This document shows, piece by piece, positions 1 to 64,000 of a stretch of 64,000 nucleotides of DNA. The notes under the pieces were generated by a model. It ran no database searches. It had not been told where the DNA came from and worked only from the letters and a program-made list of their open reading frames with translations. Origin of the DNA: Candidatus Dojkabacteria bacterium (GTDB lineage Bacteria; Patescibacteriota; Dojkabacteria; B142; JAFGFJ01); NCBI GenBank assembly GCA_016931155.1, contig JAFGFJ010000006.1, positions 13,115 through 77,114 of the forward strand. The letters run 5' to 3'. Position numbers and translations under genes: made by a program. How positions within the stretch are numbered: position 1 is the first letter of the stretch; the number at the start of each line of letters is the position of its first letter.

Positions 1-540
1 CCCGACAAAAGAAATAATAGGAGCGTGTCCTGAGCTTCCTTGAAGACGCTTCATTTCATCAGAAGAGGAATTCTCTGCTGTAGAAACGCTATTCTCCATC
101 ATTGCAGTAGAAGCCGTATCAGAAGTATGTTGTGTCTGAGAATCCGTACTGCTCCTGGAACCCGCCGCTATATTCATATCTCTTAGTTTAATAATTGCAA
201 GATGCTCCAATATCCTCTCTTTGATCTCATTCAATCCATAATGATGCTTATCAAGCATCTGCTTTGCATTTTGAAGATCGAGATTATCAGTTGTATACTT
301 CTCCCATGGAATTTTTGTGATCCATTCTGCATATTTCTGTACAATCTCAAACTCCTGACTGTAACTCCCAAGCCTGGCTACACGCCTCACCCGATTTATC
401 ATCTGCTCTACCCTTTCCTTAAGTTCTTGTGGAAGTTTTACAGAAGAAACTAATTGTCCGAGTTTTTCTATTTCAGCTATACTATCGTGGTTCTCCGGAA
501 GACCTGTATTTGTTTGTAAGTTCTGCGGATTTGTCATTAT
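1..540 (-). CDS. lon: ATP-dependent Lon-like protease, 5' part; the gene continues past the window start
   Basis: Minus-strand translation from the ATG at 540-538 gives MTNPQNLQ...LDKHHYGLNEIKERILEHLAI...APIISFVG. This matches the Lon region just before the AAA+ Walker A (HYGL-x-VK-RILEYLAV ... GPILCLVGPPG). An in-frame TAA lies upstream of the ATG. The ORF track missed it because it is truncated at the window edge. It contains a low-complexity S/T-rich insertion. Confidence 0.65.
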   Translation of the reverse strand, partial: MMTNPQNLQTNTGLPENHDSIAEIEKLGQLVSSVKLPQELKERVEQMINRVRRVARLGSYSQEFEIVQKYAEWITKIPWEKYTTDNLDLQNAKQMLDKHHYGLNEIKERILEHLAIIKLRDMNIAAGSRSSTDSQTQHTSDTASTAMMENSVSTAENSSSDEMKRLQGSSGHAPIISFVG

Positions 541-723
541 CGATTAACAATACAGGATATAATACCCGAAACGTCTGGATAAAGAAATCAGAACTGCTCT
601 GAGATTCTAAGGACTTTGCCAGAAAAGTATTAGATCAGTAATATTGAGACTCTCCGCTCAGAGTCCACAAGCTTAAGATCGACCATACTAGTTGAACTGG
701 AATACTTCAGAAAGGGTAAATTT

Positions 724-1443
724 TTAGTCTTTCTTTTCCTGACCTTTTTCATCTTTTTTCTCTTCTCCAGTCTCACCCTCCTTTGATTCACCCTCCTTAC
801 CTTCAGCTCCTTCCTCCCCTTCAGATGCAGCATCATCTTCACCTTCAACCCCTTCTGCAGGTTTTTCTTCCTCCACTATTTCCTTCTGCGGAGGAGCAAT
901 GTATGCTATAGCGTTGTTTAGAGGAACACCGAAATCAAATTCCACCCCTTCTGGAAGACTGATATCTCTCACAAGAACCGAATCTCCAACCTCAGCAAGA
1001 TGCTCGACCTTTACTACAAATTCTGAGGGAAGAGTCATTGGAAGACTCCTTACAGCAACTTCTGTTACCGGTGTTACAAGGAACCCGATATTTATCTTTA
1101 CGGCTTGCGGAACACCATCGTAGCGAATCGGAACTTCAATATTTATCTTTCTATCCATATCAACCTGATAGAGACTTACATGCTGAAATCTATTTGTCAG
1201 AGAATCTAATTGGACTTCTTTGATCAATACCTTTCCCTCCTCTTTTTCGCCCTCATACTCAAAATTTACCATTTGGGAGTGTCCAGCCTCATTGAAAACC
1301 TTCTCAAACTCTTTGTAGTCAACAGTTACAGGCTCAGATTCTTTTTTGGGTCCATAAACTGTTGCGGGTATCGAACCTTCTTTTCGAAGATTTTTAACTT
1401 TTCTGCCAAGTATGTTTCGTTTTTTAGCCTTGATAGTCAACAT
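724..1443 (-). CDS. rplY: 50S ribosomal protein L25 / general stress protein Ctc, with an acidic low-complexity C-terminal tail
   Basis: N-terminus MLTIKAKKRNILGRKVKNLRKEGSIPATVYG is typical of L25/Ctc. The C-terminal ~60 aa is E/K/G-rich. Confidence 0.8.
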   Translation of the reverse strand: MLTIKAKKRNILGRKVKNLRKEGSIPATVYGPKKESEPVTVDYKEFEKVFNEAGHSQMVNFEYEGEKEEGKVLIKEVQLDSLTNRFQHVSLYQVDMDRKINIEVPIRYDGVPQAVKINIGFLVTPVTEVAVRSLPMTLPSEFVVKVEHLAEVGDSVLVRDISLPEGVEFDFGVPLNNAIAYIAPPQKEIVEEEKPAEGVEGEDDAASEGEEGAEGKEGESKEGETGEEKKDEKGQEKKD

Positions 1444-1446
1444 TTA

Positions 1447-1920
1447 TCAGTCTTCTTTTTTAATAATGATTCTTCGATCTTCTCCTTCTCCAATACTTTC
1501 AGTAGCAATTCCCTTTTCCTTTTGAAGGGTCATATGGACAATTCTTCTCTCATTTGGCTTCATCGGCTCAAGTTCAAGATCCTGACCAGACTCCCTAACT
1601 TGATCCACCGCCTGTAGTGCCATAGAAACCAGATATTCTTCTCTCTTCTCCCTATAATCATTTATATCTAAAATTACCCTGTACTGACCTTCACTTTCTC
1701 TCCCAATAATTAGTCCCAGAATAGTTTGAATTCCCTCGAGTATTTTACCATGATGCCCTATCAAATTTCCCAAATCTTCTCCAATGATTTTCACTGCAAG
1801 ATATTTTCTATCCTCGTCACCCTCCTGCATATGCACATCAATTTCCCCTCTAACTTCAAGTCTGTCCAGTATTTCCTTCGCCGTTTCTTTAGTTTTAGCA
1901 ATAGCCGACTTATCGTCCAT
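1447..1920 (-). CDS. jag: Jag/KhpB-like KH + R3H RNA-binding protein
   Basis: KH-like GxxG (IGHHGKILEGIQ) and an R3H-like C-terminal region. It sits immediately downstream of yidC, as in the conserved yidC-jag pair. Confidence 0.75.
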   Translation of the reverse strand: MDDKSAIAKTKETAKEILDRLEVRGEIDVHMQEGDEDRKYLAVKIIGEDLGNLIGHHGKILEGIQTILGLIIGRESEGQYRVILDINDYREKREEYLVSMALQAVDQVRESGQDLELEPMKPNERRIVHMTLQKEKGIATESIGEGEDRRIIIKKED

Positions 1921-1930
1921 TTTGATTTAA

Positions 1931-2827
1931 TTAAACAGTTGGAGAAAATTTACTTCTTAGCCAATTTACAACCCTTATCCTCTCCCTTATTAGCTGTTGG
2001 ATTATAACAAAGAAGCTCTGGATAGTCCAATACAAACTCAAACCCGAGATGAACCTCAGAGAAAATATTACTGTCATAATGGGCAGAATATACATCATCT
2101 GGCTTGTCGAAGACTGCATCATTTTAGAAAAATCAGGTGTTTCTTCATCTTTTTTCTTTTTCCCGGATTTTTTCTCTTCTCTTTCTTTCTTCTTTCCCTC
2201 TTCTCCAACAATTGAAAGACCACTCATCACTCTCGATGAAAGGAACTGGGATGCACCAACCGCAAGAGCAAGAAGGATATATGGCCATGCGCTGGAAATA
2301 TTTGTGAGACCAATATCACTAGCAGTTTTGGAGAGATCAATTCCCAAAAAGACTGGGTTTATAACCGCATCTTCCGCAAACACAGAAATAAAAGGATATG
2401 CTACATCGTTAAACGCTGTGACGCCCTTTTCAAAAAGATTTCTAATTACGCTGTTTATCTGGAAAAGGAAAATAATCTGAAAAATGAGAGGAAGGCACCC
2501 ACCCAGTTGACCGGGAAGGTACTTGGATTGAATCTTTGCCAACTCCTGCATCTGCTTTTCTTTGTTTTTGGCATATTTCTTTTGAATTTTTTCATATTCT
2601 GTTCTGAACTCTTTGTTTTTCTCCGCATTTTTCAGCTGATTTGCAGTGAACGGAAGCATTATCAGCCTTGAGACAAGAGCAACAGCTATAATCCCAAGAC
2701 CAAGGTTTTCGCCAAAGAAGCGGTACGCAACTATTAGAAAGTTAAAAATTGGTTGGTAAAATAGAACGCTAATTATATTCAATGCAAAAAATGGAAAATT
2801 AAGTGGGCTCAGGGATTTTACCAGCAT
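1931..2827 (-). CDS. yidC: membrane protein insertase YidC/Oxa1 family
   Basis: Multi-TM protein with the conserved C-terminal YidC region (...GLSLYWTIQSFFVIIQQLIRERI), followed by jag. Confidence 0.85.
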   Translation of the reverse strand: MLVKSLSPLNFPFFALNIISVLFYQPIFNFLIVAYRFFGENLGLGIIAVALVSRLIMLPFTANQLKNAEKNKEFRTEYEKIQKKYAKNKEKQMQELAKIQSKYLPGQLGGCLPLIFQIIFLFQINSVIRNLFEKGVTAFNDVAYPFISVFAEDAVINPVFLGIDLSKTASDIGLTNISSAWPYILLALAVGASQFLSSRVMSGLSIVGEEGKKKEREEKKSGKKKKDEETPDFSKMMQSSTSQMMYILPIMTVIFSLRFISGLSLYWTIQSFFVIIQQLIRERIRVVNWLRSKFSPTV

Positions 2828-2875
2828 TAGGCACCAAAAACAAATTTCGCTACCTCCAAAACGTCATTTCAAAAG

Positions 2876-3238
2876 CTAGGTCTGTCTTCCTTCTTCGAGA
2901 AGTCTTGATTCAAGCTCGTCAGTATTTCGATAAATCATTGCAAGAGCTTTCTGAATTTCTTTCACATAGACCTCCAGATTGTCTGTGCTCTTTTTGACAA
3001 GATCAAGTTTGAAAGAAAGCTCATTCAACTTTGTTTCCATGCCCCTGATTTTTCCCTCCATAGTTTTTACCTGTGTTCCAATATCCCCACTGGAACTTAT
3101 TCTAAGCTCCTGAGTTATTATTGCTACTTTATCAGACAATCTTTTCAGCTCATCATACGTTTTATTTACTTTGTCTTCCATTTTCTTAATTCCTACGCAA
3201 AATAGCAAATTAGTACATAGAATACTAGCATACCTCAC
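2876..3238 (-). CDS. hypothetical coiled-coil protein
   Basis: 120-aa ORF with heptad-like K/E/L-rich sequence and no recognisable family. Confidence 0.4.
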   Translation of the reverse strand: MRYASILCTNLLFCVGIKKMEDKVNKTYDELKRLSDKVAIITQELRISSSGDIGTQVKTMEGKIRGMETKLNELSFKLDLVKKSTDNLEVYVKEIQKALAMIYRNTDELESRLLEEGRQT

Positions 3239-3668
3239 CCAAACATAATAATAGTAATTAGCACGAGTATGGATAATGTTACGTGAAACAATGACTTACT
3301 GCCGTTTATAGAACACAGTTTCATACTCTTATTGATAAGTACCCAATACACATATACTTTACTATACTTACCTATGCAGATACGACGAAAGAAAGAATAC
3401 TCTACCTTTGCCATCTCTTTTTCCACCCACCAGACTTTCAGAAAAACACTGGTTTAAAGTCCAGGCAGAATAGATCCATCTTCAAATAACAGATGGAGAA
3501 AATGTCAATAAATCAGGCAAAAAAACATTTTCTTACAAAATCGGAAAGTAACACTTCACTGAGACCCTTCGGGCAGATCCGTGGGTTTGTAATCGGTTAC
3601 ACTCTAAGGGAATATGCTATTAAAAACTATGCTATTATGGTGGAAATAATAATTTTTATGTTATAACC

Positions 3669-3977
3669 ATGACTTTCAAAGATATAGTCAGAAAATCAAT
3701 CCTTTTCGGTCTTGGAGCTTACCAAATAACCAAAGAAGAAGTGGAAGATTTCGTAAAGGATTTACAAAAAGATGAAACCATAACCCCTCAAGAGGGGAAG
3801 AAAATGATTCAGGAAATCGTAAAGGCTGCAGAAAAAAAGATGAAAAGGCCAAACGAAGAACTCAAAAAGAGTATGGAAAGAATCGTCAAGTCTGTGATAA
3901 ATGAATTAGGAGTAGCAACGAAAAAGGATATCGCAGCACTCAAAACAGAGATGAAGAAGCCCAGAAAGGTGAGATAA
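3669..3977 (+). CDS. hypothetical protein (phasin-like helical protein)
   Basis: 102-aa lysine/glutamate-rich helical ORF with weak resemblance to phasin/granule-associated proteins. Confidence 0.4.
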   Translation: MTFKDIVRKSILFGLGAYQITKEEVEDFVKDLQKDETITPQEGKKMIQEIVKAAEKKMKRPNEELKKSMERIVKSVINELGVATKKDIAALKTEMKKPRKVR

Positions 3978-4161
3978 AGGTTGCTATTTGCGAAAAAAAT
4001 GTTATAATCTCCCCGTGCTAGATCAGAGTGTCCAATTTAGTCTTAGTAATTGATAAGAGACGCAAAAATTTTCGGGTACTTTGGTCGGATAAGTTATGTT
4101 ATTCCTCTAGTGTAAATCCTCTAGTGTAGCAAATCCATATTTTAGTTAGTTTTAAGTTAAA

Positions 4162-4422
4162 ATGAATAATAAGTTATTTGTTGGTGGAATTGCATGGGCA
4201 ACCACAGAAGAAGGCCTTAAGGAGCTTTTCGGCCAGGTCGGTAATGTAGTTGAAGTTAAAATTATAGTTGACAGAATGACCGGTAAATCGAGAGGTTTCG
4301 GTTTTGTCACTATGGAAACCGAAGAGGAAGCTGAAAAAGCTATTAAAGAGTTTAATGGCAAGGATCTTGACGGTAGAGCTCTCGTTGTAAACGCAGCAAA
4401 GCCACAGGAGAATAGACAATAA
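4162..4422 (+). CDS. RRM-type RNA-binding protein
   Basis: RNP2-like LFVGGI and RNP1-like RGFGFVTM motifs; the 86-aa size is typical for bacterial RRM proteins. Confidence 0.9.
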   Translation: MNNKLFVGGIAWATTEEGLKELFGQVGNVVEVKIIVDRMTGKSRGFGFVTMETEEEAEKAIKEFNGKDLDGRALVVNAAKPQENRQ

Positions 4423-4438
4423 AGTCTCTTTAGAAAAA

Positions 4439-4462
4439 GGGGCTCCTCGGAGTCCCTTTTTT
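4439..4462 (+). terminator. Rho-independent terminator after the RRM gene
   Basis: GC-rich hairpin GGGGCTCC-TC-GGAGTCCC followed by TTTTTT, directly after the stop codon. Confidence 0.6.
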
Positions 4463-4626
4463 GTCGGGAAAATTACGAAGTTATTGTTGATGTCTTTTGA
4501 AATGTCCTCCGGGATTGATTATGGCTCATTCTTACTCCAGTTAAGATCAAAAAACTGCTTGAACTGACCGGATTGTTATTTTTGGACTGTTTATTTGGAA
4601 CTCATTTATCCTTTCCTTCTTTCCTT

Positions 4627-5415
4627 TCACTTCTCTCCCAAACTCTCCCTTTTTTCTCTTTCCTTCTGTTTCTTCTCTTTTTTTCCTTCTCCTCCAAGCT
4701 GACCGTACATTTTTTCAAATCTTCTTGTTTTGCGGGCAAGAAAACTTACTCCAAGAGCCGTAACAGCCGCTATTCCCGCAAGGCCAAGGAGATGTACTGC
4801 AAACTTACTCACTGGCAATGATATCCTTCTATCCGAAACCCTTATCTTAACAGGCAGAATTTTATATCTTCCCCCAATTCTAATCACTCTTTTAACAAAA
4901 TCCGCATCTTCTCCAACACTTATTGACTCAGAAAATCCACCTGCCATTTCAAAAACTCTTTTCCAGACGATCATACAGGCACCACACTCTGCAAGAACAT
5001 TTTTAGTGTAATAACCAAATTTTTTGAGCAAGTGCCAGCCCTTGAAATATAGAAAATTACGTAACTTCTTCCTCTCTGCCTCTATCTTACAGGTTGCAAT
5101 ATGGTATTTGCCTCTAACAAACATTGGGATTGCCCTTTCAAAAAAGTCGTTCGGGAGAACAACATCCGCATCGAGAAAAACAAGAATATCTGTTTTCGCA
5201 TGCCTTGCACCGAGGTTTCTTCCCCTGCCAATTCGTCCATCATCAACACCCCTTACAACTTTTGCCCCAAGTCTTTTTGCTACAACACCTGTACCATCCG
5301 TAGACTTATCGGCAACAATGATCTGATTCGGTTCAGTTGTTTGAGCTTTTAGGTTTAAAAGAAGCCTTTTGATATTCTGCTGCTCATTTTTTGTTGGAAT
5401 TACAACTGAAAACAT
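4627..5415 (-). CDS. family 2 glycosyltransferase (Dpm1/GtrB-like) with a C-terminal TM helix
   Basis: MFSVVIPTKNEQQNI...IIVADKSTDGT...DADV: GT-A fold motifs including the DxD-like DAD. Confidence 0.8.
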   Translation of the reverse strand: MFSVVIPTKNEQQNIKRLLLNLKAQTTEPNQIIVADKSTDGTGVVAKRLGAKVVRGVDDGRIGRGRNLGARHAKTDILVFLDADVVLPNDFFERAIPMFVRGKYHIATCKIEAERKKLRNFLYFKGWHLLKKFGYYTKNVLAECGACMIVWKRVFEMAGGFSESISVGEDADFVKRVIRIGGRYKILPVKIRVSDRRISLPVSKFAVHLLGLAGIAAVTALGVSFLARKTRRFEKMYGQLGGEGKKEKKQKEREKRESLGEK

Positions 5416-5423
5416 GAGATAAA

Positions 5424-6158
5424 TTATTTTCCTCCTCCAGTCTCACCATACATTTTTTCAAACTTGTGCATGTTTTTTCTGAGCATATTTATTCCCACAA
5501 CGCTTACCGCAAACATACCAGCTAAACCGATAAGCTGTACAGCCAGTTTTCTCATGGGTCTTCTAAACCTCCTGTCCGAAGTAATCACAGTCAAGGGAAG
5601 AACTTTGAACCTGCCACCTGCTTTCACTGCCCTCCTTATAAAATCGGAATCCTCCCCGACACTTATCTTCTCGGAAAATCCGCATATTTTTGTGAACAGA
5701 TCTTTTTTGACCAAAAGACATATCCCGGACTCCGCCAGCACCTTTTTTGTAACTGAACCAAATCTTTTTAACGCATTCCAACTATTGAAATATAGATAGT
5801 TTACAATTCTTTTTCTGTCGGCTCTCAAGTAACAGGTAGCAATGTCCAGCTTTTTTTGATGGAAAATTCTAAGGGCATCGGCAAAAAAACCTTCCGGGAT
5901 GAAAACATCTGCATCTATGAAAAAAAATAGGTCTGTTTTCGCATATCTTGCACCATTGTTCCTGCCCTTTCCAATAAAACCATCATCCGCTCCCTCAACA
6001 ACTTTAGCTCCATACTCTTTTGCAATTTCAGCTGTCCTGTCTGTGGATTTATCAGCAACTATTATCTCATCAGGCTGAACACCTTGAGATATTATACTTT
6101 TGAGGAGCCTCTCAATAAGCTCCTCTTCGTTTTTTGTCGGGACAATTACGGAAAACAT
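5424..6158 (-). CDS. family 2 glycosyltransferase; tandem paralog of 4627..5415
   Basis: MFSVIVPTKNEEELI...IIVADKSTDRT...IDADV. It is collinear with and about 55-60% identical by eye to the adjacent GT2. Confidence 0.8.
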   Translation of the reverse strand: MFSVIVPTKNEEELIERLLKSIISQGVQPDEIIVADKSTDRTAEIAKEYGAKVVEGADDGFIGKGRNNGARYAKTDLFFFIDADVFIPEGFFADALRIFHQKKLDIATCYLRADRKRIVNYLYFNSWNALKRFGSVTKKVLAESGICLLVKKDLFTKICGFSEKISVGEDSDFIRRAVKAGGRFKVLPLTVITSDRRFRRPMRKLAVQLIGLAGMFAVSVVGINMLRKNMHKFEKMYGETGGGK

Positions 6159-6483
6159 TAGCTCCCATTATTACACATTTCGATAGGGATGTTTACACAC
6201 CGATATCTATCACATCAAATGCGACAAACCGCAACCTCGTCAGGTTATCTAATCCTGACAGTAATAATTGACAAAATAGAACGAAAGATAAAAGAAGAAA
6301 AAAAGAAAGGAAAAGGTAAAGACTGCTGAAGTAGAATTACCTCCGTAGTACAATTGAGCTCTTCAAAAGCAGTTTTAGGGAGGCTGCCAAAGAGGAGCTC
6401 AATATTTTTAGCTGACATCTATTATATGGCTTTTTTTGCGGAAGGGTTATAGTATATTGTAATTACTTTTTATCTCACTTCTC

Positions 6484-6870
6484 ATGACAGGTTTTTCCGT
6501 AGACATTGAGCAGAAAACAAAGGATAATAATTTCTTCCGCCAAGTCCTGTATACAGCACAAAATATGCAGCTTGTCATTATGTCCCTGCTCCCAAATGAA
6601 GAGATTGGTATGGAAGTACACGACGACACAGATCAGTTTTTTAGAGTTGAATCAGGTACAGGAAAGATAGTAATAGATGGGGAAGAAATCGAACTCAAGG
6701 ACGGAGACGTAGCAATTGTTCCTGTTGGAGCTGAGCATAATTTGATAAATACATCTTCCTCAGAATCATTAAAGCTTTATACAATATATACCCCTCCACA
6801 TCACCCCGAGAAAACAGCCCACAAAACAAAGGCTGAAGCAATGCTTGCAGAAGAAGACGAAAAAAAATAA
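6484..6870 (+). CDS. cupin domain protein
   Basis: Cupin motifs: G(X)5HxH-like ...EIGMEVHDDTDQFFRVESGTG... and ...VPVGAEHNLIN. Confidence 0.7.
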   Translation: MTGFSVDIEQKTKDNNFFRQVLYTAQNMQLVIMSLLPNEEIGMEVHDDTDQFFRVESGTGKIVIDGEEIELKDGDVAIVPVGAEHNLINTSSSESLKLYTIYTPPHHPEKTAHKTKAEAMLAEEDEKK

Positions 6871-7068
6871 TAACCAATCAAAAAGGTTTTTGGTAGAGTC
6901 AGAGATTAACCGGAAGGGTCTTATCTTTAGTCTTCTCTGTGCAACAGCAAAACCTTGTTCCATAGAAGCATACGCTGTAAGTACTAAAGATGAATTACAG
7001 CAGAGATCATACTTTTCCGGTTAAAAACTTACATATGAAATGGGCAGTTTAAAAATACACCCAAAGTA

Positions 7069-7503
7069 TTAATAATCTGCAGGATACCACGAAATATCTT
7101 CCTCTGTAGTGACTAAACCAGATTTATTGCGAACTTCAGGGTCAATCCTAATATTTTCTACAAACTTAAAGGCTGAGCTACCTGGTTTTACTGCAAATAC
7201 TACGCGTGTTAGCAGTTCTGATTTTGCAATATCTCCCAATATATTAAAGAAAATTTCATTTTCTTCTGGCGTCCCATTTATTTCAAGTTCAAGTAAATTA
7301 AAAACAATTTGGGCTTTTTTACCTTTACTTTCAAAATCACGCAAAAGTACTACTAAGTTTACTCCTACTGGATCATCCCAGCTATTTGTTTCCCTGAATC
7401 CCACCAGAATGTTCCCGTTTTCTTGCTTCATATAATTACGCGAATCAGGGTTTCTATACCCCAGATAGTCTTCATTTGATTTTAAGCCACCCATAATAAA
7501 CAT
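7069..7503 (-). CDS. hypothetical protein
   Basis: 144-aa ORF with no recognised family. Confidence 0.4.
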   Translation of the reverse strand: MFIMGGLKSNEDYLGYRNPDSRNYMKQENGNILVGFRETNSWDDPVGVNLVVLLRDFESKGKKAQIVFNLLELEINGTPEENEIFFNILGDIAKSELLTRVVFAVKPGSSAFKFVENIRIDPEVRNKSGLVTTEEDISWYPADY

Positions 7504-7718
7504 TAATTAAAAAGTAAAATAGTGGGGCGTATAGTTAGTCACTATATCAATTGTTGAAAAAAATAAAAAGGAATTTGATTCAAAAACTTGAAAGCAAAAA
7601 TTGATTGTACAAAATTTTAAGAGAGAAAATCCCGAAGAGATTTCTGAAATATTTGCAAAGTTTCTCTTTTTGTATAAATATTAGTTACATATTCTAATAG
7701 TACTATTACAAGAGACAG

Positions 7719-8207
7719 ATGGGTATTTTGACTCACGAGAGAATTACTTCCTGCAATTTATCTATCAAGGATCTGTTAGCTTTGGTTTTTCCTGCATGCT
7801 CGAGTTCTGAAGTCAAGATTCAAAGACTGGACGAGAAAAGCATTATAGTCGCAGAGTATTTGAATGGTCAGGAGAGAGATATTAAAGCAAACATAAAACT
7901 GGCTGTTTTCTCTGAAATATCGGATTTCGACCCTGAAATCTTTAGTAGGATCATACTATTAGGCAGTCTCGAGACTTCACCAGACTTTTTGATCGGCTAC
8001 CTCAGTCTGGAGGATCAAACGACACGAGTTTTTATCTCTCAAACTGCAGCAGAGCTCACCCCCGAAGGAGAGGTGCTCTCGCTAACCCACAAACTCAGTA
8101 GTTGTCAAAAACTCAGATACGTTTCGTCGAATGAGGGACACAGCCACTTAAGGGAAAGATCTGAGAAACTTGCAAGTAAATTATTACACAAACTGAGTCC
8201 GGCCTGA
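7719..8207 (+). CDS. hypothetical protein
   Basis: 162-aa ORF with no recognised family. Confidence 0.35.
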   Translation: MGILTHERITSCNLSIKDLLALVFPACSSSEVKIQRLDEKSIIVAEYLNGQERDIKANIKLAVFSEISDFDPEIFSRIILLGSLETSPDFLIGYLSLEDQTTRVFISQTAAELTPEGEVLSLTHKLSSCQKLRYVSSNEGHSHLRERSEKLASKLLHKLSPA

Positions 8208-8584
8208 ATAGCCTTTTCTTCAATCTGATTATCGGATAATTTATTAATACGCAAATACATATCTTCAGATAAATTAACTAAGTTTTAAACCAAAAATCCA
8301 GGCTTCTGTCCTGAACCATCTCAATATTTTAGTTCCTTTTTATCGAAGAAAAATCCAGTCTCAGCCTCATTGCCAAAGTATAACTAGATATACTAATTAA
8401 GTGTCTTGTTCTGTATATTCAAAATTATGAGAGGAAATGGTGGAGCAAGCTGGAAGAAGTTATGAACTACTTCAAAACACAGTCATTCTCCTTGCCTATT
8501 ATGGCATATAAGAATCTCTGACTGTCCGTTGAACACTCAAGAATGGAAACACAAATGCGTGAATACTTGGTATAATGTATACAG

Positions 8585-8851
8585 ATGAATAACCAACAAA
8601 AACTACAAAACATTATTAAAGAAAAACCCTATTTAGCCTGGGACACAAGACAATTCGACAAATTATCAACAGAAAGCATTGTAGAGAAAATCTTAAATTA
8701 CGGTCACTGGGAGGAGTATATGAAAGTGGAAGAAATAATAGGACTAAAAGAGGTCAGCCGCATATTTGATAAAATGAAAAATAGAAAAAGAGTAAATTTA
8801 AGGCCGCAAGTCGTAAACTATTTCAGTAAATACTTCAAAAAATATGCATGA
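8585..8851 (+). CDS. hypothetical small protein, putative cognate antitoxin of the downstream nucleotidyltransferase
   Basis: 88-aa ORF overlapping the downstream gene start by 8 nt; this operonic coupling is typical of TA pairs. Confidence 0.4.
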   Translation: MNNQQKLQNIIKEKPYLAWDTRQFDKLSTESIVEKILNYGHWEEYMKVEEIIGLKEVSRIFDKMKNRKRVNLRPQVVNYFSKYFKKYA

Positions 8852-9455
8852 GGAAATTCTCTCGGATGAACAAATAAAGATATTACCTACCCTGAAAGGT
8901 TTTTCCGGAAAGTTTGGACTTGTAGGTGGCACTGCTATAGCACTTTACCTGGGACACAGAAGATCTATAGATTTTGATCTTTTCTCTCAGGAAGAATTTA
9001 ATAACGATAATATTAAAAATACACTCAGAGAAGGATTTAATAATTTAAGTGTACTGGTAGATTATAAGGGGGAACTTACACTGGTAATAAATGGAGTTAA
9101 GGTGACATTTTACAAATTCCCTTTCAAAATAGCTTTCACAAAAGATATAAGTGGAATAATTAAGACACCTGACCTATTGACACTTGCTGCAATGAAATCA
9201 CTTGCTTTAGGGGGAAGAGGCAAATGGAAGGACTATATTGATCTCTACTTTATTTTCCAAAAATATTCTCTGTCTGAAGTAATTGAAAAGGCAAAAGACT
9301 TATTTTCAGAACAATTCAATTCTAAATTGATCAGAGAACAGCTTGCTTATTTCAAAGATATCGATTATTCGGAAAAGATTGACTACTTGCCAGGATTTCA
9401 AGTGGATGATCAATTAGTTAAAGATAAACTTACAGAAATAAGTCTGGAGAAATAA
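8844..9455 (+). CDS. nucleotidyltransferase AbiEii/AbiGii (DUF1814) toxin-family protein
   Basis: N-terminal FGLVGGTAIALYLGHRRSIDFDLFS matches the GG[ST]A...HR.S.D.D nucleotidyltransferase signature of AbiEii-type toxins. Confidence 0.6.
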   Translation: MHEEILSDEQIKILPTLKGFSGKFGLVGGTAIALYLGHRRSIDFDLFSQEEFNNDNIKNTLREGFNNLSVLVDYKGELTLVINGVKVTFYKFPFKIAFTKDISGIIKTPDLLTLAAMKSLALGGRGKWKDYIDLYFIFQKYSLSEVIEKAKDLFSEQFNSKLIREQLAYFKDIDYSEKIDYLPGFQVDDQLVKDKLTEISLEK

Positions 9456-9619
9456 GTTTTCTAAACTCTAAGAAATCGTTACAACTGCCTGTTTTTCCGG
9501 ATCCACTAATAATATAGATCATAAGTTTGTTATATTTTCTTTATCAAGGAATTTCAATAAAAATGGTCCTAGCAAAATGGATATTAGATGACTTTAAGAA
9601 ATTAATATCTTGTTTTTTC

Positions 9620-10243
9620 CTAAACTGATTCAAAGCCCTGCAAATGGTTATGTGTATCAAACTCTATTACCTTAAGTTTATCTCCGTATTCCAACATCGT
9701 ATACCCCCCTTCTGCTATTGTTGAATCCATAATTTCCTCACCAGAGGGTCTATAACTTTCATCAATTCGATAAATTAAATTTCCAATAAGTCCACCATGT
9801 GTAGAAATTAAAATATTTTCCAGGCTTTCTTTTTTCAATTCTTCAAAAAAGCATATACATCATCGAGAATTTGTTTAAGCGATTTATTGGTCTCTGGAGA
9901 GACAAACATTGGGTCAATTAACATCTTTCTTTGCAAATCTTTTCTGTATTCTTTAGGCTTAGAATAATCAATATATGCATATATTTCTGCCAGAGCATTC
10001 ACCGTTTTGATTTCTCCTAGATTTAATTACTTCTAACTATTTCAGCACTATGAATTGCACGGGGAAAAGGACTCGAAAAATGAAAGGTAAATTACAAAGC
10101 TCAGGAAATCTTTTATTCAGGATCTCAGCCAGTTTCTGAATTTGGATTATTCCAAACTTTGAAAGAGTTACTCCCCTCTTCACACTAAAGTCGGTGGACT
10201 CAACTTCCTGTTTTTCACCATGACGAAAAAGAAATATTTTCAT
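9620..10243 (-). pseudogene. histidine phosphatase (phosphoglycerate mutase family) gene disrupted by frameshifts
   Basis: The N-terminal MKIFLFRHGE (RHG catalytic motif) is at 10243..10037 and ends in a premature stop. The middle segment (~10030-9842) translates in a different frame as ...EIYAYIDYSKPKEYRKDLQRKMLIDPMFVSPETNKSLKQILDDVYAF. The C-terminal ...ILISTHGGLIGNLI is at 9838..9620 in a third frame. Confidence 0.6.
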
Positions 10244-10290
10244 AAAAACTTGTTAAAGACTTTTTATTATACTGAAAACGACTAAAGAGG

Positions 10291-10309
10291 AAATGGTGGA
10301 GATGGGGGG
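10291..10309. repeat. left direct repeat (att-like) AAATGGTGGAGATGGGGGG, a partial duplicate of the ssrA 3' terminus
   Basis: 15/15 nt identical plus 3 further matching G's to 18566..18584. On the minus strand this reads CCC(C)CCATCTCCACCATTT, i.e. the last 16 nt of the tmRNA plus 3 nt. Confidence 0.6.
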
Positions 10310-10794
10310 CTCGTTTGCGGGCGGGATTATTTCTGAACTGGAAAAACTGTTACTGATCGTAAAGAATCCTTTACAAGTAGCTCGTACTGCTTAATCATAC
10401 AAAATTACCCTAACTATATGCAATGCTTTGATTGAAAAGCAAATAAAATAAATGTAAGGGAATGAACATTGATAATTTAATGGACTAATCTATAAGATAT
10501 CGAATCATTGAAATATCTAATCAAAATGTTATACTCTTTTTGTAGATGCTGATTAAATGTAAAAGTTTCTATCCGAAAGTAGTTCCTAGCTACTTCCTTT
10601 TTTTACCTGCATCGCTGCGTTTTTTTCTCCAACGACCATTTTTATTTCTATCTCTGGGTTGTGTACCACCCCCTTGCTCGGGGACATATGGACCTCTACC
10701 CAATCTTCTATCTGCCATCCTTATCACCTCCTTTCGAGATTAATTTCAGCACCTACAAACAGGGTACACTCCCTGTTTGGATTCAATTTCAATG

Positions 10795-11748
10795 CTATTT
10801 TAACTTTATATCAAGAATCCTTTTCACCTTATCCTGCCACCCTTTAGTATGTAATACACGATTATACGTTTCATTGTTCCTACGAAGTAATTCAGTTCTT
10901 GAAAGTTGGCTAAGCTTTACCCAATCTGAATAGAGCACATAGATTGCGTTTCCATAGTTTTGATTTTCGAAGACCACCAAGTCTTTGTTAATTACTGCTC
11001 CAAAATAGTTCCCAAAACCTGTCCTACCATAAATGTATTTTTTCGGTTTAAGCTTACCCATAAAATCTAACCTCTCTTTTGTAGCCTTTGTAGCATCAAT
11101 ATCTGAAGCCAAATTTTGCCCACTCATTACTTTCTTGACAAAGTCTTCTCTTTTCTCCGGTGGGAAAATCTCCCAATCAACTTGCTGTATCTTAGTGTAA
11201 TCAATTTTATCATCACTTCCCCTTAAATCTGAACGACCTGTTGATTCTTGTAGAAGGTTAATAGCGAAAAAGATTTCATCAGTATCATCGTGAGGAATAG
11301 GATTAGCTAATGAGAATTCGAATAATAGTGAATTATTTTTAATCTGTTTAATTTTCATTCTATGCCCATGTGCTGGCTCAATTTCTCTTTGGTATCGCTT
11401 TTTATTCCAAACGATTGTATGTGTCCCATTCGAAGCATCTCCCCAGTTAGGAGCTTCTACAGATATAGTATAATCTTCTTTTGGAAGGTCTTTACGTATG
11501 ATTTCTTTCTCATAAAGATTGAATTTGGTAAATCTTCCAATTATACCTGGGATAACCTCATCAGGATATGTCACTTTACCATCTTGTATCTTTATACCAA
11601 GATGTTTATAAACTCCATTTTCTATATCATCCTGTCTAAAGAGTTTTAATGAAAATACTTGAACATTTTCCTTCGAAGGAATTTCGTCAAGCTTTATTTG
11701 TAAATGTTTTGGCATATTTATATAGTATTTTTTCCACTTGTTTTTCAT
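10795..11748 (-). CDS. hypothetical protein, candidate toxin partner of the upstream HTH-Panacea gene
   Basis: 317-aa ORF on the same strand, 168 bp downstream of the Panacea-domain gene. No recognisable domain. Confidence 0.4.
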   Translation of the reverse strand: MKNKWKKYYINMPKHLQIKLDEIPSKENVQVFSLKLFRQDDIENGVYKHLGIKIQDGKVTYPDEVIPGIIGRFTKFNLYEKEIIRKDLPKEDYTISVEAPNWGDASNGTHTIVWNKKRYQREIEPAHGHRMKIKQIKNNSLLFEFSLANPIPHDDTDEIFFAINLLQESTGRSDLRGSDDKIDYTKIQQVDWEIFPPEKREDFVKKVMSGQNLASDIDATKATKERLDFMGKLKPKKYIYGRTGFGNYFGAVINKDLVVFENQNYGNAIYVLYSDWVKLSQLSRTELLRRNNETYNRVLHTKGWQDKVKRILDIKLK

Positions 11749-11915
11749 TGTAATCTATTAATAATAAATATAAATCTATAGCAAGAAGGTGTAAAACTTC
11801 CCATTCTATAATGATTTGACCTGGAAGTGGAAACTGTTATAATGAGGTGTAAAGTGTTCGTTACGAACAGAAAGCATACCTTCCAGGTGTGCTTTTTTTT
11901 AGGCTTCATTCATTC

Positions 11916-12611
11916 TTAAAACGGTAACAAATTAAGTAATTTATATTCTTTCTTCATATCATCTTCTGAAATAATTTTATTCGTTCTTTTCATAGCATTT
12001 TTCCAAGGTAACTCTTTGTGAGATTTCGCTCTAAGTTGATATGCTGAGTAATAACCAAGTTTTTCCAATACAGTATCTATTATTTTTTTTGATTGAGAAT
12101 CAAGCTCTTCATATGTTTTATCAATCGGTTCGTTGATTACATTTGCTACAAAATGTTTATATGAGTCATATAATTCGCGGACTACTGGCCCGTGATCCCA
12201 AGATTCAAGATTTTCCTTAAATAATGGGTACCCCCTCATTCCTAGATTGTACATTTGGACATAATAGATTAATTTATTCAGCTTCATGTTTGTTAGATCA
12301 TAATAAGATTCGTTTGATTTCTTTTCAAAATTGAAGATACGTTTCATTTGTTCAATGATGTACTTTGCGACATCTAAAACTGAGTATTGCTTTAGATTGT
12401 TTAATTTTGAATCTTCAGAGTTAATAAATTCTATATCAAGACCTGTAGCTGATAAGAATCTAAATAGAGTTTTACTACTTACACCAGTTTCACCACGCTC
12501 AATTCTCGCAATAGTAGACTGCGGTACTCCCATTCTTTCAGCAAGGTCTGTTTGCGATAAACCTAATCGCATTCTATATTCTTGAATTTTTTCAACTATT
12601 TCGTCTCTCAT
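11916..12611 (-). CDS. XRE-family HTH fused to a Panacea (DUF4065/SocA-like) domain; PanA-type antitoxin-like protein
   Basis: N-terminal LSQTDLAERMGVPQSTIARIERGE is an XRE HTH. C-terminal MKLNKLIYYVQMYNLGMRGYPLFKENLESWDHGPVVRELYDSYKHF matches the DUF4065/Panacea core (KLQKLLYYAQ...W.HGPV...Y). Confidence 0.65.
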   Translation of the reverse strand: MRDEIVEKIQEYRMRLGLSQTDLAERMGVPQSTIARIERGETGVSSKTLFRFLSATGLDIEFINSEDSKLNNLKQYSVLDVAKYIIEQMKRIFNFEKKSNESYYDLTNMKLNKLIYYVQMYNLGMRGYPLFKENLESWDHGPVVRELYDSYKHFVANVINEPIDKTYEELDSQSKKIIDTVLEKLGYYSAYQLRAKSHKELPWKNAMKRTNKIISEDDMKKEYKLLNLLPF

Positions 12612-12722
12612 AAAGGAAATCTAATAAATAACTGCTCAATAATACGTTAAAAAAATGTTTATGTCAAAAAAACATAATTAATTATGCGAAAGAGATATAA
12701 GAGAATAATTAGATAGAAAGAT

Positions 12723-13970
12723 TTATAAAATAGCCATCTGTTCCTCTACGAACTCTATTGGCATAGAAACGTATTTATCTTTATCATACGTTTTATTCAA
12801 CATAGAAACCGCAGCCTGTCCAATATGATAACCCAAATTCACTGGGACGGCGTTGCCAATTTGTTTGTACTGAGAGGTTGTTGATCCCTCGAATACCCAT
12901 TCATCTGGGAATGTTTGAATCCTAGCATATTCTCTAACAGTAAGAGGTCGAGTTTCTTCTGGATGGCATCTTTCTGTTTGCTTCTGAGCAGGGCTAGTTG
13001 TAAGAGTTAAACTAGGTTCATCCCATGATAATCTCCGAGCCATCCCAGTTTTTCCTCCGCTGTGATAATAGCTTTTTCCCATATATTCTTTTTGTACTTC
13101 CTCTGGTAAATCCCTCCAGTAACCACCAGGAGGTATCTGTTTCATAATTTCATATTTCTTTTCTGGGTATGACTGTCCTGAAGATTGTGGAACATTCTCA
13201 AGAGCCTCTCGAAGGGATACAAAATAATTTTTTTCTTTAGGAAACAAAATAGGAGTATCAAGATCATTCCTAACACCAATAATAATCAATCGTTCACGTT
13301 TTTGAGGAACGTCTAGATATTGAGATCGAAGTATTTTATAAGCGACTTTATATCCTAGTTCCTCTAATGTGTTAATCATAGTTGATAATGTACGTCCATT
13401 ATCATGCTTGTGTAGTCCTCGAACATTTTCACCTATAGCTATTTTAGGTTTAACTTCCTTCACACAACGTGCAAACTCAAAAAATAGAGTTCCTCTAGTA
13501 TCTTCAAATCCGCCCTTTTTCCCTGCATAACTGAATGATTGACATGGGAAACCGCCTTCAACGATATCTGCTGACATTTCCGTAAAATCAACATTCGCAA
13601 TATCATCTTCAATAACATTCCAATTTGGACGATTTGTTCTCAAAGTAGCTGCTGCATTTTTATCTATTTCTACTAGTAATTTATGTTCTAATCCAGCATT
13701 TTCTAAACCTAGTGCAGTCCCCCCAGCTCCCGAAAATAGATCTATAACAGTATATCCGGAGCTATTATCGGCTTTATGAATTTTATATCTATTATTGGAG
13801 TCATCTCCATCCAACTTTTTTATCAATCTATCGATTTCATCTAAATTAAAAACACGATAATTATTATCGGAACGAGAAGCCTTGATCAATCCTTTTTTCT
13901 CCCAACGACGTATAGTATCGGTTGATACATTTAATTTTTGAGCTGCATCGTGTACGGTAATTTTCTTCAT
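12723..13970 (-). CDS. DNA (cytosine-5)-methyltransferase with an N-terminal MerR-type HTH domain
   Basis: Motif I DLFSGAGG, motif IV GFPCQSFS, motif VI ENV, motif X QIGNAV. The N-terminal ~60 aa (LNVSTDTIRRWEKKGLIKA) is a MerR-like HTH. Confidence 0.9.
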   Translation of the reverse strand: MKKITVHDAAQKLNVSTDTIRRWEKKGLIKASRSDNNYRVFNLDEIDRLIKKLDGDDSNNRYKIHKADNSSGYTVIDLFSGAGGTALGLENAGLEHKLLVEIDKNAAATLRTNRPNWNVIEDDIANVDFTEMSADIVEGGFPCQSFSYAGKKGGFEDTRGTLFFEFARCVKEVKPKIAIGENVRGLHKHDNGRTLSTMINTLEELGYKVAYKILRSQYLDVPQKRERLIIIGVRNDLDTPILFPKEKNYFVSLREALENVPQSSGQSYPEKKYEIMKQIPPGGYWRDLPEEVQKEYMGKSYYHSGGKTGMARRLSWDEPSLTLTTSPAQKQTERCHPEETRPLTVREYARIQTFPDEWVFEGSTTSQYKQIGNAVPVNLGYHIGQAAVSMLNKTYDKDKYVSMPIEFVEEQMAIL

Positions 13971-14070
13971 GATTATAGTTTAATGGTAACCTTTACATAA
14001 TGCAAGGGTTACAGCGATTATTCTTTCTATTATGCTTGTTGTATACTTATAGACAGTTTAAGTTATTTTT

Positions 14071-14787
14071 ATGACAGATAAACAAAAAAAAGAAACTCTT
14101 AATAAAGCAAAGAAGTTTTTCAAAGCCTCTATATCGAACAGTCATTTAGGTAATACTGAAAAGCTAGTTACAGTATCGGAATTCAACGTTAATCCTTTTT
14201 TGGTTAAATACCTTGCGCAATTTTTTACCGGAAATACAAAAGCTGAAAGTATAGCTAAGGTTCTTATTTATCCGCGTATTTTGGGAACATCGATTAATAC
14301 AACATTCGGAAGTAGGTTACAAGCTTTCATCAGTGAGGTTTTAGAGGGATATGGTTCCACAACAGCAGGAATTGACATCGAATTTATTGATGCTTTAGAC
14401 AAAAGAAAAAAGTATTGTCAGGTTAAAGCAGGCTCAAATACGATAAACAAAGATGATGTAAAAACTATAAAAGATCATTTCAAATCTGTTTATAGTTTAG
14501 CAAGAACAAATAATCTGAAGGTGACTCTTGATGATATGGTGGTTGGAGTTTTATACGGAACTGAATCCGAATTGAGTTATCACTATAAGAAATTACAAGA
14601 GAATTATCCTGTACACGTTGGGAGTGAGTTTTGGTTTAGGGTAACAGGAGATAAGCATTTCTATATAGACTTAATTGACGCCTTTAGCGAAGTCGCAAAA
14701 GAAATAAATGGTTTTAAAGTTGTAAACAAAGTAGTAAAAGAACTCTCAGAAGATATTGAAAGAAATTACTCTGGATTATTACTATAG
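14071..14787 (+). CDS. putative Type II restriction endonuclease (PD-(D/E)xK-like), divergent from the methyltransferase
   Basis: 238-aa ORF transcribed divergently from the C5-MTase with a 100-bp spacer. GIDIEFID...CQVK resembles a D...ExK catalytic motif. Confidence 0.45.
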   Translation: MTDKQKKETLNKAKKFFKASISNSHLGNTEKLVTVSEFNVNPFLVKYLAQFFTGNTKAESIAKVLIYPRILGTSINTTFGSRLQAFISEVLEGYGSTTAGIDIEFIDALDKRKKYCQVKAGSNTINKDDVKTIKDHFKSVYSLARTNNLKVTLDDMVVGVLYGTESELSYHYKKLQENYPVHVGSEFWFRVTGDKHFYIDLIDAFSEVAKEINGFKVVNKVVKELSEDIERNYSGLLL

Positions 14788-14793
14788 TAGTAT

Positions 14794-15390
14794 TTATTCC
14801 AACATCCCCGCAGCTAATCCTGCAGCATCTGGAAATGACATATTTACGTCTTCTGCATACATTTCAATCATAAAATCTAATATGTCCATTTCAGTTACGC
14901 CTGTTTTACTTTCTTTTCTAAGTGCTATGAGAGCACTTCCTGCTTTTGAATAATTTTCTTCGTTTATCTCCAGTGCATAAAGAGTCATTGCTTCATCAAG
15001 CTTCTCTTTTATTTCTGACTGTGAGTAGCCACCTTCAAAAGCAACTTCCATCATTTCTAATGCAGATGTTTCTTCCTGATCTTTACTATCATTATTAACC
15101 TCTGGTTCAGCCACTTCTGAATCAGTTGGGGTTATTGAGACTTGAGAGTTATCTGTTTTTGTATTTGACTCGGATACCCCCTCCTGAAATCCATCTGAAA
15201 AGCTTCCTAAAAGACCTGTGGCAATGCAATAAATGCATAATAATAGTAACGCTCCTATTACAAGGATGATTAGAACATTTTTGTTCTTCATAAGATAAAC
15301 AATAAAAAATAAACTAGCGGGGAAACTAAAAATGGCTCCCCATTCACCGATAGTCCTTTCGGAACTATCTACTAACCTTTCGGCTAGCAA
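14794..15390 (-). CDS. hypothetical membrane protein with an acidic low-complexity N-terminal region
   Basis: A central TM segment and C-terminal hydrophobic stretches; no family recognised. Confidence 0.4.
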   Translation of the reverse strand: MLAERLVDSSERTIGEWGAIFSFPASLFFIVYLMKNKNVLIILVIGALLLLCIYCIATGLLGSFSDGFQEGVSESNTKTDNSQVSITPTDSEVAEPEVNNDSKDQEETSALEMMEVAFEGGYSQSEIKEKLDEAMTLYALEINEENYSKAGSALIALRKESKTGVTEMDILDFMIEMYAEDVNMSFPDAAGLAAGMLE

Positions 15391-15479
15391 CTACCGCAAA
15401 GTAATGGTGAGATGGGAGAGCCATCTCTATCTTTGCGGTAGATTTTCATACCATGCCACTAAAAAGTGGTTTAGGTACT

Positions 15480-15960
15480 TAATGAATTATAATACTTTTC
15501 TTATGTTTGCTAAAAGTTTTTTGTATTTTCAAATAGGTATTGAAAGAAAGTATAAAAATTTTGGTATCCTTTTAGTACCTCTTTAGTACCCTTACTATAC
15601 AACATGGAAATCGATGAATACTCCTGGTGGATAAGGCAGTAAAGTCGTCGAGGAGACAAAGAAGATAACTAATAAATTTGGTATCGTTTTGGTATCCTAT
15701 TCGCCTGAAAATATCATCGTAATAGCTATTATCAAGACTATCGGAACCAAATGTATATTTTTGTTTTTTGGTACGGTTTTGGTCTTCTTTTGGTCAGGTG
15801 TTTTTAGGATGTATTCCTTGCGTTTACCTTATACAGAAGATTGTTTTAGGTATAAAAAGGGTAAATTCAGGGTACAAAAAAGGTGGAAATTAGGTGGATT
15901 TAAGGTGGATAAAAAAGGTACAAATTGGGTACATTTAAGGTGCATGAAAAGTGAATTTGG
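15480..15960. repeat. noncoding region with several families of short direct repeats (iteron-like)
   Basis: TTTGGTATCC/TTTAGTACC at 15551-15591. TTTGGTATCG/TTTTGGTATCC at 15676-15700. TTTTGGTACGG/TTTTGGTCTTC/TTTTGGTCAGG at 15765-15800. Three AGGTGGA units at exact 11-bp spacing at 15881-15913. GGTACA x3 at 15870-15945. There is no ORF over 60 aa. Confidence 0.6.
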
Positions 15961-15972
15961 TATAATTTTCGT

Positions 15973-16740
15973 ATGAGTAAAACGGAGGATCTATATCGAG
16001 AGATCATAAATACCATAAATCAATACGATTCTAAGCTTAAGAAATCTTTACTTATAGCACCTGCAAATTATGAAGATTGGCTTCGAGATTCATTTCCCCG
16101 TATAGTTACAACCGATAGGACTTTTACACAGGGAGAGGAAGCTATCTATGAATTTGAGAGATATCTTAAAGACAATTCGTTAAATATCATTGAATATGAA
16201 TACCTAGAGAAGAATTCGGAGCTTATTCCAGATGTAATTAATAGTTTATTTAAAGCTGGTGTATTACATAAAAAGAATAATTTGATCGTGTCTCCAGTGG
16301 AGCTGGGCGTTGGAAGTGGATTTGAATTTATTAAACAGGGTCATTTTAAGTTCTATCTGTATGACATAAATTGGAAGTATTTGAAAAAGAAAAAAATTCC
16401 GAAAATGGTTGATGTGGCAGCTGAACTTTTCGATATGGTTCTTACTGAATCTGGAGATTTAATTTATAAAGATAATGAAGTGAAATTTCAAGTTTCTGGC
16501 CAAAAGGGACAGTTTGCACTATTAAAGGCTTTGATGATACTACAAAAAAGACAAAATGACAGTAATATGCAAATATCAGAGTTTCTTGTCGTTAAAGAAA
16601 TGCAGAAATACAGTAATACTGACTTAGATTTTATTTCTCTTGTTAATGACATAAATAAGAAACTAAGCAAGAATAAATTTCCTTATAAAATTTCCCATCC
16701 TCAAAAAGCCTTTATTATTAAGCCATCAGATCAAAAATAA
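15973..16740 (+). CDS. hypothetical protein (island cargo, immediately downstream of the iteron region)
   Basis: 255-aa ORF with no recognised family. Confidence 0.4.
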   Translation: MSKTEDLYREIINTINQYDSKLKKSLLIAPANYEDWLRDSFPRIVTTDRTFTQGEEAIYEFERYLKDNSLNIIEYEYLEKNSELIPDVINSLFKAGVLHKKNNLIVSPVELGVGSGFEFIKQGHFKFYLYDINWKYLKKKKIPKMVDVAAELFDMVLTESGDLIYKDNEVKFQVSGQKGQFALLKALMILQKRQNDSNMQISEFLVVKEMQKYSNTDLDFISLVNDINKKLSKNKFPYKISHPQKAFIIKPSDQK

Positions 16741-16809
16741 GGAAGTGAGTTCCTTATTTCAGGAAGCATTGTCCATGTTCGATAATATAACAAACATCAA
16801 ATTTGTTAT

Positions 16810-16995
16810 ATGTCGAAAGATTTTCTAATTGAAGAAAAACCACTAATCACTATAAAAGAGGCTAGAAAAATTCTAGGTTCTAGATACACTGGTTTGTCTG
16901 ATAAAGAAATCGAAAATAAAATTGCTAGCCTAACGCGTCTTGCAAAGATACTTTTCAAGAATTTAAACCGTCAACGCGATTCTCCCACCAAATAA
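16810..16995 (+). CDS. hypothetical small protein upstream of the integrase (possible directionality/regulatory factor)
   Basis: 61-aa basic ORF directly upstream of the serine recombinase. Confidence 0.3.
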   Translation: MSKDFLIEEKPLITIKEARKILGSRYTGLSDKEIENKIASLTRLAKILFKNLNRQRDSPTK

Positions 16996-17051
16996 TCACT
17001 TTCGTTTGTTATTGAAACTTTATAAAATATTTTAGTTATTAATTATTTACT

Positions 17052-18638
17052 ATGGAAATAAAAAACAACGCATATGATGGTATTGGTTATATAAAAGTAT
17101 CATCCAAAAAACAATTTATTGAAGGTGTAAGTATGGAAGTCCAAAAGAAGAAGGTGACAAAACTTTTGGAAGATCATGGTTGCAAAAAAATAAAAATTTT
17201 CAATGATGATGGTATTAGTGGTCGTGATGTTGAAAAAAGGGATGCTTTCCAAGAAGCCCTGAAAATAGCTACGAAAACAAAGGTTAAATACTTTGCTACA
17301 TATGATACTTCTAGATTTGCTCGTAATACAGAACAGTCCATCCACTATTTCAAAAAACTTGTTAATCAGGGGACTGAATTTATTTGCGCAACGGGGAAAT
17401 TTGATAATTCTCCCAAAGGAACGTTAATGTTTAGTTTACTTGCCTCTTTTGATGATTATAGAAGTTCAAAAGATGGCGAAAAAATTAGAGCTTCGTTTCG
17501 TGACCTGAAACTTCAAGGGAGGTTCCCACATTGTGCTCCTCCTGGTTACGATAACATAAGGATTAACAAAAAAGCTGATATTATTCCAAATCAGGAGATG
17601 GCACCTATTCTAGCTCGTGCGTTGAAAAAGTTTGCGTATGGGGAGCTAATATCACAAGCAGATTTCTCTGATTATTTGTATGAAAATAATTTCGAGCATA
17701 AATGGAAACATTCAGCTATCAAAAAGAAAGCTAATCAGATGGCAGATAGGATTCTACATAATCCTTTTTATTGTGGTTATTTTGTAGATAAAGAAACCGG
17801 AAAAAGAATAAATCATGTATACAGACCCATTATCACAGAGGATGAGTTCAATCTAATTCAGGGGAGACTAGATAAGAGAAGCCGTGGCAGTATGATTAAA
17901 CATAAGGTGAGAGAGGAGTATCCTCTAAGGGGGGCTTTGTATTGTAGTGAATGCGGAAGTAGAGTTCGAAGTTATCCAAATAAAAAAAAAGATCGCAAAC
18001 ATATTCTCTATTATTACGACTGTTCCAAAAAGGGCTGCTGCAAAGGTACTCAGACGTATTTGATTCATGAATCATTAGAGCATATTTTAGGTAAATTGAA
18101 GATCCAGCCAGAGGAGCTGGATCTTTTTTATATTGTTATGCAGAGAGTTATTAAGAACGAGGAAGAAGAACTCTATTTATATGCCAATAAGCTTGATTCT
18201 GACATACACAAACTGAATAGAGAGAAAGAAATTGTTTTTGAAAATTTTAGTAAATGTAAGACAGATATTATGAGAGAAGAACTGGAGTTTAGGTACAATA
18301 AATTGGTAAATGAAATTGAAAATAAAGAAATAGAAAAAGAAAATAATAACCCTAATATAAAAAGCGGGCGGATCTTAGATGAAGCTATGGAATATATTGA
18401 AAGTCCTTTGCAGACTTGGGGTTCGTTAGTTATAAATTACAAGATTCAATACCGAGATTGGCTATTTCCAACCGGTTTAGAATATATCTCGGATAAAGGA
18501 TTGCGGGCGCACGAGATTAATAATGTTTACAATACTTTACAAAGCTTTGAGAGCAAAAAGCCTCAAATGGTGGAGATGGCGGGAATCGAACCCGCGTCCA
18601 TTAAACACAACCTAAAACAGTATTACAAGCTTCGTTGA
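17052..18638 (+). CDS. large serine recombinase (serine integrase)
   Basis: N-terminal resolvase catalytic domain (GYIKVSSKKQ with the serine nucleophile, DTSRFARN), a recombinase domain and a Cys-rich zinc ribbon (CSECGSRV...CSKKGCC). The 3' end overlaps the ssrA 3' end convergently by ~70 nt. Confidence 0.85.
   Translation: MEIKNNAYDGIGYIKVSSKKQFIEGVSMEVQKKKVTKLLEDHGCKKIKIFNDDGISGRDVEKRDAFQEALKIATKTKVKYFATYDTSRFARNTEQSIHYFKKLVNQGTEFICATGKFDNSPKGTLMFSLLASFDDYRSSKDGEKIRASFRDLKLQGRFPHCAPPGYDNIRINKKADIIPNQEMAPILARALKKFAYGELISQADFSDYLYENNFEHKWKHSAIKKKANQMADRILHNPFYCGYFVDKETGKRINHVYRPIITEDEFNLIQGRLDKRSRGSMIKHKVREEYPLRGALYCSECGSRVRSYPNKKKDRKHILYYYDCSKKGCCKGTQTYLIHESLEHILGKLKIQPEELDLFYIVMQRVIKNEEEELYLYANKLDSDIHKLNREKEIVFENFSKCKTDIMREELEFRYNKLVNEIENKEIEKENNNPNIKSGRILDEAMEYIESPLQTWGSLVINYKIQYRDWLFPTGLEYISDKGLRAHEINNVYNTLQSFESKKPQMVEMAGIEPASIKHNLKQYYKLR
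18566..18584. repeat. right direct repeat (att-like) AAATGGTGGAGATGGCGGG at the 3' end of ssrA
   Basis: Matches 10291..10309 (15/15 plus GGG, with one C/G difference). Confidence 0.6.
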
Positions 18639-19039
18639 TTTGTTTTAACGAATAAATTATAAAAATCAACAAAAACAATTTATCCGCGCTTTCAAACATT
18701 CTTCTCTTGTTACAAAGAAAGCATTTGTAATAGATGCATCCTGACTAAGTGACGCCTGTAAAACCCCATCAGGAGAGAATTTTGCAGACGGATGATAATC
18801 TCCGATAAATCGAAAGATTATGCAACGGCAAGATTAAGAGCAGGACTATTAAAGAAACCAGCAATTGCTGATTCAACCTTATCTCTCAATCTGCTGAAAA
18901 AATTTGTTTTGGCGTTTGTTGTTCGTCGTTCGTGGACCTTTGCGGCACCCGCGAACCAGATGAGTTATTTACGAAACAGCATCTGATGTTTCGGCCTGCT
19001 GCATTAAGCAGTTATTCAATGTCGAGACCATACATCCCC
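18568..19039 (-). ncRNA. ssrA: tmRNA (ssrA)
   Basis: Minus-strand 3' end TGGACGCGGGTTCGATTCCCGCCATCTCCACCA is near-identical in form to canonical tmRNA 3' ends (GGAC + T-arm + acceptor + ACCA). The 5' end GGGGATG-TATGGTCTCGAC pairs with the 3' acceptor strand CATCTCC and matches the GGGG...GGNUUCGAC 5' motif. An internal reading frame ends ...NSPALNLAVA-TAA (stop at 18820..18818), resembling ssrA tag C-termini. Confidence 0.75.
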
Positions 19040-19229
19040 CCTCTACTCTCTGTACTTCGATCCAGTAAACTATCCAAATATTCCATCACGGTAATAAAAA
19101 ATGACAGTGTTTCTCTAAAGTTTGAGAGCATAGGGCGAATCTCGACAAATTGTAAAAGAACAAACACATTGTATCACGATAAATCAATAGCACTGAGGTC
19201 TTTCTATATATTCTGTTCTTAGTGAGCAC

Positions 19230-19961
19230 CTACCCCCTAGCAATTACTAATCCGTAAACCTTTTTTACTCCACCTTCTTTCAGGACTTTCGCACATTCCT
19301 CAAGTGTAGCACCTGTAGTCATAACGTCATCAATAATTAAGACTATCTTTGAAGAAATTCTACACTGAGACGCATGAAGTGAAGAAGAATTTATGGAAAA
19401 AACACCTTTTACATTTTTCTTTCTTTCTTTCTTCTTGAGCCCAACTTGGGTTCTACTAAAACTATTCCTGATCAGTAATTCAGCAAGCATTAATTTTGTT
19501 CTTTTAGAAAATACCTTTGCCAATTCTTTTGATTGATTATAGCCTCTCCATCTTTCCCTTTTTGAATGAAGAGGTACAAATGTTATTACAAGTTCGTTTT
19601 TGTTTACATAAAAGGAAAACAGATTTCTTGTTGCAGTTACTAAAAATTCAACAAAGAGATTTTTTAAATCCAAAACAAACTCATACTTAAATTCTGCAAT
19701 AAGTCTTTCAACAAATCCGTCATACTTCAGAGAAATTATTACTCCATCAAGATAAGTTTTTTTTCTGCACTTATTATGAACAAGTTCGATTCCCGGAGTA
19801 CGTTTCTTGCAAACGTGGCACTCCTGAAAACGTCTGCAAATATTTTTTCTGCTAAGGCAATATTCACATAGATACGTTCCTACCTCACCACAACCATAGC
19901 AAATCCTTGGGAACAATTTGTTCAATATCCAGGAAATTATCACCAATATCGTATGTAACAA
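19230..19961 (-). CDS. comF: ComF family protein (phosphoribosyltransferase domain with an N-terminal zinc finger)
   Basis: N-terminal CxxC...CxxC pairs and a C-terminal PRTase motif VLIIDDVMTTGATLEE. Confidence 0.8.
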   Translation of the reverse strand: MLHTILVIISWILNKLFPRICYGCGEVGTYLCEYCLSRKNICRRFQECHVCKKRTPGIELVHNKCRKKTYLDGVIISLKYDGFVERLIAEFKYEFVLDLKNLFVEFLVTATRNLFSFYVNKNELVITFVPLHSKRERWRGYNQSKELAKVFSKRTKLMLAELLIRNSFSRTQVGLKKKERKKNVKGVFSINSSSLHASQCRISSKIVLIIDDVMTTGATLEECAKVLKEGGVKKVYGLVIARG

Positions 19962-20291
19962 CTACAAGTCAAAGACCTTGCAGACTTGCTTTTACCGGTC
20001 TTTGTATATATTATTGTGTACAACACGTTTATGTTAATTGCTCAATATGACCATTCGTATAGTACTCGGTAAAACAGCAAAGAGTGTTACCTTTGTTACA
20101 TACCACTTTCAAGAAAAATAACAGAAAATTATTAAAAAAATATTAAAATTGTCTAAATTCGCATTACCAAATTTGTCTTTATAATTTATAATTCTCGAGT
20201 TAATTTTGTGATAACAAATAATGATTTTCCAGAGCAGAGATTAGAAAAAATCCCACAGAGATAAAAGAGTAACTATATTTAAATAAGAAAT

Positions 20292-21116
20292 ATGGATAAA
20301 AGATTAAATAATACTGATGACTATAACGACACCAATGACCCCAAGTCGGCGTTTGTTTCTGTCACAGGAAAATACCCTAATATTAATTGTTTACCTGATC
20401 TGTTAGTTTTGGATAGAGAAACTCTATTTTCTCTTTGCAGCGATGTCTTTACTAATGGATTGGATTATCTATATAAAAGACATAGTGACTCAAAAATTAG
20501 AAATGCTTCATTCAATACATTAGAAACACTCGATCCTAATAGTACCCTCATAACCGAAAGAAAGGCTAAAACAGTATTTGTAGAGAATAAATTATTAGCC
20601 ATCCTAATAATCAATGGTATTATTAGAGAGAATAATATTTACGATGATCTTGAAAAGATTAAAGAAGATACTAAGTTAGCCAAATATGTTTTTAAACTTG
20701 GGGAATATTACCTGGAAAATGGCGAGCCACAGTTCGCTTTCAGATTCAATTATAATCCTGAGGCAACCAATTCCATCGAACAGGATCTATCCCAAGGCAT
20801 TATACTTCTTCCTCCGCACTTTTTTGCAAGATGCATTCAAAAACCAATAGAAGGACTGGCTACAATTGTTTATCTCTCATCTCAACTTAGAGATTTTGCA
20901 AATAACCAAATTTATCAAAAACCCGAGATTGCTACAAATAGGGCTCTATGCTTGGAAAAAAGATTCCTCGAGAGTTTATCCACACAACAGCAAAATGAAC
21001 TAGAGGGATACTATAAATACCTTCTTATGAGCGAAAATTACTCCTCTGCTACTTTTGACGATTTGGATTATGCAGGAAAGTTCGATCAGCGAAAGGAGCC
21101 AAGAAGAAATAATTAG
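20292..21116 (+). CDS. hypothetical protein
   Basis: 274-aa ORF with no recognised family. Confidence 0.4.
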   Translation: MDKRLNNTDDYNDTNDPKSAFVSVTGKYPNINCLPDLLVLDRETLFSLCSDVFTNGLDYLYKRHSDSKIRNASFNTLETLDPNSTLITERKAKTVFVENKLLAILIINGIIRENNIYDDLEKIKEDTKLAKYVFKLGEYYLENGEPQFAFRFNYNPEATNSIEQDLSQGIILLPPHFFARCIQKPIEGLATIVYLSSQLRDFANNQIYQKPEIATNRALCLEKRFLESLSTQQQNELEGYYKYLLMSENYSSATFDDLDYAGKFDQRKEPRRNN

Positions 21117-21225
21117 TTAAATAGTCAACTTTTATAAGATTCCCAATCCATTTCCTCTTTGTTTCTACTCTATGGTAAAATTCATAAACTGAATACAGGC
21201 AATGGTCCGCGTCACGGACTGCCGA

Positions 21226-21447
21226 GAGAAGAAATCCTGCTGTTGTTTTCGAAATTTGTTTTCCAAAACAGAGCAGGAAAGTAGAACTCTCCGGGTAAGC
21301 CCGAGATAGCTGAAAGAGTTCCGAATTAGTTTTGCTCGCCGAGCGAAGCGAGGCTTAGCAGAAGTTAATCGGAAATTAGAGTGGCACCGCCCTCAATCGA
21401 GGACCTCTATCCGATTTCACTATGTGAAGTTAGATAGAGGTCTTTTT
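21226..21447 (+). promoter_or_regulatory. putative T-box riboswitch leader upstream of valS
   Basis: AGAGTGGCACCGCC (21378-21391) matches the T-box consensus AGGGUGGNACCGCG at 11/14. Antiterminator helices (AGAG/CUCU and GCCCUC/GAGGAC) flank a 7-nt UGGCACC bulge. Their 3' strand is shared with a terminator hairpin, giving mutually exclusive structures. The element is ~140 nt upstream of the valS ATG. Confidence 0.45.
21403..21447 (+). terminator. Rho-independent terminator/attenuator in the valS leader
   Basis: GACCTCTATC-(21 nt loop)-GATAGAGGTC followed by TTTTT. Confidence 0.65.
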
Positions 21448-21583
21448 GATCTTAATTCAAAAAATCAGAGAGGAATTAAAAGAATTTGCCGATTTAAAAA
21501 TAAATTTACCAAAAATTATGCTCTCGAGTCTTGACGATAATACAGCGTTACTTGGAGCTCTTGCTATATTAAAATAAACTACT

Positions 21584-24016
21584 ATGCTCTACAAAGGCCC
21601 TTACGACCCAAATAAAACCGAACCTGAGATTTTGAAGTTCTGGCAGGAGAACAATTTCTACAAACCGGAGTACAACCCCGAGACAGACAAAATCATGTCT
21701 TTTGAAGAAATGAAAAAGGACAGTCGGCCACCCTTCTCTATTATCAATCCCCCGCCAAATGCTTATGACAGACCTCATATTGGAAATATTTCCGGCTATG
21801 CCTATCAAGACTTGTTCGGACGCTACAACAGAATGAAGGGAAAAAAGGTACTGCTTCAGCCGGGAAAAGATCACGCCGGTCAGGAAGGCGAAGCTGTATT
21901 TATCAAAAATGAATTGAAACCAAAAGGCAAAGAAAAGAAAGATTTCACACGTGAAGAATTTTATAAAGCGACATACGAATACAACGAGAAGAATATGGCA
22001 CTCGCCTTGAAGGATGAGATCAGAGTGGGACTTTCTGCTGACTTCGACCGCAATCTTTTTACACTTGATCCAAAAATTGTAGACACAGTTCTTGATACTT
22101 TTATGCAAATGTATCGGGATGGAATGGTTTACAAAGGAGTGCGCATTATAAACTGGTCGCCAGGGATGCAGAGCGCCATCTCAGACAACGATACAGCAAG
22201 AATTGAAAGGGAGGCCGAACTAATCTATATAAAATATCCCCTGGAAGAGGGAAAAGATTTCATCGAGGTCGCCACTACCCGACCGGAGACAATGCTTGGA
22301 GATACTGCTGTTGTAGTAGATCCGAATGACAAGAGATATTCAAAACTTATCGGCAAGTATGCAGTCCTTCCACTCATAAATCGTAGGATCCCCATCATCG
22401 CAAACGGAAAAGTGAACCAGGAATTCGGAACAGGAGCAGTGAAACTTACGCCTGCCCACTCGAATGATGATTACTACATGACCGAAGAATGGAACCAGCT
22501 TACAGAACAGCTCGAAAGAAAACCAGATGCGAAAGGAAGAGTTATCACTGAAGCACTTGGCTATGTTCCAAAGTCAAAAATTGAATACTGGAAGAAAATC
22601 AGAAAAGAAGTCGGAAAGATTCCATACATTAATGTAATCTGGAAAGACCTAAAAATGTGCGGCCCAATTGGAAAATACAAAGGAATGAGTATTGATGAAG
22701 CAAAAGCAGAAGTTAGAAAGGACCTAGAAAAGCTCGGACTCATCTCAAAAATTGAAAAAATTAAACAGAATCTCACAATCTGCGACAGGACAAAAACTGT
22801 AGTTGAACCGATGATGTCCAGCCAGTGGTTTATTGATGTAAATGCAAAAGATTTCAGACAGAAAGCAATTGAGGCTATAGAAAAAGGTTTAAAAAATCCT
22901 GAAGCAGAAGATGCGGTAAGGATTCATCCATCAAGCATGGCAGAAAAAGCTCTCTTCTGGCTCAATAATCTCCGTGATTGGCCGATTTCCCGCTCGATCT
23001 GGTGGGGATATCGGATCCCGGTCTGGTATAAGGGAGAGCCAAAAGAGGAAATAAACAAGGAAGGTCAAATTGTTCAAACAATCGGAGGAGTCGAGATTAA
23101 AAATTTAATTGAGGATGGAAAAACTGAGGCAGAAGAAAAAGAGCTTATTAAAGTCCAGGTTGGGTCTCCAGGCGGTGGCTGGGTTCAAGATACCGACTGC
23201 CTCGACACTTGGTTTTCTTCAGGCCAGTGGCCTTACGCTACACTCACAGCAGGGAATCTTATGGACACCTTCTACCCTACCGATGTCATGGAAACAGCTT
23301 ACGATATCCTTGAGGTCTGGGTATGCAGAATGATCATGTTCAGCTTGTACCGTACTGGAAAAATCCCATTCAAAAATGTCTATCTCCACGGTCTGATAAA
23401 AGCAGAAAATGGTCAGAAAATGAGTAAATCCAAAGGGAACGTTGTTTCGATGGACGACATCGTAAATCAATATGGAGCTGACACTTTGAGACTTTTTTAT
23501 CTTGTCGGAAACAAGGCAGGAGCCGCATACAGAGTCGATTGGGAGAAGATAAAAGGCAACAGGAATTTTTTAAATAAAATATGGAATGCATCGAAATTCT
23601 CTCTTATGAATCTTGAGGATTTTGATCCAAACGAAAAAATTGAAATCACAAACGAGGAGGACAAGAAATTCATCGAAGAAATAAAGAATCTCACAAAAGA
23701 AACTACAAACCACCTCGAGAAATTCCGCCCCGGTCTTGCTGCAGCAGATATCTACGATCATTTCTGGCATACTTTTGCGGACATATACATTGAGACAGCA
23801 AAGCCGAGACTTTACACGAAAGACAAGGAAGGAAAACCAATTAATCAGGAAGGAGAATCCCTAAAACGAAGGAAATCCGCTCAATATACACTCTGGTCAA
23901 GCCTCAAAACCTATCTTCAGCTCCTTCATCCGTTTATTCCGTTTATCACAGAAGCAATCTGGCAAGAATTGCCAAAACAAAAAGGAGAAAAAGAGACGAT
24001 TATGTACTCAAAGTGA
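21584..24016 (+). CDS. valS: valyl-tRNA synthetase (short form lacking the C-terminal coiled coil)
   Basis: PPPNAYDRPHIGN (HIGH region, ValRS-type P-P-N) followed by ...RYNRMKGKKVLLQPGKDHAG, as in ValRS (..RY.RM.G..VLW.PGTDHAG). KMSKSKGN motif present. Confidence 0.9.
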   Translation: MLYKGPYDPNKTEPEILKFWQENNFYKPEYNPETDKIMSFEEMKKDSRPPFSIINPPPNAYDRPHIGNISGYAYQDLFGRYNRMKGKKVLLQPGKDHAGQEGEAVFIKNELKPKGKEKKDFTREEFYKATYEYNEKNMALALKDEIRVGLSADFDRNLFTLDPKIVDTVLDTFMQMYRDGMVYKGVRIINWSPGMQSAISDNDTARIEREAELIYIKYPLEEGKDFIEVATTRPETMLGDTAVVVDPNDKRYSKLIGKYAVLPLINRRIPIIANGKVNQEFGTGAVKLTPAHSNDDYYMTEEWNQLTEQLERKPDAKGRVITEALGYVPKSKIEYWKKIRKEVGKIPYINVIWKDLKMCGPIGKYKGMSIDEAKAEVRKDLEKLGLISKIEKIKQNLTICDRTKTVVEPMMSSQWFIDVNAKDFRQKAIEAIEKGLKNPEAEDAVRIHPSSMAEKALFWLNNLRDWPISRSIWWGYRIPVWYKGEPKEEINKEGQIVQTIGGVEIKNLIEDGKTEAEEKELIKVQVGSPGGGWVQDTDCLDTWFSSGQWPYATLTAGNLMDTFYPTDVMETAYDILEVWVCRMIMFSLYRTGKIPFKNVYLHGLIKAENGQKMSKSKGNVVSMDDIVNQYGADTLRLFYLVGNKAGAAYRVDWEKIKGNRNFLNKIWNASKFSLMNLEDFDPNEKIEITNEEDKKFIEEIKNLTKETTNHLEKFRPGLAAADIYDHFWHTFADIYIETAKPRLYTKDKEGKPINQEGESLKRRKSAQYTLWSSLKTYLQLLHPFIPFITEAIWQELPKQKGEKETIMYSK

Positions 24017-24080
24017 CCAATGTATTAATTAGAAATCTATAGCTCAATAAATCCCTGTCTTTTTTACCAAAATTCAGAAC

Positions 24081-25127
24081 TTAACACATAAAGCTTCTAA
24101 TTAGTTGAACTATACTCTCGTGTTCCTTTGTAAACTCTCCTGTTAATGCCATTTTCGCAAATCTTTCCACTCCCCATAATCTCACTAACAATGGCTTATT
24201 ATAATTTTTAAACTTTGAGTTTAACTCTTTCACCATCCATTTAAATTCATTGTAATTATTCCCAGGAGAAGTAATTTCCCCCCATGGTTCAAATTGAGCT
24301 TCAGTTATTTCAATGTCAAACTCCCAGCCTTTGCTTTTACTCACCAGATCCCGTATACCCCTCGGTCCTATTAACTTTTCTAAAAGCGTACTTATCCATA
24401 AAATAAAAAAGTTCTTTTGAGGAACTTTGTAGTAATAGTTATAGCCAATAACAAAGCGGTTCCTGAAAGTATTGCCCAGATTATTATAGAACCGAAAGAT
24501 TTGAGCTAAATTGCGATAAGCGTTTGAACTCAATAAAATTTTTACATCAGGGAAGTATGAATTAATAACATCAATTATTTTAGCCAAATAATCCTCCCCT
24601 ATTTGCCATTTGTACTGTCCAAAAGGATTGAACACCTCATTTTCCGGCTGAATAATTTTAATTTTCTCTAAATCTTTATTTGAGTATTCACTCTTTAATA
24701 ATTTAAGCAAATTAACTAGGTAGCTTACTGCATATTTTGAAATTTCAGATTCAAGACCAATGGCAGAAAATTTCCCGGAATCATTTCTTAATTCTCTAAT
24801 AATATAATCCGGCACATGTTCCTCAGGCCAACGAAATACTTTGATTGGTCCGACATTCAGGCAAATATCCATTTTATTTTTAAAGCAGTAATCTAAATAC
24901 TTTTTATAAACTTTTAAGGAATAATATGTCTTTTGCATTTTTGTTGAGACAATATTATTCCACCTTAGCCCAAGCCGGATATCCCTTATACCAAGCTCTT
25001 CGTGAATATACCTCAAAATATCTATCGGATGAGTTTTCTGCTCGCCCGTGCAAGATAAATCATTGCATTGTTCCGGAGAGAATGAACAACCAAATTTTAT
25101 TTTGGGTGAAAATAAATCTGTTGCCAT
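24081..25127 (-). CDS. putative TIM-barrel glycoside hydrolase (GH5-like)
   Basis: IQPENEVF (NE[P] acid/base-like) and a second glutamate in IEITEAQFEPWG. The overall pattern is consistent with a clan GH-A enzyme, but only weakly. Confidence 0.35.
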   Translation of the reverse strand: MATDLFSPKIKFGCSFSPEQCNDLSCTGEQKTHPIDILRYIHEELGIRDIRLGLRWNNIVSTKMQKTYYSLKVYKKYLDYCFKNKMDICLNVGPIKVFRWPEEHVPDYIIRELRNDSGKFSAIGLESEISKYAVSYLVNLLKLLKSEYSNKDLEKIKIIQPENEVFNPFGQYKWQIGEDYLAKIIDVINSYFPDVKILLSSNAYRNLAQIFRFYNNLGNTFRNRFVIGYNYYYKVPQKNFFILWISTLLEKLIGPRGIRDLVSKSKGWEFDIEITEAQFEPWGEITSPGNNYNEFKWMVKELNSKFKNYNKPLLVRLWGVERFAKMALTGEFTKEHESIVQLIRSFMC

Positions 25128-25369
25128 TACTGTAATTTTGATTCTTTCGAATAATAATTAGCTTGCACTCTACATATGTGTAACAATACCACAAGTATAG
25201 GTTAGCACAGATACCTTAATACTTAGCAAAGAACACTTTATGATACAAGTTTAATTTCTGAATTAATGCAAAAAGGCAATTTGAATAAATGGTTTCAGAT
25301 TGACAACTGGGATCCAGTAAAAAAATAACAAGGCTACGTTATATATGATACAAATTTGATTTCTGAATT

Positions 25370-25807
25370 ATGGAAGAGACCAGTGAAAAACAAAGATCGT
25401 TTTGTTTAATAAAAAGGGACTTTGAAAGAATAAGCCTGTCTACAATAATTGCCATTAGCGATCTCTTTGATTATTCCAAAATCGAAGAGCAGACTGAATT
25501 AGATATTAGACCTATTAGAAGAATTCATGGAGAATATTCATCTTTCTTGAAAGGGATTTCTTTGCCGGAATTTCTAAAAACACTTACCTGTTATTACATT
25601 GCCTCCAATTGCTATAGCAAAGATTTAAGTCCATTCATGTTGAAAAGCAGTACTCAAATTGCAAAAACCTTTCTATCTGATATATTTTCTAATTTTAGAG
25701 TGTGGATAGATGAGAATACCGTTACTTTAGTCATTTTAAAGGACAGCCTCATGTACCAGCTACTCAGAGATAATGCAGAAATAGATCAAGACATACCAAC
25801 AAACTAA
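25370..25807 (+). CDS. hypothetical protein
   Basis: 145-aa ORF with no recognised family. Confidence 0.35.
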   Translation: MEETSEKQRSFCLIKRDFERISLSTIIAISDLFDYSKIEEQTELDIRPIRRIHGEYSSFLKGISLPEFLKTLTCYYIASNCYSKDLSPFMLKSSTQIAKTFLSDIFSNFRVWIDENTVTLVILKDSLMYQLLRDNAEIDQDIPTN

Positions 25808-26616
25808 GGCAATTTAATATCATAAACCTTATCAAACTCGAGAAAATCAATTTCTATAAATCCGATAACATATGGGTAGGTCAGTTTTATCAATTGGTCG
25901 TTCTTATCATATTTTGCCTCCACTATTCTAGCCGGCATATACGGATCATATTTATTAACAATTCTGTCTACTTTGCTCCCGTCAGGATTTGTAATATGCT
26001 CTACAACGGTATCTGACCAATTCCAGCCCCCTGTATCGGCCTCACTACCTGACATAACTTCTGTAAAAGATTTTCCAATGCTGTTGATATTTAATGCCTT
26101 TTCAGACTTACAAGTAACTGAACCAACAGGACTACCTATGTCCGAATTATCACGTTCTTCGTAGTCTGCTCCATACTCAATATCGCACTCATCACCAACA
26201 TAATATAAAGTAAAGCAATCACCCCTACAACTTGGCCCTACAATCATCATGTAATATTCAGAATAAACAGCTATCATAGCCTCTCTGTTCATTTCCTGTT
26301 TTACGTCTACTTTGTAGGAATATTCATCACCGTCAGTCAGATTCACCGACATTCTTACACTATTTCTCTCTCTGATATCATCAAGTGAACTAATGGCTTT
26401 GTCATATACCAGCCTTACATCTTCCGAGAGTTCCTCTCTTAGTTTAGCTCTAGCTTCCACTTCTTCTTTGCTCAATGAAGTTTCCAGCTTAGTGTTTATC
26501 TCATGCTGATTGTCTTCTGTATTTTCAGCTAAATTGTTTTCTTCCTGCTCTATATTTACGTCACGAGTCTTCAAGTACTGAAAAGTAATTATCGACACCG
26601 CTACCAAAAAAATCAA
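25804..26616 (-). CDS. hypothetical secreted/membrane-anchored protein
   Basis: N-terminal TM/signal anchor (IISLIFLVAVSIITF), an acidic region and Cys-containing motifs. Confidence 0.4.
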   Translation of the reverse strand: MIFLVAVSIITFQYLKTRDVNIEQEENNLAENTEDNQHEINTKLETSLSKEEVEARAKLREELSEDVRLVYDKAISSLDDIRERNSVRMSVNLTDGDEYSYKVDVKQEMNREAMIAVYSEYYMMIVGPSCRGDCFTLYYVGDECDIEYGADYEERDNSDIGSPVGSVTCKSEKALNINSIGKSFTEVMSGSEADTGGWNWSDTVVEHITNPDGSKVDRIVNKYDPYMPARIVEAKYDKNDQLIKLTYPYVIGFIEIDFLEFDKVYDIKLP

Positions 26617-26864
26617 TGATATCGTTGCAATACTTAATATAATTATTTTCTTTGTTTAAAGATAGATTAACATTTGGTTTTTCTGCTTTTTCAAAGGAGG
26701 AAGTATCATTCATTAGTATATTATTAAAAAGTTGTTCAAGATTTAGAGTACCATGTGGGGTACAAAAATACAAGAAAAAATGGATAAACTTATAATGCTA
26801 AAAAGTGCTTGACAAAACAGGTATAAATAGGTTTAAATTCAGTATTAAATTTAGTACCACACCA

Positions 26865-27098
26865 ATGAAAACTATATCACTACAAGACCTAAAAAGGAGA
26901 GGTTCCAAAGCTATCCCAAACAATGAGGTCTCTTATCTGATCGTAAATTCAAAGCCTAAATCCGCAATAGTACCATACGAGGAATATGAAGCATTGATAG
27001 AGGCTATTGAGGAGCTTGAAGACATCAAAGATTATGAGGCACGGAAGAACGAAAAATCTACCGACTGGAAAAAAGCCATTGAAGAAATAGAAGAATGA
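26865..27098 (+). CDS. Phd/YefM-family antitoxin
   Basis: MKTISLQDLKRRGSKAIP...SAIVPYEEYEALIEAIEELED is a typical Phd/YefM fold sequence. The start was moved to the internal ATG. The stop overlaps the RelE start. Confidence 0.65.
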   Translation: MKTISLQDLKRRGSKAIPNNEVSYLIVNSKPKSAIVPYEEYEALIEAIEELEDIKDYEARKNEKSTDWKKAIEEIEE

Positions 27099-27358
27099 AA
27101 TACCCCATAAAATTCACACGATCTGCTATCAAGGAAGCAAAAAAGCTACCCATCTCGATCTGGAAAAGAATAAAACTGGAGATATACGAACTCTCAGATA
27201 GCCCAATCCCCTCGTCATCAAAGAGGCTCAATGGCTATAAAAACGTATACCGTATACGAATCGGTTCGTATAGAGTAATCTACGAGCTAAAACACGAGAT
27301 TAAGATAGTATTAATTGTGAAAATAGGACACAGAAGAGACATCTACAGAAATTTATGA
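27095..27358 (+). CDS. RelE/ParE-family toxin
   Basis: 87 aa; KRLNGYKNVYRIRIGSYRVIYELKHEIKIVLIVKIGHRRDIY matches the RelE/ParE core. It overlaps the antitoxin gene by 4 nt (ATGA). Confidence 0.7.
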   Translation: MKYPIKFTRSAIKEAKKLPISIWKRIKLEIYELSDSPIPSSSKRLNGYKNVYRIRIGSYRVIYELKHEIKIVLIVKIGHRRDIYRNL

Positions 27359-28201
27359 TAATGATTCTACAAACTTCCTTGTCACCGCAACAGAAGCAGG
27401 TTCATTCCTTCCCTTTTTTAATGGTTGAAAGCCTAGTGGAACCAAAAAGGGTGCATCCGTCTCAAACACCAAGTTTTCCCTGCCAACAGCCCTCACAATT
27501 TCTCTGATATTCTCCGCTTTTTTGTATGTAATAATCCCATTTATACCAATCTTAAAGCCAAGGCCAGCAATTTTCTTCGCCTGCTCAACTGTACCTGTAA
27601 AGGAGTGAAAGGATCCAGTAAAATTCTTGCTGTCCTTACCTTTAAAAACCTGCTCCTTAAATATTTTTATAATTTCAATGCACTCATCCTCTGCTCCCCT
27701 CGAGTGAATTGAAAGAGGGAGTTTATACTTAATCGCAAGCTCTATCTGACTGGGAAATAATAATTTCTGCATCAATTTACTTTTCTTTTTATCTTCTTCT
27801 GAAATTTTTTCATTTTTGCTAAGCCAGTAAAAATCCATTCCGCACTCCCCAACCATCACAAATTTGCCTGTTGCCAAAAGCCTGTCCAGCTTCTCCATTG
27901 ATTCATTTATCCATTTGCCAATTTCTATCTGAGATTTCGAAAAGACCTCTTCTTTAAAAAGGTCACTTCCCGGAACAAACATCTCCATATCAATTCCCGC
28001 CCCCGGGAAAACAATATTCTTATATTTTTCACTATTCTCTAAGGCTCTCTCAGAGCTCTCAAGATCAATACCAATATCGACTATCCTCTCTACACCCGCC
28101 TGGATTGCCCTTTCTACAACCTTCTCGCGATCCTCATCAAAAGAAGTATCGTTTAAATGACAGTGCGTATCAATAAGTCCTGTTGTTGAAAAAAAATCCA
28201 T
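27353..28201 (-). CDS. tatD: TatD-family metal-dependent hydrolase/DNase
   Basis: IDTHCHLND at the N-terminus plus internal His/Glu/Asp ligand pattern (HSRGAE...ETDAPF). Confidence 0.8.
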   Translation of the reverse strand: MDFFSTTGLIDTHCHLNDTSFDEDREKVVERAIQAGVERIVDIGIDLESSERALENSEKYKNIVFPGAGIDMEMFVPGSDLFKEEVFSKSQIEIGKWINESMEKLDRLLATGKFVMVGECGMDFYWLSKNEKISEEDKKKSKLMQKLLFPSQIELAIKYKLPLSIHSRGAEDECIEIIKIFKEQVFKGKDSKNFTGSFHSFTGTVEQAKKIAGLGFKIGINGIITYKKAENIREIVRAVGRENLVFETDAPFLVPLGFQPLKKGRNEPASVAVTRKFVESLS

Positions 28202-28298
28202 TTTGAAATTATTCTACAGTTTTTAATAAATTTTTAATCTTTCTTTCATTAATCTTATTTGAAGGCAACTTAGGGTTAATCCAAGTAAATTGAGTCTT

Positions 28299-28895
28299 CT
28301 AAGCCAAAAGTGGCACTATTTCCCTGGACCAATAAGTTAGCTTTTCAATATTTTCTTCGATATAACCTCTTTCTACAAATCTCATATCAGAAATCTCCTT
28401 TTCAACTGGCTTTACATCTTCTACATCTCCAACAAACCTATAAACCAGGCCTACATGGACATGATTAACAGGATTTTCATCTTCTATATAAACAATTCCC
28501 AAAAAGTCTTTTCTTATAATCTTGCCCCCATAATTAACTTCTTCTTCGAACTCTCTATCAATAGCTGAGGTAACAATGTCTTTTCTATCATTTAGGTCTT
28601 GTTCTTCAATATGCCCTCCTACAAGTATGGGCCAAAGACCATGAGCTCTTTTCTCGCCACCATAAGAATTGACTCTATGAATTAAGAACTTATTGCCAAC
28701 TTGTAAAAGTACCTGCCCGATAACTTGCTTAAACGCAGGATCATTTTCTAGTAAACCTCTCTCGCGAAACTCCCCTTCTGTATTAAGTAGTTTGTAGTAA
28801 TAATCCAGATCATCCCTTTTTAGTCCATTCCACTTACCTTTCGAAAATAGTTTTTCCGAATTTATGCACCAAATTTTTTGCTTCATCTTGTCCAT
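28299..28895 (-). CDS. NUDIX hydrolase
   Basis: Nudix box GGHIEEQDLNDRKDIVTSAIDREFEEEV (GX5EX7REUXEEXGU). Confidence 0.75.
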   Translation of the reverse strand: MDKMKQKIWCINSEKLFSKGKWNGLKRDDLDYYYKLLNTEGEFRERGLLENDPAFKQVIGQVLLQVGNKFLIHRVNSYGGEKRAHGLWPILVGGHIEEQDLNDRKDIVTSAIDREFEEEVNYGGKIIRKDFLGIVYIEDENPVNHVHVGLVYRFVGDVEDVKPVEKEISDMRFVERGYIEENIEKLTYWSREIVPLLA

Positions 28896-28896
28896 A

Positions 28897-30747
28897 CTAT
28901 TTCCCTGTCTTATCTTTTAGCACTAGTTCCTTATCTATCTTTTCAAAAAGCAGCTCTACTTTTCCCGTGAGTTTCGTCTCTTTCACTTCGGTAAAACCCC
29001 AGTCGTCTTTGCTAGCAGAATGTTCCATCTCTTCCCTACCAAGTATTTTAGAAAGCTTTGTTGCTGCCATAGGCAGAAAAGGTCTTATAATCAATCTCAG
29101 AGCCTCAACAAGCTGCAGAAGATTGTACATTACATTTTCCGCTGCTTTTTTATCCGTCTTGATTAAACTCCAGATTTCCTTGTCATTAAAATACCGATTT
29201 GCAAAACGGGCAAGTTCCATAAGTCCATGATAGATAGCATTGGCAAACTCAACTTTTTCAAGATATTTCCCCGTTTTTTCTATCATACTGTGTATGTTTT
29301 CTTTTACTACTTCTTCTATCTCTCCACTTTCCAATTTCCCCATCATTTTCTGATCATAAAAAACCAGCGTCCTATTTATAAAATTGCCAAGATTAGCAAC
29401 GAGTTCATCATTTACTACATCTACAAACCTTTCCCAGATAAAATTCGACTCCTTGTTCTCAGGTAGATTGGAAAGAATAAAATACCGCACTGCATCAGTT
29501 CCAAATTCCTCCGCAATCTCCCTGCTGTCAATAATATTCTCTCTGCTCTTCGAAAATTTTGCCTTGTTAAAATTTAAAAATTTATTGACAACCACGTTGT
29601 ATGGAAGTGCGTATTTCTCATTTGCTTTCCGACCCTTATTTGCTCCAATAAGCTGTCCCGGCCACATTAGTGTATGAAAAACAAGATTATCCTGCCCCAT
29701 AAAGTAGTAGTGCTTGCTGTTTGGATTCATCCACCAGTCTTTCCAGTTTTTTGACTGACTCTTAAAATACCTGAAAAGTCGCTCTTTAGTCTTTTTGTAA
29801 ACTGTCTTATTATCATTTGCCGCAGGATCGCTCTGAACAAGCCCATTCCACTCCTGCGGAGCTGACAAGTACCCTGTCACCGCCTCAAACCAGACATATA
29901 TTCTTTTACCCTCAAAATTAGCAAGTACTTGATCCTCCAAGATCTCTCCTTTTTTTGCCAGTTCCTTTATTTCCTTTTCCGGCAAAACGATAGACCAATC
30001 AAGGTCTCTTGTAATTGCTCTCTTCTCCATACCTTCACTCAGCCACCCAAAGGCTTCAGCAAACACCCATTCCCTCCAAATTTCCTTTTTGCTCTTTTTC
30101 TCATTATTCTCGTCAAACTCGCCATTTAGATATCTTTTCAAATCATTCTCAAGCTTCGGGAAATCAAGGAAATAGTGCTCTGTGTCTTTCAGTTCAACAC
30201 TTTCACCCGACAATTTGCTCACCGGATCAATAAGCTCTCCGTCTTTCAGCCAGCGGCCACAGTTTTCGCATTGGTCACTTCTCTGCTCTTTAGCTTTGCA
30301 GTGAGGACAGATCCCTTCCACATACCGGTCCGGCAGAAATTTATTATCTTTTGCAGAGTAATACTGCTTCATCACACCTTTTACGATAAAACCGCTTTTA
30401 AGAAGCTCCAGAAAAAGCTCGTGTACTACTCTTTTGTGATTTTCTGTTGTAGTTTTCGTGTACAGATTGTAAGTAAGATCATATAGATCAAATAACTCAA
30501 CCACCCTTTTATGATATTCATTGACGATCTCCACTGGTTTTTTCCCCTCCTTGTCTGCCTGTACTGTAATCGGAGTCCCGTGGCAATCCGACCCAGAAAC
30601 CATTAGTACGTCCCTTCCACGAAGCCGCTGATAACGGGCAAAAACGTCTGCCGGAAGCAGATAGCCGGCCAGGTGACCAACGTGCAGATTCCCGTTTACA
30701 TATGGCCAGGCAACCGCAATAAAAATTTTTTCAGAATTATTCCTCAT
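28897..30747 (-). CDS. metG: methionyl-tRNA synthetase
   Basis: NGNLHVGHLAGY (HIGH), KFSKSR (KMSKS) and a zinc knuckle CPHCKAKEQRSDQCENCG. Confidence 0.9.
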   Translation of the reverse strand: MRNNSEKIFIAVAWPYVNGNLHVGHLAGYLLPADVFARYQRLRGRDVLMVSGSDCHGTPITVQADKEGKKPVEIVNEYHKRVVELFDLYDLTYNLYTKTTTENHKRVVHELFLELLKSGFIVKGVMKQYYSAKDNKFLPDRYVEGICPHCKAKEQRSDQCENCGRWLKDGELIDPVSKLSGESVELKDTEHYFLDFPKLENDLKRYLNGEFDENNEKKSKKEIWREWVFAEAFGWLSEGMEKRAITRDLDWSIVLPEKEIKELAKKGEILEDQVLANFEGKRIYVWFEAVTGYLSAPQEWNGLVQSDPAANDNKTVYKKTKERLFRYFKSQSKNWKDWWMNPNSKHYYFMGQDNLVFHTLMWPGQLIGANKGRKANEKYALPYNVVVNKFLNFNKAKFSKSRENIIDSREIAEEFGTDAVRYFILSNLPENKESNFIWERFVDVVNDELVANLGNFINRTLVFYDQKMMGKLESGEIEEVVKENIHSMIEKTGKYLEKVEFANAIYHGLMELARFANRYFNDKEIWSLIKTDKKAAENVMYNLLQLVEALRLIIRPFLPMAATKLSKILGREEMEHSASKDDWGFTEVKETKLTGKVELLFEKIDKELVLKDKTGK

Positions 30748-30800
30748 ACGTTAATTTTAGTGGAAAGCCAGCAACATGTGAATCCATGCCGGAGATACCA

Positions 30801-31232
30801 CTAGATATCTCCAAAAATATTTTCAAAGAAATTCTTATTCCTCATTTGGGCAGGAAAATACTTATCTGCATAGTCATAAGCACACTCAATCAATGCCTCA
30901 AACAAACGCCCCCGTGATGAATCTCTTGCATAACTCAAACATCTTAGTGAACTAGCGATTATCTTTTTGTACCCCCACAGCCTGACTTCAAAAGCGATAC
31001 TCTCCGGCAGATGAGCTTCACTAATGTAGCAATCAAGACTGTCAAGTAACTGGTCTTTTACAACTTCACATAAACAAAAATTACTATCTTCTTCCAGAAG
31101 CGAATTGAAAAAAACTCCTGTCATAAGAAGAGTAGCATCTGTACCGATACCAAACATCATCTTGATACCCATCACGTCTGTGAGGTGTTTTTTCTTATCT
31201 TCAGTTATTCCATAACTCTCAAAATTACCCAT
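30801..31232 (-). CDS. hypothetical protein
   Basis: 143-aa ORF with no recognised family. Confidence 0.35.
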   Translation of the reverse strand: MGNFESYGITEDKKKHLTDVMGIKMMFGIGTDATLLMTGVFFNSLLEEDSNFCLCEVVKDQLLDSLDCYISEAHLPESIAFEVRLWGYKKIIASSLRCLSYARDSSRGRLFEALIECAYDYADKYFPAQMRNKNFFENIFGDI

Positions 31233-31318
31233 TTTTGTTGCATTTTTAATGGAAATAAATCATTAATAAGGTAAATTAGACCAGAAAACAGATAGGTATA
31301 TACTATATATATCAAAAA

Positions 31319-31858
31319 TTATGTCTTGGGTAAATCTTTATTTGTTACAGGAACTATTTTTCCCTGTAATTTCTCAGTGTTTTTTCGTCTGTCAAGGATT
31401 GTCAAAAACAGCACCTCTATTAGTGCTGTAAGCACAATACATCCTGCTACAATATATGTCTCAAAGGATCCGTTTAATCTTAATAACACAAGACTTTCCA
31501 CAAGTAATCCCAGAATAGTACCCCTTCTTATGGAACTAAAAACCGAAGGATTCTCATAAAATTTTCTAAAAAACAATTTATCAATAAATAAGTGTAATGC
31601 TGAGAAGCCTGATACAATCACCACCAATAGAACCACTCCTATAGCAATTACGTTTTTTATATTCAGAAGATAAAAAACACTTCCGTTTTCTATTCCTTCT
31701 ATTACAAACTCTTGAAACTCACTACCCGTCAGCAGTCCAAATCTATCTACTGCCTGATTTACTGCCTGTTCATCCCATGGGGAGAGAATAGTAACGATGT
31801 AATATAATACTCCGATAAATACCACAAAAATTATTAATGAGTAAAGTGAATATCGCAT
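31319..31858 (-). CDS. hypothetical integral membrane protein
   Basis: Four predicted TM helices; no recognised family. Confidence 0.4.
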   Translation of the reverse strand: MRYSLYSLIIFVVFIGVLYYIVTILSPWDEQAVNQAVDRFGLLTGSEFQEFVIEGIENGSVFYLLNIKNVIAIGVVLLVVIVSGFSALHLFIDKLFFRKFYENPSVFSSIRRGTILGLLVESLVLLRLNGSFETYIVAGCIVLTALIEVLFLTILDRRKNTEKLQGKIVPVTNKDLPKT

Positions 31859-31870
31859 ATTGGCAAGTAT

Positions 31871-32791
31871 TTACAACTTCTCATAAAATTTCTTCATTAG
31901 AAGGGCATCCTGCTCAAGATTTGGACTTTCACATACTACATATCCCCCAACGTTATTAGCCTTAAGCGCTGCCAGGCAATCCCTCCAATTAATAACACTG
32001 CCTCCCATCTTACTTTGCTTAGAAAGAGCCTCATTGGTCTTCTCAATACCATTTATTCTCACCCCTGTATTCTCATACTCAAAAAGGGATGACAACAGGG
32101 TTACATGGTTCTTCTCACCTTTTTCGCCAAACAGAATACCTGAAAGATGGATATGAAGTTCTCTCAAGAAATCTTTTCCCAATCTGTCTGAAACAAGCTT
32201 AATTATTCGATCAAATTCTTTGAATGTATTATACTTCCCATTACTCCTGGCAATTAAATGAGAAAAATCAATACAAAGAGCAAGGTTGGGAACCCTCATT
32301 TCTTCTACCAGAGTAATAAGTGACCCAATATCTCCGAACTGTGAGGACTTCCCTGTTAGTTCTGGTGAGATTCGTATTTTTAAACCCTTTATCATTATGA
32401 AAACCTCTCTTAGTGCCTGTTTCACGGATTCTTTTATAATTTTCTCATCCTTGCCTTGAAAAAATGCAGAATGAAATGTAACTGATTTAGCCCCGGCAAT
32501 TTCGCCAATTTTTGCTGACTGAACTATTCTGTTTATACTTGCATACCATGTCTTTTTATCGTCAGACGCCAAATTGATGTAATAAGGGCCATGTACAGTG
32601 AGGCTAACTCCTTCCCTCTCCGCACACTCCCTGACTTTAATGGCCAATTCCTCACCCATTCTTACTCCGTGTACAAATTCAAGCTCCATGTGGTTTAGAC
32701 CAATTTCTTTTACTCTTTTAATTCCTGAGAGTACATCGTGTTTTTTTGAAGTAATCGGTATACCAGCCGTACCAAACCTCAGGTTAGCCAT
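31871..32791 (-). CDS. endonuclease IV-like (AP endonuclease family 2 / xylose-isomerase-like TIM barrel)
   Basis: HGPYYINLAS, LCIDFSHL and HIHLSG echo the Endo IV metal-ligand motifs (YLINLAS, CxDTCH, HLND). The start was placed at the internal M (MANLRFGTAG). Confidence 0.5.
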   Translation of the reverse strand: MANLRFGTAGIPITSKKHDVLSGIKRVKEIGLNHMELEFVHGVRMGEELAIKVRECAEREGVSLTVHGPYYINLASDDKKTWYASINRIVQSAKIGEIAGAKSVTFHSAFFQGKDEKIIKESVKQALREVFIMIKGLKIRISPELTGKSSQFGDIGSLITLVEEMRVPNLALCIDFSHLIARSNGKYNTFKEFDRIIKLVSDRLGKDFLRELHIHLSGILFGEKGEKNHVTLLSSLFEYENTGVRINGIEKTNEALSKQSKMGGSVINWRDCLAALKANNVGGYVVCESPNLEQDALLMKKFYEKL

Positions 32792-33080
32792 TTTTTGCCT
32801 TTTTATATACAAGGAAATAATATACCAGAGCACCAATAGCTCCTCCCAGGATGACAATCAGGAGCCAAAGAGTTTTCTGATTTTCACCCTTATCAGGAAA
32901 ATTCTGATCTTCTCTTTTTGCCAGATCAATAAGCATGACAAGCCAAAGAACCATCCCTGCAATACCCAAAATTATTCCGACACAATAAATACACATCCAC
33001 ACAACCCAAAAAGAGGCCATTCCGAGACCAAATACTGCGGCGAAAGCCCCTGATGCAGCGTCTGACGAAGATTCGTACAT
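32784..33080 (-). CDS. small integral membrane protein
   Basis: 98-aa ORF with three TM helices. Confidence 0.4.
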   Translation of the reverse strand: MYESSSDAASGAFAAVFGLGMASFWVVWMCIYCVGIILGIAGMVLWLVMLIDLAKREDQNFPDKGENQKTLWLLIVILGGAIGALVYYFLVYKKAKNG

Positions 33081-33194
33081 AGAAAAGTTTTAATAAGTAT
33101 TCTTCTTTGATCTTATCAAATTTGCCGCAAAATCAACAATCTGGTACAATCTGAACCGAGCGATCTGGTATATTTGGTTTAATAATTCAGTAAT

Positions 33195-33383
33195 ATGGCA
33201 ACAAAAAGAACCTATCAGCCGAAAAAGAAAAGGAGGATTAGAAGCCTGGGCTTTCGTGCCAGAAATGCCACAAAATCAGGGAGAAGAGTATTAAAGAGCA
33301 GAAGATCAAAGGGGAGACTTATTCTTACTGTTTCGGATGAGATAAGATCAGACAAGAACAAAAGACTTCGAAGAAGGAGATAA
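33195..33383 (+). CDS. rpmH: 50S ribosomal protein L34 (with a basic C-terminal extension)
   Basis: [41 protein letters not shown] matches L34 (MKRTFQP...HGFRARM.T..GR.VL..RR.KGR). It is directly upstream of rnpA. Confidence 0.85.
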
Positions 33384-33445
33384 TTTTTACTCCGGGATAT
33401 TTTTTTCCAGTTGTGTATAATATTTCCATATTATTTCTTGTTTCT

Positions 33446-33817
33446 ATGCTTCCAAAAGGCTATCGGATAAGAAAATCGAAGGAATTCGACCTGATCAGGA
33501 CGGAAGGAGTAAAATACAAAAGCAAAAACTTTATGCTGGTTGTACGTAAAATTTCTCCTAAAGAGCTTGATCTAGCGGCCGAGAAGGAACAAACGTACCC
33601 CCGCTTTGGCTTTATTGTTTCCAAGAAAATCGGTGGAGCTGTTGTACGGAATAAAGTCAAAAGATGGCTCAGAGAGGCTGTAAGATTGGAATTGCATAGT
33701 ATCCCGAAAAATATTGAAGCTACTCTTATTGCATTTAAAGACGCTGATAAAAGCAGCTTTAATGAGCTGAGAGATGAACTAAAGAAAATATTAGAAAATA
33801 TAAAAAGAGATTCCTGA
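33446..33817 (+). CDS. rnpA: RNase P protein component
   Basis: LPKGYRIRKSKEFD...FGFIVSKKIGGAVVRNKVKRWLREAV carries the RnpA RNR-like motif, with the conserved rpmH-rnpA linkage. The start was placed at the internal Met. Confidence 0.85.
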   Translation: MLPKGYRIRKSKEFDLIRTEGVKYKSKNFMLVVRKISPKELDLAAEKEQTYPRFGFIVSKKIGGAVVRNKVKRWLREAVRLELHSIPKNIEATLIAFKDADKSSFNELRDELKKILENIKRDS

Positions 33818-33838
33818 CACACAGGCTGAAAAAAGCTT

Positions 33839-34603
33839 TCAAACAGAGGTTTCCATCGGACTACATTCTGATATAGGAAAAAATCGCTCGTAATTTTCGA
33901 AAAGAAAATCTTGCACCTTTCGGCAACCAAGTAAGAAACTTGCAAGGTCATTTTTATAATTGTCTTTCACACATACTTCTCCCCACAATTCCATAGCCAT
34001 TTCCTTTTGACCACTCTTAACAAGTTCATTTATTGCCCACAGAACTGAATACTTATCTCTTTGACTCAAAGTATGTGGTGCTAAGGCAATCTTTGCCGCA
34101 ACATATTTGTTTTCTAGTACTTCATTAACGTAGGGTTCTGGAACCGGACTAACAAAAGCTTCTAAAGACAATTTCGAATTATCTAATCCTTCCAAGACAA
34201 ATACAAATTCAATCGAATTTTTGTATTCATGATTTCTTATATCTAAAAGACTTTGTGCTTCTCTTATATGTGCTAATTCGTGATCAATTAGATTCATTTC
34301 ACCCTCCTCAATCAACGAAGAAAGATTCTTACTCACGATTAAACCGTTAGTATTAGCAACTTCAATTGCGAATTTCCTAAACATAGCTTTAAATGTGACA
34401 AGTTGATTATTATCCAGATTCAACAAAGTACTAATATCAATTCTAATTGTACCTTTATTTATTTCCCGCTCATTTCCCGGTTTACCTGATTCGTAAGCTT
34501 GAACTGTCTCTTTACTCACAGGAGAAATACTCCCAGCATAGCCTAGTTCCAAATCGGGAAATATGTCGAGAATATAATTATCAGGAGAAGAAGTTTCCGA
34601 CAA
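33839..34603 (-). CDS. hypothetical protein with an HExxH motif (possible zinc metallopeptidase)
   Basis: IDHELAHIREAQ contains HELAH. It lies where fusA would normally follow rpsG. Confidence 0.35.
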   Translation of the reverse strand: MSETSSPDNYILDIFPDLELGYAGSISPVSKETVQAYESGKPGNEREINKGTIRIDISTLLNLDNNQLVTFKAMFRKFAIEVANTNGLIVSKNLSSLIEEGEMNLIDHELAHIREAQSLLDIRNHEYKNSIEFVFVLEGLDNSKLSLEAFVSPVPEPYVNEVLENKYVAAKIALAPHTLSQRDKYSVLWAINELVKSGQKEMAMELWGEVCVKDNYKNDLASFLLGCRKVQDFLFENYERFFPISECSPMETSV

Positions 34604-34620
34604 TGTTCGTGTGTGAAAAT

Positions 34621-35094
34621 TTAAAATGCAAAATGCGCAAATGCTTTATTTGCTTCTGCCATTCTCACTGTTTCCTCCTTCTTTTTAATAGCATCCCCTT
34701 GCTTATTTGTAGCATTTAGTAGTTCTGCAGTTAGAGCCTCTTCAAAAGGTTTGTTTCCTCTGTGGCTCCTTGCAGCCTCAATTATCCATTTCATGGCAAG
34801 TGCTTCTTGCCTCTTTTCATCAACTGGCACTGGAACCTGGTAGTTTGCTCCGCCTACTCTTCTTGCCTTGATTTCAATAGGAGGTTTGACATTTAACAAA
34901 GCTTTCTCAAAAAGCTCAACAGGATTTCCACCTTTAAGCTCAGAAGAGAGCTTGTCCAGGCTGTTGTATACTGCACTCCTGGCAATATTTTTCTTACCGC
35001 CAACCATCAGGTAATTAATAAACTTCGAAAGTTTAATACTACCGTATTTCGGATCAGCATCAATTTCTCTTTGTTTTGCTCTTTTACCTCTCAT
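34621..35094 (-). CDS. rpsG: 30S ribosomal protein S7
   Basis: Typical S7 sequence (...PVELFEKALLNVKPPIEIKARRVGGANYQVPV...). Confidence 0.9.
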   Translation of the reverse strand: MRGKRAKQREIDADPKYGSIKLSKFINYLMVGGKKNIARSAVYNSLDKLSSELKGGNPVELFEKALLNVKPPIEIKARRVGGANYQVPVPVDEKRQEALAMKWIIEAARSHRGNKPFEEALTAELLNATNKQGDAIKKKEETVRMAEANKAFAHFAF

Positions 35095-35149
35095 TTTTAT
35101 TAATTTTAATCATAACAACAAGAACAAACCGATTCGACTCATCGGAAAA

Positions 35150-35590
35150 CTATTTACTCTTTGCTCCGTATCTGCTTCTGCCCTGTTTCCTTCCCTCAAC
35201 TGGAGAAGCATCGTATACACCTCTTACCACTTCATACTTCACACCTGGAAGGTCAGGAGTTCTGCCTGCCTTCAAAAGCACGACAGAGTGCTCTCTCAGG
35301 TTATGTCCTATTCCAGGTATATAAGCCGTAACCTCCTGTTTGTTCGAAAGCCTCACTCTGGCAACTTTTCTTAGAGCTGAGTTTGGTTTTTTAGGTGTTC
35401 TTGTAAACACAGAAATACAAACCCCTCTTCTAAATGGATTCGGCTTCCTGAAATACTTGTTTTGCACACTATTAAAATTAAAGTGCAAAGCCTTGTATTT
35501 TGTCTTTTCAGAAAAAACAAGACTCTTGAACCTCACTGAGCCTTTCTTTGGTTTTCTTGGTTTTCTTATTAGCTGCGATATTCTTGCCAT
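35150..35590 (-). CDS. rpsL: 30S ribosomal protein S12
   Basis: [18 protein letters not shown]...[25 protein letters not shown] matches the S12 core. Confidence 0.9.
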
Positions 35591-35603
35591 TTTCTATAGA
35601 TTT

Positions 35604-38600
35604 TTATACTTTCTTGAGGAGTTCTTTTCCTAAGGGGACAGGTCTTCCGATTATAACATTCTCCTTCAACCCTCTCAAATTATCCACTTTCCCCACAAGA
35701 GCAGCATCCGTTAATACTCTTACCTGTTGCTCAAATGAGGCCGATGACAGGAAGCTTTCAGTTTTAAGTGCTGCAGTAGTTATTCCAAGTATCTGTCTTA
35801 CATATTTTATTTGTTCTTTATTTGCTTTCTTCAATTCATTATTCTTTTCATCCAGTATAAGAAATGCAAGATATTCTTCAGGAAGGAATTCCGAACCACC
35901 AGTATCAGTAATTTTACCATACCTGCTCATCTGTCTCACAACCACTTCAACGTGCTTATCATCAAGCCCGATCCCTTGCACCCCGTAGGTCTTTTGAACC
36001 TGGTCAATGATATATGCCTGTGCTTCTTCAACTCCTCTAAACTCCATTATTTCCTTTGGGTCAAGAGATCCTGCGGTTAAAGGAGTTCCCATTGTTATCT
36101 GATCTCCATCTTTAACAACAATATCAACCCCAGGCTCCAATACGTATTCCTGTTCTACCGACTTAACCCCTGAAACAATAATTTTTCCGTCAGTCAAGGT
36201 TGCCTGACCATCTTGCTCAGACTTTATTTCAATTCCACTTTTCTTAATCAATATTACATCTCCCTTGTTAACTTTTTTGCTTTTCTTGAATGGAACATCA
36301 TCACCTTTTTTTACTTCATACTCTTTTTCCATTTTTCTCTCAGCCGTTACAATAATTTTTATATTTAACCCACCTTCATCTTTCATTATCTTTACTTTAC
36401 CATCATTTTCAGAAAGAATAGCTTTTGCTTTTGGAGTTCTTGCCTCAAAAAGTTCTGCCACTCTTGGAAGACCTTGTGTAATATCAAGCCCTGCTCTCCC
36501 TCCAAGGTGCTTAGTATTTAGTGTCAATTGAGTAGCGGCTTCTCCCATTGCCTGAGCAGCTATTACGCCAACCGCAATACCCTTTTCGATGAGTTTACCG
36601 TCACCAAGACTATATCCATAGCATTTCCTGCAAATACCCTCCATCGAGTCGCAAGTAAGTGCAGACCTTACTTTTATCTTTGAAATACCTGATTCATCAA
36701 TTATGTGAGCCAGCTCCCTCGTTATTTCATCTCCATTTTTTACAATTACTTCTCCAGTTTTCTCATCAATAATATTTTCTGCTGCAAATCTACCTGTAAC
36801 TCTTTCTCTGAATGTCATTCTCCTCTCATCATCTCTGTTTAGGTAAATCCCGTTTTTTGTTTCACAATCCTCAATTCTTGTAATTACATCCTGTGCTACA
36901 TCTACAAGCCTTCTGGTAAGATAGCCCGACTCTGCGGTTTTCAGCGCAGTATCAGCAAGCCCTTTTCTTGTCCCTCTTGCAGCAACAAAATACTCGAGTC
37001 CAGGAAGACCATCTTTGTAGTTTGACCTCAAAGGAAGCTCTACTGTTTTTCCAAGTGGATCAAGGATAAGACCTTTAACTCCCGATATCTGCCTCAAAGG
37101 ATTCTTAACCGGGGTTGCTCCTGACGCTTCGAATATCGCAAGATTGTTTCCTGCTTCTTCGTATTTTTTCCACACATCCTCAGATATTGTATCAATAGTC
37201 TCAAACCAGATCTGTTCAATAAGTCTTCTCTTTTCTTCCTGGGTTACAAGTCCACTATAGTAGTCCTGAGTAAGCTGATCCTCTCTCTTTTCAACATCTG
37301 CAAGGACACTCTCCCGCTTGTCACTTGAAAGAAAATCACTAATACTTACCGATATTCCGGATTTCGTAGCATATTTAAAACCAAGATATTCAATATCATC
37401 CAAAAATCTTACAGCCTCATTGTTTCCGTATTTTTCCAGAATTTCAGAAGCAATATCACCAATTTGACCTTTTGTAATTTGTGAGTTCACAAACCTGAAC
37501 CCTTCAGGAAGAATTTCATTGAAAATTAATCTTCCAATAGTTGATTCAATGATTTCCTCATTTATACTTATCTTTACCTTGTCGAAAATTTCAACTTCTC
37601 CGTTATTGTGCGCGCCAATAGCTTCGTTCACTGATCCGTACAACCTTGTCTCAGCACCTTCTTTTTCACCAGTCAAGTAATATATTCCAAGTGCCATATC
37701 TTTGTTCGCATTGATAACAGGCCTTCCATCTGCTTGGAGAAGAACGTTTGAACTTGCAAACATTCTATCAAGCACCTCCTCAATTGCTTTTTTAGAAAGA
37801 GGAACATGCACTGCCATCTGATCCCCATCGAAGTCAGCATTAAAACCTGAACAGATCATCGGGTGAATCTGAATAGCATTACCCTCGGTCAGTATCGGGA
37901 AAAATGCCTGAATACCTTGCTTGTGAAGGGTAGGAGCACGGTTCAGTAAAACCGGCCTATCCTTAATTACTCTTTCCAGAATATCCCAAACTTCGTGCGA
38001 TTTTGATTCAAAATAATTTTTTGCACTCTTCAAATTTGGGGCAAATCCGTCAGCAATAATCTCTCTAATTACAAATGGCTTGAAAAGCTCTAAAGCCATG
38101 ATTTTTGGAATACCGCACTGATAGATACTAAGCTCAGGTCCCGCAACAATGACTGCTCTTCCTGAATAATCCACTCTTTTTCCTAAAAGATTCTGTCTGA
38201 ATCTTCCCTGCTTTCCTCTAAGCATATCGGAAAGGGATTTATACGGCTGTCCTGCTGTGTTGAGTACTGCATTTCCAGGTCTATGACTGTTGTCCATAAG
38301 GGCATCAACCGCCTCCTGAAGCATTCTTTTTTCATTTCTCAAAATAATTTCAGGTGCCCCAAGATTTACAAGTCTTTTAAGTCTGTTATTTCTGTTTATT
38401 ACCCTTCTGTAGAGATCATTCAGATCGGATGTAGCAAATCTTCCTCCAGCAAGCTGAATGATAGGTCTTAGATCTGCAGGAAGAACAGGAATAATGTCAG
38501 TAACAATTGAAGTTGGATCAATATTATTCTTCTTCATTCCAAGAAGAATTCTTAACCTTTTTACAATTTTCTTTGCTTTAAGATCTGATTTTGTTGTTTC

Positions 38601-39455
38601 AATTTCGGCGGTTATTTTTTTTATCTCTTTATCAAGATCAAGTCTCTCTACCAGCTTTTTTATTGCCTCAGCACCCATACCAATCTCATAGAACTGTTCA
38701 CCATACTCTCTCAAAGCAGAATAATCATCTTCAGAAATTGTTGCTCCCTCCTCAATACTCTCAACCAAATCCAGATGCTCCTTAACTTTTGCTCTTCTCC
38801 CTTCTTCTTTTTGAGCATAAATCGACCTGAGCTTTGCCTCCTCTTTCTTAAGATCATTTTTCATTTTTTCTATCTGGAACTTTACCTTATCTTTCTCTTT
38901 TCCTTTCTCCAGCTTTTTACTCTGTTTATCGAACTTATCAGTAAGCTCCTTTATCTTTTCTCCAAGTTCAGCAGAAACCTCCTTTTTTTCAGAAGTGTCT
39001 TTTTCCTTTACCTGCTTAATTATTATTTTTTTCCCTTCCTCATTTACAGATGTGACAAGATATCTTGCAAAATATATTACCGTCTCAAGTTTTTTCTGTG
39101 GAATATCAAGAATCAAAGAAAGTTTGTTTGGAACTCCATGTGAGAACCAGACATGAGATACTGGAGATGCAAGCTTAATGTGCCCTATCCTTTCCCTCCT
39201 CACTCTCTTATGTGTCACTTCTACTCCACATTTATCACAAACAATACCTTTATACCTTATTTTCTTATACTTCCCGCAATAACACTCAAAGTTCTTTGTC
39301 GGACCAAAGATTTTTTCACACATCAAACCGTCAACTTCCGGCCTGTTTGTTCGGTAATTTATTGTCTCAGCCTTTCTTACTTCACCATGAGACCACGACA
39401 AGACCTGTTGCGGACTTGCAATAGATATTTTGAGTGCTTTAAAATCCTTAATCAT
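35604..39455 (-). CDS. rpoC: DNA-directed RNA polymerase subunit beta' (with a lineage-specific K/E-rich insertion)
   Basis: Zinc finger CYCGKY...CDKCGVEV and catalytic NADFDGD. Confidence 0.95.
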   Translation of the reverse strand: MIKDFKALKISIASPQQVLSWSHGEVRKAETINYRTNRPEVDGLMCEKIFGPTKNFECYCGKYKKIRYKGIVCDKCGVEVTHKRVRRERIGHIKLASPVSHVWFSHGVPNKLSLILDIPQKKLETVIYFARYLVTSVNEEGKKIIIKQVKEKDTSEKKEVSAELGEKIKELTDKFDKQSKKLEKGKEKDKVKFQIEKMKNDLKKEEAKLRSIYAQKEEGRRAKVKEHLDLVESIEEGATISEDDYSALREYGEQFYEIGMGAEAIKKLVERLDLDKEIKKITAEIETTKSDLKAKKIVKRLRILLGMKKNNIDPTSIVTDIIPVLPADLRPIIQLAGGRFATSDLNDLYRRVINRNNRLKRLVNLGAPEIILRNEKRMLQEAVDALMDNSHRPGNAVLNTAGQPYKSLSDMLRGKQGRFRQNLLGKRVDYSGRAVIVAGPELSIYQCGIPKIMALELFKPFVIREIIADGFAPNLKSAKNYFESKSHEVWDILERVIKDRPVLLNRAPTLHKQGIQAFFPILTEGNAIQIHPMICSGFNADFDGDQMAVHVPLSKKAIEEVLDRMFASSNVLLQADGRPVINANKDMALGIYYLTGEKEGAETRLYGSVNEAIGAHNNGEVEIFDKVKISINEEIIESTIGRLIFNEILPEGFRFVNSQITKGQIGDIASEILEKYGNNEAVRFLDDIEYLGFKYATKSGISVSISDFLSSDKRESVLADVEKREDQLTQDYYSGLVTQEEKRRLIEQIWFETIDTISEDVWKKYEEAGNNLAIFEASGATPVKNPLRQISGVKGLILDPLGKTVELPLRSNYKDGLPGLEYFVAARGTRKGLADTALKTAESGYLTRRLVDVAQDVITRIEDCETKNGIYLNRDDERRMTFRERVTGRFAAENIIDEKTGEVIVKNGDEITRELAHIIDESGISKIKVRSALTCDSMEGICRKCYGYSLGDGKLIEKGIAVGVIAAQAMGEAATQLTLNTKHLGGRAGLDITQGLPRVAELFEARTPKAKAILSENDGKVKIMKDEGGLNIKIIVTAERKMEKEYEVKKGDDVPFKKSKKVNKGDVILIKKSGIEIKSEQDGQATLTDGKIIVSGVKSVEQEYVLEPGVDIVVKDGDQITMGTPLTAGSLDPKEIMEFRGVEEAQAYIIDQVQKTYGVQGIGLDDKHVEVVVRQMSRYGKITDTGGSEFLPEEYLAFLILDEKNNELKKANKEQIKYVRQILGITTAALKTESFLSSASFEQQVRVLTDAALVGKVDNLRGLKENVIIGRPVPLGKELLKKV

Positions 39456-39519
39456 TTTGGCCTTCCATTAATTAAATAAACTTTTCCGGCACCACTGTCT
39501 CCGGAAATCGTAGTCTGAT

Positions 39520-42500
39520 CTACTCTTCTGGTGCCTCTTCACTCGTTTCCTCTTCTATTGCCTCATCCGCTCCCCCTTTAATCTCAAAAGATTCATTATC
39601 TACCAACTCTTTTTCTGCTTCCTCCGGAGTCGACTGACTGCCAATCTCTTCGTCGGGGACGCCTTCTACTATCTCGTTTTCATCAATTTCGTCAACATCA
39701 GGCTCGACCATTTGCAGATCAAGAAGAAGCGCCCTGAGCTCTGAGAGTAATACCTTGAATGACTCAGGAACATGAGGCGCCTCGATCGGCTGACCTTGAA
39801 TAATCGCTTTGTAAGCCGCTGCTCTTCCAACAACATCGTCTGACTTAATAGTAAGCATTTCATGGAGTACGTTTGGAACCGCATGAGCTTCAAGTGCCCA
39901 CACTTCCATTTCTCCAAACCTCTGCCCTCCAAATTGCGCTTTTCCTCCAAGTGGCTGTTGTGTGACCATAGTATATGATCCTGTAGATCTCCCATGTATC
40001 TTATTATCTGCCAAATGATTCAATTTCAAATAATATCTCGGACCAACAAGTACCTGCTGATCGAATTTCTCCCCTGTCCTGCCATCTATTAAAGTCTTTT
40101 TTTCTGTATAATCAATCCCCGCTTCCTTGACCATTTTTTCAAGTTTATCGATATCCACAGGAGCAAATGGAGGAACAATCACTCTTATCCCGAGTTCATT
40201 TGCAAGAGCTGCAACCTTTGTCTCCTTAAGTTGTCCCAAATTCATACGCCTTATAAATATTGGGGAAATCACAATATCTACTGGAGTACCGTCTTCAAGG
40301 TGAGGCATGTCTTCCTCAGGAAGAATCTTACTGATTACACCCTTATCACCATGAAGTCCAGTAAGCTTATCTCCTACTGATATTTTGTGGGTTCTTGCGA
40401 CCCATACTTTTACCTGTTTTAAAACCCCAGGATTTAATTTGTCTCTTTTTTCTTTATCCAAAACCTGTACTCCAATTACTACACCCTTGTCTCCATGAGG
40501 AAGTCTTAAAGAGTTATCTCTCACATCTCTTGCATATTCCCCAAATACTGCCCTAAGAAGCTTTTCTTCCGCAGTAAGTTCAGTCTCACCCTTGGGAGCA
40601 ATAATTCCAACTAAAATATCCTGAGACTGGACACTTGCTCCAACTCTTACAAGACCCTCTTTGTCAAGATTTCTCAAAGCATACTCCCCTACATTCGGAA
40701 TATCTCTAGTAATCTGTTCATTTCCCAGTTCGGTTTCCCTTATATCCTGAATATACTCTTTTATATGAACTGAAGTTAAAAGATCTTCTCTTACAAGTCT
40801 TTCTGAAACAATAATTGCATCCTCATAATTGTATCCGTCAAAGAACATATATGCCGCAAGAACATTTCTTCCAAGAGCAAGCTCACCATTATCCATAGAC
40901 GGCCCATCAATTAGTATATCCCCTTGTTTAACTTTATCGCCTGTTGTAACCACACAGCGCTGACTGAAACAGGTGTTCTGGTTTGTCCTTACAAATTTTT
41001 CTACTTCGTACTCTTTCCTGGCAGGTTTTATATTTTTATATTTAACCACAACTTTTTCCGCATCAGCATATTCAACTTCTCCCTCATCATCAGCCTGAAT
41101 CAATCTGCCTGACGCTTCAGCTACAGTTTTCTCAAAACCCGTTCCAACAACAGGAGCCTTTGGAAACACCAAGGGAACAGCCTGTCTCTGCATATTTGAT
41201 CCCATCAAACTTCTGGTTGGATCATCATTCGCCGAGAAAGGAATCAGGGAAAGTCCAAGTCCTGCAATTTGACCTGGATTGATATCAATATAATCAATTT
41301 CCGTTACTGGAACCTTTGTATAACTCCCGCCAAACCTTACAAAAGCAGTCTCATCAAGTAGTTTTCCTTCTTTATCACGATCCAGCAAGGCAGGCCCGAT
41401 CCTATATTTCATCTCTTCATCAGGATCAAGATAAACAGGGTTTGATGCATCAATATATGGTTCCACAACGATTTCTCCGTCAGTTTTTTCAATTTTTGAG
41501 ATTAAGCCTTTGGTTATTACTTCACCTTTTTTTGCAAGTACTTTTCCGCTTTTATCAAGAATCTGTTGTGAAAACTTTCTACCCACTACCTCGGCTACAG
41601 CATCTTTTTCAGAAACTAGAATTTTTGAAATAACCTTATAGTATGGTGCTTCCAAAAATCCATAGTCATTAATCCTGGCATAAACTGACATGTGACTAAC
41701 AATACCAATCGATGGTCCCTCAGGAGTAGTAACAGGGCAAAGTCTTGAATAATGAGAGCTATGAACATCTCTAACAGAAAATGTTGCTCTTTCTTTTGTA
41801 AGCCCTCTTGGACCACCAGCTGTAATCCTTCTCTTCGTTTCAATTTCTGAAAGAATATTTTCTTGATCCATGTACCTTGAAACCGCACTTGATCCAAAGA
41901 ACGAGTTTATCGCCGCAATAATAGGTCTTGTGTTTATCAAAACAGAGGGAGTAATTAATTCCTCGGAACCGTATGTACTCATTCTATCCTTTATATTCTT
42001 TTCCATTTTCAACACTCCTGCCCTTATTCTTTCCCCAATCAGCTCTCCAACCCCACGGATTCTTCTATTTGCAAGATGATCGATATCATCTTCCCTCTTT
42101 TCTCCTGCATTCAGTTTCAAAAGTGCTTTTACGACAGCTACAATATCATCCTTATAAAGAACATAATTTTCCGGTCTGATTTCTCTTTTTGTCCCCAGCT
42201 TTTTATTCAACTTATACCTTCCCACCCTGCCAAGATAAAATCTTCTTTTATCGAAGAAGAGACCCTCTACAAAAGCCTTGGCATTTTCAAGATTTATGGA
42301 ATCCTCCGGTCTTAATTTTCTGTAAATATCAAGAAGTGCTTCTTCAGTGCTTTTTGAGGTATCTTTTGAAAGTGTCTTTTCAAAAAATTCTACCTCTTTT
42401 TCGCTCGCCTCTTTATCAAGAAGAATTCTCTTTAAATCCTCATCAGAAGAATACCCGAGAGCACGAACAAGAGTAGTAAGCAAAATCCTCGGTCTCTTGT

Positions 42501-43044
42501 CAATAAGTTTAACTGACAATACTCCATGCTTATTCATCTCAAAGTCAAACCATCGACCACGAAGAGGCATAAGCTTTACAATAAAGAGAGGTTCCAGGTC
42601 TTTCCCGGTACCCGTACGAACAAAAAGTACGCCCTCAGAGCGTACTATCTGCATAACAATTACCCTTTCATTCCCGTTCACTACAAAAGTCCCTCTCTCT
42701 CCCATAACCGGAATATCAGCGACAAAAAGCTTTTGTTTTTTTACTTCTCCCGTTTTCTTGTTTGTAAGTTTTGTTTCTATATAAAGAGGTCGATCGAAGG
42801 AAAGCCCAAGTTTCTGAGCATCTCTAAAGCTCAAAGAGATTTTACCCCATTCAATGTCTCCAAATTCCAACACCCACGATTCACCAGTATAATCAGTAAT
42901 AGGATTTATTTCGTTAAAAATTTCCTCTATTCCTTCCTTTATCAAAAGGTCAAAAGAGCCAAATTGAGCCTCGAGAAGGTTCGGTGAAAGTGTAGTAAAT
43001 TCTTTGGTTACCAGGTTTACCCTGTCAACGGTTTTGTTGACCAT
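39520..43044 (-). CDS. rpoB: DNA-directed RNA polymerase subunit beta
   Basis: Conserved beta-subunit blocks (GERGTFVVNGNERVIV, ...SRYMDQENILSE..., NMQRQAVPL, GGQRFGEMEVWALEAH). Confidence 0.95.
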   Translation of the reverse strand: MVNKTVDRVNLVTKEFTTLSPNLLEAQFGSFDLLIKEGIEEIFNEINPITDYTGESWVLEFGDIEWGKISLSFRDAQKLGLSFDRPLYIETKLTNKKTGEVKKQKLFVADIPVMGERGTFVVNGNERVIVMQIVRSEGVLFVRTGTGKDLEPLFIVKLMPLRGRWFDFEMNKHGVLSVKLIDKRPRILLTTLVRALGYSSDEDLKRILLDKEASEKEVEFFEKTLSKDTSKSTEEALLDIYRKLRPEDSINLENAKAFVEGLFFDKRRFYLGRVGRYKLNKKLGTKREIRPENYVLYKDDIVAVVKALLKLNAGEKREDDIDHLANRRIRGVGELIGERIRAGVLKMEKNIKDRMSTYGSEELITPSVLINTRPIIAAINSFFGSSAVSRYMDQENILSEIETKRRITAGGPRGLTKERATFSVRDVHSSHYSRLCPVTTPEGPSIGIVSHMSVYARINDYGFLEAPYYKVISKILVSEKDAVAEVVGRKFSQQILDKSGKVLAKKGEVITKGLISKIEKTDGEIVVEPYIDASNPVYLDPDEEMKYRIGPALLDRDKEGKLLDETAFVRFGGSYTKVPVTEIDYIDINPGQIAGLGLSLIPFSANDDPTRSLMGSNMQRQAVPLVFPKAPVVGTGFEKTVAEASGRLIQADDEGEVEYADAEKVVVKYKNIKPARKEYEVEKFVRTNQNTCFSQRCVVTTGDKVKQGDILIDGPSMDNGELALGRNVLAAYMFFDGYNYEDAIIVSERLVREDLLTSVHIKEYIQDIRETELGNEQITRDIPNVGEYALRNLDKEGLVRVGASVQSQDILVGIIAPKGETELTAEEKLLRAVFGEYARDVRDNSLRLPHGDKGVVIGVQVLDKEKRDKLNPGVLKQVKVWVARTHKISVGDKLTGLHGDKGVISKILPEEDMPHLEDGTPVDIVISPIFIRRMNLGQLKETKVAALANELGIRVIVPPFAPVDIDKLEKMVKEAGIDYTEKKTLIDGRTGEKFDQQVLVGPRYYLKLNHLADNKIHGRSTGSYTMVTQQPLGGKAQFGGQRFGEMEVWALEAHAVPNVLHEMLTIKSDDVVGRAAAYKAIIQGQPIEAPHVPESFKVLLSELRALLLDLQMVEPDVDEIDENEIVEGVPDEEIGSQSTPEEAEKELVDNESFEIKGGADEAIEEETSEEAPEE

Positions 43045-43301
43045 AGCTATCTACTAAGTAGAAATAAACTAATAAAAAGATAACAACGCGAAAATACGCA
43101 CTGAAAGACCGAAGTGCGTAGTAACTAACACTTAACCAACGTTGTACAGGCTTGCTTGGTGCAAATTTATAACTAGTTATATCTAGTAGTGGATTTTTAT
43201 ACCATAGAAAAACCTCGCTGTCAACAGCTGTGTTCTCATAAACGATTAATTTTTGACTTTATTACACCCTGTAACAATAGAAGTTTTATCACTTGCAATG
43301 A

Positions 43302-43523
43302 TTATTCTTCTCCCCTTATTTCACTCAAAGGAACAGAGATTTTATCTTTTTCCTCCACCACCTTTCCAAGAACATCTTCAGAGATAGTCCCCTGTATTGG
43401 TGTGACAATAAAATTAAATTCCTGATTTTCCCTGCCTGTAATTGCATTGTAAAATTGTACTCCTGTCCATATAAGAAGAGTAGTTGCTCCTATAATTATC
43501 AGCATTATCCAGGTTTTTGACAT
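43302..43523 (-). CDS. small membrane protein (possibly pilus-assembly associated)
   Basis: 73-aa ORF with an N-terminal TM helix, in a cluster with two bitopic membrane proteins. Confidence 0.3.
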   Translation of the reverse strand: MSKTWIMLIIIGATTLLIWTGVQFYNAITGRENQEFNFIVTPIQGTISEDVLGKVVEEKDKISVPLSEIRGEE

Positions 43524-43544
43524 TTTGTAAATTTAAAATAGTTA

Positions 43545-44168
43545 CTAACTTTCCTGTGTTCTCCAAAAATAAACCACGGCCTTAATACTCACTTTTAAGT
43601 TCTGATCTGGTGTTACATATAACAACGCCTCGTCCCCAACTTGTTGCATAGAAATCTCTATTATATTGATGGGACGTGGAAAATCCTCAAGCAGACGGAT
43701 AAAGTTTCCCACTCCAATACTGTTCGCCTGAATAGTAGTAGTAAAAATATACGTTTGCACATTGTCCGGGATTTCCCTCATTTTGAACTCGGTATCTTCA
43801 GCAACACCCATGCTCAATACTTTTACATTTAATCTTTCTGCTCCAACTGTCAAATTCGCTATAAACTCATCCTCCCGTCTTGAATCAGGAATAATCTCGT
43901 CATTTAAAAATGTAACAGCCTCGGTCTGGGTTTCTTCTATCTGTACCAAGCTCTGAATGTTTTTAAATTTTGTATCCATTTTTGATAAAACCTCTTTCCT
44001 CTCAGCATTTTCTGATATTTGGGTCAGTATCCTGACAATAGAAGGTCTAATTACCACGAAAATCATAAGTATAGTCAATAAAACAGTAATACCGGCGACA
44101 GAAAACGTTCTTCTCTGTGGAGTAGAAAAAAGATCTTCCAGTCTTGGATTTCTGGTTTTAATTGCCAT
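43545..44168 (-). CDS. bitopic membrane protein, PilO-like (tentative)
   Basis: N-terminal TM helix followed by a coiled-coil and an alpha/beta region; no strong motif. Confidence 0.3.
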   Translation of the reverse strand: MAIKTRNPRLEDLFSTPQRRTFSVAGITVLLTILMIFVVIRPSIVRILTQISENAERKEVLSKMDTKFKNIQSLVQIEETQTEAVTFLNDEIIPDSRREDEFIANLTVGAERLNVKVLSMGVAEDTEFKMREIPDNVQTYIFTTTIQANSIGVGNFIRLLEDFPRPINIIEISMQQVGDEALLYVTPDQNLKVSIKAVVYFWRTQES

Positions 44169-44240
44169 TTGCCTTTTTTATATGTAATTAAAATTCTGCT
44201 TACCGGTAAATACCGTCTTACAAGTCATCAAAACTTTTAG

Positions 44241-44801
44241 TTATTTAAAAAATCGTGAATTATGATCCTTAACAATCGCCCTAAGAGCAAATGTTCCTTC
44301 ATCTACACCTTCCCCTCCCTCATTTTGAACCTCAAAAACCTCAGTTCTCTGAAATGTTTGCGAATTTTTCAGAGAACCTTCTAAAGTTGATACTGGACCC
44401 AGAGCTGAAAACCCTCTAATGAGCAGAATCTCATTTTTAAACTGAACATTTATCTCAGAGGATATCGTCGGAAGATACATGTTAATTTCTTCCCAGATAT
44501 CTGCATAACCCGAAGATGTTTCCCATATCTCTTGATAAGCATTTGCTTTTCCAATAACACCTCTGAAATACTTTTCCTTATCAGCAATTACCTCCAGCCT
44601 GGCTTCCTGAACCCTTATTTTTTCATCCAGATTCTTTGTCTGACTATCAAGAACAAATCTTGTTACAAAAGCAGCAAATACTATTACCTCTACAAGTATA
44701 ATGATTACCCTTGCTGTACCTACTACCCAGGCATAGGCTTTATCCCAGAATGTTGCAGGTGCTTCCTGTGGTTGTAGTAAATTAAAACCCTTTCGTGACA
44801 T
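44241..44801 (-). CDS. bitopic membrane protein, PilN-like (tentative)
   Basis: N-terminal TM helix followed by a coiled coil. Confidence 0.3.
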   Translation of the reverse strand: MSRKGFNLLQPQEAPATFWDKAYAWVVGTARVIIILVEVIVFAAFVTRFVLDSQTKNLDEKIRVQEARLEVIADKEKYFRGVIGKANAYQEIWETSSGYADIWEEINMYLPTISSEINVQFKNEILLIRGFSALGPVSTLEGSLKNSQTFQRTEVFEVQNEGGEGVDEGTFALRAIVKDHNSRFFK

Positions 44802-45162
44802 AAGCAGTTATTTATATGGATCAGTCTAGCATATATTTATTAAGTGTTTAAACCTATATGTAAGTCCTGAACACACTTAACAGTTTATAGTCAGTCCTCA
44901 GCAACTCCTCAAAAGATCTTGTAAAACCCAATTCACAGCCTGTTTCAAACAGAGTTCTCTTTATTGAACTCGCACACATATAATGAAGTTGTAGTAGGGT
45001 TGGCAACAGTCACAAGCTGAATGTTATAATTCACTTCGTTTCGATAGATATTTATATTGAGCTCAGATTAAGATATATTTTCTTTTTACACAATTTGTGC
45101 CGGTTTACATTTCGTTTGTGCCCGATAGTAAATGGATTAAGTCTATCCAAAAAGATCTGTAT

Positions 45163-45252
<90 letters not shown>

Positions 45253-45370
45253 TTTTACATTCAGCGAAATTGAAAGATGTTGCCCTTGACCCACCCAACC
45301 CATTCGAGGGCAACGCTAAGGAACTCCCTTTTTTCTTTACGAAATAGAAATATTTTAGTAATATTATATT

Positions 45371-45412
45371 GTGGTTAATTTGTTGAAGCATAAAATTATA
45401 ATACCACAATTT
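45371..45412. promoter_or_regulatory. inverted repeat TATTGTGGT-N24-ACCACAATT upstream of the C-protein gene (candidate C-box operator)
   Basis: 9-bp arms with one mismatch, sited 18-59 bp upstream of the controller ATG. Confidence 0.35.
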
Positions 45413-45429
45413 AATATTACTATTTTAAT

Positions 45430-45624
45430 ATGGTAGAGTCAAGCAAAATCAAACGAATAAGAGAGAAAATGGGGTTATCGCAAGAAAAGCTAGCCCGTCT
45501 TGCTGATGTTTCCAATAATACGATAATCAACATTGAAGCTGGCAAGCAACAAAACCCAACCATTGATACAATTAAAAAAATCGCAAAGGCATTAAATGTG
45601 CCAATCGAGGATTTAATAAAATAA
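45430..45624 (+). CDS. controller (C) protein, XRE-family HTH, of a Type II R-M operon
   Basis: 64 aa; GLSQEKLARLADVSNNTIINIEAGK is an XRE HTH. It sits directly upstream of and co-oriented with the R and M genes (C-R-M order). Confidence 0.75.
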   Translation: MVESSKIKRIREKMGLSQEKLARLADVSNNTIINIEAGKQQNPTIDTIKKIAKALNVPIEDLIK

Positions 45625-45628
45625 AACT

Positions 45629-46477
45629 ATGGAAACAAATTTACTTATTGCAATATCAAATTTAGTTAAAAATCCAATTACAAATTTGGTCTCTCATTAT
45701 CGTGCTGCCAACCGTGCCAATAGCATGGGTGACGCTTTAGAATTTTATATCAAAGATTTGTTTTGCAATTCCCTAAATGAAAATAATCTTGAAAAGAAAA
45801 ATGAAATTTACAGCAAATATTTTTCTTATATTGGAAATCAAAATAATCCGCCAGATATTATTATCAAACAAGGCGATGCAATAGAGGTTAAAAAAATTGA
45901 AAGTTTGCGTTCTGGAATTGCGCTTAATAGTTCTTATCCCAAAGATAAGCTATTTTCTGATAGCCCAATGATAACTACGGCTTGCAGAAATTGTGAAGAT
46001 TGGCGAGAAAAAGATTTGGTTTATGTTGTTGGTGTTTCAAAAGACGACAAACTAAAGGCTTTGTGGCTTGTTTATGGTAATTGTTATTCCGCAAATAAAG
46101 AGGTTTATGAAAGAATAAGAGATAAAATTTCAAAAGGCGTTAATGAATTACAAGATGTTGAATTTTCGGAAACAAACGAACTTGGAAGGGTCAATCGTGT
46201 TGATCCTCTCGGAATAACTTATTTGCGCATTCGTGGAATGTGGGGTATCGAAAATCCTATTAAGATTTTTGATTATGTTATTCCGACAGAGCAGAATTCT
46301 GAATTTTTTGTTAATGCAATTTTGTTGAAAGAAAAATACTTGTCCTTTCCTGAAAAAGACAGAATAAATCTTGAGAGTTTAGTTAGTGTTAACTTTTCAA
46401 TAAAAGATATAAAAATAAAATCGCCAAACAACCCAGCAAAATTGTTGGAGGCGAAGTTATTAAGTTTTAGAAAATAA
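45629..46477 (+). CDS. Type II restriction endonuclease (PD-ExK)
   Basis: PPDIIIKQGDAIEVKK is a PD-x(n)-E-x-K catalytic motif. It lies between the C-protein and C5-MTase genes with 4-nt and 1-nt spacers. Confidence 0.65.
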   Translation: METNLLIAISNLVKNPITNLVSHYRAANRANSMGDALEFYIKDLFCNSLNENNLEKKNEIYSKYFSYIGNQNNPPDIIIKQGDAIEVKKIESLRSGIALNSSYPKDKLFSDSPMITTACRNCEDWREKDLVYVVGVSKDDKLKALWLVYGNCYSANKEVYERIRDKISKGVNELQDVEFSETNELGRVNRVDPLGITYLRIRGMWGIENPIKIFDYVIPTEQNSEFFVNAILLKEKYLSFPEKDRINLESLVSVNFSIKDIKIKSPNNPAKLLEAKLLSFRK

Positions 46478-46478
46478 T

Positions 46479-47456
46479 ATGAAATTAGCTTCTTTATTTA
46501 CAGGTGCAGGTGGATTAGACTTAGGCTTTGAAAGAGCTGGTTTTCATGTTGTTTGGGCAAATGAATATGACTCTACAATTTGGGAAACATTCGAACATAA
46601 TTTTCCCAAAACAAAATTAGACAAAAGAAGTATTGTAGATGTTCCAGCGTCTGAAATTCCAGATGTTGATGGAATAATTGGAGGTCCTCCTTGTCAGAGT
46701 TGGAGTGAGGCTGGGGCTGGTCGTGGGATAAATGACAAAAGAGGTAAATTATTTTATGATTACATTCGATTATTAAAAGAAAAACAACCAAAGTTCTTTC
46801 TTGCCGAAAATGTATCTGGAATTTTACACCCAAAACATAAAGAGGCATTTTCAAACATCATCAAAGAATTTGAAAATGCGGGGTATGTTATTTCATGCAA
46901 ACTATTAAATGCTAATGATTATGATGTTCCAGAGGATAGGCTTCGTGTAATTATTGTTGGTTATCATAAAAGATTAAAAAAGAAATTTGAATTTCCAGAA
47001 CCACAAAAATATAAACCAGTATTGAAAGATGCTATTTTTGATTTACGATTAGCAAAACCAGCATTAGATAAAAATAAAACAAACGGTGATGTGTTGAAAA
47101 TTCCAAACCATGAGTATATGAATGGTGGTTTTTCTTCAATCTACATGTCGAGAAATCGTGTCCGTTCGTGGGATGAACCCTCTTTTACTATTCAAGCAGG
47201 TGGTCGCCACGCACCAATTCACCCACAAGCACCAAAAATGAAATTTATTGAACAAAATAAAAGAATTTTTGTTCCTGGAAAAGAACGTTTATATCGCCGT
47301 TTGTCTGTTCGTGAATGTGCAAGAATACAAACATTTCCTGATAATTTTATTTTCAAATATCGTGATATTGCTGACGGATATAAAATGATTGGAAATGCTG
47401 TTGCGGTAAATTTTGCGCACCATTTGGCAAAAAAAATCATGAATGATCTAAAATAA
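46479..47456 (+). CDS. DNA (cytosine-5)-methyltransferase
   Basis: Motif I LFTGAGGLDLG, motif IV GPPCQSWS, motif VI ENV, motif X IGNAVAV. Confidence 0.9.
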   Translation: MKLASLFTGAGGLDLGFERAGFHVVWANEYDSTIWETFEHNFPKTKLDKRSIVDVPASEIPDVDGIIGGPPCQSWSEAGAGRGINDKRGKLFYDYIRLLKEKQPKFFLAENVSGILHPKHKEAFSNIIKEFENAGYVISCKLLNANDYDVPEDRLRVIIVGYHKRLKKKFEFPEPQKYKPVLKDAIFDLRLAKPALDKNKTNGDVLKIPNHEYMNGGFSSIYMSRNRVRSWDEPSFTIQAGGRHAPIHPQAPKMKFIEQNKRIFVPGKERLYRRLSVRECARIQTFPDNFIFKYRDIADGYKMIGNAVAVNFAHHLAKKIMNDLK

Positions 47457-47459
47457 TTT

Positions 47460-47888
47460 ATGGAAAATAGTTTATTAACAATACTTTTATTACCAATTTT
47501 GACCGCAGTTATAGGCTCTTATCTTACTTATTATTTTGCAAATAAGTCAAAAAAGGGCGAAGCGATTTTGAGATTCAAGGAAGAAAAATATTCAAATCTA
47601 CTTATTCTTTTACAGGGCTTCGTTGGAAAAACAACATCTGGTGAAACTAAAAAGAAATTTTTTGAAGAACAATATAAGTCTTGGCTTTATTCTTCTGACG
47701 AAGTAGTGCAGTCAATAAACGAAATGGTTAAATTGGTTATTGAATCAAGAGGAAAAGAGCCTGAGCCTGAAAAAGGAAGAAAAGCCGTTGGTGAAATCGT
47801 TCTTAAAATACGTAAAGATTTATTAGGCAAATCAAAATTAGGCTTTAAAGATTTTCAATATACGGATGTTATTGATAAAGACTTATGA
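47460..47888 (+). CDS. hypothetical protein with an N-terminal TM helix
   Basis: 142-aa ORF co-oriented immediately after the MTase. Confidence 0.35.
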   Translation: MENSLLTILLLPILTAVIGSYLTYYFANKSKKGEAILRFKEEKYSNLLILLQGFVGKTTSGETKKKFFEEQYKSWLYSSDEVVQSINEMVKLVIESRGKEPEPEKGRKAVGEIVLKIRKDLLGKSKLGFKDFQYTDVIDKDL

Positions 47889-47909
47889 GATTACTACGAA
47901 AGAAACAAT

Positions 47910-48380
47910 ATGGAAGAAAATAATAAATTCAAAATTTTGTTTGAATCAATCAAAAGCAAATTTGATTATTTATCAATCGCCGATAACTGCCTAGACGGAA
48001 AAGCTGGAACTTTAATGGGGTTTGAGATTACTTTGGGAATTGGTTATTTGTCATTCGTTATCGGCGATCTTGAGGGGATTAAATTTTATGAAGGCGTGAT
48101 TGGGTTAGCATTACTAGGAATTTCAACAATTTTGCTTTTGATTGTAAATTGGCCTAAAAATTACATTACAATTTCCGTAAATATTTTTGACCATAAGGAA
48201 TATTTAGAAAAATCTGAAAAAGATTTGCTCTTACAACTTACAAGCGATGCTCAAAATGCTTTTACAGAAAATAACAAAATTTTGAAAAGAAAAGTTAAGC
48301 TATATCGACTTGCAACGGCTTTGTTGATTATTTCTTCATTTTTGCTTATATTATCTAAAGTAGGAAAATTTTATGTCTGA
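47910..48380 (+). CDS. hypothetical membrane protein
   Basis: 156-aa ORF with three TM helices. Confidence 0.35.
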   Translation: MEENNKFKILFESIKSKFDYLSIADNCLDGKAGTLMGFEITLGIGYLSFVIGDLEGIKFYEGVIGLALLGISTILLLIVNWPKNYITISVNIFDHKEYLEKSEKDLLLQLTSDAQNAFTENNKILKRKVKLYRLATALLIISSFLLILSKVGKFYV

Positions 48381-48987
48381 CGAAAATAAACAAAATCAAA
48401 CACCGCAACAACCCGCACCGAAAGAACAGCCAAAAGCTGAACCTAAACCCGTGGAGTTGCCAAAGCCGAATCAAGGCGAAGTTGTAACTAAGGGCGGATA
48501 GGTGGCGCACCAGTTTTCAACTGGCACGAAATTAGGAAGCGAAAAAGGAAGGGTTCAAAAACCCGCCCGTATTCCTCCCCAGACCCCTCCTGCGGGTGGG
48601 AAGAAAGTCGAGGCGGGGCAATTCCATTCCCCCAGAAAAATAGTATGCCCCGCCGAGTCCAAATTAGTTTTTAGGATTTTCGTTAAAAAATGTTCGAACT
48701 TCGTTCAAAAAACTCCGCCATCTAAGAAAAATCCCTCGACGGGAAACTCTTTGAACCACACCACAGGTTCTGAATCAGTTATTCCAAAATATTGACAGCA
48801 TCTTCTAAAAGGACATTTATCTTTTTGACAAGCCTTTTTATACAACTTTAAGTCTTGTCAAAACAGTTAAGAATTTAATTTTAGACAAAATACATACTAT
48901 AGAAATAGTGTTCATTAATACTTTCCTCATAATTCACCATTAGAATTTGCCGCCATAAGTTATAATTAAAGCCTTATTAATTGAATT

Positions 48988-49401
48988 ATGGAAAAGAAGA
49001 TTTCGATATTGCCAATAATAGTAGTATCTTTTATTCTTTTCGGAGGAATCATTGGACTTGCTCTGGCAGCAAAAAAAGAAATCTCAGATGCAGACTACAG
49101 TGAGTTTATTTCCTGTCTTGCAGGAAAAGAGGCAAAACTGTACGTTAGCTCCTGGTGCTCTTTTTGTGCGAAGCAGAAAACACTATTTGGAGAACAACAG
49201 AATCAACTGACAGAAAAGGGGGTAAGTGTGTTGTGCGATGCAACTGATGGTACTGGACAGGCAGAGGAATGCAACGAAGCGGGCATATCCGGCTATCCAA
49301 CATGGATCATTGACAATGAGATGATCAGTGGGGTACAAACTTTGGAATTCATCGCAGAAAAAACAGAGTGTGCGCTACCCCAGCCTGAGTCGGAAAAATA
49401 G
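48988..49401 (+). CDS. thioredoxin-like protein with a WCSFC active site and an N-terminal TM anchor
   Basis: CxxC motif (SWCSFCAKQ) in a thioredoxin-fold context. Its partner is the adjacent VKOR. Confidence 0.6.
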   Translation: MEKKISILPIIVVSFILFGGIIGLALAAKKEISDADYSEFISCLAGKEAKLYVSSWCSFCAKQKTLFGEQQNQLTEKGVSVLCDATDGTGQAEECNEAGISGYPTWIIDNEMISGVQTLEFIAEKTECALPQPESEK

Positions 49402-49456
49402 AAAAGATCTACTGAAAACCTCATTGCCAAAAATTTGCGTTAATAACTATTAAAAA

Positions 49457-49966
49457 TTGTACGAAATACCTATGACCATAATGGCAAAGAAGAAATTCAT
49501 AATACTTTTTATTCTTGTTATTATTGCTCTTTCCTCATCAATTTATGCAGTGATACTTCATTATAAAACAGATACATCAGGTAGCTATTGCAATATAAAT
49601 CAGGTATTCAACTGCTCGGCAGTTGATGAGTCTGAATACTCCGAGATACTGGGGGTGCCAATTGGAGTTTTTGGAATTGCTTATTCAATCTTCAATCTGA
49701 CAATTCTTTTTGTCAAAAAAATCAGACCTGCATTTATTAGTAAACGAAACTATCACTATGTGCTTCAATTGAATTTATTGACAAATACAGTTGGAATAAT
49801 GGGCTCACTCGCCCTTACATTTCTACTGTTGTTCATTATTAAAGCAGTTTGCATAAATTGCATCATCTTTCATGTTGCAAATATTTGCTATACAACATTT
49901 CTCTACAAAGAGGCATTACAAAACCCTGTTGACAGAAAGGATAAAACAAACAGCAATAAAAACTAA
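49457..49966 (+). CDS. vitamin K epoxide reductase (VKOR) family protein
   Basis: Loop cysteines (SYCNINQVFNCS), ...SEILGVPIGVFGIAYS... and the C-terminal CINC (CxxC) in TM4. Confidence 0.65.
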   Translation: MYEIPMTIMAKKKFIILFILVIIALSSSIYAVILHYKTDTSGSYCNINQVFNCSAVDESEYSEILGVPIGVFGIAYSIFNLTILFVKKIRPAFISKRNYHYVLQLNLLTNTVGIMGSLALTFLLLFIIKAVCINCIIFHVANICYTTFLYKEALQNPVDRKDKTNSNKN

Positions 49967-50056
49967 GAAGTATTTATTTACAATTATTTTCGCAGACTGT
50001 TCAACCCTCCTTGCCATAGAGTTTTCACTGAGCTAGAATATTCAAACGCTACCCGA

Positions 50057-50713
50057 ATGGACAAACAGGAACAAAAAACAGCACAAGAAAACATTTCAAG
50101 AATTGATGAGATACAGGCAAGAATATCTGCTTATGAGGAAGCAAGAAAAGAGCTTGCCCAGGAAACCGAAACTACCATAAAAACACTCTATAAGTGGACA
50201 GCGCCAGAAAGGGTCTTTACTCCCAAATCACGAAAATTTTTCATACTAATAGCAAGTGCTTTTGTAATTGGAATTGTAGTATCTGCTATTCTGGAAAGCC
50301 TGATGTTTATTCTTGTTTTAGTTTCTCTTCTAACACTTATCTATATAAATCACTCTGTTCCTCCAAAAGAAGCAGAATACGAAATCACAAATAAAGGAAT
50401 AAAAACGTACGGAAAAATCTTTTTATGGAAAAACGTGGAAAACTTCTGGATAACTGAAAGAGGTAATAATCTTCTTCTCAATATCAATATTAAAGAAAGA
50501 ACAGAAGATAGAATAATCCTCCTTGTTGGAACAGGAGAACCAAAAAAGATTGTTCACGGGTTAATCAAGTATATTCCTTATATGGAAAAACCTGGTAATA
50601 ATTTCCTCACGAACTATATTGAAGGGAAATACATCTCCATTGTCGAATACCTTGATCTGGAAGGAATGCCGGAAGAGCGCACAAACCTTGAACCAAAAGT
50701 CCACAGAATATAA
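50057..50713 (+). CDS. hypothetical membrane protein
   Basis: 218-aa ORF with two central TM helices. Confidence 0.35.
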   Translation: MDKQEQKTAQENISRIDEIQARISAYEEARKELAQETETTIKTLYKWTAPERVFTPKSRKFFILIASAFVIGIVVSAILESLMFILVLVSLLTLIYINHSVPPKEAEYEITNKGIKTYGKIFLWKNVENFWITERGNNLLLNINIKERTEDRIILLVGTGEPKKIVHGLIKYIPYMEKPGNNFLTNYIEGKYISIVEYLDLEGMPEERTNLEPKVHRI

Positions 50714-50734
50714 TGTTATAATTCTCATTAATTT

Positions 50735-50810
50735 GCACCTATAGCTCAATGGATAGAGCACTTCTTTGCGGAAGAAGAGGTTGTGGGTTCGACTCCCACT
50801 GGGTGCACCA
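50735..50810 (+). tRNA. tRNA-Arg (anticodon GCG)
   Basis: Cloverleaf: acceptor GCACCTA/TGGGTGC, D-stem GCTC/GAGC, anticodon stem CTTCT/AGAAG with loop TTGCGGA, T-arm GTGGGTTCGACTCCCAC, ACCA. Confidence 0.75.
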
Positions 50811-50899
50811 CAAAAACTTGATACCGTCTCATTTTTTGCTATATTTATCAGTACCTCTTTATCAATATTATCAGCGATATTATATAATAATGCCACAAA

Positions 50900-50989
50900 G
50901 GAGAGGTGGCTGAGTGGTCGAAAGCGCCGCTCTCGAAAAGCGGTTCCCGGGTAACCGGGACGCGGGTTCGAATCCCGCCCTCTCCGCCA
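50900..50989 (+). tRNA. tRNA-Ser (anticodon CGA)
   Basis: Type II tRNA with a long variable arm, anticodon loop CTCGAAA, T-arm GCGGGTTCGAATCCCGC, GCCA. Confidence 0.85.
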
Positions 50990-51225
50990 ATTGCTACGAC
51001 TGGTATTTCCGAGATACCGTCTCATTTTTGTCACATTTTCACATCTGATTCCAGAGTTGAATTTGATGCAGCTTATAAAGCAGCGAATATTTTATATTTA
51101 AGACCCATTGCCCGCACTACTTGAATCCGATTATGCACATACTGAGTAAATTTTCCATTGATTCTTAAGCAGAGAAATATATCAATATAAACACGATAAC
51201 TATACAAGATAATGCTATAATTCCC

Positions 51226-52182
51226 GTGAGTTTTCGTCCAATAATGTACCAATATACTGCAAAAATTAAAAAAATAGGCGAACTTCTAAAGGAAAAAAGA
51301 AAAGAGAAGGGTCTGGATTTTCCTCAAATTTCAGACGTAATCAAAGTAAGGATTGAGTATCTCAAGGCTCTGGAAGAGGCAAGCTATGACACGTTTGCCT
51401 CCGAAGTACAGCTCAAGGGTTTTCTAAATAAGTACGCAGGTTTTCTTGGTATTCCAGAAGATAAAGCAAGTGCTATGTATCGAAGAGAAAGAGAAGGATT
51501 GAAAGATGAGAGAGTAATAAGATCTCCAGTCGAATCAAAGACAGAAATGGGTTTTGTACTGACACCCAGCAAGCTGGTTGCCGCAGTAATAGCAGGAACA
51601 ATCATCGCAGTACTTATTTATATAGGTACTCAGCTCAATGAAATAATTAAGCCCCCCAATCTCACAGTTAAATCACCAGTGACACTATCAAGCGGAAACG
51701 AAGGAACCTTCACTACTGACTCAAAAAGTGTTGTCATTACAGGTGATATTGAAGTAGGAGCTACACTCTCGGTAAACGGAACAAAGGTTACAACAAATAA
51801 TTTGCAAAAGTACCAAATTGAAAACCTGAATCTTTCTAAAGGTGAAAATAAGTTTGTTCTGGTTGCTGAAAGCCAGTTTGGAAGAAAATCGGAAATAACT
51901 TTGAACATACTGCTTCGATCAAGTCAGGAGACTGTCAGGATTGACGGGAGAATCATTGCAAACAAAAGAGTAGATATTCGTATAACAACTGATGGGCAGG
52001 AAATATTTAATTCGGCACTAAACGCAGGAGAGCCACTTGATTTCACTGCAAATTCTATTGCAGAAGTATCTTCCTTAGACCTTGCAGATTTATCAATCGA
52101 AGTAAACGGAGAGAAACAGGAGACCGGAAATAGCACATCACAGATCTGGGAAGTCAAAAATGGTGTTATCGAGAAGAGATAG
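51226..52182 (+). CDS. RodZ-like HTH membrane protein
   Basis: N-terminal HTH_25-like segment (IGELLKEKRKEKGLDFPQISDVIKVRIEYLKALEE), a single TM helix and a beta-rich C-terminal domain. Confidence 0.55.
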   Translation: MSFRPIMYQYTAKIKKIGELLKEKRKEKGLDFPQISDVIKVRIEYLKALEEASYDTFASEVQLKGFLNKYAGFLGIPEDKASAMYRREREGLKDERVIRSPVESKTEMGFVLTPSKLVAAVIAGTIIAVLIYIGTQLNEIIKPPNLTVKSPVTLSSGNEGTFTTDSKSVVITGDIEVGATLSVNGTKVTTNNLQKYQIENLNLSKGENKFVLVAESQFGRKSEITLNILLRSSQETVRIDGRIIANKRVDIRITTDGQEIFNSALNAGEPLDFTANSIAEVSSLDLADLSIEVNGEKQETGNSTSQIWEVKNGVIEKR

Positions 52183-53143
52183 CCTTATAGTTTTCAAGAA
52201 AATCATTAAAAGATGTGATAAGAGAATGAAGAAGCATATCTGAGGAGAAAATTCCTTTTTCAGCAAAAGTACCTGTCAGATCCCACAATGACCTGGTATC
52301 AATGAATTTTACTTCCTCTGTCTCAGGATTAACAATTATGTTTTCTGTGTTTATAAACCAGTTTGTATTCATAATTGTTCCACCTCTTGTATCAATTACT
52401 TTTTGTTCCTGCTCAAATAGATGAAGTGCAAGAATTAAAAATACTATGAGCCTTCCATATGTTTTTTTTGTGAAATCCTCCTCAAGAAAATCCTGCAAAG
52501 TGTACCCTTCTGCCCATTCCTGGACAATATAAAAAGTTTTTTCGTACTTAGCTTTCTTCGGCTTTGAGAGAATCACATATTCTTTTACTAAAAAATTGTA
52601 GTTTACAATATCTGTTTTTTTTATTACCTCTTTGAGCAGTTTCATTTTTTCCTCTTTCTTCCCGATAAGCCTCCAAATAAGAGAAGAGATGTCGCTTTCT
52701 TTTTTGTAGAAGTCCTTAAGCTCCTTTCGAAGTTTTTTTTGCTCTTTCCTAATAAACTGATTGTCACCAAGTACTTTCTGGTTGTCCTTAAAGTATCCAA
52801 AATACTTTGCAATAAGAAAATACTCTCTCAAATCTTTTGCTATCCTGTCAGTGGTTGGCATAATATCGTATCCGAGTGGACCAATGAACATGCTCCAGAA
52901 GTTTCGATCAAGGGGAATATCAATGTTTTCCAAAAGAGGAACACTCAAGTCTGTCCTGCCCTCTTTTATTGCCCAGGATTTTCCTTCTGACCATACACGG
53001 GTAACATATGAATGCATACCACCCTTCATTTCCTGAGATCTTTCGAATCTAAAATCAAAAGGGCTCTTTGAAGAAACCTTCAGGTTTTTCCCAACTACAA
53101 GTGTATTATCTTTCAGATATTTCTCAAATTTAGTCTTCTTCAT
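52166..53143 (-). CDS. hypothetical protein (possible kinase-like fold)
   Basis: 325-aa ORF overlapping its neighbours by 14-17 nt; no clear motif. Confidence 0.35.
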   Translation of the reverse strand: MKKTKFEKYLKDNTLVVGKNLKVSSKSPFDFRFERSQEMKGGMHSYVTRVWSEGKSWAIKEGRTDLSVPLLENIDIPLDRNFWSMFIGPLGYDIMPTTDRIAKDLREYFLIAKYFGYFKDNQKVLGDNQFIRKEQKKLRKELKDFYKKESDISSLIWRLIGKKEEKMKLLKEVIKKTDIVNYNFLVKEYVILSKPKKAKYEKTFYIVQEWAEGYTLQDFLEEDFTKKTYGRLIVFLILALHLFEQEQKVIDTRGGTIMNTNWFINTENIIVNPETEEVKFIDTRSLWDLTGTFAEKGIFSSDMLLHSLITSFNDFLENYKAISSR

Positions 53144-53789
53144 AGAAAAACTGTGATAATCTTCTCCTCATTCTAATAATAGTTGGTGTAATTAAACTAA
53201 ATGTTATTCTTTTTGCTTTATATCCAAACGGACTTTTAAGCGACTCCAGAAGAGTCTTGGCATCAGAAAAATCGGGTATGTCGGAATATGCCCTTCCAAG
53301 ATTTGTTTTTCTGTGGGCATCTGACGATGTTGCCTTTGCCTTATCGAATCTTTCCGCAAAAGCTTCACTCTTCATGTTACTCCTCCTCGTTCCTCTCGAA
53401 TTAAAATTCTCAATAATATCAACATCTTTCATTATCTCAAGTGATCTTTTCTCCCCCAATCCGTGCCTCCATTCATCGTAAACATGCGGGAGATAAACAA
53501 GTGCCCCCTGTTTTTTTATCCTTCGAACTGTTTCTTGAATAGTTAGCCCTTTTTCAATTGGCTCTTTCATAAAAAGCCCTATTATATGACCGGCAGAACT
53601 GGAAATTTCTTCTCCAACTATTATTTTGTCGCCATAAATTTCCTTTAGTTTCAGTGCACCATCCATTCTATTGTGATCTGTAATTGCAATTCTGTCTAAT
53701 ACTCCCTTATCAAATACGTCGCCTATCTGTCCAAAACTCACGCTCGAATCAAGAGAAAAATTTGTATGTACATGCAAATCGACTTTCAC
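53130..53789 (-). CDS. PHP-domain phosphoesterase
   Basis: MKVDLHVHTNFSLDS (PHP motif I HxH) and later His/Asp motifs (...HVYDEW...H...). Confidence 0.75.
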   Translation of the reverse strand: MKVDLHVHTNFSLDSSVSFGQIGDVFDKGVLDRIAITDHNRMDGALKLKEIYGDKIIVGEEISSSAGHIIGLFMKEPIEKGLTIQETVRRIKKQGALVYLPHVYDEWRHGLGEKRSLEIMKDVDIIENFNSRGTRRSNMKSEAFAERFDKAKATSSDAHRKTNLGRAYSDIPDFSDAKTLLESLKSPFGYKAKRITFSLITPTIIRMRRRLSQFFYEED

Positions 53790-53847
53790 AAATGAGAAAC
53801 AGCCTAATATATGTTAGAATCCTACAGCTATAATATCAGAAAAGAAA

Positions 53848-54453
53848 ATGTTTTCTAAGCTTAAAAGTGTTTTCGAACCTTTACTTAATATTCTCATTAG
53901 ACCATTCTTATGGATCAGTCCAAACGTCATGTCCATGATCGCCTTTTCCATATCTGCCGGGTCAGGAATAGCGCTGGCGATTGGAAAACCGAGGCTTGCG
54001 GCAATACTCTTTGTCGGAAATATTCTTGATTCTTTTGATGGACAAATTGCAAGAAAGACTGGAAGAGTTACTAAATTTGGAGGTCTTCTCGATACGAATC
54101 TTGACAGACTTGCAGAAGCTGTTTTCTTTTTCGGAGCTGCTTATGGAGGATATATTTCCTTTGAAATTGCCTTCATAGCAATTGTTGCAAGCGTCATGGT
54201 AAGTTTTGTTAAAGCGGTAGCAACAGCCGCAATGGGTGAAACAAAAGTTGGCACAAATGCTCTTTCTGTTGGTATTGGACAAAGAGGAGACAGGCTCTTT
54301 CTGTTATTTCTCGGAACACTATTTATTGATAGTGTAATCCCATTTACCTCCTTCAATTCACTTGAAATTATGTCGGGTCTGGTTGTACTGACATCTGTCA
54401 TTACATTCTTCTGGAGACTCATTAAGGCAAATACACTTCTCAAGGGTCAATAA
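53848..54453 (+). CDS. CDP-alcohol phosphatidyltransferase family protein
   Basis: DSFDGQIARKTGRVTKFGGLLDTNLDRLAE matches D-G-x2-A-R-x8-G-x3-D-x3-D. Confidence 0.85.
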   Translation: MFSKLKSVFEPLLNILIRPFLWISPNVMSMIAFSISAGSGIALAIGKPRLAAILFVGNILDSFDGQIARKTGRVTKFGGLLDTNLDRLAEAVFFFGAAYGGYISFEIAFIAIVASVMVSFVKAVATAAMGETKVGTNALSVGIGQRGDRLFLLFLGTLFIDSVIPFTSFNSLEIMSGLVVLTSVITFFWRLIKANTLLKGQ

Positions 54454-54473
54454 AGCATTACATTCTGTTTTTC

Positions 54474-56720
54474 TTACTGATCCAATTGGAAAAGTGTCTC
54501 TTGATTTTCATTTTCCACCTCATCAACTTCAAGAATTTCTGGCACATCGATCTGAGAATTTTCTATTCTTTTGATAGCACTCTTTATGGCTTGATAAGAG
54601 TGCTCCTCTTTAGAAAATAGACTCAGCTTTATATTTAAAAGTTCGAGAGCTTCCTCTTTCTTATTGTTTGCCGCCCAGAAATCAGAAAGAGCAACAATAG
54701 ATTTCCAGTAATCCTGCCTGTAAGAATATGCAGTAATAAGCTGAATTTCTGCTGTTCCCTTATTGCCTGCTGCATTATTAATAATTCCAAGATTCAGTAT
54801 CTGATCAGGATTTTTTGGATCAAGAAAGGCAGCTCTTTCAACTGCTTCAAGAAGCCTTCCTTCGTATGTATGTTCCTTTGAAAGATTCATTAATATAGAG
54901 TAAATAGCGACTTCAGCTTCTGCCGTTTCCACACAATATGGATTTTTTTCCTTTGCCTTCACAATTTCTTCAGCAGATTTTGAGAACAGGATGTTGCCGT
55001 TCAATTGATCGCCTTCTTTAAAAAATAGCAGACCTTTATTTAGCGCACTAAGCGCATATAACTTATGAACATGGCTTTTGCTTGAATATTTAAGTGTCGC
55101 CTCCATATCAGACATTGAGGCATCAAAATCGGAGTTGGAAAAATGAGAAACATGACCTCTGTAATAGAGTGTTTCTGCAAAATAATTTCTTAAAAGTAAG
55201 TACGATGAAAAACCTATCGACATAAATACCACAGAAAAAAGGAATACGGGGAAAACCTTTATTAATCTTTTACTGCTTTTAATTCCAAACACAACAATAT
55301 ACTTATGTGATCCCTCATGTGTCATTTTCAAAGCAACGATGGAAGCAATAAGAATCCACATAATAAAAAACATTCCTGCACTAAAAATAGTTGCGACATG
55401 TGAGATTATTAATACTCCCAGGACAATGAACATGGACATTATCATAGGATCTCCCAACTGAGTCTTTTTCCTCCAGATCCCCGCAAGAACTGCCCAAAGT
55501 GAAGTAAATATAAAGGAATAGGCAATAAAGCCAACCATACCTGTATCATGTATTGTCCTTTCTATTTCAATTGAAGGAAGAGAGTATTTTGTTTTCCAGA
55601 GTTCAGTTTGATTTATCTCCGCCGGCTTGTATCGAGTAAAACTGTAAGGAAATGTTTCTTGTCCTCTCCCAAAGAAGAAACTTTTAGGAAAAGGATTATT
55701 TTTCCTGTCTGACATTCCACTAATTGTTACAGCCCAGGATATGTCAGGTTTCAACGGCACCGGTTTTTCAAATCTGGAATCTACTCCAAACACCTCTCTT
55801 ACTGAAGGAATGTTCGCAATAAGACCAAAAGTAACTCCAAACAACACTGTCAAAACAATAGTACCCAACTTACCACTCTTTATATGTCCCCTATTTAAGT
55901 AAATATTCAAAGAGATTCCTGCCAACGCCAACATCCAGAAAACCACGCTCTGATAACTGATATCGGCAAACGAGGATATCCCAAGAAATGCCGAACTCAC
56001 CAGGATAACAGCAAAAGCAAACATCCTTGTGTAGCGACCCGCATCCCTGAGCAACCATCCGGTACCCAAAAGCAAAACAATTAACGGAATAAATGGTGCA
56101 GTGTCTGAGTTGATCAAAGAAGATATACTTGTACTTTCTAGTAAGGAGAAAACAGCATGACCAACGGAAAGATTGTTTCCAAGACCCTGAGAAATACCAA
56201 AAAATACTAATAATCCATAAAACATCATAAGTGCACTTGATCCCATAAATGAAGAAATAATCAGCTTCAAGCTTCTCGAAGTTCGTATGTTATTTACTAT
56301 TGCAAAATACAACAAAGCAAGAGTAACTGTTTGAGTAAAGCTTCCAGTTATTCTTGAGTAATAGCCAATAAGGCTGTTCGACAAAACATCAGAAAAAATC
56401 ATACTAAAACAACTGACCACTACCCACAATAGGATTGGAATATTGAGAGAGGTTTTTACCAACTTCAATTCTTTTTCCTTCAAAATCTTTACAGCCCATA
56501 AAAAAAGTAAAGAAAGAGTCCCAAAAATTAAAACTATATTTTTCGCACTCTCAAAAGTATCAAATGTCTTCCAGGAAAATGCTACAGGAATAAGGCCTGC
56601 CATCAAGATAAGTATCCATAGGAACAGCTTATCAATCAGTGGTTTCTTTTTTGGCACATCAGCATGAGATACCTGTTCATGAGAAGTAATGGCACTAGAG
56701 GAGCGGTTTTGTGATTCCAT
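54474..56720 (-). CDS. O-antigen ligase/polymerase-like polytopic membrane protein with C-terminal TPR repeats
   Basis: About 12 TM helices in the N-terminal 450 aa (Wzy_C-like) and a C-terminal ~250 aa TPR-like helical repeat region. Confidence 0.5.
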   Translation of the reverse strand: MESQNRSSSAITSHEQVSHADVPKKKPLIDKLFLWILILMAGLIPVAFSWKTFDTFESAKNIVLIFGTLSLLFLWAVKILKEKELKLVKTSLNIPILLWVVVSCFSMIFSDVLSNSLIGYYSRITGSFTQTVTLALLYFAIVNNIRTSRSLKLIISSFMGSSALMMFYGLLVFFGISQGLGNNLSVGHAVFSLLESTSISSLINSDTAPFIPLIVLLLGTGWLLRDAGRYTRMFAFAVILVSSAFLGISSFADISYQSVVFWMLALAGISLNIYLNRGHIKSGKLGTIVLTVLFGVTFGLIANIPSVREVFGVDSRFEKPVPLKPDISWAVTISGMSDRKNNPFPKSFFFGRGQETFPYSFTRYKPAEINQTELWKTKYSLPSIEIERTIHDTGMVGFIAYSFIFTSLWAVLAGIWRKKTQLGDPMIMSMFIVLGVLIISHVATIFSAGMFFIMWILIASIVALKMTHEGSHKYIVVFGIKSSKRLIKVFPVFLFSVVFMSIGFSSYLLLRNYFAETLYYRGHVSHFSNSDFDASMSDMEATLKYSSKSHVHKLYALSALNKGLLFFKEGDQLNGNILFSKSAEEIVKAKEKNPYCVETAEAEVAIYSILMNLSKEHTYEGRLLEAVERAAFLDPKNPDQILNLGIINNAAGNKGTAEIQLITAYSYRQDYWKSIVALSDFWAANNKKEEALELLNIKLSLFSKEEHSYQAIKSAIKRIENSQIDVPEILEVDEVENENQETLFQLDQ

Positions 56721-56888
56721 AACTCAAGCAGTTACATTTAAATTGTCCAATTCCTGGAAAGTTACTATGTCTTATGCTAGTACAAAACCGAGTACTAAGT
56801 AAAGAACATTGGCGTTGAGATTGGTTCTAAAATTTGCAAAGAAATTGGTTATATGATTAACCACAAGAATAGTTGCAAGATTGGTGGT

Positions 56889-56976
56889 GAGATTAGTCTT
56901 AAGATTGGTGGTGAGATTAGTCTTAAGATCGGTGGTGAGATTAGTCTTAAGATCGGTGGTGAGATTCAATCGCTAC
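56889..56976. repeat. 24-bp tandem repeat GATTGGTGGTGAGATTAGTCTTAA, ~3.7 copies
   Basis: Three near-identical units (T/C at position 4) plus a partial fourth. It sits ~170 bp upstream of the membrane protein gene and abuts the trxB stop. Confidence 0.9.
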
Positions 56977-57932
56977 CAGTTATTGGTAGTGTGCATATCT
57001 ACTTCTCCTTTTGAAGCAAGCCACTTTTCAGCATCTATAGCGGCCTTGCACCCGTCACCTGCCGCAGTTATTGCTTGCCTGTAATGACGATCCTCAACAT
57101 CTCCAGCAACAAATACCCCTTCAACATTTGTATGTGTCCTTTCTATAGGCTGAATGTAACCAAGTTCGTCAATATTCACAATGCCCTTGAAAGTATCTGA
57201 AGCAGGATTGTAGCCTATTGCGATAAAAAGGCCTTCCACGTTCAGATCTGCTTCCTCACTTGTTTTGTTATTTATAATTCTTACTCCCGATACTTTCTCT
57301 TCACCGAGAATCTCTTTGACTTCAGTATTGTATAAAAATTCAATTTTTTCATTCTCCTGTGCCCTACTAATCATAATTTTACTGGCCCTTATTTCATCTT
57401 TGCCTTTCCTCACAAGCACATATACTTTACTTGCATACTTGGTCAAAAATATCGCCTCTTCCATTGCAGTATCACCGGCTCCTACAACGGCAACCTTTCT
57501 TTCTTTAAAAAACGCACCGTCACAAGTGGCACAAACAGAAACTCCATGTCCAAGAAGTCTTTCTTCAGAAGGTAACCCAAGCATTTTTGCTTTTGCTCCA
57601 GTTGCTATTATCAAAGCTTTTGTCTGAAATAGGCTCTCTTCAACATATACTTTGAATGGTCTCTCAGATAAATCAACCTTGATGACATCTTTGTAGATTA
57701 TCTCTGTACCAAATTTTTTAGAATGATCGATCATTTTCTCCATAAGCTCCGGACCCATAATTGATTCAAAGCCCGGATAGTTTTCAACATGAGTAGTAAG
57801 CATAAGCTGTCCTCCATAGGATCTACCACCAATTATTAAAGGCTTGAGACCAGCTCTCCCTGCATAAATCCCGGCAGTAAGACCTGCAGGACCTGAACCA
57901 ATTATTATTATATTCCTGGTTGCTTCCTCCAT
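56973..57932 (-). CDS. trxB: thioredoxin reductase
   Basis: FAD motif IIIIGSGPAGLTAG, redox-active CATCDG and NAD(P) motif VAVVGAGDTAMEEA. Confidence 0.9.
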   Translation of the reverse strand: MEEATRNIIIIGSGPAGLTAGIYAGRAGLKPLIIGGRSYGGQLMLTTHVENYPGFESIMGPELMEKMIDHSKKFGTEIIYKDVIKVDLSERPFKVYVEESLFQTKALIIATGAKAKMLGLPSEERLLGHGVSVCATCDGAFFKERKVAVVGAGDTAMEEAIFLTKYASKVYVLVRKGKDEIRASKIMISRAQENEKIEFLYNTEVKEILGEEKVSGVRIINNKTSEEADLNVEGLFIAIGYNPASDTFKGIVNIDELGYIQPIERTHTNVEGVFVAGDVEDRHYRQAITAAGDGCKAAIDAEKWLASKGEVDMHTTNNW

Positions 57933-57997
57933 TTATTATATTCTTCTATTTGATTTGAGAATCAAAATAAACCTTTTTGCTTTAAAACTCAACAAAA

Positions 57998-58294
57998 TCA
58001 GTTTTTGTAATTTGCTCTCAACAAAAATTTGTCAGGAACTGGATCATGCCCGCCCCTCGCCAGAGGATTACAACGAAGTATTCTCGCTGTTCCCATCATC
58101 CCCCCTTTTATAATCCCATGCTTGTCAATTGCTTCGTATGCGTACTCGGAACAGCTGGGATGATAGATACATACTCGAAATTTTGACGGATTTGCCCAGA
58201 AAGCGTGATCAAATGAAAAAAGTTTCTGATAGATGCGAATAATTCCCATTGCGGCATAGGAAGGAATTTTGAGAATAAAACCGAGAATTTTCAT
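57998..58294 (-). CDS. yidD: membrane protein insertion efficiency factor YidD
   Basis: ...IRIYQKLFS...[19 protein letters not shown]...RCNPL..GG.DPVP matches YidD (DUF37). The start was placed at the internal Met because the longer ORF would read through a perfect DnaA box. Confidence 0.7.
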
Positions 58295-58442
58295 TAACCT
58301 GATAATATCATCAGTCGTCAAAGCAGTTCTAAAAAATATTTTCTGAGGCTCAATATGATAAACTTTTTTGACCGGTTTGGAATACTTATTCTGCAAATAT
58401 TTCCAGCGTTTTATAGAATTTTCTCTACTTTTCCCTTGCAAA

Positions 58443-58451
58443 CTTATCCAC
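58443..58451 (+). promoter_or_regulatory. consensus DnaA box TTATCCACA upstream of dnaA
   Basis: Exact 9-mer 74 bp upstream of the dnaA ATG. Confidence 0.6.
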
Positions 58452-58524
58452 AATTTTGTACCTTATCTAACACCTGATACTTCCAGACTGCTCCGGGAAA
58501 ACTTAATTTGTACGCGAACCAATC

Positions 58525-59904
58525 ATGAATATAGATGACCTGTGGAAAACCGCCCTTGCCCAGATAGAAGTAAAACTCGATTCTCCTGCCCAATATCAGA
58601 CATGGTTTAGAGACACCAAGCTCGTCGAAATTGACGGGAAAAAAGCAGTGATCGGAGTAAAAAATTCCTACGCTTCTGACTGGCTGAAGAAAAAACATAA
58701 TATTCTGATCAAAGACACTCTCTCTTACGTTTACGGAAAAGACCTTGATCCAACATATGAAGTAATAAGAGAAAAAGGGCAGTCAGAAAAACAGACAGAG
58801 GTTGTTCCGGAGAATGCACCACTTCTTGGAGTACAACAGGGAATGGATATGGAGCTTCGAAATATTATTAAAAAGTCCGGAATAAACGAGAAATACAGCT
58901 TTGCAAACTTTGTAGTTGCAGATTCGAATAGAATCGCACACGCCGCCGCAATGTCTGTAGCTGAAGGGAAGGCCAAAAACTATAACCCTCTCTATATTCA
59001 CGGATCGACAGGACTTGGGAAAACTCACATTGGACAAGCGGTCGGTCGATCAATTTTGGAAAAAGATCCAAACAAGAAAGTAATCTACGTTACAAGTGAA
59101 GGTTTTTTAAATGACATGGTCAGATCGATCCGGGAAGGTAAAGCAATGGATTTCCGTACAAAATACAGGACAGTAGACATATTTATAATTGACGACATTC
59201 AACTCATATCAAAATGGGTGGAAACACAAGGAGAATTTTTCAATACTTTTAACGAACTTGCAAACAACAACAAACAGGTAGTTCTGATTTCAGACAGAGC
59301 CCCGGAGTATATTGAAAACATTGAGGCACGGCTGAGATCAAGATTCCAGGGAGGAATTGTTGTAGATATTTCAAAGCCCGACCTTGAAACAAGAAAAGCT
59401 ATTCTCCTGAGAAAATCAACAGAATTTGGAATAGAGATAGAAGAAAAGACTGTGGATTATGTAGCTGAGATAATAACAGACAATGTCAGAGAGCTTGAAG
59501 GAGCACTCCAAAAAATTGCTCTCTACAGCACGATGTCTGAAGATGAACTCTCCCTTGAGGAGATAGCAAGGATACTTGGGAAAGATACAAAATCAAAGCA
59601 GGAAAGGGTTAAAGTACCAAATGTTCTTAAAAGAGTCGCAAAAGAGTATGGAATTACCGTAAAAGACATAAAGGGGCCAAAAAGAACTGCAGAAATTGCT
59701 TTCGCAAGACAGATAGCAATGTATATCCTTCGTGAGGAATTCAATTACAAGCTGGAAAGAGTTGCAGAATTCCTGGAGAGAAAGGATCACACAACTGTTA
59801 TTCACGCTGTAGATAAAGTTAGAAGCAAAATGCTCCTTGAAGAGGGTTTTAAGGATCAGCTGCAAATGATAATTTCTGAACTTCAAAATTCGGAAGAAAT
59901 ATAA
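58525..59904 (+). CDS. dnaA: chromosomal replication initiator DnaA
   Basis: Walker A GSTGLGKTH, box VII/sensor motifs and the C-terminal DNA-binding domain (...TVIHAVDKV...). Confidence 0.95.
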   Translation: MNIDDLWKTALAQIEVKLDSPAQYQTWFRDTKLVEIDGKKAVIGVKNSYASDWLKKKHNILIKDTLSYVYGKDLDPTYEVIREKGQSEKQTEVVPENAPLLGVQQGMDMELRNIIKKSGINEKYSFANFVVADSNRIAHAAAMSVAEGKAKNYNPLYIHGSTGLGKTHIGQAVGRSILEKDPNKKVIYVTSEGFLNDMVRSIREGKAMDFRTKYRTVDIFIIDDIQLISKWVETQGEFFNTFNELANNNKQVVLISDRAPEYIENIEARLRSRFQGGIVVDISKPDLETRKAILLRKSTEFGIEIEEKTVDYVAEIITDNVRELEGALQKIALYSTMSEDELSLEEIARILGKDTKSKQERVKVPNVLKRVAKEYGITVKDIKGPKRTAEIAFARQIAMYILREEFNYKLERVAEFLERKDHTTVIHAVDKVRSKMLLEEGFKDQLQMIISELQNSEEI

Positions 59905-60188
59905 GAATATAAGAAAAATACAAGAAAAATATCATTTCCAAAAGAGCTCCCCTGTCCCCATTTTATCGACATTTTGTTTCCACAAAATACCTGATCTAGT
60001 CAAATGTAAAATATCGAGCAGCTGGAGAAGCGGATTTCAGTTTACTAAAGTAGCTTATCCAAATATCCTTCCACATACTAAAAATTATGTCAGAGCTTGT
60101 AATTAAACACTTTTCAAAATACAATACACATATACACAAACTCTACTACCATTTCTACTATTTTTAATAAACGTAAATATTATTAGCA

Positions 60189-61316
60189 ATGAAAGTTTCA
60201 GTTCTTCAGGAAAATTTGTCAAAAGCTCTTGCTCACGTTACAAAAGCTGTTACAAACAAGCCAAGTATTCCCGTTTTATCTAATGTGCTTATTGAGGCAA
60301 AAAAGGGAAAGATTAAGTTGTCTGCAACTGATCTTGAGATTGGGATTAATATGTGGATTGGAGGAGATGTAATAATAGAAGGTAGTGTAACGGTTTCAGC
60401 ACGTCTTATTGCTGAATTTGTTGGTTCATTAAAACCCGGGAAACTCAATCTTGTTCTGGAGAAAAATCTTTTTAAGATTGAATCTGAAGATAATAGTGCA
60501 GAATTTACAATTATTCCTGCAGATGAATTTCCTCTTGTTCCGATGATAGAAGGGGAACCTCTTATAGTGCTAAATGCAGTAGAATTTGCGGACGGAATAT
60601 CACAGGTGACATTTGCGACAGCAAAAGATGATTCCAGACCTGTTCTTACAGGCGTCCTTTTTGAGTCAACTGAGAGGCATTTGGGAATGGTTGGGGTTGA
60701 TGGATTTAGACTTTCAAAGAGGAATCTGAAATTAGAAAAAGGTCCTAAGCTGGATTTCTTACAAATAATTCCCGCAAAAGCACTTGATGAACTCTCTAAT
60801 ATTGTCAAGGATATTGCTACTGATAAAGATAGTATGGAAATTTTCCTTCTGGACGACAAAAACCAGATACTTTTTGTTATTGATGATGTTCAACTTTCAA
60901 CAAGGCTTATTGAAGGAAAATTTCCTGATTACAAAACAATTATGCCGAAAGAGAACACCTACAAATTTGATATCTTAAAAGAAGAACTAGCAGCAACAGT
61001 GAGGATTGCAGGTATTTTTGCGCGGAACGTAATTGGTAACAAGACAAGATTTTTAATAAATCCCGAGAAAAAGAAACTTACACTTACAGCGTCTGTTATT
61101 GATGTAGGACAAAACGAAAGCACAGCAAGCTTAATTGAGGTGGAAGGAGATAGACTTGAAACTGCTTATAATGCAAAGTTTTTATCTGATATGTTAAATT
61201 CGATAAAAGGAGAAGAAATAATTTTCGAGACGAACGGAGTAACAGCTCCTGGTGTATTCAGAGATAAGGATGATAAGGATTTCGTGCATATTATTATGCC
61301 GATGAGGATTGATTAA
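60189..61316 (+). CDS. dnaN: DNA polymerase III beta sliding clamp
   Basis: 375-aa three-domain clamp pattern (MKVSVLQENLSKAL...) directly downstream of dnaA. Confidence 0.9.
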   Translation: MKVSVLQENLSKALAHVTKAVTNKPSIPVLSNVLIEAKKGKIKLSATDLEIGINMWIGGDVIIEGSVTVSARLIAEFVGSLKPGKLNLVLEKNLFKIESEDNSAEFTIIPADEFPLVPMIEGEPLIVLNAVEFADGISQVTFATAKDDSRPVLTGVLFESTERHLGMVGVDGFRLSKRNLKLEKGPKLDFLQIIPAKALDELSNIVKDIATDKDSMEIFLLDDKNQILFVIDDVQLSTRLIEGKFPDYKTIMPKENTYKFDILKEELAATVRIAGIFARNVIGNKTRFLINPEKKKLTLTASVIDVGQNESTASLIEVEGDRLETAYNAKFLSDMLNSIKGEEIIFETNGVTAPGVFRDKDDKDFVHIIMPMRID

Positions 61317-61385
61317 AATATTCTGTATGTAATTTTGTACACTTCCCTTCCACTTTGTTTATGTAGAAGCTACAATCCTTTTAGT

Positions 61386-62513
61386 ATGGTCTTTGAGGTT
61401 ATTTCTGAAGATAAAAAGAAAAGCTGGAATTCTTTTGTGGATAATTCTCTGTACGGAGATATTCTGCAGTATTGGCAGTGGGGAGAAACCAAGCGTGGCG
61501 AGGGTTGGAACCCAGTTCGTGTGTGGGTAAGAAGTCCACAAGAGAAAAATCAGGTTATCCTCATTTGTGCACAGATCCTGATTAAAAAAGTCCCCTTTCT
61601 AGGGAATTATATGTACATTCCGCATGGTCCCCTTTTCCTTCCAGGTTTAAATCTTGCAGAGGCGCGAGCCGCTCTAAAAACGTTTATTGAAGAGTTAAAG
61701 AAAATGGCAAAAGAAAGTGGCAGTTTTGCAATTGAGATTGAGCCGAAGATTGGGGAGTATGTTTCCGGTGTTGGAGAAATGAGTGATGGGCTTAGACATT
61801 TTACGGATGAAAGGCTTATTAATCTTTTTGAAAATTCGGGGTTTAAAAAGACAGGTAGAAATTTGCAACCGAAATATAAACTGCTTTACGATCTCTCAAA
61901 ATCAGATGAAGAGCTTCTCAATTATATGAAGAAAAATACGCGCTACAACGTGCGCTATGCCGAGAAGCATGGAGTGGAAGTTGTTGAGACAAAATTTTCA
62001 GATCCAAAGGCAAAGGAAAAATTTGAGAAATTCTATGAACTTCTGAAAGAAATGCAAAAACGCACAAAGGGTTATCCTGTACGTCCAAAGAGCTCTTTTA
62101 TGAGACTATTGAAAGAATTTTCGAAGACGCATAATCTTGTTTTTATTGAGGTGAAGCACAATAAAGAGACACTTGCTATGAATATTACTCAAAGGACAAG
62201 TAATTGGGCTGCAAGTTTTTATGCCGGTTCTACAAGGATCAAGTCAAATCTCAAGGCGACTTATCTTATGAGATGGGCATCAATTCAGAGTGCGAGAAGA
62301 TTTGGGAGCAAAGTATATGACTTCTGGGGATTTATTCCGAATTCAAAACAACACGAGGGGTACTCTGACAATAAATTAAGCTTTGGGGGAACAAGAATTG
62401 ATCATGTCGGGATAATGGGGCTACCTTTGAACAAAATTAAATATAGTCTTTGGAATTTGATGGTACCGGCAAGGAGGATTTTGTATGAAGCTATGCGTAT
62501 ATTAAAAAAATAA
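61386..62513 (+). CDS. FemAB/MurM-family peptidyl(aminoacyl)transferase
   Basis: N-terminal ...QYWQWGETKRGEGW... matches the FemX/FemAB family (QSWEWGE.K...GW). The start was placed at the internal Met. Confidence 0.6.
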   Translation: MVFEVISEDKKKSWNSFVDNSLYGDILQYWQWGETKRGEGWNPVRVWVRSPQEKNQVILICAQILIKKVPFLGNYMYIPHGPLFLPGLNLAEARAALKTFIEELKKMAKESGSFAIEIEPKIGEYVSGVGEMSDGLRHFTDERLINLFENSGFKKTGRNLQPKYKLLYDLSKSDEELLNYMKKNTRYNVRYAEKHGVEVVETKFSDPKAKEKFEKFYELLKEMQKRTKGYPVRPKSSFMRLLKEFSKTHNLVFIEVKHNKETLAMNITQRTSNWAASFYAGSTRIKSNLKATYLMRWASIQSARRFGSKVYDFWGFIPNSKQHEGYSDNKLSFGGTRIDHVGIMGLPLNKIKYSLWNLMVPARRILYEAMRILKK

Positions 62514-62521
62514 TTTACAAA

Positions 62522-63790
62522 ATGACCAAACCAATCTTTATCGCTGCCTCACCAAATACTCAAAAAGATGATGTGTGCCTAGCCTTCAAACAGCTTCTTT
62601 GGCCTTTTGGTTGGTATTCAAAAAAGCCAGTTAAAGAATTTGAGGGAGCAGTTCAGGACTATCTCGGACTTAAAAATGCGATTGCTGTTGACAGTGCGCG
62701 CTCAGCCTTTTATCTTACTCTTAAAGCTCTTGGAATAGGTTTCGGAGATGAGGTACTTCTTCCCTCTTTTACATGTGTCGTGATTGTGAATCCGGTTCTC
62801 TGGGTTGGAGCAAAACCCGTTTTCGTGGACATTAATAGAAAGAATTTTAATATTGACTTTTCTGACCTTGAGAAAAAGGTAACGCCGAAGACAAAAGCAA
62901 TTCTAGTACAACACACTTTCGGAATTCCCGTTGAGATGGAGAAAGTGACTGCTTTTGCAAAAAAACACAATTTGAAAATAATTGAAGACCTTGCTCACTC
63001 AATTGGAGGAAAGTACAAGGGGAAAACACTTGGAACTTTTGGTGACGCCTCTGTTCTAACTTTCGGAATTGAAAAAGTGATATCTACCGTAAGAGGTGGA
63101 ATGGTTGTAACCAATGATCGTAATCTCGCTCAGAAATTGAGGGAGAAAGTAAGTAGTTGCCCAAGGATGGGGCTGTACCGTACGTTTACTTCTCTATTCA
63201 ATCCTGTCTTCTGGGTAATCACTAAGCCTCTTTATTATCTGGGAATCAAAAAAATTACTCTTGGAAGGTTTTTTATTGCTATCAGCAGACTTATGAATGC
63301 AACAGGTCAGATGATTGAGAAGGAGGAATATGCCGGGCAGAAACCGGGATTTATTCCATCAAAAATGCCCGGTACTCTTGCTAAACTTGGTCTTAATCAA
63401 ATGAAAAAGCTTGAGAAATACAACAAGCACAGAAAGCAGATAGGGAATCTGTATTTTGAGAAATTATCAAAAATAGCGTCAAGTGAAATCATATACTATT
63501 ATCCAAAAAAAATGAGTGAGTGTTCTCTTCTTCGCTATCCGATACTTGTGAAAAATCCGGATCTGATCCACGCAAAAGCCAAGAAAAATCGTATAATCCT
63601 TGGAAACTGGTATGAGAGAATGTTCCACATCCCCGTGGAAAATCTTGAGCTTATTGGATACAAAAAAGAAACTGCAAAAAATGCCGAGTGGGTTGCAAGG
63701 CATATTATTAACCTGCCAATTTATTGGGCTATTAATGAAAAAAGCGTTATTGCAATAAGTCAAATTATATGTGGTAAAACTGCAGCATAA
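62522..63790 (+). CDS. DegT/DnrJ/EryC1/StrS-family PLP-dependent sugar aminotransferase
   Basis: ...DEVLLPSFTCVVIVNPVLWVGAKPVFVDI... and the later ...HSIGGKYKGK... (PLP lysine region) are typical of the family. Confidence 0.75.
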   Translation: MTKPIFIAASPNTQKDDVCLAFKQLLWPFGWYSKKPVKEFEGAVQDYLGLKNAIAVDSARSAFYLTLKALGIGFGDEVLLPSFTCVVIVNPVLWVGAKPVFVDINRKNFNIDFSDLEKKVTPKTKAILVQHTFGIPVEMEKVTAFAKKHNLKIIEDLAHSIGGKYKGKTLGTFGDASVLTFGIEKVISTVRGGMVVTNDRNLAQKLREKVSSCPRMGLYRTFTSLFNPVFWVITKPLYYLGIKKITLGRFFIAISRLMNATGQMIEKEEYAGQKPGFIPSKMPGTLAKLGLNQMKKLEKYNKHRKQIGNLYFEKLSKIASSEIIYYYPKKMSECSLLRYPILVKNPDLIHAKAKKNRIILGNWYERMFHIPVENLELIGYKKETAKNAEWVARHIINLPIYWAINEKSVIAISQIICGKTAA

Positions 63791-63884
63791 ATTTAGCTTA
63801 ACCTGCTCTAAAGCTGCTTGCGGAATCTTCTGAGTGTTAGTGAGAAAATTATCAAGATGTATTCTGCAATACTTTAGATTATTT

Positions 63885-64000
63885 CTATTCCTCCCCCGTC
63901 AAGTCATATACTTCTGCTCCTGCCGAGTACTTCTTCAATACTCCAATTGCTGTTATAGCATCCTGTTTTTTTTCATGTGGTTCGGTTACAAATACAAGTC
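63885..64000 (-). CDS. 3' end of an unidentified gene; the rest lies beyond the window end
   Basis: The minus-strand frame reads ...LVFVTEPHEKKQDAITAIGVLKKYSAGAEVYDLTGEE* with its stop at 63887..63885. Confidence 0.3.
   Translation of the reverse strand, partial: LVFVTEPHEKKQDAITAIGVLKKYSAGAEVYDLTGEE

Follow-up and report, generated by a model that had tools for sequence, protein, structure and literature searches.

The closest described counterparts of the island reported here are the ssrA islands of Dehalococcoides, which carry the large serine recombinase (LSR) DsiB and a 20-bp ssrA repeat, and in which the integrase gene lies across the att site (McMurdie et al. 2011, BMC Genomics 12:287, PMC3146451). 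In these islands, a mismatch is present between ssrA and the repeats, and the integrase crosses attL (PMC3146451). We analyzed a 64-kb stretch of DNA (hereafter the window) from a Candidatus Dojkabacteria (CPR) host, in which, very probably, an 8,274-bp element was inserted by its own LSR at the 3′ end of the sole tmRNA gene.

Comparison with described islands

Comparison between this island and the Dehalococcoides ssrA islands revealed that, in both, (i) an LSR of ~530–540 aa lies directly against ssrA; (ii) a fixed mismatch separates ssrA from the repeat copy; (iii) the integrase ORF spans att and its stop codon lies beyond the island (here at 18638, 71 nt into ssrA); and (iv) the element is small and has no conjugation or phage genes. 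The tandem accretion downstream of ssrA in Dehalococcoides has a possible counterpart here in a third att copy. The 2 systems differ in host phylum (Chloroflexota versus CPR/Dojkabacteria) and in cargo (reductive dehalogenases versus defence genes). Unlike the Dehalococcoides islands, the present island has a conserved 61-aa helical protein preceding the integrase and lacks the DsiA small serine recombinase, RecF, ParB, Mom, and the embedded tRNA-like module; Pfam, PADLOC, PHROG, and NCBIfam searches of the island ORFs returned no second Resolvase-domain ORF, ParB, RecF, or Mom. Any kinship to DsiB would be distant at best, because no DsiB-like tail was found among the 150 nearest LSR clusters. 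A scan of viral contigs for the Dehalococcoides repeat found nothing.

The island also resembles SCCmec (CcrAB/CcrC), a non-conjugative cassette that serine recombinases place at the 3′ end of a conserved housekeeping gene, which stays active; it has direct repeats of ~15 bp and can form tandem arrays. Unlike SCCmec, which targets the protein gene rlmH (orfX), it targets ssrA and has no CcrA partner. The best NCBIfam match of the LSR is CcrB, but at 79.3 bits, where the cut-off is 900 bits, the LSR is not a Ccr protein, and membership in the SCC class was rejected on this score and on the target. With the Islander class of tyrosine-integrase islands (e.g., P4-like), the island shares the sublocation at the ssrA 3′ end, a target restored by an element-borne end, a displaced fragment marking the far boundary, and an integrase gene adjoining the tDNA. 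Unlike in that class, the enzyme is unrelated and belongs to a family that breaks both strands in concert at a central dinucleotide with no Holliday junction; membership was rejected since the Pfam scans and the Pfam lists for positions 2723–34016 contain no Phage_integrase gene. The integrases of phage Mx8 (IntP) and of the fuselloviruses (SSV) likewise have attP inside the integrase gene, so that integration alters the C-terminal coding (Tojo et al. 1996, cited in PMC4383910); they are tyrosine recombinases, whereas the present enzyme belongs to the serine clade and its tail is t(m)RNA antisense.

The architecture of an ssrA island with an LSR is not new in kind, having been first described in Dehalococcoides in 2011 (PMC3146451). 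New here are the CPR host, the conserved 61-aa partner upstream of the recombinase, a cargo that includes a type II restriction–modification (R-M) pair and an HTH-Panacea module, the replacement of the catalytic Arg by Lys (K15), and a left flank in which an AbiE pair and a third, partial att copy accompany a disrupted phosphatase gene.

The integration site in ssrA

The integration target is ssrA, and the features of the site are as follows.

18568–19039, minus strand: ssrA (tmRNA gene), full length, 472 nt (Rfam RF00023, 123.3 bits, E 1e-47)
18565–18583, plus strand: att copy adjoining ssrA (attL in McMurdie's sense); core AAATGGTGGAGATGG, then C, then GGG
10291–10309, plus strand: distal att copy; 15-bp core as above, followed by G and GGG

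The ssrA match spans positions 1–374 of the 374 in the RF00023 model, with intact acceptor stem and T-arm; an ARAGORN run did not detect the gene at 18568–19039. The exact 15-bp core AAATGGTGGAGATGG followed by [G/C]GGG occurs exactly twice in the window. The 2 copies are spaced 8,274 bp apart and share 18 of 19 bases, with one mismatch, and none of 100 shuffled sequences contained 2 matches, even at 2 mismatches tolerated. The ssrA-terminal repeat and its distant second copy, both noted in a preliminary description, were therefore recovered, with the right-hand coordinates (given there as 18566–18584) lowered by 1 nt. The right copy has island DNA on its left and the ssrA body on its right; on the minus strand it reads as the final 16 nt of ssrA plus TTT, as described before and in agreement with the Rfam tmRNA end. 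The distal copy has outside DNA on its left and island DNA on its right, and no tmRNA body or T-arm adjoins it, Rfam placing only one tmRNA, again as described. The chance figure of 1e-4 to 1e-5 attached earlier to the match holds when conditioned, as is appropriate, on the ssrA terminus, and fails unconditioned, because exact direct repeats of at least 15 nt are abundant in the AT-rich window (17 observed versus ~6 expected). A scan for dyad symmetry in the reconstructed attP did not rise above background. Almost no second repeats were found in relatives within the available flanks, so the core length is not generalisable to them.

Positions 10306–18564 together with one copy of the 15-bp core are best read as an integrative element, small (8,274 bp) and with no phage or conjugation genes. 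Its GC content is 0.335 versus 0.372, and its tetranucleotide distance is 0.212 versus 0.077–0.169 elsewhere, so that it ranks first in compositional deviation among 8.3-kb windows; the composition comparison proposed earlier thus singled out the island as the most deviant segment. Four independent lines, namely the repeat match, composition, the LSR crossing the att core, and the geometry in relatives, support the earlier description of a defence island bounded by direct repeats at the ssrA 3′ end.

In the proposed integration, attP would sit within the 3′ end of the recombinase gene of the element, which would recombine with the terminus of ssrA (…CATCTCCACCA plus TTT) by a crossover presumably within the 15-bp core and so bring the recombinase gene next to ssrA. 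Because the element would bring an identical substitute for the terminal nucleotides of the tmRNA, ssrA stays intact, and a duplicate of the core would remain at the far end. All of ssrA between the crossover and its ACCA end would now be island-derived, and the antisense reading of ssrA by the integrated LSR ORF would follow from the place of attP in the 3′ end of the LSR gene.

Gene content of the island

10795–11748, minus strand: 317-aa protein of an uncharacterised mobile-element-associated family
11916–12611, minus strand: HTH_3 and SocA/Panacea-domain protein, antitoxin-type (PF13274 73.7 bits, PF01381 56.6 bits)
12723–13970, minus strand: MerR-type HTH fused to a type II C5 cytosine DNA methyltransferase (PF00145 298 bits; PADLOC MTase_II 422 bits)
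14071–14787, plus strand: EcoO109I-family type II restriction endonuclease (PF14511 121.5 bits)
14794–15291, minus strand: predicted membrane protein, 165 aa (198 aa from an upstream TTG; ORF list and Logan gene call)
15349–15477, minus strand: LOOT RNA (Rfam RF03000, 78.4 bits versus a gathering score of 46.4)
15553–15975, no strand: non-coding block with iteron-like repeats (families D1–D5)
15973–16740, plus strand: 255-aa orphan protein directly 3′ of the iterons
16810–16995, plus strand: 61-aa two-helix protein directly upstream of the recombinase, in the same position in relatives
17052–18638, plus strand: LSR, 528 aa (Pfam, PHROG, and alignment A1)

Pfam and the repeat search bore out the content listed in the preliminary description, namely an R-M pair, an HTH-Panacea gene with a downstream ORF, an iteron block, and an LSR overlapping ssrA. 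The methylase and endonuclease genes, divergent and 100 bp apart, are solidly predicted to form a type II R-M pair. The Panacea protein, which has a 41%-identical homologue on the island of relative L090, plausibly forms a toxin–antitoxin or defence pair with the 317-aa protein, which is possibly its effector or toxin partner. Where 2 defence modules had been counted, the R-M pair is thus solid and the Panacea module plausible.

Family searches with the membrane protein gave weak matches only. The LOOT RNA shares its strand with the membrane-protein gene and lies ~58 nt 5′ of it, and a second LOOT RNA occurs on L085, another element carrying an LSR of the same family. The iteron block is composed of 11-nt-phased AGGTGGA/GGTAC units at 15865–15945 and four TTTGGTAT-type repeats. 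The 255-aa orphan, whose sole database match was itself and which had no family matches in Pfam, PADLOC, PHROG, or NCBIfam, might conceivably act in replication initiation or in regulation. In 4 relatives (L001, L087, L088, and L090), the 61-aa gene has a syntenic counterpart, and the AlphaFold2 model of its product is a helical hairpin (pLDDT 80); we infer that it is probably an accessory protein, a regulator, or a recombination directionality factor of the recombinase.

The left flank

8446–10290, no strand: low-GC (0.326) segment with an 88-aa ORF, an AbiEii toxin gene, and a fragmented histidine-phosphatase pseudogene (Pfam, stops, and GC)
8844–9455: AbiEii toxin gene (Pfam AbiEii 47 bits), outside the island boundary
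8430–8445, plus strand: third, partial att-like copy AGAGGAAATGGTGGAG, the same sequence as 10286–10301, which overlaps the distal att copy

The histidine phosphatase, previously taken for a core gene on the left, is a pseudogene with several in-frame stop codons, and its N-terminal fragment scores 18.6 bits, under the Pfam cut-off; the flank is thus not intact core DNA, and besides this gene it has an AbiE pair and the third, partial att copy. The segment 8446–10290 is possibly the remnant of an earlier island, and the third copy, one of 9 exact repeats of at least 16 nt in the window versus 1.3 expected, is possibly the outer limit of an older tandem insertion that has since decayed. The ancestral attB flank is uncertain because the left flank itself looks foreign. 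Searches found no empty site or excised circle, and the predicted attB 33-mer was absent from JGI metagenomes. The organism is known from one assembly (2 Logan contigs, one sample), and the nearest genomes are distant, with ValRS identity of at most 48%. The Logan assembly break falls exactly within the att/ssrA terminus and could reflect population heterogeneity.

The large serine recombinase and its catalytic site

The LSR matches PF00239 Resolvase (79.6 bits, residues 11–157), PF07508 Recombinase (36.8 bits), and the PHROG_95 integrase family (211 bits). Its PF13408 Zn_ribbon match (23.6 bits) is slightly below the cut-off of 25.3, and the Zn-ribbon cysteines C298, C301, C324, and C329 are invariant in alignment A1, in which Ser17 aligns to the invariant nucleophilic Ser. 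The protein thus has the catalytic domain, Recombinase domain, and Zn-ribbon (a module with an inserted coiled coil) that define serine integrases. The gene crosses the att core at its 3′ end and shares its final 71 nt with ssrA, which is encoded on the other strand. At the position of the catalytic Arg (equivalent to R8 of Tn3 resolvase), which precedes the Ser by two residues, the LSR has Lys15, giving the motif YIKVSSKKQ versus Y-x-R-x-S; this substitution concerns the activity of the enzyme and leaves its homology unaffected. The equivalent residue is Arg in 147 of 150 homologues and Lys in none. In Tn3 resolvase, R8K gives no resolution in vivo and a cleavage rate of 0.0002 times (PMC2794168 Table 2).

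Because Lys15 replaces the catalytic Arg, this copy of the LSR, and the island with it, may by analogy no longer move. One refinement of the favoured explanation, to which we give somewhat less than an even chance, is that the island was inserted by the LSR, then immobilised by an Arg-to-Lys change (AGA to AAA type), and now persists as fixed chromosomal DNA, kept by its R-M and toxin–antitoxin-like genes. The near-invariance of Arg, the inactivity of R8K in vivo (PMC2794168), the failure to find an attB/attP junction, and a neighbouring segment (8446–10290) that resembles an already decayed earlier island all favour this refinement. On the other side, the 528-codon ORF is otherwise undamaged and retains both the remaining invariant residues and the 4 Zn-ribbon cysteines; Tn3 resolvase is a small resolvase, from which carry-over to an LSR is indirect; and the Logan break at the att/ssrA terminus could mean population heterogeneity.

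Relatives at tmRNA and tRNA genes

Insertion of the element at ssrA by its LSR is also supported by the positions of related recombinases. The 5 closest homologues with a complete 3′ end (36%–38% identity, divergent hosts) all end inside a tmRNA gene; for P0001 (38% identity), the end lies antisense in the tmRNA of an unrelated contig. Of the 70 related loci whose 3′ end is complete, 10 end in tmRNA and 29 in tRNA genes (39/70), and 44 have a t(m)RNA association when tRNA-like tails are counted. The tail carries the antisense T-loop signature G[IFVL]EP in 84 of the 154 nearest protein clusters. The tmRNAs of the hosts of these relatives share 68% column identity, a divergence that makes the insertions independent. 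The statement that a serine recombinase at ssrA would be unusual was therefore too strong, given these 44 loci and the Dehalococcoides precedent of 2011 (PMC3146451). The design looks far commoner in metagenomes than textbooks imply.

The same geometry bears on a very improbable alternative, in which no site-specific insertion took place, the 15-mer match arose by chance in an AT-rich genome, and the low-GC block is a variable region of ancestral origin. The excess of direct repeats of at least 15 nt (17 versus ~6) and the missing empty site agree with it, but the match is to the ssrA terminus, a single defined 15-mer, reaches 18/19 bases, never arose in shuffles, and coincides with both the end of the integrase ORF and a compositional boundary, and its geometry repeats in independent hosts. 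Least probable of all is integration by a tyrosine integrase that was later lost, with the serine recombinase as cargo or resolvase: an identity block of 15–19 bp at a tDNA 3′ end is a typical signature of tyrosine integrases, the only family known to target tDNAs according to the Islander paper (PMC4383910), but the gene and Pfam lists hold no Phage_integrase gene at 2723–34016, the LSR ORF spans the att core in an arrangement kept in 39–44 relatives at t(m)RNA genes, and the serine recombinases of Dehalococcoides and of SCC-type elements likewise leave repeats of 15–20 bp (PMC3146451).

A possible exchange of the recombinase C-terminus

10293–10394, plus strand: frame that would form the recombinase C-terminus upon circularisation (…MVEMGGSFAGGIISELEKLLLIVKNPLQVARTA, then stop), by reconstruction

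The tail of the LSR ORF in the integrated state is an antisense reading of ssrA (…MVEMAGIEPAS…), and the frame at 10293–10394 is then a 33-codon ORF behind an AAGAGG motif. In the circular form, the LSR would end in a different and apparently conserved helix (…MVEMGGSFAGGIISELEKLL…). The reconstructed tail aligns in register with the tail of P0008 (score 40 versus a shuffle maximum of 30.4±3.3) and, when 2,431 fragments were scanned with a tail HMM, ranked second with a weak score of 6.4 bits; the P0008 ORF on L085 spans the GTGGAGATGG core and then enters a tail homologous to the reconstructed one.

A broader reading, which we put forward as speculative and rather unlikely, is that this LSR is part of a large, mainly metagenomic radiation of LSRs with in-frame attP that occupies t(m)RNA 3′ ends, and that the exchange of C-terminal tails together with the 61-aa partner acts as a built-in switch of activity or directionality, a possibility that McMurdie et al. 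raised for DsiB (PMC3146451). Such a radiation of serine integrases at t(m)RNA 3′ ends would be one scarcely recognised in the literature. If this reading is true, integration would replace the conserved C-terminal helix (W/F)Nx(I)IxE(L)xxL with one end-piece translated from the t(m)RNA antisense strand.

Boundaries and composition of the island

The window has exactly two copies of the 19-mer AAATGGTGGAGATGG[G/C]GGG, at 10291–10309 and 18565–18583, and two 19-mer matches were found in 0 of 100 dinucleotide-preserving shuffles with 2 mismatches tolerated. Both copies of the repeat pair in the preliminary description are present, with the right-hand copy lying 1 nt lower than was described. The Rfam covariance model identified a full-length tmRNA at 18568–19039 on the minus strand (123.3 bits, E 1e-47, model positions 1–374), the acceptor stem, T-arm, and ACCA end of which are all intact. 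As had been proposed, the right repeat read on the minus strand consists of the final 16 nt of ssrA and TTT, and neither Rfam nor a further scan revealed a tmRNA or a T-arm alongside the left copy. ARAGORN called no tmRNA in the window, whereas Rfam does detect one; the miss is probably due to insertions in the tmRNA, and the ARAGORN negatives were re-examined with Rfam at 17 loci. This tmRNA is 472 nt long, exceeding the tmRNAs of 5 relatives by 50–75 nt, and has an insertion of approximately 35 nt near the 5′ end, plus others.

The 15-mer match had been considered rare, which does not hold in this AT-rich window: a first-order Markov model predicts approximately 6 exact direct repeats of at least 15 nt, and 17 were observed. 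What gives the repeat its significance is that the matched site is specifically the ssrA terminus, not that such repeats are scarce. The second-longest exact repeat in the window is formed by the identical 30-nt 3′ ends of two tRNA-Ser genes (45222–45251 and 50961–50990), and the list of exact repeats also includes a tandem repeat with a 24-nt period (GGTGGTGAGATTAGTCTTAAGAT…, 56877–56966), which probably lies in a repetitive coding region. The 19-mer is carried by 58 IMG/VR contigs, none of which (0/58) carries a related recombinase.

The interval between the repeats is foreign DNA. The comparison with the flanks suggested in the preliminary description sets it apart in both measures: its GC content is 0.335 (remainder of the window, 0.372), it has a tetranucleotide distance of 0.212 (0.077–0.169 in 70 equal-size windows elsewhere), and the most deviant windows of the whole 64 kb are those over 8.5–19 kb.

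Features of the island (coordinates, strand, description)
10795–11748, minus: 317-aa protein, adjoining the Panacea gene
11916–12611, minus: HTH_3 and Panacea protein (73.7 bits)
12723–13970, minus: MerR-HTH/C5-methyltransferase fusion (Pfam 298 bits; PADLOC)
14071–14787, plus: EcoO109I-family restriction enzyme, divergent from the methylase (121.5 bits)
15349–15477, minus: LOOT RNA (Rfam RF03000, 78 bits), situated approximately 58 nt ahead of the gene for a 165-aa membrane protein
15553–15975, no strand: iteron-like repeats, among them AGGTGGA/GGTAC units phased at 11 nt, immediately preceding a 255-aa gene
17052–18638, plus: large serine recombinase (LSR), 528 aa (Resolvase 79.6, Recombinase 36.8, and Zn-ribbon 23.6 bits; PHROG integrase 211 bits)

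The restriction-modification pair, the HTH-Panacea protein, the iteron block, and the LSR overlapping ssrA were all found in the interval as described. Of the 2 defence modules proposed, the restriction-modification pair is well supported, and the Panacea module is a plausible candidate. The 255-aa protein has no homologues, its sole database match being itself, a hypothetical protein of Candidatus Dojkabacteria. This host assignment is backed by ValRS, whose best match is likewise from Dojkabacteria (48% identity). Exact-protein look-ups matched ValRS and the methylase and gave no match for ComF and the LSR, the cause of which is probably differing start and stop calls. A PhD/YefM-like and ParE toxin–antitoxin pair lies downstream of ValRS (approximately 26805–27358, Logan gene calls).

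A second LOOT RNA (51 bits) is located on the plus strand at 11722–11848 of the metagenome locus L085, beside a PycTM-like gene; this locus bears an LSR of the same family. LOOT RNA, for which no description was found in the literature searched, may be a recurrent passenger of mobile elements of this kind in CPR bacteria.

The recombinase and most of its relatives terminate in RNA genes

The LSR ORF passes through the att core (the 15-bp exact block common to both repeats) and its last 71 nt overlap ssrA, which lies on the opposite strand. Among curated families, the LSR is closest to CcrB, with 79 bits; this score, far under the 900-bit cut-off, rejects the LSR as an SCC recombinase. A word-indexed search returned one good homologue, P0001 (38% identity), on an unrelated metagenome contig (L001), in which the LSR (3875–5446) likewise terminates on the opposite strand inside a tmRNA (5367–5763, minus, 122.6 bits). 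An exhaustive HMMER search with the LSR gave 64 matches below 1e-30. The motif G[IFVL]EP is present in the final 45 residues of 84 of the 154 nearest clusters, mostly as (L/M)V(E)xxG(I/F)EP, which is the acceptor stem and T-loop translated antisense.

Eighty metagenome loci were retrieved, and the 70 LSR ORFs that were complete at the 3′ end were counted. An ARAGORN-called t(m)RNA gene is overlapped or abutted on the opposite strand by 39 of the 70 (tmRNA, 10; tRNA-Met, 10; Arg, 5; Leu, 4; Glu, 3; Asn, 2; Pro, 2; Ala, 2; Gln, 1), and 5 more have tRNA-like tails. Among the relatives complete at the 3′ end, the 5 closest (L001, L086, L087, L088, and L090; 36%–38% identity) all terminate in tmRNA genes. 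The tmRNA genes of these 5 have a mean column identity of 68%, only those of L086 and L088 being alike, and therefore represent separate hosts and separate insertions. These comparisons, made at the level of sequence, show that most members near this enzyme in sequence space terminate inside a t(m)RNA gene, with at least 9 target types, and this family-level result is more interesting than the locus itself. A second repeat was almost wholly absent from the flanks (up to 10 kb) of 38 relatives. Pfam scans and precomputed lists revealed no tyrosine integrase anywhere in 2723–34016 of the window; it is the comparative data on the relatives that decide for the LSR as the integrase.

Predicted junctions and exchange of the recombinase tail

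In the attB rebuilt from the flanks, AAATGGTGGAGATGG is preceded by …CTAAAGAGG and followed by CGGGAATCGAACCC…, and in the rebuilt attP, it is preceded by …GCAAAAAGCCTC and followed by GGGGCTCGTTTGCGG…. The predicted junctions read …CGACTAAAGAGGAAATGGTGGAGATGGCGGGAATCGAACC… for attB and …GAGAGCAAAAAGCCTCAAATGGTGGAGATGGGGGGCTCGTTTGCGG… for attP, with an alternative attB of …ATTATGAGAGGAAATGGTGGAGATGGCGGGAATCG… if the flank at 8430 is used. The crossover would fall within the 15-bp block, since the sites carry a C/G mismatch just within the core and diverge immediately outside it. The terminal nucleotides of the tmRNA would come from the element and are identical to those of the host, which keeps ssrA intact. 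A dyad-symmetry scan of the rebuilt attP and attB found no centre above background, and only the outer GCAAA/TTTGC pentamers in attP are symmetric, about 18572–18573.

With attP situated within the gene, the ORF in its integrated form terminates with …QMVEMAGIEPASIKHNLKQYYKLR, and the circular form would read …QMVEMGGSFAGGIISELEKLLLIVKNPLQVARTA (538 aa). The LSR homologue P0008 of L085, whose ORF has no adjoining t(m)RNA by ARAGORN or Rfam, traverses a GTGGAGATGG core and continues as …YPFANQIVSELSQLV…, in register with the rebuilt tail (alignment score of 40 versus a shuffle maximum of 30.4 ± 3.3). The DNAs of L085 and the window have …C[CT]CGTTTGCG… in common at equal spacing from the core. 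A (W/F)Nx(I)IxE(L) helix is common to 15 non-tRNA tails, and an HMM of these 15, from which the window was excluded, ranked 10293–10349, in the correct frame, second of 2,431 six-frame fragments, with a weak score of 6.4 bits. We take the tail swap to be real as far as the sequences go, and its functional role is putative. In the integrated state, the outer flank has an AAGAGG motif 2–3 nt ahead of the ATG of the core (10286–10394), which creates a free-standing 33-codon ORF that is exactly the "circular-form" tail of the recombinase.

Present activity and the left flank

The nucleophile motif of the LSR is YIKVSSKKQ, in which Lys15 occupies the position of the catalytic Arg; Arg is found in 147 of 150 homologues and Lys in none (0/150). 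The equivalent R8K mutant of Tn3 resolvase shows no in vivo resolution and a 0.0002-fold cleavage rate (PMC2794168, Table 2). The LSR ORF is otherwise intact. We consider it possible, at somewhat short of even chances, that this copy of the island is immobilised.

The predicted attB 33-mer, representing the empty site, had 0 matches in the JGI metagenomes. The nearest genomes by ValRS (best match, Dojkabacteria, 48% identity) are too distant, and ssrA is absent near their ValRS. No alternative arrangement of the locus was found, and the 72-aa flank ORF occurs on one contig only. In the Logan assembly of SRR13394437, the genome is split into 2 contigs (L024 starts and L025 ends at the break) with a 24-nt overlap within the ssrA terminus and att core (18571–18594), which could reflect heterogeneity of the site in the population or a tmRNA end common to other species.

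The histidine phosphatase on the left had been regarded as a flanking core gene, a status it loses here: its frame is broken by several stops, and the N-terminal fragment alone scores, below threshold. An AbiEii toxin gene (47 bits) lies just past it. The 16-mer AGAGGAAATGGTGGAG at 8430–8445 is identical to 10286–10301, includes the first 11 nt of the core, and is among the 9 exact repeats of at least 16 nt in the window (1.3 expected). The segment that it delimits (8446–10290; GC content of 0.326) comprises the AbiEii toxin gene, an upstream 88-aa ORF, and the fragmented phosphatase gene. The simplest reading, by analogy with the tandem arrays of Dehalococcoides, is that this segment derives from an earlier insertion into the same site that has since decayed, a reading that is tentative because the segment has no recombinase remnant.

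Proteins beside the Panacea gene and the recombinase gene

The family to which the 317-aa protein belongs is uncharacterised, numbers more than 216 members, and has no Pfam domain. In Enterobacter, a P4-like satellite has a member flanked by psu and int, and members occupy the psu–int region of such satellites in Enterobacter, Citrobacter, and Salmonella (L166–L169), a region that we take to be a known defence hotspot. A 57%-identical copy is located beside another HTH-Panacea gene in the same sample as the window (L170, SRR13394437 contig 334824, 6001–6957), on a contig that encodes an AAA_25 protein, a small resolvase, and the Panacea and 317-aa pair. The LSR of L170 is distant from that of the island (24% identity) and has no t(m)RNA overlap. 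The pair is present on 2 different CPR elements and therefore moves between element types. The structure model of the 317-aa protein is confident, yet no fold match was obtained. The protein may be a new defence factor or toxin.

Directly upstream of the LSR, a 61-aa ORF (16810–16995) is kept in L001, L087, L088, and L090. Its product has the motif KEARKLLG.KW..LSDEQLE and is predicted to form a two-helix hairpin (pLDDT 80). This protein is a natural candidate for the directionality factor.

Comparison with known systems

Dehalococcoides carries ssrA-specific islands with an approximately 540-aa serine recombinase, DsiB, a CcrB homologue (McMurdie et al. 2011, PMC3146451). Those islands form tandem arrays with a conserved mismatch between ssrA and the repeats, and the authors suggested that DsiB is perhaps fully functional on the circular element only (PMC3146451). 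The present island has the same architecture, except that the DsiA/RecF/ParB/Mom module is absent and the 61-aa gene is present instead. A scan of viral contigs for the Dehalococcoides repeat, aimed at DsiB, gave 0 matches. In the Islander study (2014, PMC4383910), tDNA targeting was known only for tyrosine integrases, and the integrases of Mx8 and SSV were noted to reach across attP; the TIGER survey (2020) reported 14/297 serine-integrase cases and requested proof. We found no later description of a broad clade of t(m)RNA-targeting serine integrases in the literature searched.

The preliminary observation of an island integrated at the 3′ end of ssrA is upheld together with its main interpretation. 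The accompanying view that a serine recombinase at ssrA is unusual is overstated, given the Dehalococcoides precedent and the relatives, most of which terminate in t(m)RNA genes. The feature is of a kind published in 2011, and what is new here is the phylum and the different accessory genes. The locus is an ordinary example, possibly with a dead or inactivated copy; together with its relatives, it shows that the Dehalococcoides precedent is not an oddity. Island-finding software limited to tyrosine integrases at tDNAs will overlook such elements. For genome engineering, serine integrases whose natural targets are conserved RNA genes make attractive tools, and elements of this type shed light on how defence genes reach the very small genomes of CPR bacteria.

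Follow-up and report, generated by a model that had tools for sequence, protein, structure and literature searches.

An HTH-Panacea gene beside a widespread uncharacterized protein family in a defense island of a Dojkabacteria genome

The question raised by this locus is whether a gene encoding a helix-turn-helix (HTH) and Panacea protein and the gene that follows it, encoding a 317-aa protein, work together or only lie side by side. Both genes were found in a 64,000-nucleotide stretch of a Candidatus Dojkabacteria genome; this entire stretch is referred to here as the window, and the features discussed are collected in Table 1. Whether as a toxin and its antidote or as a defense module, joint action of the two is plausible but unproven. 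The reading preferred here, to which a probability of roughly 0.45 was assigned, is that a control gene and an effector gene are functionally linked here as one module within a horizontally acquired defense island.

The gene pair and its surroundings in the window

The initial annotation had read the product of the first gene as an XRE-type HTH followed by a Panacea core, and profile searches recovered both: HTH_3 at aa 9 to 62 (Pfam, E = 2.7e-15) and SocA_Panacea (PF13274) at aa 111 to 204 (Pfam, E = 2.9e-20), the latter spanning profile positions 1 to 113 of 113 and scoring 73.7 bits, well over the cutoff (25.7). The match to the NCBIfam SocA_antitoxin model (2.8e-15, 56 bits) was far under the equivalog cutoff of 190, the RmrA models of PADLOC matched over the HTH only (aa 6 to 74), and the product was identical to an NCBI entry annotated as "DUF4065 domain-containing protein." The co-oriented downstream ORF of 317 aa was also present as described, but with a gap of 167 nt instead of 168 nt, and the three peptide strings that had been quoted were all found in the translations. 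The HTH-Panacea protein is a candidate repressor and/or antidote for the downstream gene.

Table 1 Features of the locus (positions are those of the window)
Feature	Position	Strand	Remarks
88-aa ORF upstream of and overlapping the AbiEii gene	8585-9455 (AbiEii region)	+	Outside module
AbiEii-type nucleotidyltransferase toxin gene	8844-9455	+	Pfam AbiEii 3e-12; PADLOC AbiEii 5e-7; outside module
Hairpin	10756-10779		9 bp, G+C-containing, CAAACAGGG-6-CCCTGTTTG; begins 16 nt past the 317-aa stop codon
317-aa gene	10795-11748	-	Uncharacterized, widespread stand-alone family ("FAM"); two alpha+beta domains
54-aa ORF in spacer	11745-11909	-	Starts 7 nt past the Panacea stop; shares ATGA with the start of the 317-aa gene
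Spacer between HTH-Panacea and 317-aa genes	11749-11915	-	167 nt
Promoter-like site in spacer	11795-11767	-	TTTACA-17-TATATT; promoter scan; weaker than the site upstream of Panacea
HTH-Panacea gene	11916-12611	-	231 aa; XRE-type HTH at the N terminus, complete Panacea/DUF4065 domain at the C terminus
Best promoter-like site of the region	12639-12667	-	TTGACA-17-TATTAT, 11/12; ~28 nt 5' of the Panacea start codon
C5 cytosine methylase gene with fused MerR-HTH (Dcm-type), type II R-M	12723-13970	-	Context only, outside module
EcoO109I-like endonuclease gene, type II R-M	14071-14787	+	Divergent from methylase; context only, outside module

The products of the restriction-modification (R-M) genes matched DNA_methylase (1.3e-88), MerR (2e-12), and RE_EcoO109I (4.9e-35) in Pfam and MTase_II (6e-127) in PADLOC. 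The methylase gene lies 111 nt from the HTH-Panacea gene and belongs to the R-M pair. G+C content was 31 to 36% across 9 to 17 kb, compared to 34 to 42% on the flanks, and within those 8 kb only the 10- to 11-kb and 13- to 14-kb intervals attained 35 to 36%. Based on the R-M pair, the AbiEii gene, and the low G+C content, the region was interpreted as a defense island. No M78 gene was found among the window ORFs, no window ORF matched DUF2188 at E < 0.1, and no TIR gene was detected, either in all window ORFs with a local HMM representing a single TIR subfamily or with Pfam in the ORFs around the pair.

The best promoter-like site of the region is likely the promoter of the module, and the site within the spacer could provide the 317-aa gene with a separate transcript; both are consensus matches only, in a CPR bacterium, a group whose promoters are uncharacterized. 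The number of sites returned by the promoter scan in this region was not above that in shuffled sequences, which makes the scan a weak guide. The hairpin behind the 317-aa gene, with a T-run on its plus-strand side only, is the probable end of the transcription unit.

A hidden third gene in the spacer was rejected as improbable. The 54-aa ORF found there had a codon score of -0.04, like that of spurious ORFs (0.00 ± 0.11, versus 0.24 ± 0.09 for real genes), was absent from the gene-caller output, and is probably not coding. The spacer yielded nothing at threshold against Rfam, its RNA fold was not significant (z = -1.3), and it was not similar to the equally long spacer behind a Panacea homolog at another locus (L091). 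An operator common to both upstream regions was likewise rejected, with only chance-level AT-rich repeats found. No candidate partner of the Panacea protein other than the 317-aa gene exists in the window; the gene upstream of the HTH-Panacea gene is the methylase, and the 54-aa ORF scored as noncoding.

Alternatively, the two genes may be independent cargo of one defense island, the Panacea protein being an orphan or a regulator of, e.g., the R-M genes and the 317-aa gene being separately promoted. The 167-nt spacer with its promoter-like site is consistent with this explanation, as is the report that only about half of Panacea proteins sit in toxin-antitoxin (TA)-like loci (Kurata et al. 2022, PMC8832971). 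C5-methylase genes also lie just upstream of both the window Panacea gene and that of its closest relative (42%), which overlaps a NERD gene within a methylase/HNH cluster. The lack of another candidate partner in the window argues against independent cargo, and the neighborhoods of homologs bear on it further, as described below.

The 317-aa protein and its family

The 317-aa protein, described in the initial annotation as having no assignable motif, returned nothing above noise from Pfam, NCBIfam, PADLOC, PHROGs, or PDB sequences, whether the single sequence or a 62-sequence profile was used as the query. As no PADLOC model matches the family, it matches none of the models for RmrT, the toxin of RosmerTA. 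The AlphaFold model was confident (pLDDT 91), and the structure comparison that had been suggested found no likeness to any solved structure; the nearest resemblances were to binding modules, namely, the C-terminal domains of TnsE and MotA, UEV, and immunity/chaperone proteins. Neither structural nor sequence similarity was detected to PD-(D/E)xK, HEPN, PIN, HNH, TIR, SIR2, Fic/Doc, RelA-SpoT, or pore-former folds. A cryptic DUF2188 domain in the family was ruled out (hhalign of the family profile against DUF2188, probability of 0.4%).

The family contains approximately 2,100 clusters at 50% identity and ranges from CPR bacteria to E. coli, with the conserved motifs PNWGDxSNGTHT, LNLLQE, DLVVFENxxYGNAIY, SRxELL, and RIxHxxxW; H110, N164/Q167, N267, R284, and H300 are invariant. 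Homologs were carried by 16 plasmids, among them small plasmids with no control gene next to the homolog, and a single weak match among 50,697 phage records indicated that the family is not typical phage cargo. The N terminus of the window protein (MKNKWKKYY) is conserved in a homolog with 57% identity (MKYNWKKYY, locus L007), which supports the start of the 317-aa ORF; the gene caller had placed the start at Met12, yielding a protein of 306 aa. An HTH antitoxin or regulator beside an unknown protein in a defense island is an architecture of an already known kind. The novelty is the family itself, which is large, has no known fold, is absent from Pfam, NCBIfam, and PADLOC, and occurs in five control or signaling contexts.

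Genes adjacent to family members in other genomes

ORFs were called in 90 homolog loci, and their neighbors were clustered and labeled by Pfam and PADLOC. Panacea genes were rarely adjacent to the family gene. Apart from the window, the only such gene was found at the locus of the 57% homolog (L007), from the same metagenome; no Panacea neighbor was found at the other approximately 90 homolog loci inspected, which are a sample of the family, or beside the family gene in any of 80 species-representative genomes. The L007 HTH-Panacea gene is transcribed divergently from the family homolog, its product shares 20% identity with the window Panacea protein, and it has its own co-oriented 175-aa gene 84 nt downstream. 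Two family members with 57% identity thus have unrelated Panacea neighbors, and such an exchange of partners is what has been reported for Panacea (Kurata et al. 2022, PMC8832971). Neighbors of more distant homologs included a LexA-like repressor and DUF2188 (46% identity), a 213-aa protein in a phage-like region (42%), and an AAA_21 and RloB pair (39%), with nothing informative near a homolog at 37%.

An HTH-type regulator was located within 1.5 kb of the family gene in 23 of 79 species-representative genomes, and neighbors of this class carried the Pfam labels Peptidase_S24 with LexA_DNA_bind, Peptidase_M78, and HTH_3. Regulators are concentrated at the family gene, since the number of M78 genes fell from 15 (0 to 1.5 kb) to 2 (1.5 to 3 kb) and 0 (3 to 6 kb) despite the greater amount of sequence further out. 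Split pairs of XRE and M78 peptidase genes, mostly divergent and upstream, matched capH (2e-27) and capP (5e-61) in PADLOC; such pairs occurred at about 10 homolog loci as well as on a plasmid from Segatella. RmrA-type neighbors with HTH and M78 domains were encountered at three loci (L028, L043, and L071), with fused proteins matching RmrA of RosmerTA over the full length at L028 (1.5e-107) and L071 (8e-47); most RmrA-like neighbors are transcribed divergently from the family gene and are not in the same operon. LexA-like HTH-S24 genes were often co-oriented with the family gene and -8 to 62 nt upstream of it. In five CPR relatives (L012, L020, L023, L026, and L034), a co-oriented HTH-S24 gene or XRE and M78 genes lie directly upstream of the family gene, and the HTH-Panacea gene holds the same position in the window.

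RmrA/ImmA (hub D25 of NetFlax) and Panacea are hub antitoxins of published TA networks (PMC10440598), and CapH/CapP and LexA-like proteins are damage-responsive repressors of defense operons (Lau et al. 2022, bioRxiv 10.1101/2022.04.27.489752). The family behaves as portable defense-island cargo that is repeatedly under an adjacent, interchangeable module of an HTH plus a responsive domain. The recurrence anticipated in the initial annotation was thus found for antitoxin- and repressor-type genes, in defense islands and hotspots, but not for Panacea itself, which is rare. Neither of the outcomes named there as counting against the pairing was obtained, as the 317-aa protein does not belong to a housekeeping enzyme family and its homologs do neighbor antitoxin genes (RmrA, 1.5e-107).

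Some features of these neighborhoods suit independent cargo. Approximately 95 loci were inspected, so that one or two chance adjacencies in defense islands would not be implausible, and further neighbors of the family were heterogeneous, including an NLR-like ATPase, type IIG R-M, a ResIII helicase, Tn3, and AAA_21 with RloB. However, both Panacea adjacencies fall in one narrow subclade (57% identity) with non-orthologous Panacea proteins, which is unexpected for pure chance, and the family gene is strongly and distance-dependently associated with HTH control genes in general. Independent cargo was considered rather unlikely; if it is correct, there is nothing unusual about the locus, where two unrelated genes would simply share a defense island. 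A recurrent large helicase partner of the family was ruled out, the big upstream ORFs (those of the NLR-like ATPase, type IIG R-M, ResIII helicase, and Tn3 as well as a PFOR) being mutually unrelated.

The commonest small neighbor of the family gene was DUF2188 (PADLOC PDC-S16, 8e-29), which was an immediate neighbor at nine independent loci, almost always alongside a regulator. The link between DUF2188 and defense reportedly originates from work by Burroughs and Aravind in 2020. In 11 mostly alphaproteobacterial genomes, a gene for a TIR protein matching the ThsB model of PADLOC over its full length (2.6e-116) was located 11 to 104 nt downstream of the family gene. By inspection, the TIR proteins of these loci are approximately 90% identical and the flanks differ, indicating one recently mobile two-gene cassette (found in, e.g., Kaistia and Sphingobium) and not independent events. 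Near-identical TIR domains are present in Table S1 of Yirmiya et al. (2025, bioRxiv 10.64898/2025.12.03.692087), where the subfamily is a putative Thoeris type labeled "DUF2188" and is outside the 30 tested operons. The label does not fit the 317-aa family, because the family has no DUF2188 domain and no DUF2188 ORF was found at the loci with both the family and TIR genes. For two further TIRs of the "DUF2188" cluster (P0270 and P0388), neither the 317-aa family nor DUF2188 was found nearby. The label probably derives from the sole Pfam-annotated gene of a wider module, and the family may clarify what it means.

An unannotated protein of approximately 230 aa ("C5") was tightly coupled upstream of the family gene at seven to eight loci (-29 to +17 nt); its reading as an Rx4H protein is by motif only, with no support in Pfam or PADLOC. 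The 175-aa partner of the L007 Panacea gene was rejected as a homolog of these proteins. In Enterobacter and E. coli, the family gene is third in a tightly packed cassette after PDC-M18A (5.6e-38) and PDC-M18B (3.5e-15), with a 1-nt gap followed by an overlap (as annotated, PDC-M18B overlaps). The cassette is flanked by the psu and integrase genes of a P4-like satellite, beside tRNA-Leu, a site that we take to be the defense hotspot described by Rousset and colleagues in 2022.

Such partners could mean that the 317-aa protein is a nontoxic sensor or adaptor for separate effectors (TIR, C5, or the PDC-M18 membrane protein); in the window it would be a solitary copy, and HTH-Panacea would be at most its transcription factor. 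In favor of this explanation, the protein is conserved while its effector-like partners in tight operons vary (TIR, C5, and PDC-M18B), its structure most resembles binding modules, and family copies without any control gene exist. However, an effector-like partner is missing from most loci, toxins are the typical partners of RmrA- and Panacea-type antitoxins, and the Rx4H reading of C5 is drawn from its motif. In addition, two-gene TIR operons normally have the non-TIR partner as the effector (Yirmiya et al. 2025, bioRxiv 10.64898/2025.12.03.692087). A role of the 317-aa protein as a sensor or adaptor was judged very unlikely.

Relation to known systems and proposed function

Panacea TA (PanAT) systems have been defined by genes no more than 100 nt apart, conservation in at least two species, and operons of no more than three genes, and PanA antitoxins act through binding of the partner toxin via the Panacea domain (Kurata et al. 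2022, PMC8832971). The window pair resembles PanAT in that an HTH-Panacea gene with the whole PF13274 model comes first and a co-oriented gene of unknown family follows, in a mobile or defense context, with Panacea partners swapped between related loci. The operon, from the promoter-like site before the Panacea gene to the hairpin after the 317-aa gene, would also be no longer than three genes. Unlike PanAT, the pair is separated by 167 nt, and its two-gene arrangement does not recur in other species, L007 alone having a Panacea neighbor, which is divergent and non-orthologous. The partner family is, moreover, mostly without Panacea, and the partner, a large protein of 317 aa with two domains, is only predicted to be a toxin.

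In the initial annotation, the 317-aa protein had been proposed as a new PanT toxin. Part of this proposal stands, i.e., the HTH-Panacea protein is real, its partner is no housekeeping enzyme, and antitoxin- and repressor-type neighbors occur, but the pair departs from PanAT in spacing and conservation. In its strict form, the proposal is that of a type II pair in which the toxin is constitutively co-expressed and is bound and neutralized by the Panacea domain. A complete Panacea domain with an HTH and a co-oriented, antitoxin-first arrangement agree with it; this gene order is the commoner one among PanAT systems (943 versus 325), and the majority of PanT clusters lack a known domain (Kurata et al. 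2022, PMC8832971). Further points in favor are the pairing of the family with RmrA/ImmA, the other hub antitoxin, and the second, unrelated Panacea gene next to that of the closest homolog. These points are set against the spacing and conservation criteria of the same study, which the pair falls outside, the divergent L007 Panacea gene with its own downstream partner, and the absence of the pairing from all other homolog loci examined. Furthermore, the protein is long (317 aa) compared with type II toxins, it showed no toxin-like fold, and family members occur on small plasmids with no adjacent antitoxin. A strict PanAT pair was considered unlikely.

Other known systems offer further parallels. 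In RosmerTA, which consists of an RmrT toxin and an RmrA protein with HTH and ImmA/IrrE-peptidase domains, an HTH protein with a C-terminal domain likewise governs a variable partner, and homologs of the 317-aa protein adjoin full-length RmrA matches (L028 and L071), whereas the window has no M78 peptidase. "DUF2188 + hypothetical protein" systems associated with CapH/CapP have been described (Lau et al. 2022, bioRxiv 10.1101/2022.04.27.489752). Homolog loci resemble CapH/CapP operons in layout, with divergent XRE and M78 genes upstream and DUF2188 often between; in the window, by contrast, the control gene is a co-oriented HTH-Panacea gene, and there is neither DUF2188 nor an XRE and M78 pair. 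The likeness to Thoeris consists of the 11 homolog loci with a ThsB-type TIR gene right after the family gene, and the window differs in having no TIR gene. Homolog loci also adjoin the PADLOC candidates PDC-M18A/B or DUF2188 (PDC-S16), which are computational only; neither partner is present in the window, and the family has no PADLOC model. SocAB is a type VI TA system in which SocA is a Panacea-domain proteolytic adaptor. The window protein shares the Panacea domain, but SocA has no HTH and the 317-aa protein is unrelated to SocB.

For the preferred reading, a linked control-plus-effector module, we infer the functional link from the control genes that recur at homolog loci. HTH-Panacea would fill the control slot beside the 317-aa gene in the Dojkabacteria lineage and would be expressed from the sigma-70-like promoter at 12667 to 12639. 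It would keep the 317-aa protein harmless by HTH repression, by Panacea-domain binding, or by both. Loss or inactivation of the control protein when a phage infects, DNA is damaged, or the island is lost may then serve as the trigger, upon which the freed 317-aa protein would accumulate and might act as an effector of abortive infection or addiction by arresting growth. Should this link hold, a widespread family with no known fold joins the list of toxin or defense effectors.

A more far-reaching interpretation is that the family is a killing or growth-arresting "hyperpromiscuous effector" with a new fold and a mechanism unlike those of known toxins, employed in at least five control logics, and that the window copy is a working Panacea-controlled defense module in an ultra-small CPR bacterium. 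The five proposed logics would be Panacea, RmrA/ImmA, CapH/CapP, LexA-like repressors, and TIR (Thoeris-type) nucleotide signaling. This interpretation is speculative and was considered unlikely.

The family links systems that have been studied separately, namely, Panacea TA, RosmerTA, CapH/CapP regulation, DUF2188 modules, and a predicted Thoeris type. A tractable entry point is provided by the 7 of 5,426 complete E. coli genomes that contain a family homolog (E. coli homolog WP_024191949.1), which in these genomes lies in the P4-satellite defense hotspot.

Partners of the family gene in other genomes

Genes of the uncharacterized family to which the 317-aa protein belongs were found beside several different partners. 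A two-gene cassette comprising a family gene and a gene for a TIR protein of the ThsB (Thoeris) type was present at loci L028, L032, L033, L036, L040, L041, L044, L045, L048, L058, and L069. The TIR proteins, which have a Gly/Tyr/Ser-rich N-terminal region, came from many genera of alpha- and betaproteobacteria and were highly similar to one another, with about 90% identity as judged by inspection. The flanks of this cassette differed from genome to genome, and the cassette appears to have been recently mobile. Directly 5' of the family gene at L063, L064, L068, L070, L076, L081, and L088 (and also L037), ORFs at distances of -29 to +17 nt encoded a family of ~230-aa proteins that shared the conserved motif EIRNILTHR (Rx4H) and had no match in Pfam or PADLOC.

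Seven E. coli genomes, out of 5,426 complete ones, had the family gene in a tightly packed three-gene cassette with PDC-M18A and PDC-M18B (a PADLOC candidate defense system), the latter encoding a membrane protein. The cassette was located in a P4-like satellite, with psu on one side, an integrase on the other, and tRNA-Leu adjoining. The Lactococcus homolog aligned over the C-terminal domain only, at 30% identity, and its gene was preceded, 17 nt upstream, by a gene for a DEAD/DEAH helicase of ~1,560 aa.

Coordinates of the features described, in the window or in the locus inspected
Feature	Location	Strand	Details
68-aa ORF	window 10037-10243	-	
42/45-aa ORF	window 10590-10727	-	strong SD AGGAGGTGA
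54-aa ORF	window 11745-11909	-	fills spacer between Panacea gene and 317-aa gene
Promoter-like site	window 11816-11843	+	TTGACC-16-TATAAT with TG
Type II R-M pair	window 12723-14787		C5 methylase divergent from EcoO109I-like endonuclease
AbiEii nucleotidyltransferase toxin gene and 88-aa ORF	window 8585-9455	+	ORF 5' of toxin gene, overlapping
Stand-alone XRE-type HTH ORF, 64 aa	window 45430-45624	+	local HTH model match
HTH-Panacea gene and 175-aa gene	L007 4420-5730		co-oriented, 84 nt apart
NERD-domain gene and Panacea relative	L091 4090-6229		
Distant homolog, 303 aa	L098 1-3483		Lactococcus cremoris SK11 plasmid 5 (14-kb dairy plasmid)
PDC-M18A, PDC-M18B, and family gene	L103 (NZ_CP145622.1) 3434-6011		also L001-L004

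Panacea loci and the spacer

The start codon of the Panacea relative closest to that of the window (42%) overlapped the stop codon of the NERD-domain gene. These two genes are a candidate toxin-first NERD-Panacea pair, and the cluster around them also encoded an HNH_2 protein and two Dcm methylases. In each of the two Panacea lineages, a C5-methylase gene lay a short distance upstream of the Panacea gene, and a spacer of about 168 nt came after it. At the locus of the 57% homolog of the 317-aa protein (L007), the 175-aa protein encoded downstream of HTH-Panacea carried the motif RNNMVAH (Rx4H) and matched nothing in Pfam or PADLOC; these genes are a candidate PanAT pair that is better spaced than the pair in the window.

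The 54-aa spacer ORF started 7 nt past the Panacea stop codon, overlapped the 317-aa start as ATGA, and coded for a product with a hydrophobic core. No SD preceded it, and its codon score (-0.04) was as usual for spurious ORFs. The spacer also contained a promoter-like site with a near-consensus extended -10 on the opposite strand, facing the Panacea gene's 3' end in the antisense direction.

Neighboring genes and small ORFs in the window

The C5 methylase of the R-M pair carried a MerR-type HTH at its N terminus. Because this HTH is fused to the methylase, the arrangement suggests autoregulation that replaces a separate C protein. The AbiEii gene was preceded by the 88-aa ORF, which weakly matched DUF6922, instead of by an AbiEi antitoxin gene of normal length.

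Just past the hairpin 3' of the 317-aa gene, and on its strand, was a short ORF encoding a very basic product (MADRRLGRGPYVPEQGGGTQPRDRNKNGRWRKKRSDAGKKRK), with an ambiguous codon score of 0.13. The product predicted from the 68-aa ORF begins with MKIFLFRHGEK, which resembles the RHG motif at the N terminus of a histidine phosphatase, and this ORF may be a gene remnant within the island. Elsewhere in the window, the local HTH model matched only the small stand-alone XRE-type ORF.

Follow-up and report, generated by a model that had tools for sequence, protein, structure and literature searches.

Two described partition sites come closest in anatomy to the locus reported here. In parC of R1, two sets of five 11-bp repeats flank the par promoter and each repeat is bound by one ParR dimer; these ribbon-helix-helix dimers cooperatively coat the curved DNA of the site, which doubles as an operator (PMC2241845). 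In parH/OF of TP228, 20 degenerate tetramer boxes with AT-rich spacers lie upstream of parFG, the distal part being the centromere and the promoter-proximal part the operator (PMC3130281). The array of short direct repeats described below, from an integrated island of Candidatus Dojkabacteria, is by analogy similar to both in its anatomy; membership in ParMRC or ParFGH is not supported, because the locus has neither an NTPase nor a demonstrable ribbon-helix-helix protein. Outside partition systems, the Pho boxes (PhoB) and SARP heptads of class II activator sites take the place of the -35 element in promoters with a good -10; they are short direct repeats spaced at 11 bp, usually 2 to 6 in number, and a winged-helix protein binds them head to tail. 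Iteron origins of Rep_3 plasmids likewise consist of phased direct repeats beside the gene of the binding protein, with iterons of about 17-22 bp, and RepB of pMV158 binds 11-bp direct repeats. Large serine recombinases are not known to use accessory arrays.

The window, i.e., the whole stretch of 64,000 nucleotides that was analysed, contains an island of about 8.3 kb (about 10.3-18.58 kb) integrated at the tmRNA gene. The island can be bounded at this length because the 3'-terminal 15-mer of the tmRNA recurs at the left end. Its borders and the genes around the array are as follows, in positions of the window:

10291-10305, plus strand: left island boundary, a direct repeat identical to the 15-mer AAATGGTGGAGATGG
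14794-15291, minus strand: gene immediately downstream of LOOT, encoding 165 aa with a hydrophobic segment at the N-terminus
15315-15348, minus strand: 3' extension of LOOT, predicted to pair with the internal P2/P3 and followed by a U-run, a terminator-like alternative helix
15349-15477, minus strand: LOOT RNA (Rfam RF03000), 78.4 bits against a gathering score of 46.4, model positions 1-121
15973-16740, plus strand: 255-aa ORFan in the variable 'slot' of the recombinase operon
16810-16995, plus strand: 61-aa protein with the motif KEARKxLG...LSDxE
17052-18638, plus strand: large serine recombinase of 528 aa with Resolvase, Recombinase and Zn_ribbon_recom domains
18565-18579, plus strand: right island boundary, formed by the 3'-terminal 15-mer of the tmRNA, AAATGGTGGAGATGG
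18568-19039, minus strand: tmRNA gene (Rfam), the integration target

The rightward operon is thus ordered 255-aa ORFan, 61-aa protein and large serine recombinase, and the 3' end of the recombinase gene overlaps that of the tmRNA. Besides the 165-aa protein, which is small and membrane-anchored, the island encodes to the left of LOOT a C5 methylase together with an EcoO109I-like endonuclease, a 317-aa protein and an antitoxin-like protein of the HTH-SocA/Panacea type. Both RNAs, LOOT and tmRNA, were found by Rfam and had been missed in a sequence-only reading of this DNA. Neither a homolog of Rep, Par or helicase/primase proteins nor a tyrosine recombinase was detectable in the island. Since dnaA and dnaN are located at 58.5-61.3 kb with canonical DnaA boxes (cluster 58.4-61.6 kb), 43 kb from the array, the chromosomal origin lies elsewhere in the window.

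Between LOOT and the operon, positions 15557-15976 are occupied by about 21 units of 11 bp with the consensus wTwwGGTRyA, which form four clusters over about 420 bp:

15557-15606, plus strand: cluster A, 4 units at 11-bp spacing (TTTTGGTATCC, TTTTAGTACCT, CTTTAGTACCC and TTACTATACAA)
15674-15697, plus strand: cluster B, 2 units (ATTTGGTATCG and TTTTGGTATCC)
15764-15798, plus strand: cluster C, 3 units (TTTTGGTACGG, TTTTGGTCTTC and TTTTGGTCAGG)
15845-15976, plus strand: cluster D, 12 units spaced at 11 bp, interrupted by two phase slips (+2, -2)

The sequence-only reading had pointed to repeats at 15480-15960, and these are indeed present there and far beyond chance. Lag-11 autocorrelation of 15520-15975 was 0.447, compared with 0.284 ± 0.020 for 500 dinucleotide shuffles (z = 8.0), none of which reached 0.447; lags 22 and 33 were elevated too, and this segment gave the strongest lag-11 signal of any 456-bp window in the whole 64 kb. 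GGTA was found 12 times in 550 bp of the array region versus 132 times across the 64 kb, and the densest 500-bp bin contained 14 copies of GGTA/TACC against a mean of 2.8. All five matches of the window to GGTR-N7-GGTR-N7-GGTR (expected, 0) were inside the array region; likewise, every match to three or five GGTR boxes in 11-bp phase fell within the array, where chance predicts none. A pair and triplets of TTTTGGTAYC-like units had been reported and were recovered at 15559-15600, 15676-15697 and 15766-15798, as were the three AGGTGGA units at exact 11-bp spacing, which belong to cluster D (15881, 15892 and 15903). What had been counted as at least four repeat families collapses into the single 11-bp unit given above.

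When 21 units were aligned, the core read G in 16, G in 20, T in all 21 and then A or G in 19, with flanks and spacers that were A/T-rich and variable, and the GGT core was on the plus strand in nearly all units. Because the core is kept in 16 to 21 of the 21 units while the spacers vary, and vary only in A/T content, the pattern suggests selection on a short recognition box, not on a recently duplicated unit. Part of the array did arise through recent slippage, as shown by a 35-bp higher-order duplication in cluster D (15876-15910 and 15911-15945; three units plus 2 bp). The two copies have identical spacers and a concerted core difference, GGTGGA versus GGTACA, which affects almost only core positions 4-5. 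The middle units of cluster A (GTACC at 15575 and 15586) are better read on the minus strand, as GGTAC, and this reading places clusters A and D in an inverted relation. Further units lie at 15474 and 15536, on either side of the LOOT promoter.

Several other identities were tried for the repeats and rejected. The region had been called free of ORFs; mechanical ORFs of 84, 95 and 49 aa do run through it, but the array is not credible as coding sequence, coding repeats being rejected because an 11-nt period is not divisible by three. Restriction-modification sites were rejected as well, neither GGTACC nor RGGNCCY occurring within the array region, and so was an array of DnaA boxes, as the host uses canonical TTATCCACA boxes at dnaA-dnaN and most units match these poorly. 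No Rfam family was found within the array (no match at E <= 1 in 15480-16100), and its folding as RNA was modest (z = -3.0 for the plus strand and -2.0 for the minus strand). The array region had no blastn match among plasmids and phages. In viral contigs, a degenerate five-unit array pattern retrieved mostly perfect 11-bp tandem repeats of unrelated origin, and 11-bp tandem arrays with GGT are common there (at least 120 loci). One look-alike of the array in these contigs (L196) is located between a methylase and small ORFs, near a terminase.

Promoter elements were found at both ends of the array:

15486-15513, minus strand: LOOT promoter, TTAGCA-16-TATAAT, 10 of 12 matches
15958-15966, plus strand: extended -10 TGGTATAAT within the last full array unit, read from the sequence

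The LOOT promoter is the best sigma-70-type match within 14.7-17.2 kb; its -10 ends 8 nt ahead of the LOOT 5' end, which is the right placement for the LOOT start, and it makes up the leftmost approximately 40 bp of the interval noted earlier. The extended -10 ends 6 nt ahead of the ATG of the 255-aa ORF at 15973, and the operon mRNA, judged by the sequence, would be leaderless or near-leaderless. Upstream of its TATAAT (15961-15966) lie the array units at 15939 and 15950 and no TTGACA-like -35; a simple promoter scan requires a -35, and therefore does not list this element. Cluster D thus reaches both the -35 position and the extended -10 of the operon promoter. Because the LOOT promoter is at one end and the operon extended -10 at the other, the array fills the divergent control region between the leftward LOOT promoter and the rightward promoter of the recombinase operon.

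Comparison with the systems introduced above shows both likeness and difference. As in R1 parC, exact 11-bp direct repeats are clustered around or over the promoter of the downstream operon; unlike R1, with its 10 well-conserved iterons, the present array has about 21 degenerate boxes in four clusters over 420 bp, with no ParM-like or ParR-like protein detectable, and is part of an integrated island, not a plasmid. The approximately 20 degenerate tetramer boxes, the AT-rich spacers and the position upstream of a cassette encoding a larger and then a small protein are shared with TP228 parH-OF. In contrast, the TP228 boxes are ACTC with 4-bp spacers, an 8-bp period and mixed orientation, whereas those of the island are GGTR with 7-bp spacers, an 11-bp period and almost uniform orientation, and a ParA-type ATPase is missing. 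Cluster D has the arrangement expected of a partition cassette, namely a short-repeat array upstream of and overlapping the promoter; a ParM or Walker ParA/ParF NTPase was not found, the ORFan having no family match and no Walker A motif. Pho and SARP boxes are matched in that 11-bp direct repeats reach the -35 of a promoter with a good -10, but those sites have 2 to 6 repeats as compared with 21, and a Trans_reg_C domain was not detectable in any island protein. The tandem direct repeats in helical phase (z = 8, 21 units) are reminiscent of iteron origins; unlike in these, the unit is 11 bp with the GGTR core alone conserved, no Rep family is present, and sister islands lack the array. Recombinase accessory sites, which had also been proposed, are unlikely, be they of the res or of the arm type, because the enzyme is a 528-aa large serine recombinase with its crossover at the tmRNA 3' end, 2.6 kb away.

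The island was further compared with its relatives. One close relative of the recombinase is present in the protein database (P0002, 38% identity), and a single-sequence search found nothing in genome or viral contigs. A two-sequence recombinase alignment, searched against metagenomes, yielded five more loci, and the comparison set consisted of six homologous tmRNA-targeting islands (L248-L253). In every locus long enough to show it (L248-L252), the 3' ends of the recombinase and tmRNA genes overlap. A conserved protein of 57-72 aa is encoded just upstream of the recombinase in all six, and the 61-aa ORF of the window belongs to this family (E about 1e-6). Upstream of the small protein is the variable 'slot' gene, of 255, 259, 263-269 or 362 aa, and BLASTP shows no relationship among the slot genes. 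Each homologous island has a different slot gene with a different region upstream of it, whereas the small protein and the recombinase are conserved, which indicates that the array and the ORFan are lineage-specific parts that move together. Neither the 11-bp array nor a comparable repeat occurs in any of the six islands; L248 and L253 have instead interleaved inverted repeats downstream of a TATAAT. The sequence-only reading had named absence of the repeats from homologous islands as a refutation, and this outcome counts against a conserved island function. LOOT is present in two of the six, L253 (56 bits) and L252 (40.6 bits, below the gathering score), each time followed by a membrane protein and on the same strand as the recombinase operon, i.e., opposite to the window, with no such spacer; L252 also carries an HTH-SocA gene. 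The array is therefore lineage-specific, as is the slot gene that occurs with it, and at this site the LOOT module has the inverse of the orientation seen in L252 and L253.

The protein that would read the array was sought among the products of the operon. Homology searches with the 255-aa ORFan found the protein itself alone, in 5.8 billion clustered proteins and in 1.84 billion representatives; nothing was found in Pfam (even at E <= 10), NCBIfam or PHROGs, PADLOC gave no meaningful match, and the sequence has no HUH motif, no Walker A motif and no actin-like NTPase signature. A full-length single-sequence AF2 model was unusable (pLDDT 39), and the C-terminal 95 aa were modelled at pLDDT 72 as a hairpin, three helices and a hairpin. 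The best Foldseek matches of this C-terminal model were winged-helix ScpB proteins, at a non-significant level (E = 0.14, TM 0.38), and the viral structure library BFVD contained nothing similar. Profile searches of the candidate binders against PDB sequences were negative, and no DNA-binding domain was demonstrable in either the ORFan or the 61-aa protein. DNA binding by the ORFan is inferred from its position; family, fold and homology searches gave no support. As neither the ORFan nor the array occurs outside this island, the adjacent ORFan would be the most economical candidate binder, and the 61-aa protein is an alternative candidate, either as a binder or as a recombination cofactor. The slot protein of L248, which is the positional analogue of the ORFan, also found itself alone in a homology search; the resemblance between the two is weak (24% identity, z = 2.7), and we do not claim homology. 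Two further assignments were tried and set aside: OmpR-type winged helices at the C-termini of the slot proteins, a weak lead without support in Pfam or PDB profiles, and a ribbon-helix-helix fold for the 61-aa protein, which had no family or PDB profile match.

The reading that we prefer, and hold tentatively, is that the array is an operator that is coated cooperatively by a DNA-binding protein and controls the recombinase operon, possibly together with LOOT. The AT-rich spacers set one box per 11 bp and put the boxes on one face of the helix, and a sequence-specific protein would read the GGTR box in the major groove. Neighbouring protomers could then touch across the spacers and coat each cluster cooperatively, and the inverted relation of clusters A and D may permit looping between them. 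Because cluster D spans the -35 position and the last full unit holds the extended -10, occupancy of the array would set transcription of the recombinase operon and thereby whether the island excises or integrates; LOOT may be regulated likewise through the units at 15474 and 15536 beside its promoter. Of the sequence-only interpretation, multi-site protein binding upstream of the 255-aa ORF fits this anatomy, and the specific options offered with it (origin, centromere and accessory sites) are unsupported. Against the operator reading stand the slippage that produced the 35-bp duplication, the failure to demonstrate a DNA-binding domain in either candidate binder and the restriction of the array to a single island, which leaves a function without comparative support. 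Almost nothing has been explored of how CPR bacteria regulate their genes or of their mobile elements, and the array offers a clean and testable protein-DNA system, in which a box of 4 bp recurs in 11-bp phase at about 21 sites over the promoter of a recombinase operon. Binding of the array by the ORFan, if it occurs, would give a function to a protein without relatives and account for the 'variable slot' of this family of islands.

A replication origin of the excised island, with the boxes as iterons for an initiator (the ORFan), melting of AT-rich DNA nearby and help from host DnaA, is in our judgment unlikely. Phased direct repeats do stand beside a gene of unassigned family, and the secondary-structure order of the low-confidence ORFan model fits two winged-helix-like modules; the 11-bp unit with its 4-bp core is nevertheless far shorter than classical iterons of 17-22 bp, none of the Rep_3, HUH, primase and helicase families is represented, and the array is missing from all six homologous islands. 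Of the earlier proposal that the 255-aa product is a binding protein or a Rep, the former may be correct, and the latter is unsupported, the protein having no homolog and no assigned fold. The AT-rich stretch at 15480-15560 would suit an origin but is already explained by the LOOT promoter. Also in favour, GGTGGATAA at 15626 and 15904 is one mismatch from a DnaA box; such one-mismatch sites are common in the window (34), and the real cluster is that at dnaA-dnaN. Genes diverge from the array, and the cumulative GC skew, which had been suggested as a check, does turn near 14.5-15.5 kb, with a local minimum at about 14-15 kb, but skew tracks gene orientation throughout the window, and the turn is uninformative because it coincides with a switch in gene orientation. 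Rather less probable still is a centromere-like partition site that doubles as an operator and stabilises an episomal form of the island, of type II (parC/ParR) or type Ib (parH/ParG). R1 parC (PMC2241845) and TP228 parH/OF (PMC3130281) are the closest anatomical matches, and the order of array, 255-aa and 61-aa genes mimics parC-parM-parR and parH-parF-parG. The centromere proposed in the sequence-only reading is nonetheless unsupported: no partition NTPase is present, the ORFan carries no Walker-type or actin-like signature, the 61-aa protein is conserved in array-less islands and matches no ribbon-helix-helix family, and the element is integrated with no sign of a plasmid stage.

It is also improbable, to about the same degree as an origin, that the repeats are a degenerate minisatellite or curved AT-rich DNA without a specific binder, produced by slippage in a gap left by inversion of the LOOT module. 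Such a history would agree with an array unique to this island, with the clear 35-bp duplication, with the abundance of GGT-containing 11-bp tandem arrays in viral contigs and with the opposite orientation of the spacer-less LOOT modules in L252 and L253. It would leave unaccounted for four separate clusters that share one core and differ in their spacers, the plus-strand position of GGT in nearly all units and the coincidence of the last full unit with the -10 element, and neutral decay does not predict the concerted change from GGTGGA to GGTACA between the 35-bp blocks. The least probable of the explanations considered, and one that we regard as very doubtful, is a role at the RNA level, in which a transcript of the array serves LOOT as a sponge or target, its UUUAGGUA-like units base-pairing with the 5' end of LOOT (UACCUAAA), or LOOT recognises the boxes as DNA. 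The first 8 nt of LOOT are the complement of the array unit TTTAGGTA, and the array consensus wTwwGGTR equals the complement of LOOT nt 1-8; the LOOT 5' 16-nt segment recurs at 15837 and 15947 with 81% identity, and many genomes show physical linkage of LOOT to serine-recombinase elements. Exact 11-bp helical phasing, on the other hand, points to recognition as DNA, the partners of the invariant array positions are LOOT nt 1-4, and the family does not conserve nt 1-2, other LOOT loci listed have no comparable array, and no promoter was shown to drive a transcript across the whole array. A conserved small RNA encoded by the region instead had been named beforehand as something that would refute the reading of the repeats; LOOT is such an RNA, and its full-length match lies beside the repeats (15349-15477), not in them, ending 3 nt short of the interval noted earlier.

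The RNA next to the proposed operator can be followed across genomes. LOOT loci were collected with a structure-anchored DNA pattern, which gave 4 confirmed loci in IMG/VR and at least 120 in GTDB genomes, and the genome records listed are almost all from Patescibacteria. None of the LOOT loci listed has an 11-bp array nearby; the array is therefore not part of the conserved context of LOOT. When flanking ORFs were clustered, the commonest neighbour was a large serine recombinase, present within 3 kb at 43 of the 124 listed loci. These recombinase genes are mostly divergent and 100-250 nt upstream, and in three listed loci the recombinase is co-oriented and ends 24-58 nt before LOOT; a terminase and other phage genes are near LOOT at 11-16 of the listed loci. 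LOOT is thus tied to serine-recombinase elements across Patescibacteria. There is a slight chance, which we put very low, that LOOT is a working part of these elements and that the array is a multi-copy target or decoy read by LOOT or a LOOT-protein complex, coupling the level of the RNA to expression of the recombinase operon; if true, excision would be under an RNA-linked control of a kind not yet described for large serine recombinases.

The LOOT RNA itself appears, from folding predictions, to have a conserved 3' terminator-type helix that is missing from the Rfam model. For LOOT of the window, the alternative fold gave z = -6.9. Relative to shuffled controls, pairing of the approximately 55 nt 3' of the Rfam model with P2/P3 was far stronger, at a median z of -3.5, with 81% of 123 listed loci below -2; the corresponding values for a control segment located 300 nt beyond were 0.12 and 4%. 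In the LOOT examples inspected, the paired 3' segment is succeeded by a U-run. The link of LOOT to recombinases and this 3' helix are a by-product of the analysis more consequential than the array; with LOOT placed in tmRNA-targeting and other serine-recombinase elements, and with a putative terminator-type helix, its function becomes approachable experimentally. Downstream of LOOT, a co-oriented ORF is found at 110 of 112 listed loci, starting at a median of 72 nt, and these ORFs encode an N-terminal hydrophobic segment in 65% of cases versus 24% of control ORFs. The 165-aa gene of the window is a neighbour of this usual type.

The following features lie to the left of the array of GGT-centred boxes in the window:
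15349-15477, minus strand: LOOT RNA (RF03000), directly adjoining the array
15315-15348, minus strand: 3' extension beyond the Rfam LOOT model, pairing with the internal P2/P3 region
14794-15291, minus strand: gene downstream of LOOT

We found that the approximately 55 nt 3' of the Rfam LOOT model pair with P2/P3 across 123 loci with a median duplex z of -3.5, and that z was below -2 in 81% of these loci, versus 4% for a control segment (median z 0.12). A U-run follows the pairing segment in the examples inspected. The 3' pairing is a conserved terminator-like alternative helix that is absent from the Rfam model, and because of this helix, an attenuator or riboswitch-like logic is suggested for LOOT. 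Among the matches listed, a co-oriented gene follows LOOT in 110 of 112 loci, at a median gap of 72 nt. The sequence of this gene differs between loci, and an N-terminal hydrophobic segment is found in 65% of the products versus 24% of control ORFs.

LOOT RNA is common across Patescibacteria genomes. Among the 124 matches listed (loci L001, L003, L006, L007 and L008-L127), its most frequent neighbour is a large serine recombinase, found within 3 kb in 43 of them and mostly divergent and 100-250 nt upstream; phage terminase genes are also frequent in the neighbourhood among these matches.

The island in the window carries its own large serine recombinase gene, at the tmRNA gene:
17052-18638: large serine recombinase gene, its 3' end over the tmRNA 3' end
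18568-19039: tmRNA gene

In this recombinase family (the window and the homologous islands L248-L252), the coding sequence shares 30-80 nt at its 3' end with the 3' end of the tmRNA gene, and the conserved C-terminus, ...GIEP..., is encoded antisense to the tmRNA T-arm. The island is delimited by two direct 15-bp copies of the tmRNA terminus, at 10291 and 18565. Eleven nucleotides of the tmRNA 3' end recur at 8435-8445. The segment from there to the island, 8446-10290, may be an earlier islet that has decayed and lies in tandem with the present one; it holds:
8844-9455: AbiEii toxin gene
10037-10243: truncated histidine-phosphatase fragment

A conserved 57-72-aa protein with the motif KEARKxLG...LSDEQL is always encoded immediately upstream of the tmRNA-targeting recombinase in the window and the homologous islands, among them:
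window, 16810-16995
L248, 3625-3831
L250, 1861-2079
L251, 4932-5135
L252, 6730-6930
L253, 3074-3274

Family and PDB profile searches with the window's 61-aa member gave no family assignment; the protein may act as a recombination directionality factor or as a regulator. Two of these islands also contain inverted repeats that interleave as A-B-A'-B', the order of an H-type pseudoknot, just 3' of a TATAAT and upstream of the variable slot gene:
L248, 2718-2770
L253, 1862-1920

These repeats, which the island in the window lacks, may represent a leader element that has been conserved.

The window also contains the chromosomal oriC, because dnaA and dnaN are accompanied by clustered DnaA boxes, some perfect and others with one mismatch (58444-61563):
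58525-59904: dnaA
60189-61316: dnaN

Within the array, the two copies of a 35-bp block (15876-15945) have identical spacers, and five of their six differences fall at core positions 4-5 (GGTGGA versus GGTACA or GGTGCA); this concerted core change points to two site classes or gene conversion. A resembling array occurs on an IMG/VR phage contig (L196, 9990-10140), with five GGGTAT boxes at 11 bp and then three TTTTGGTGG; it has an N6/N4 DNA methylase on one side and small ORFs on the other, and a terminase large subunit adjoins.
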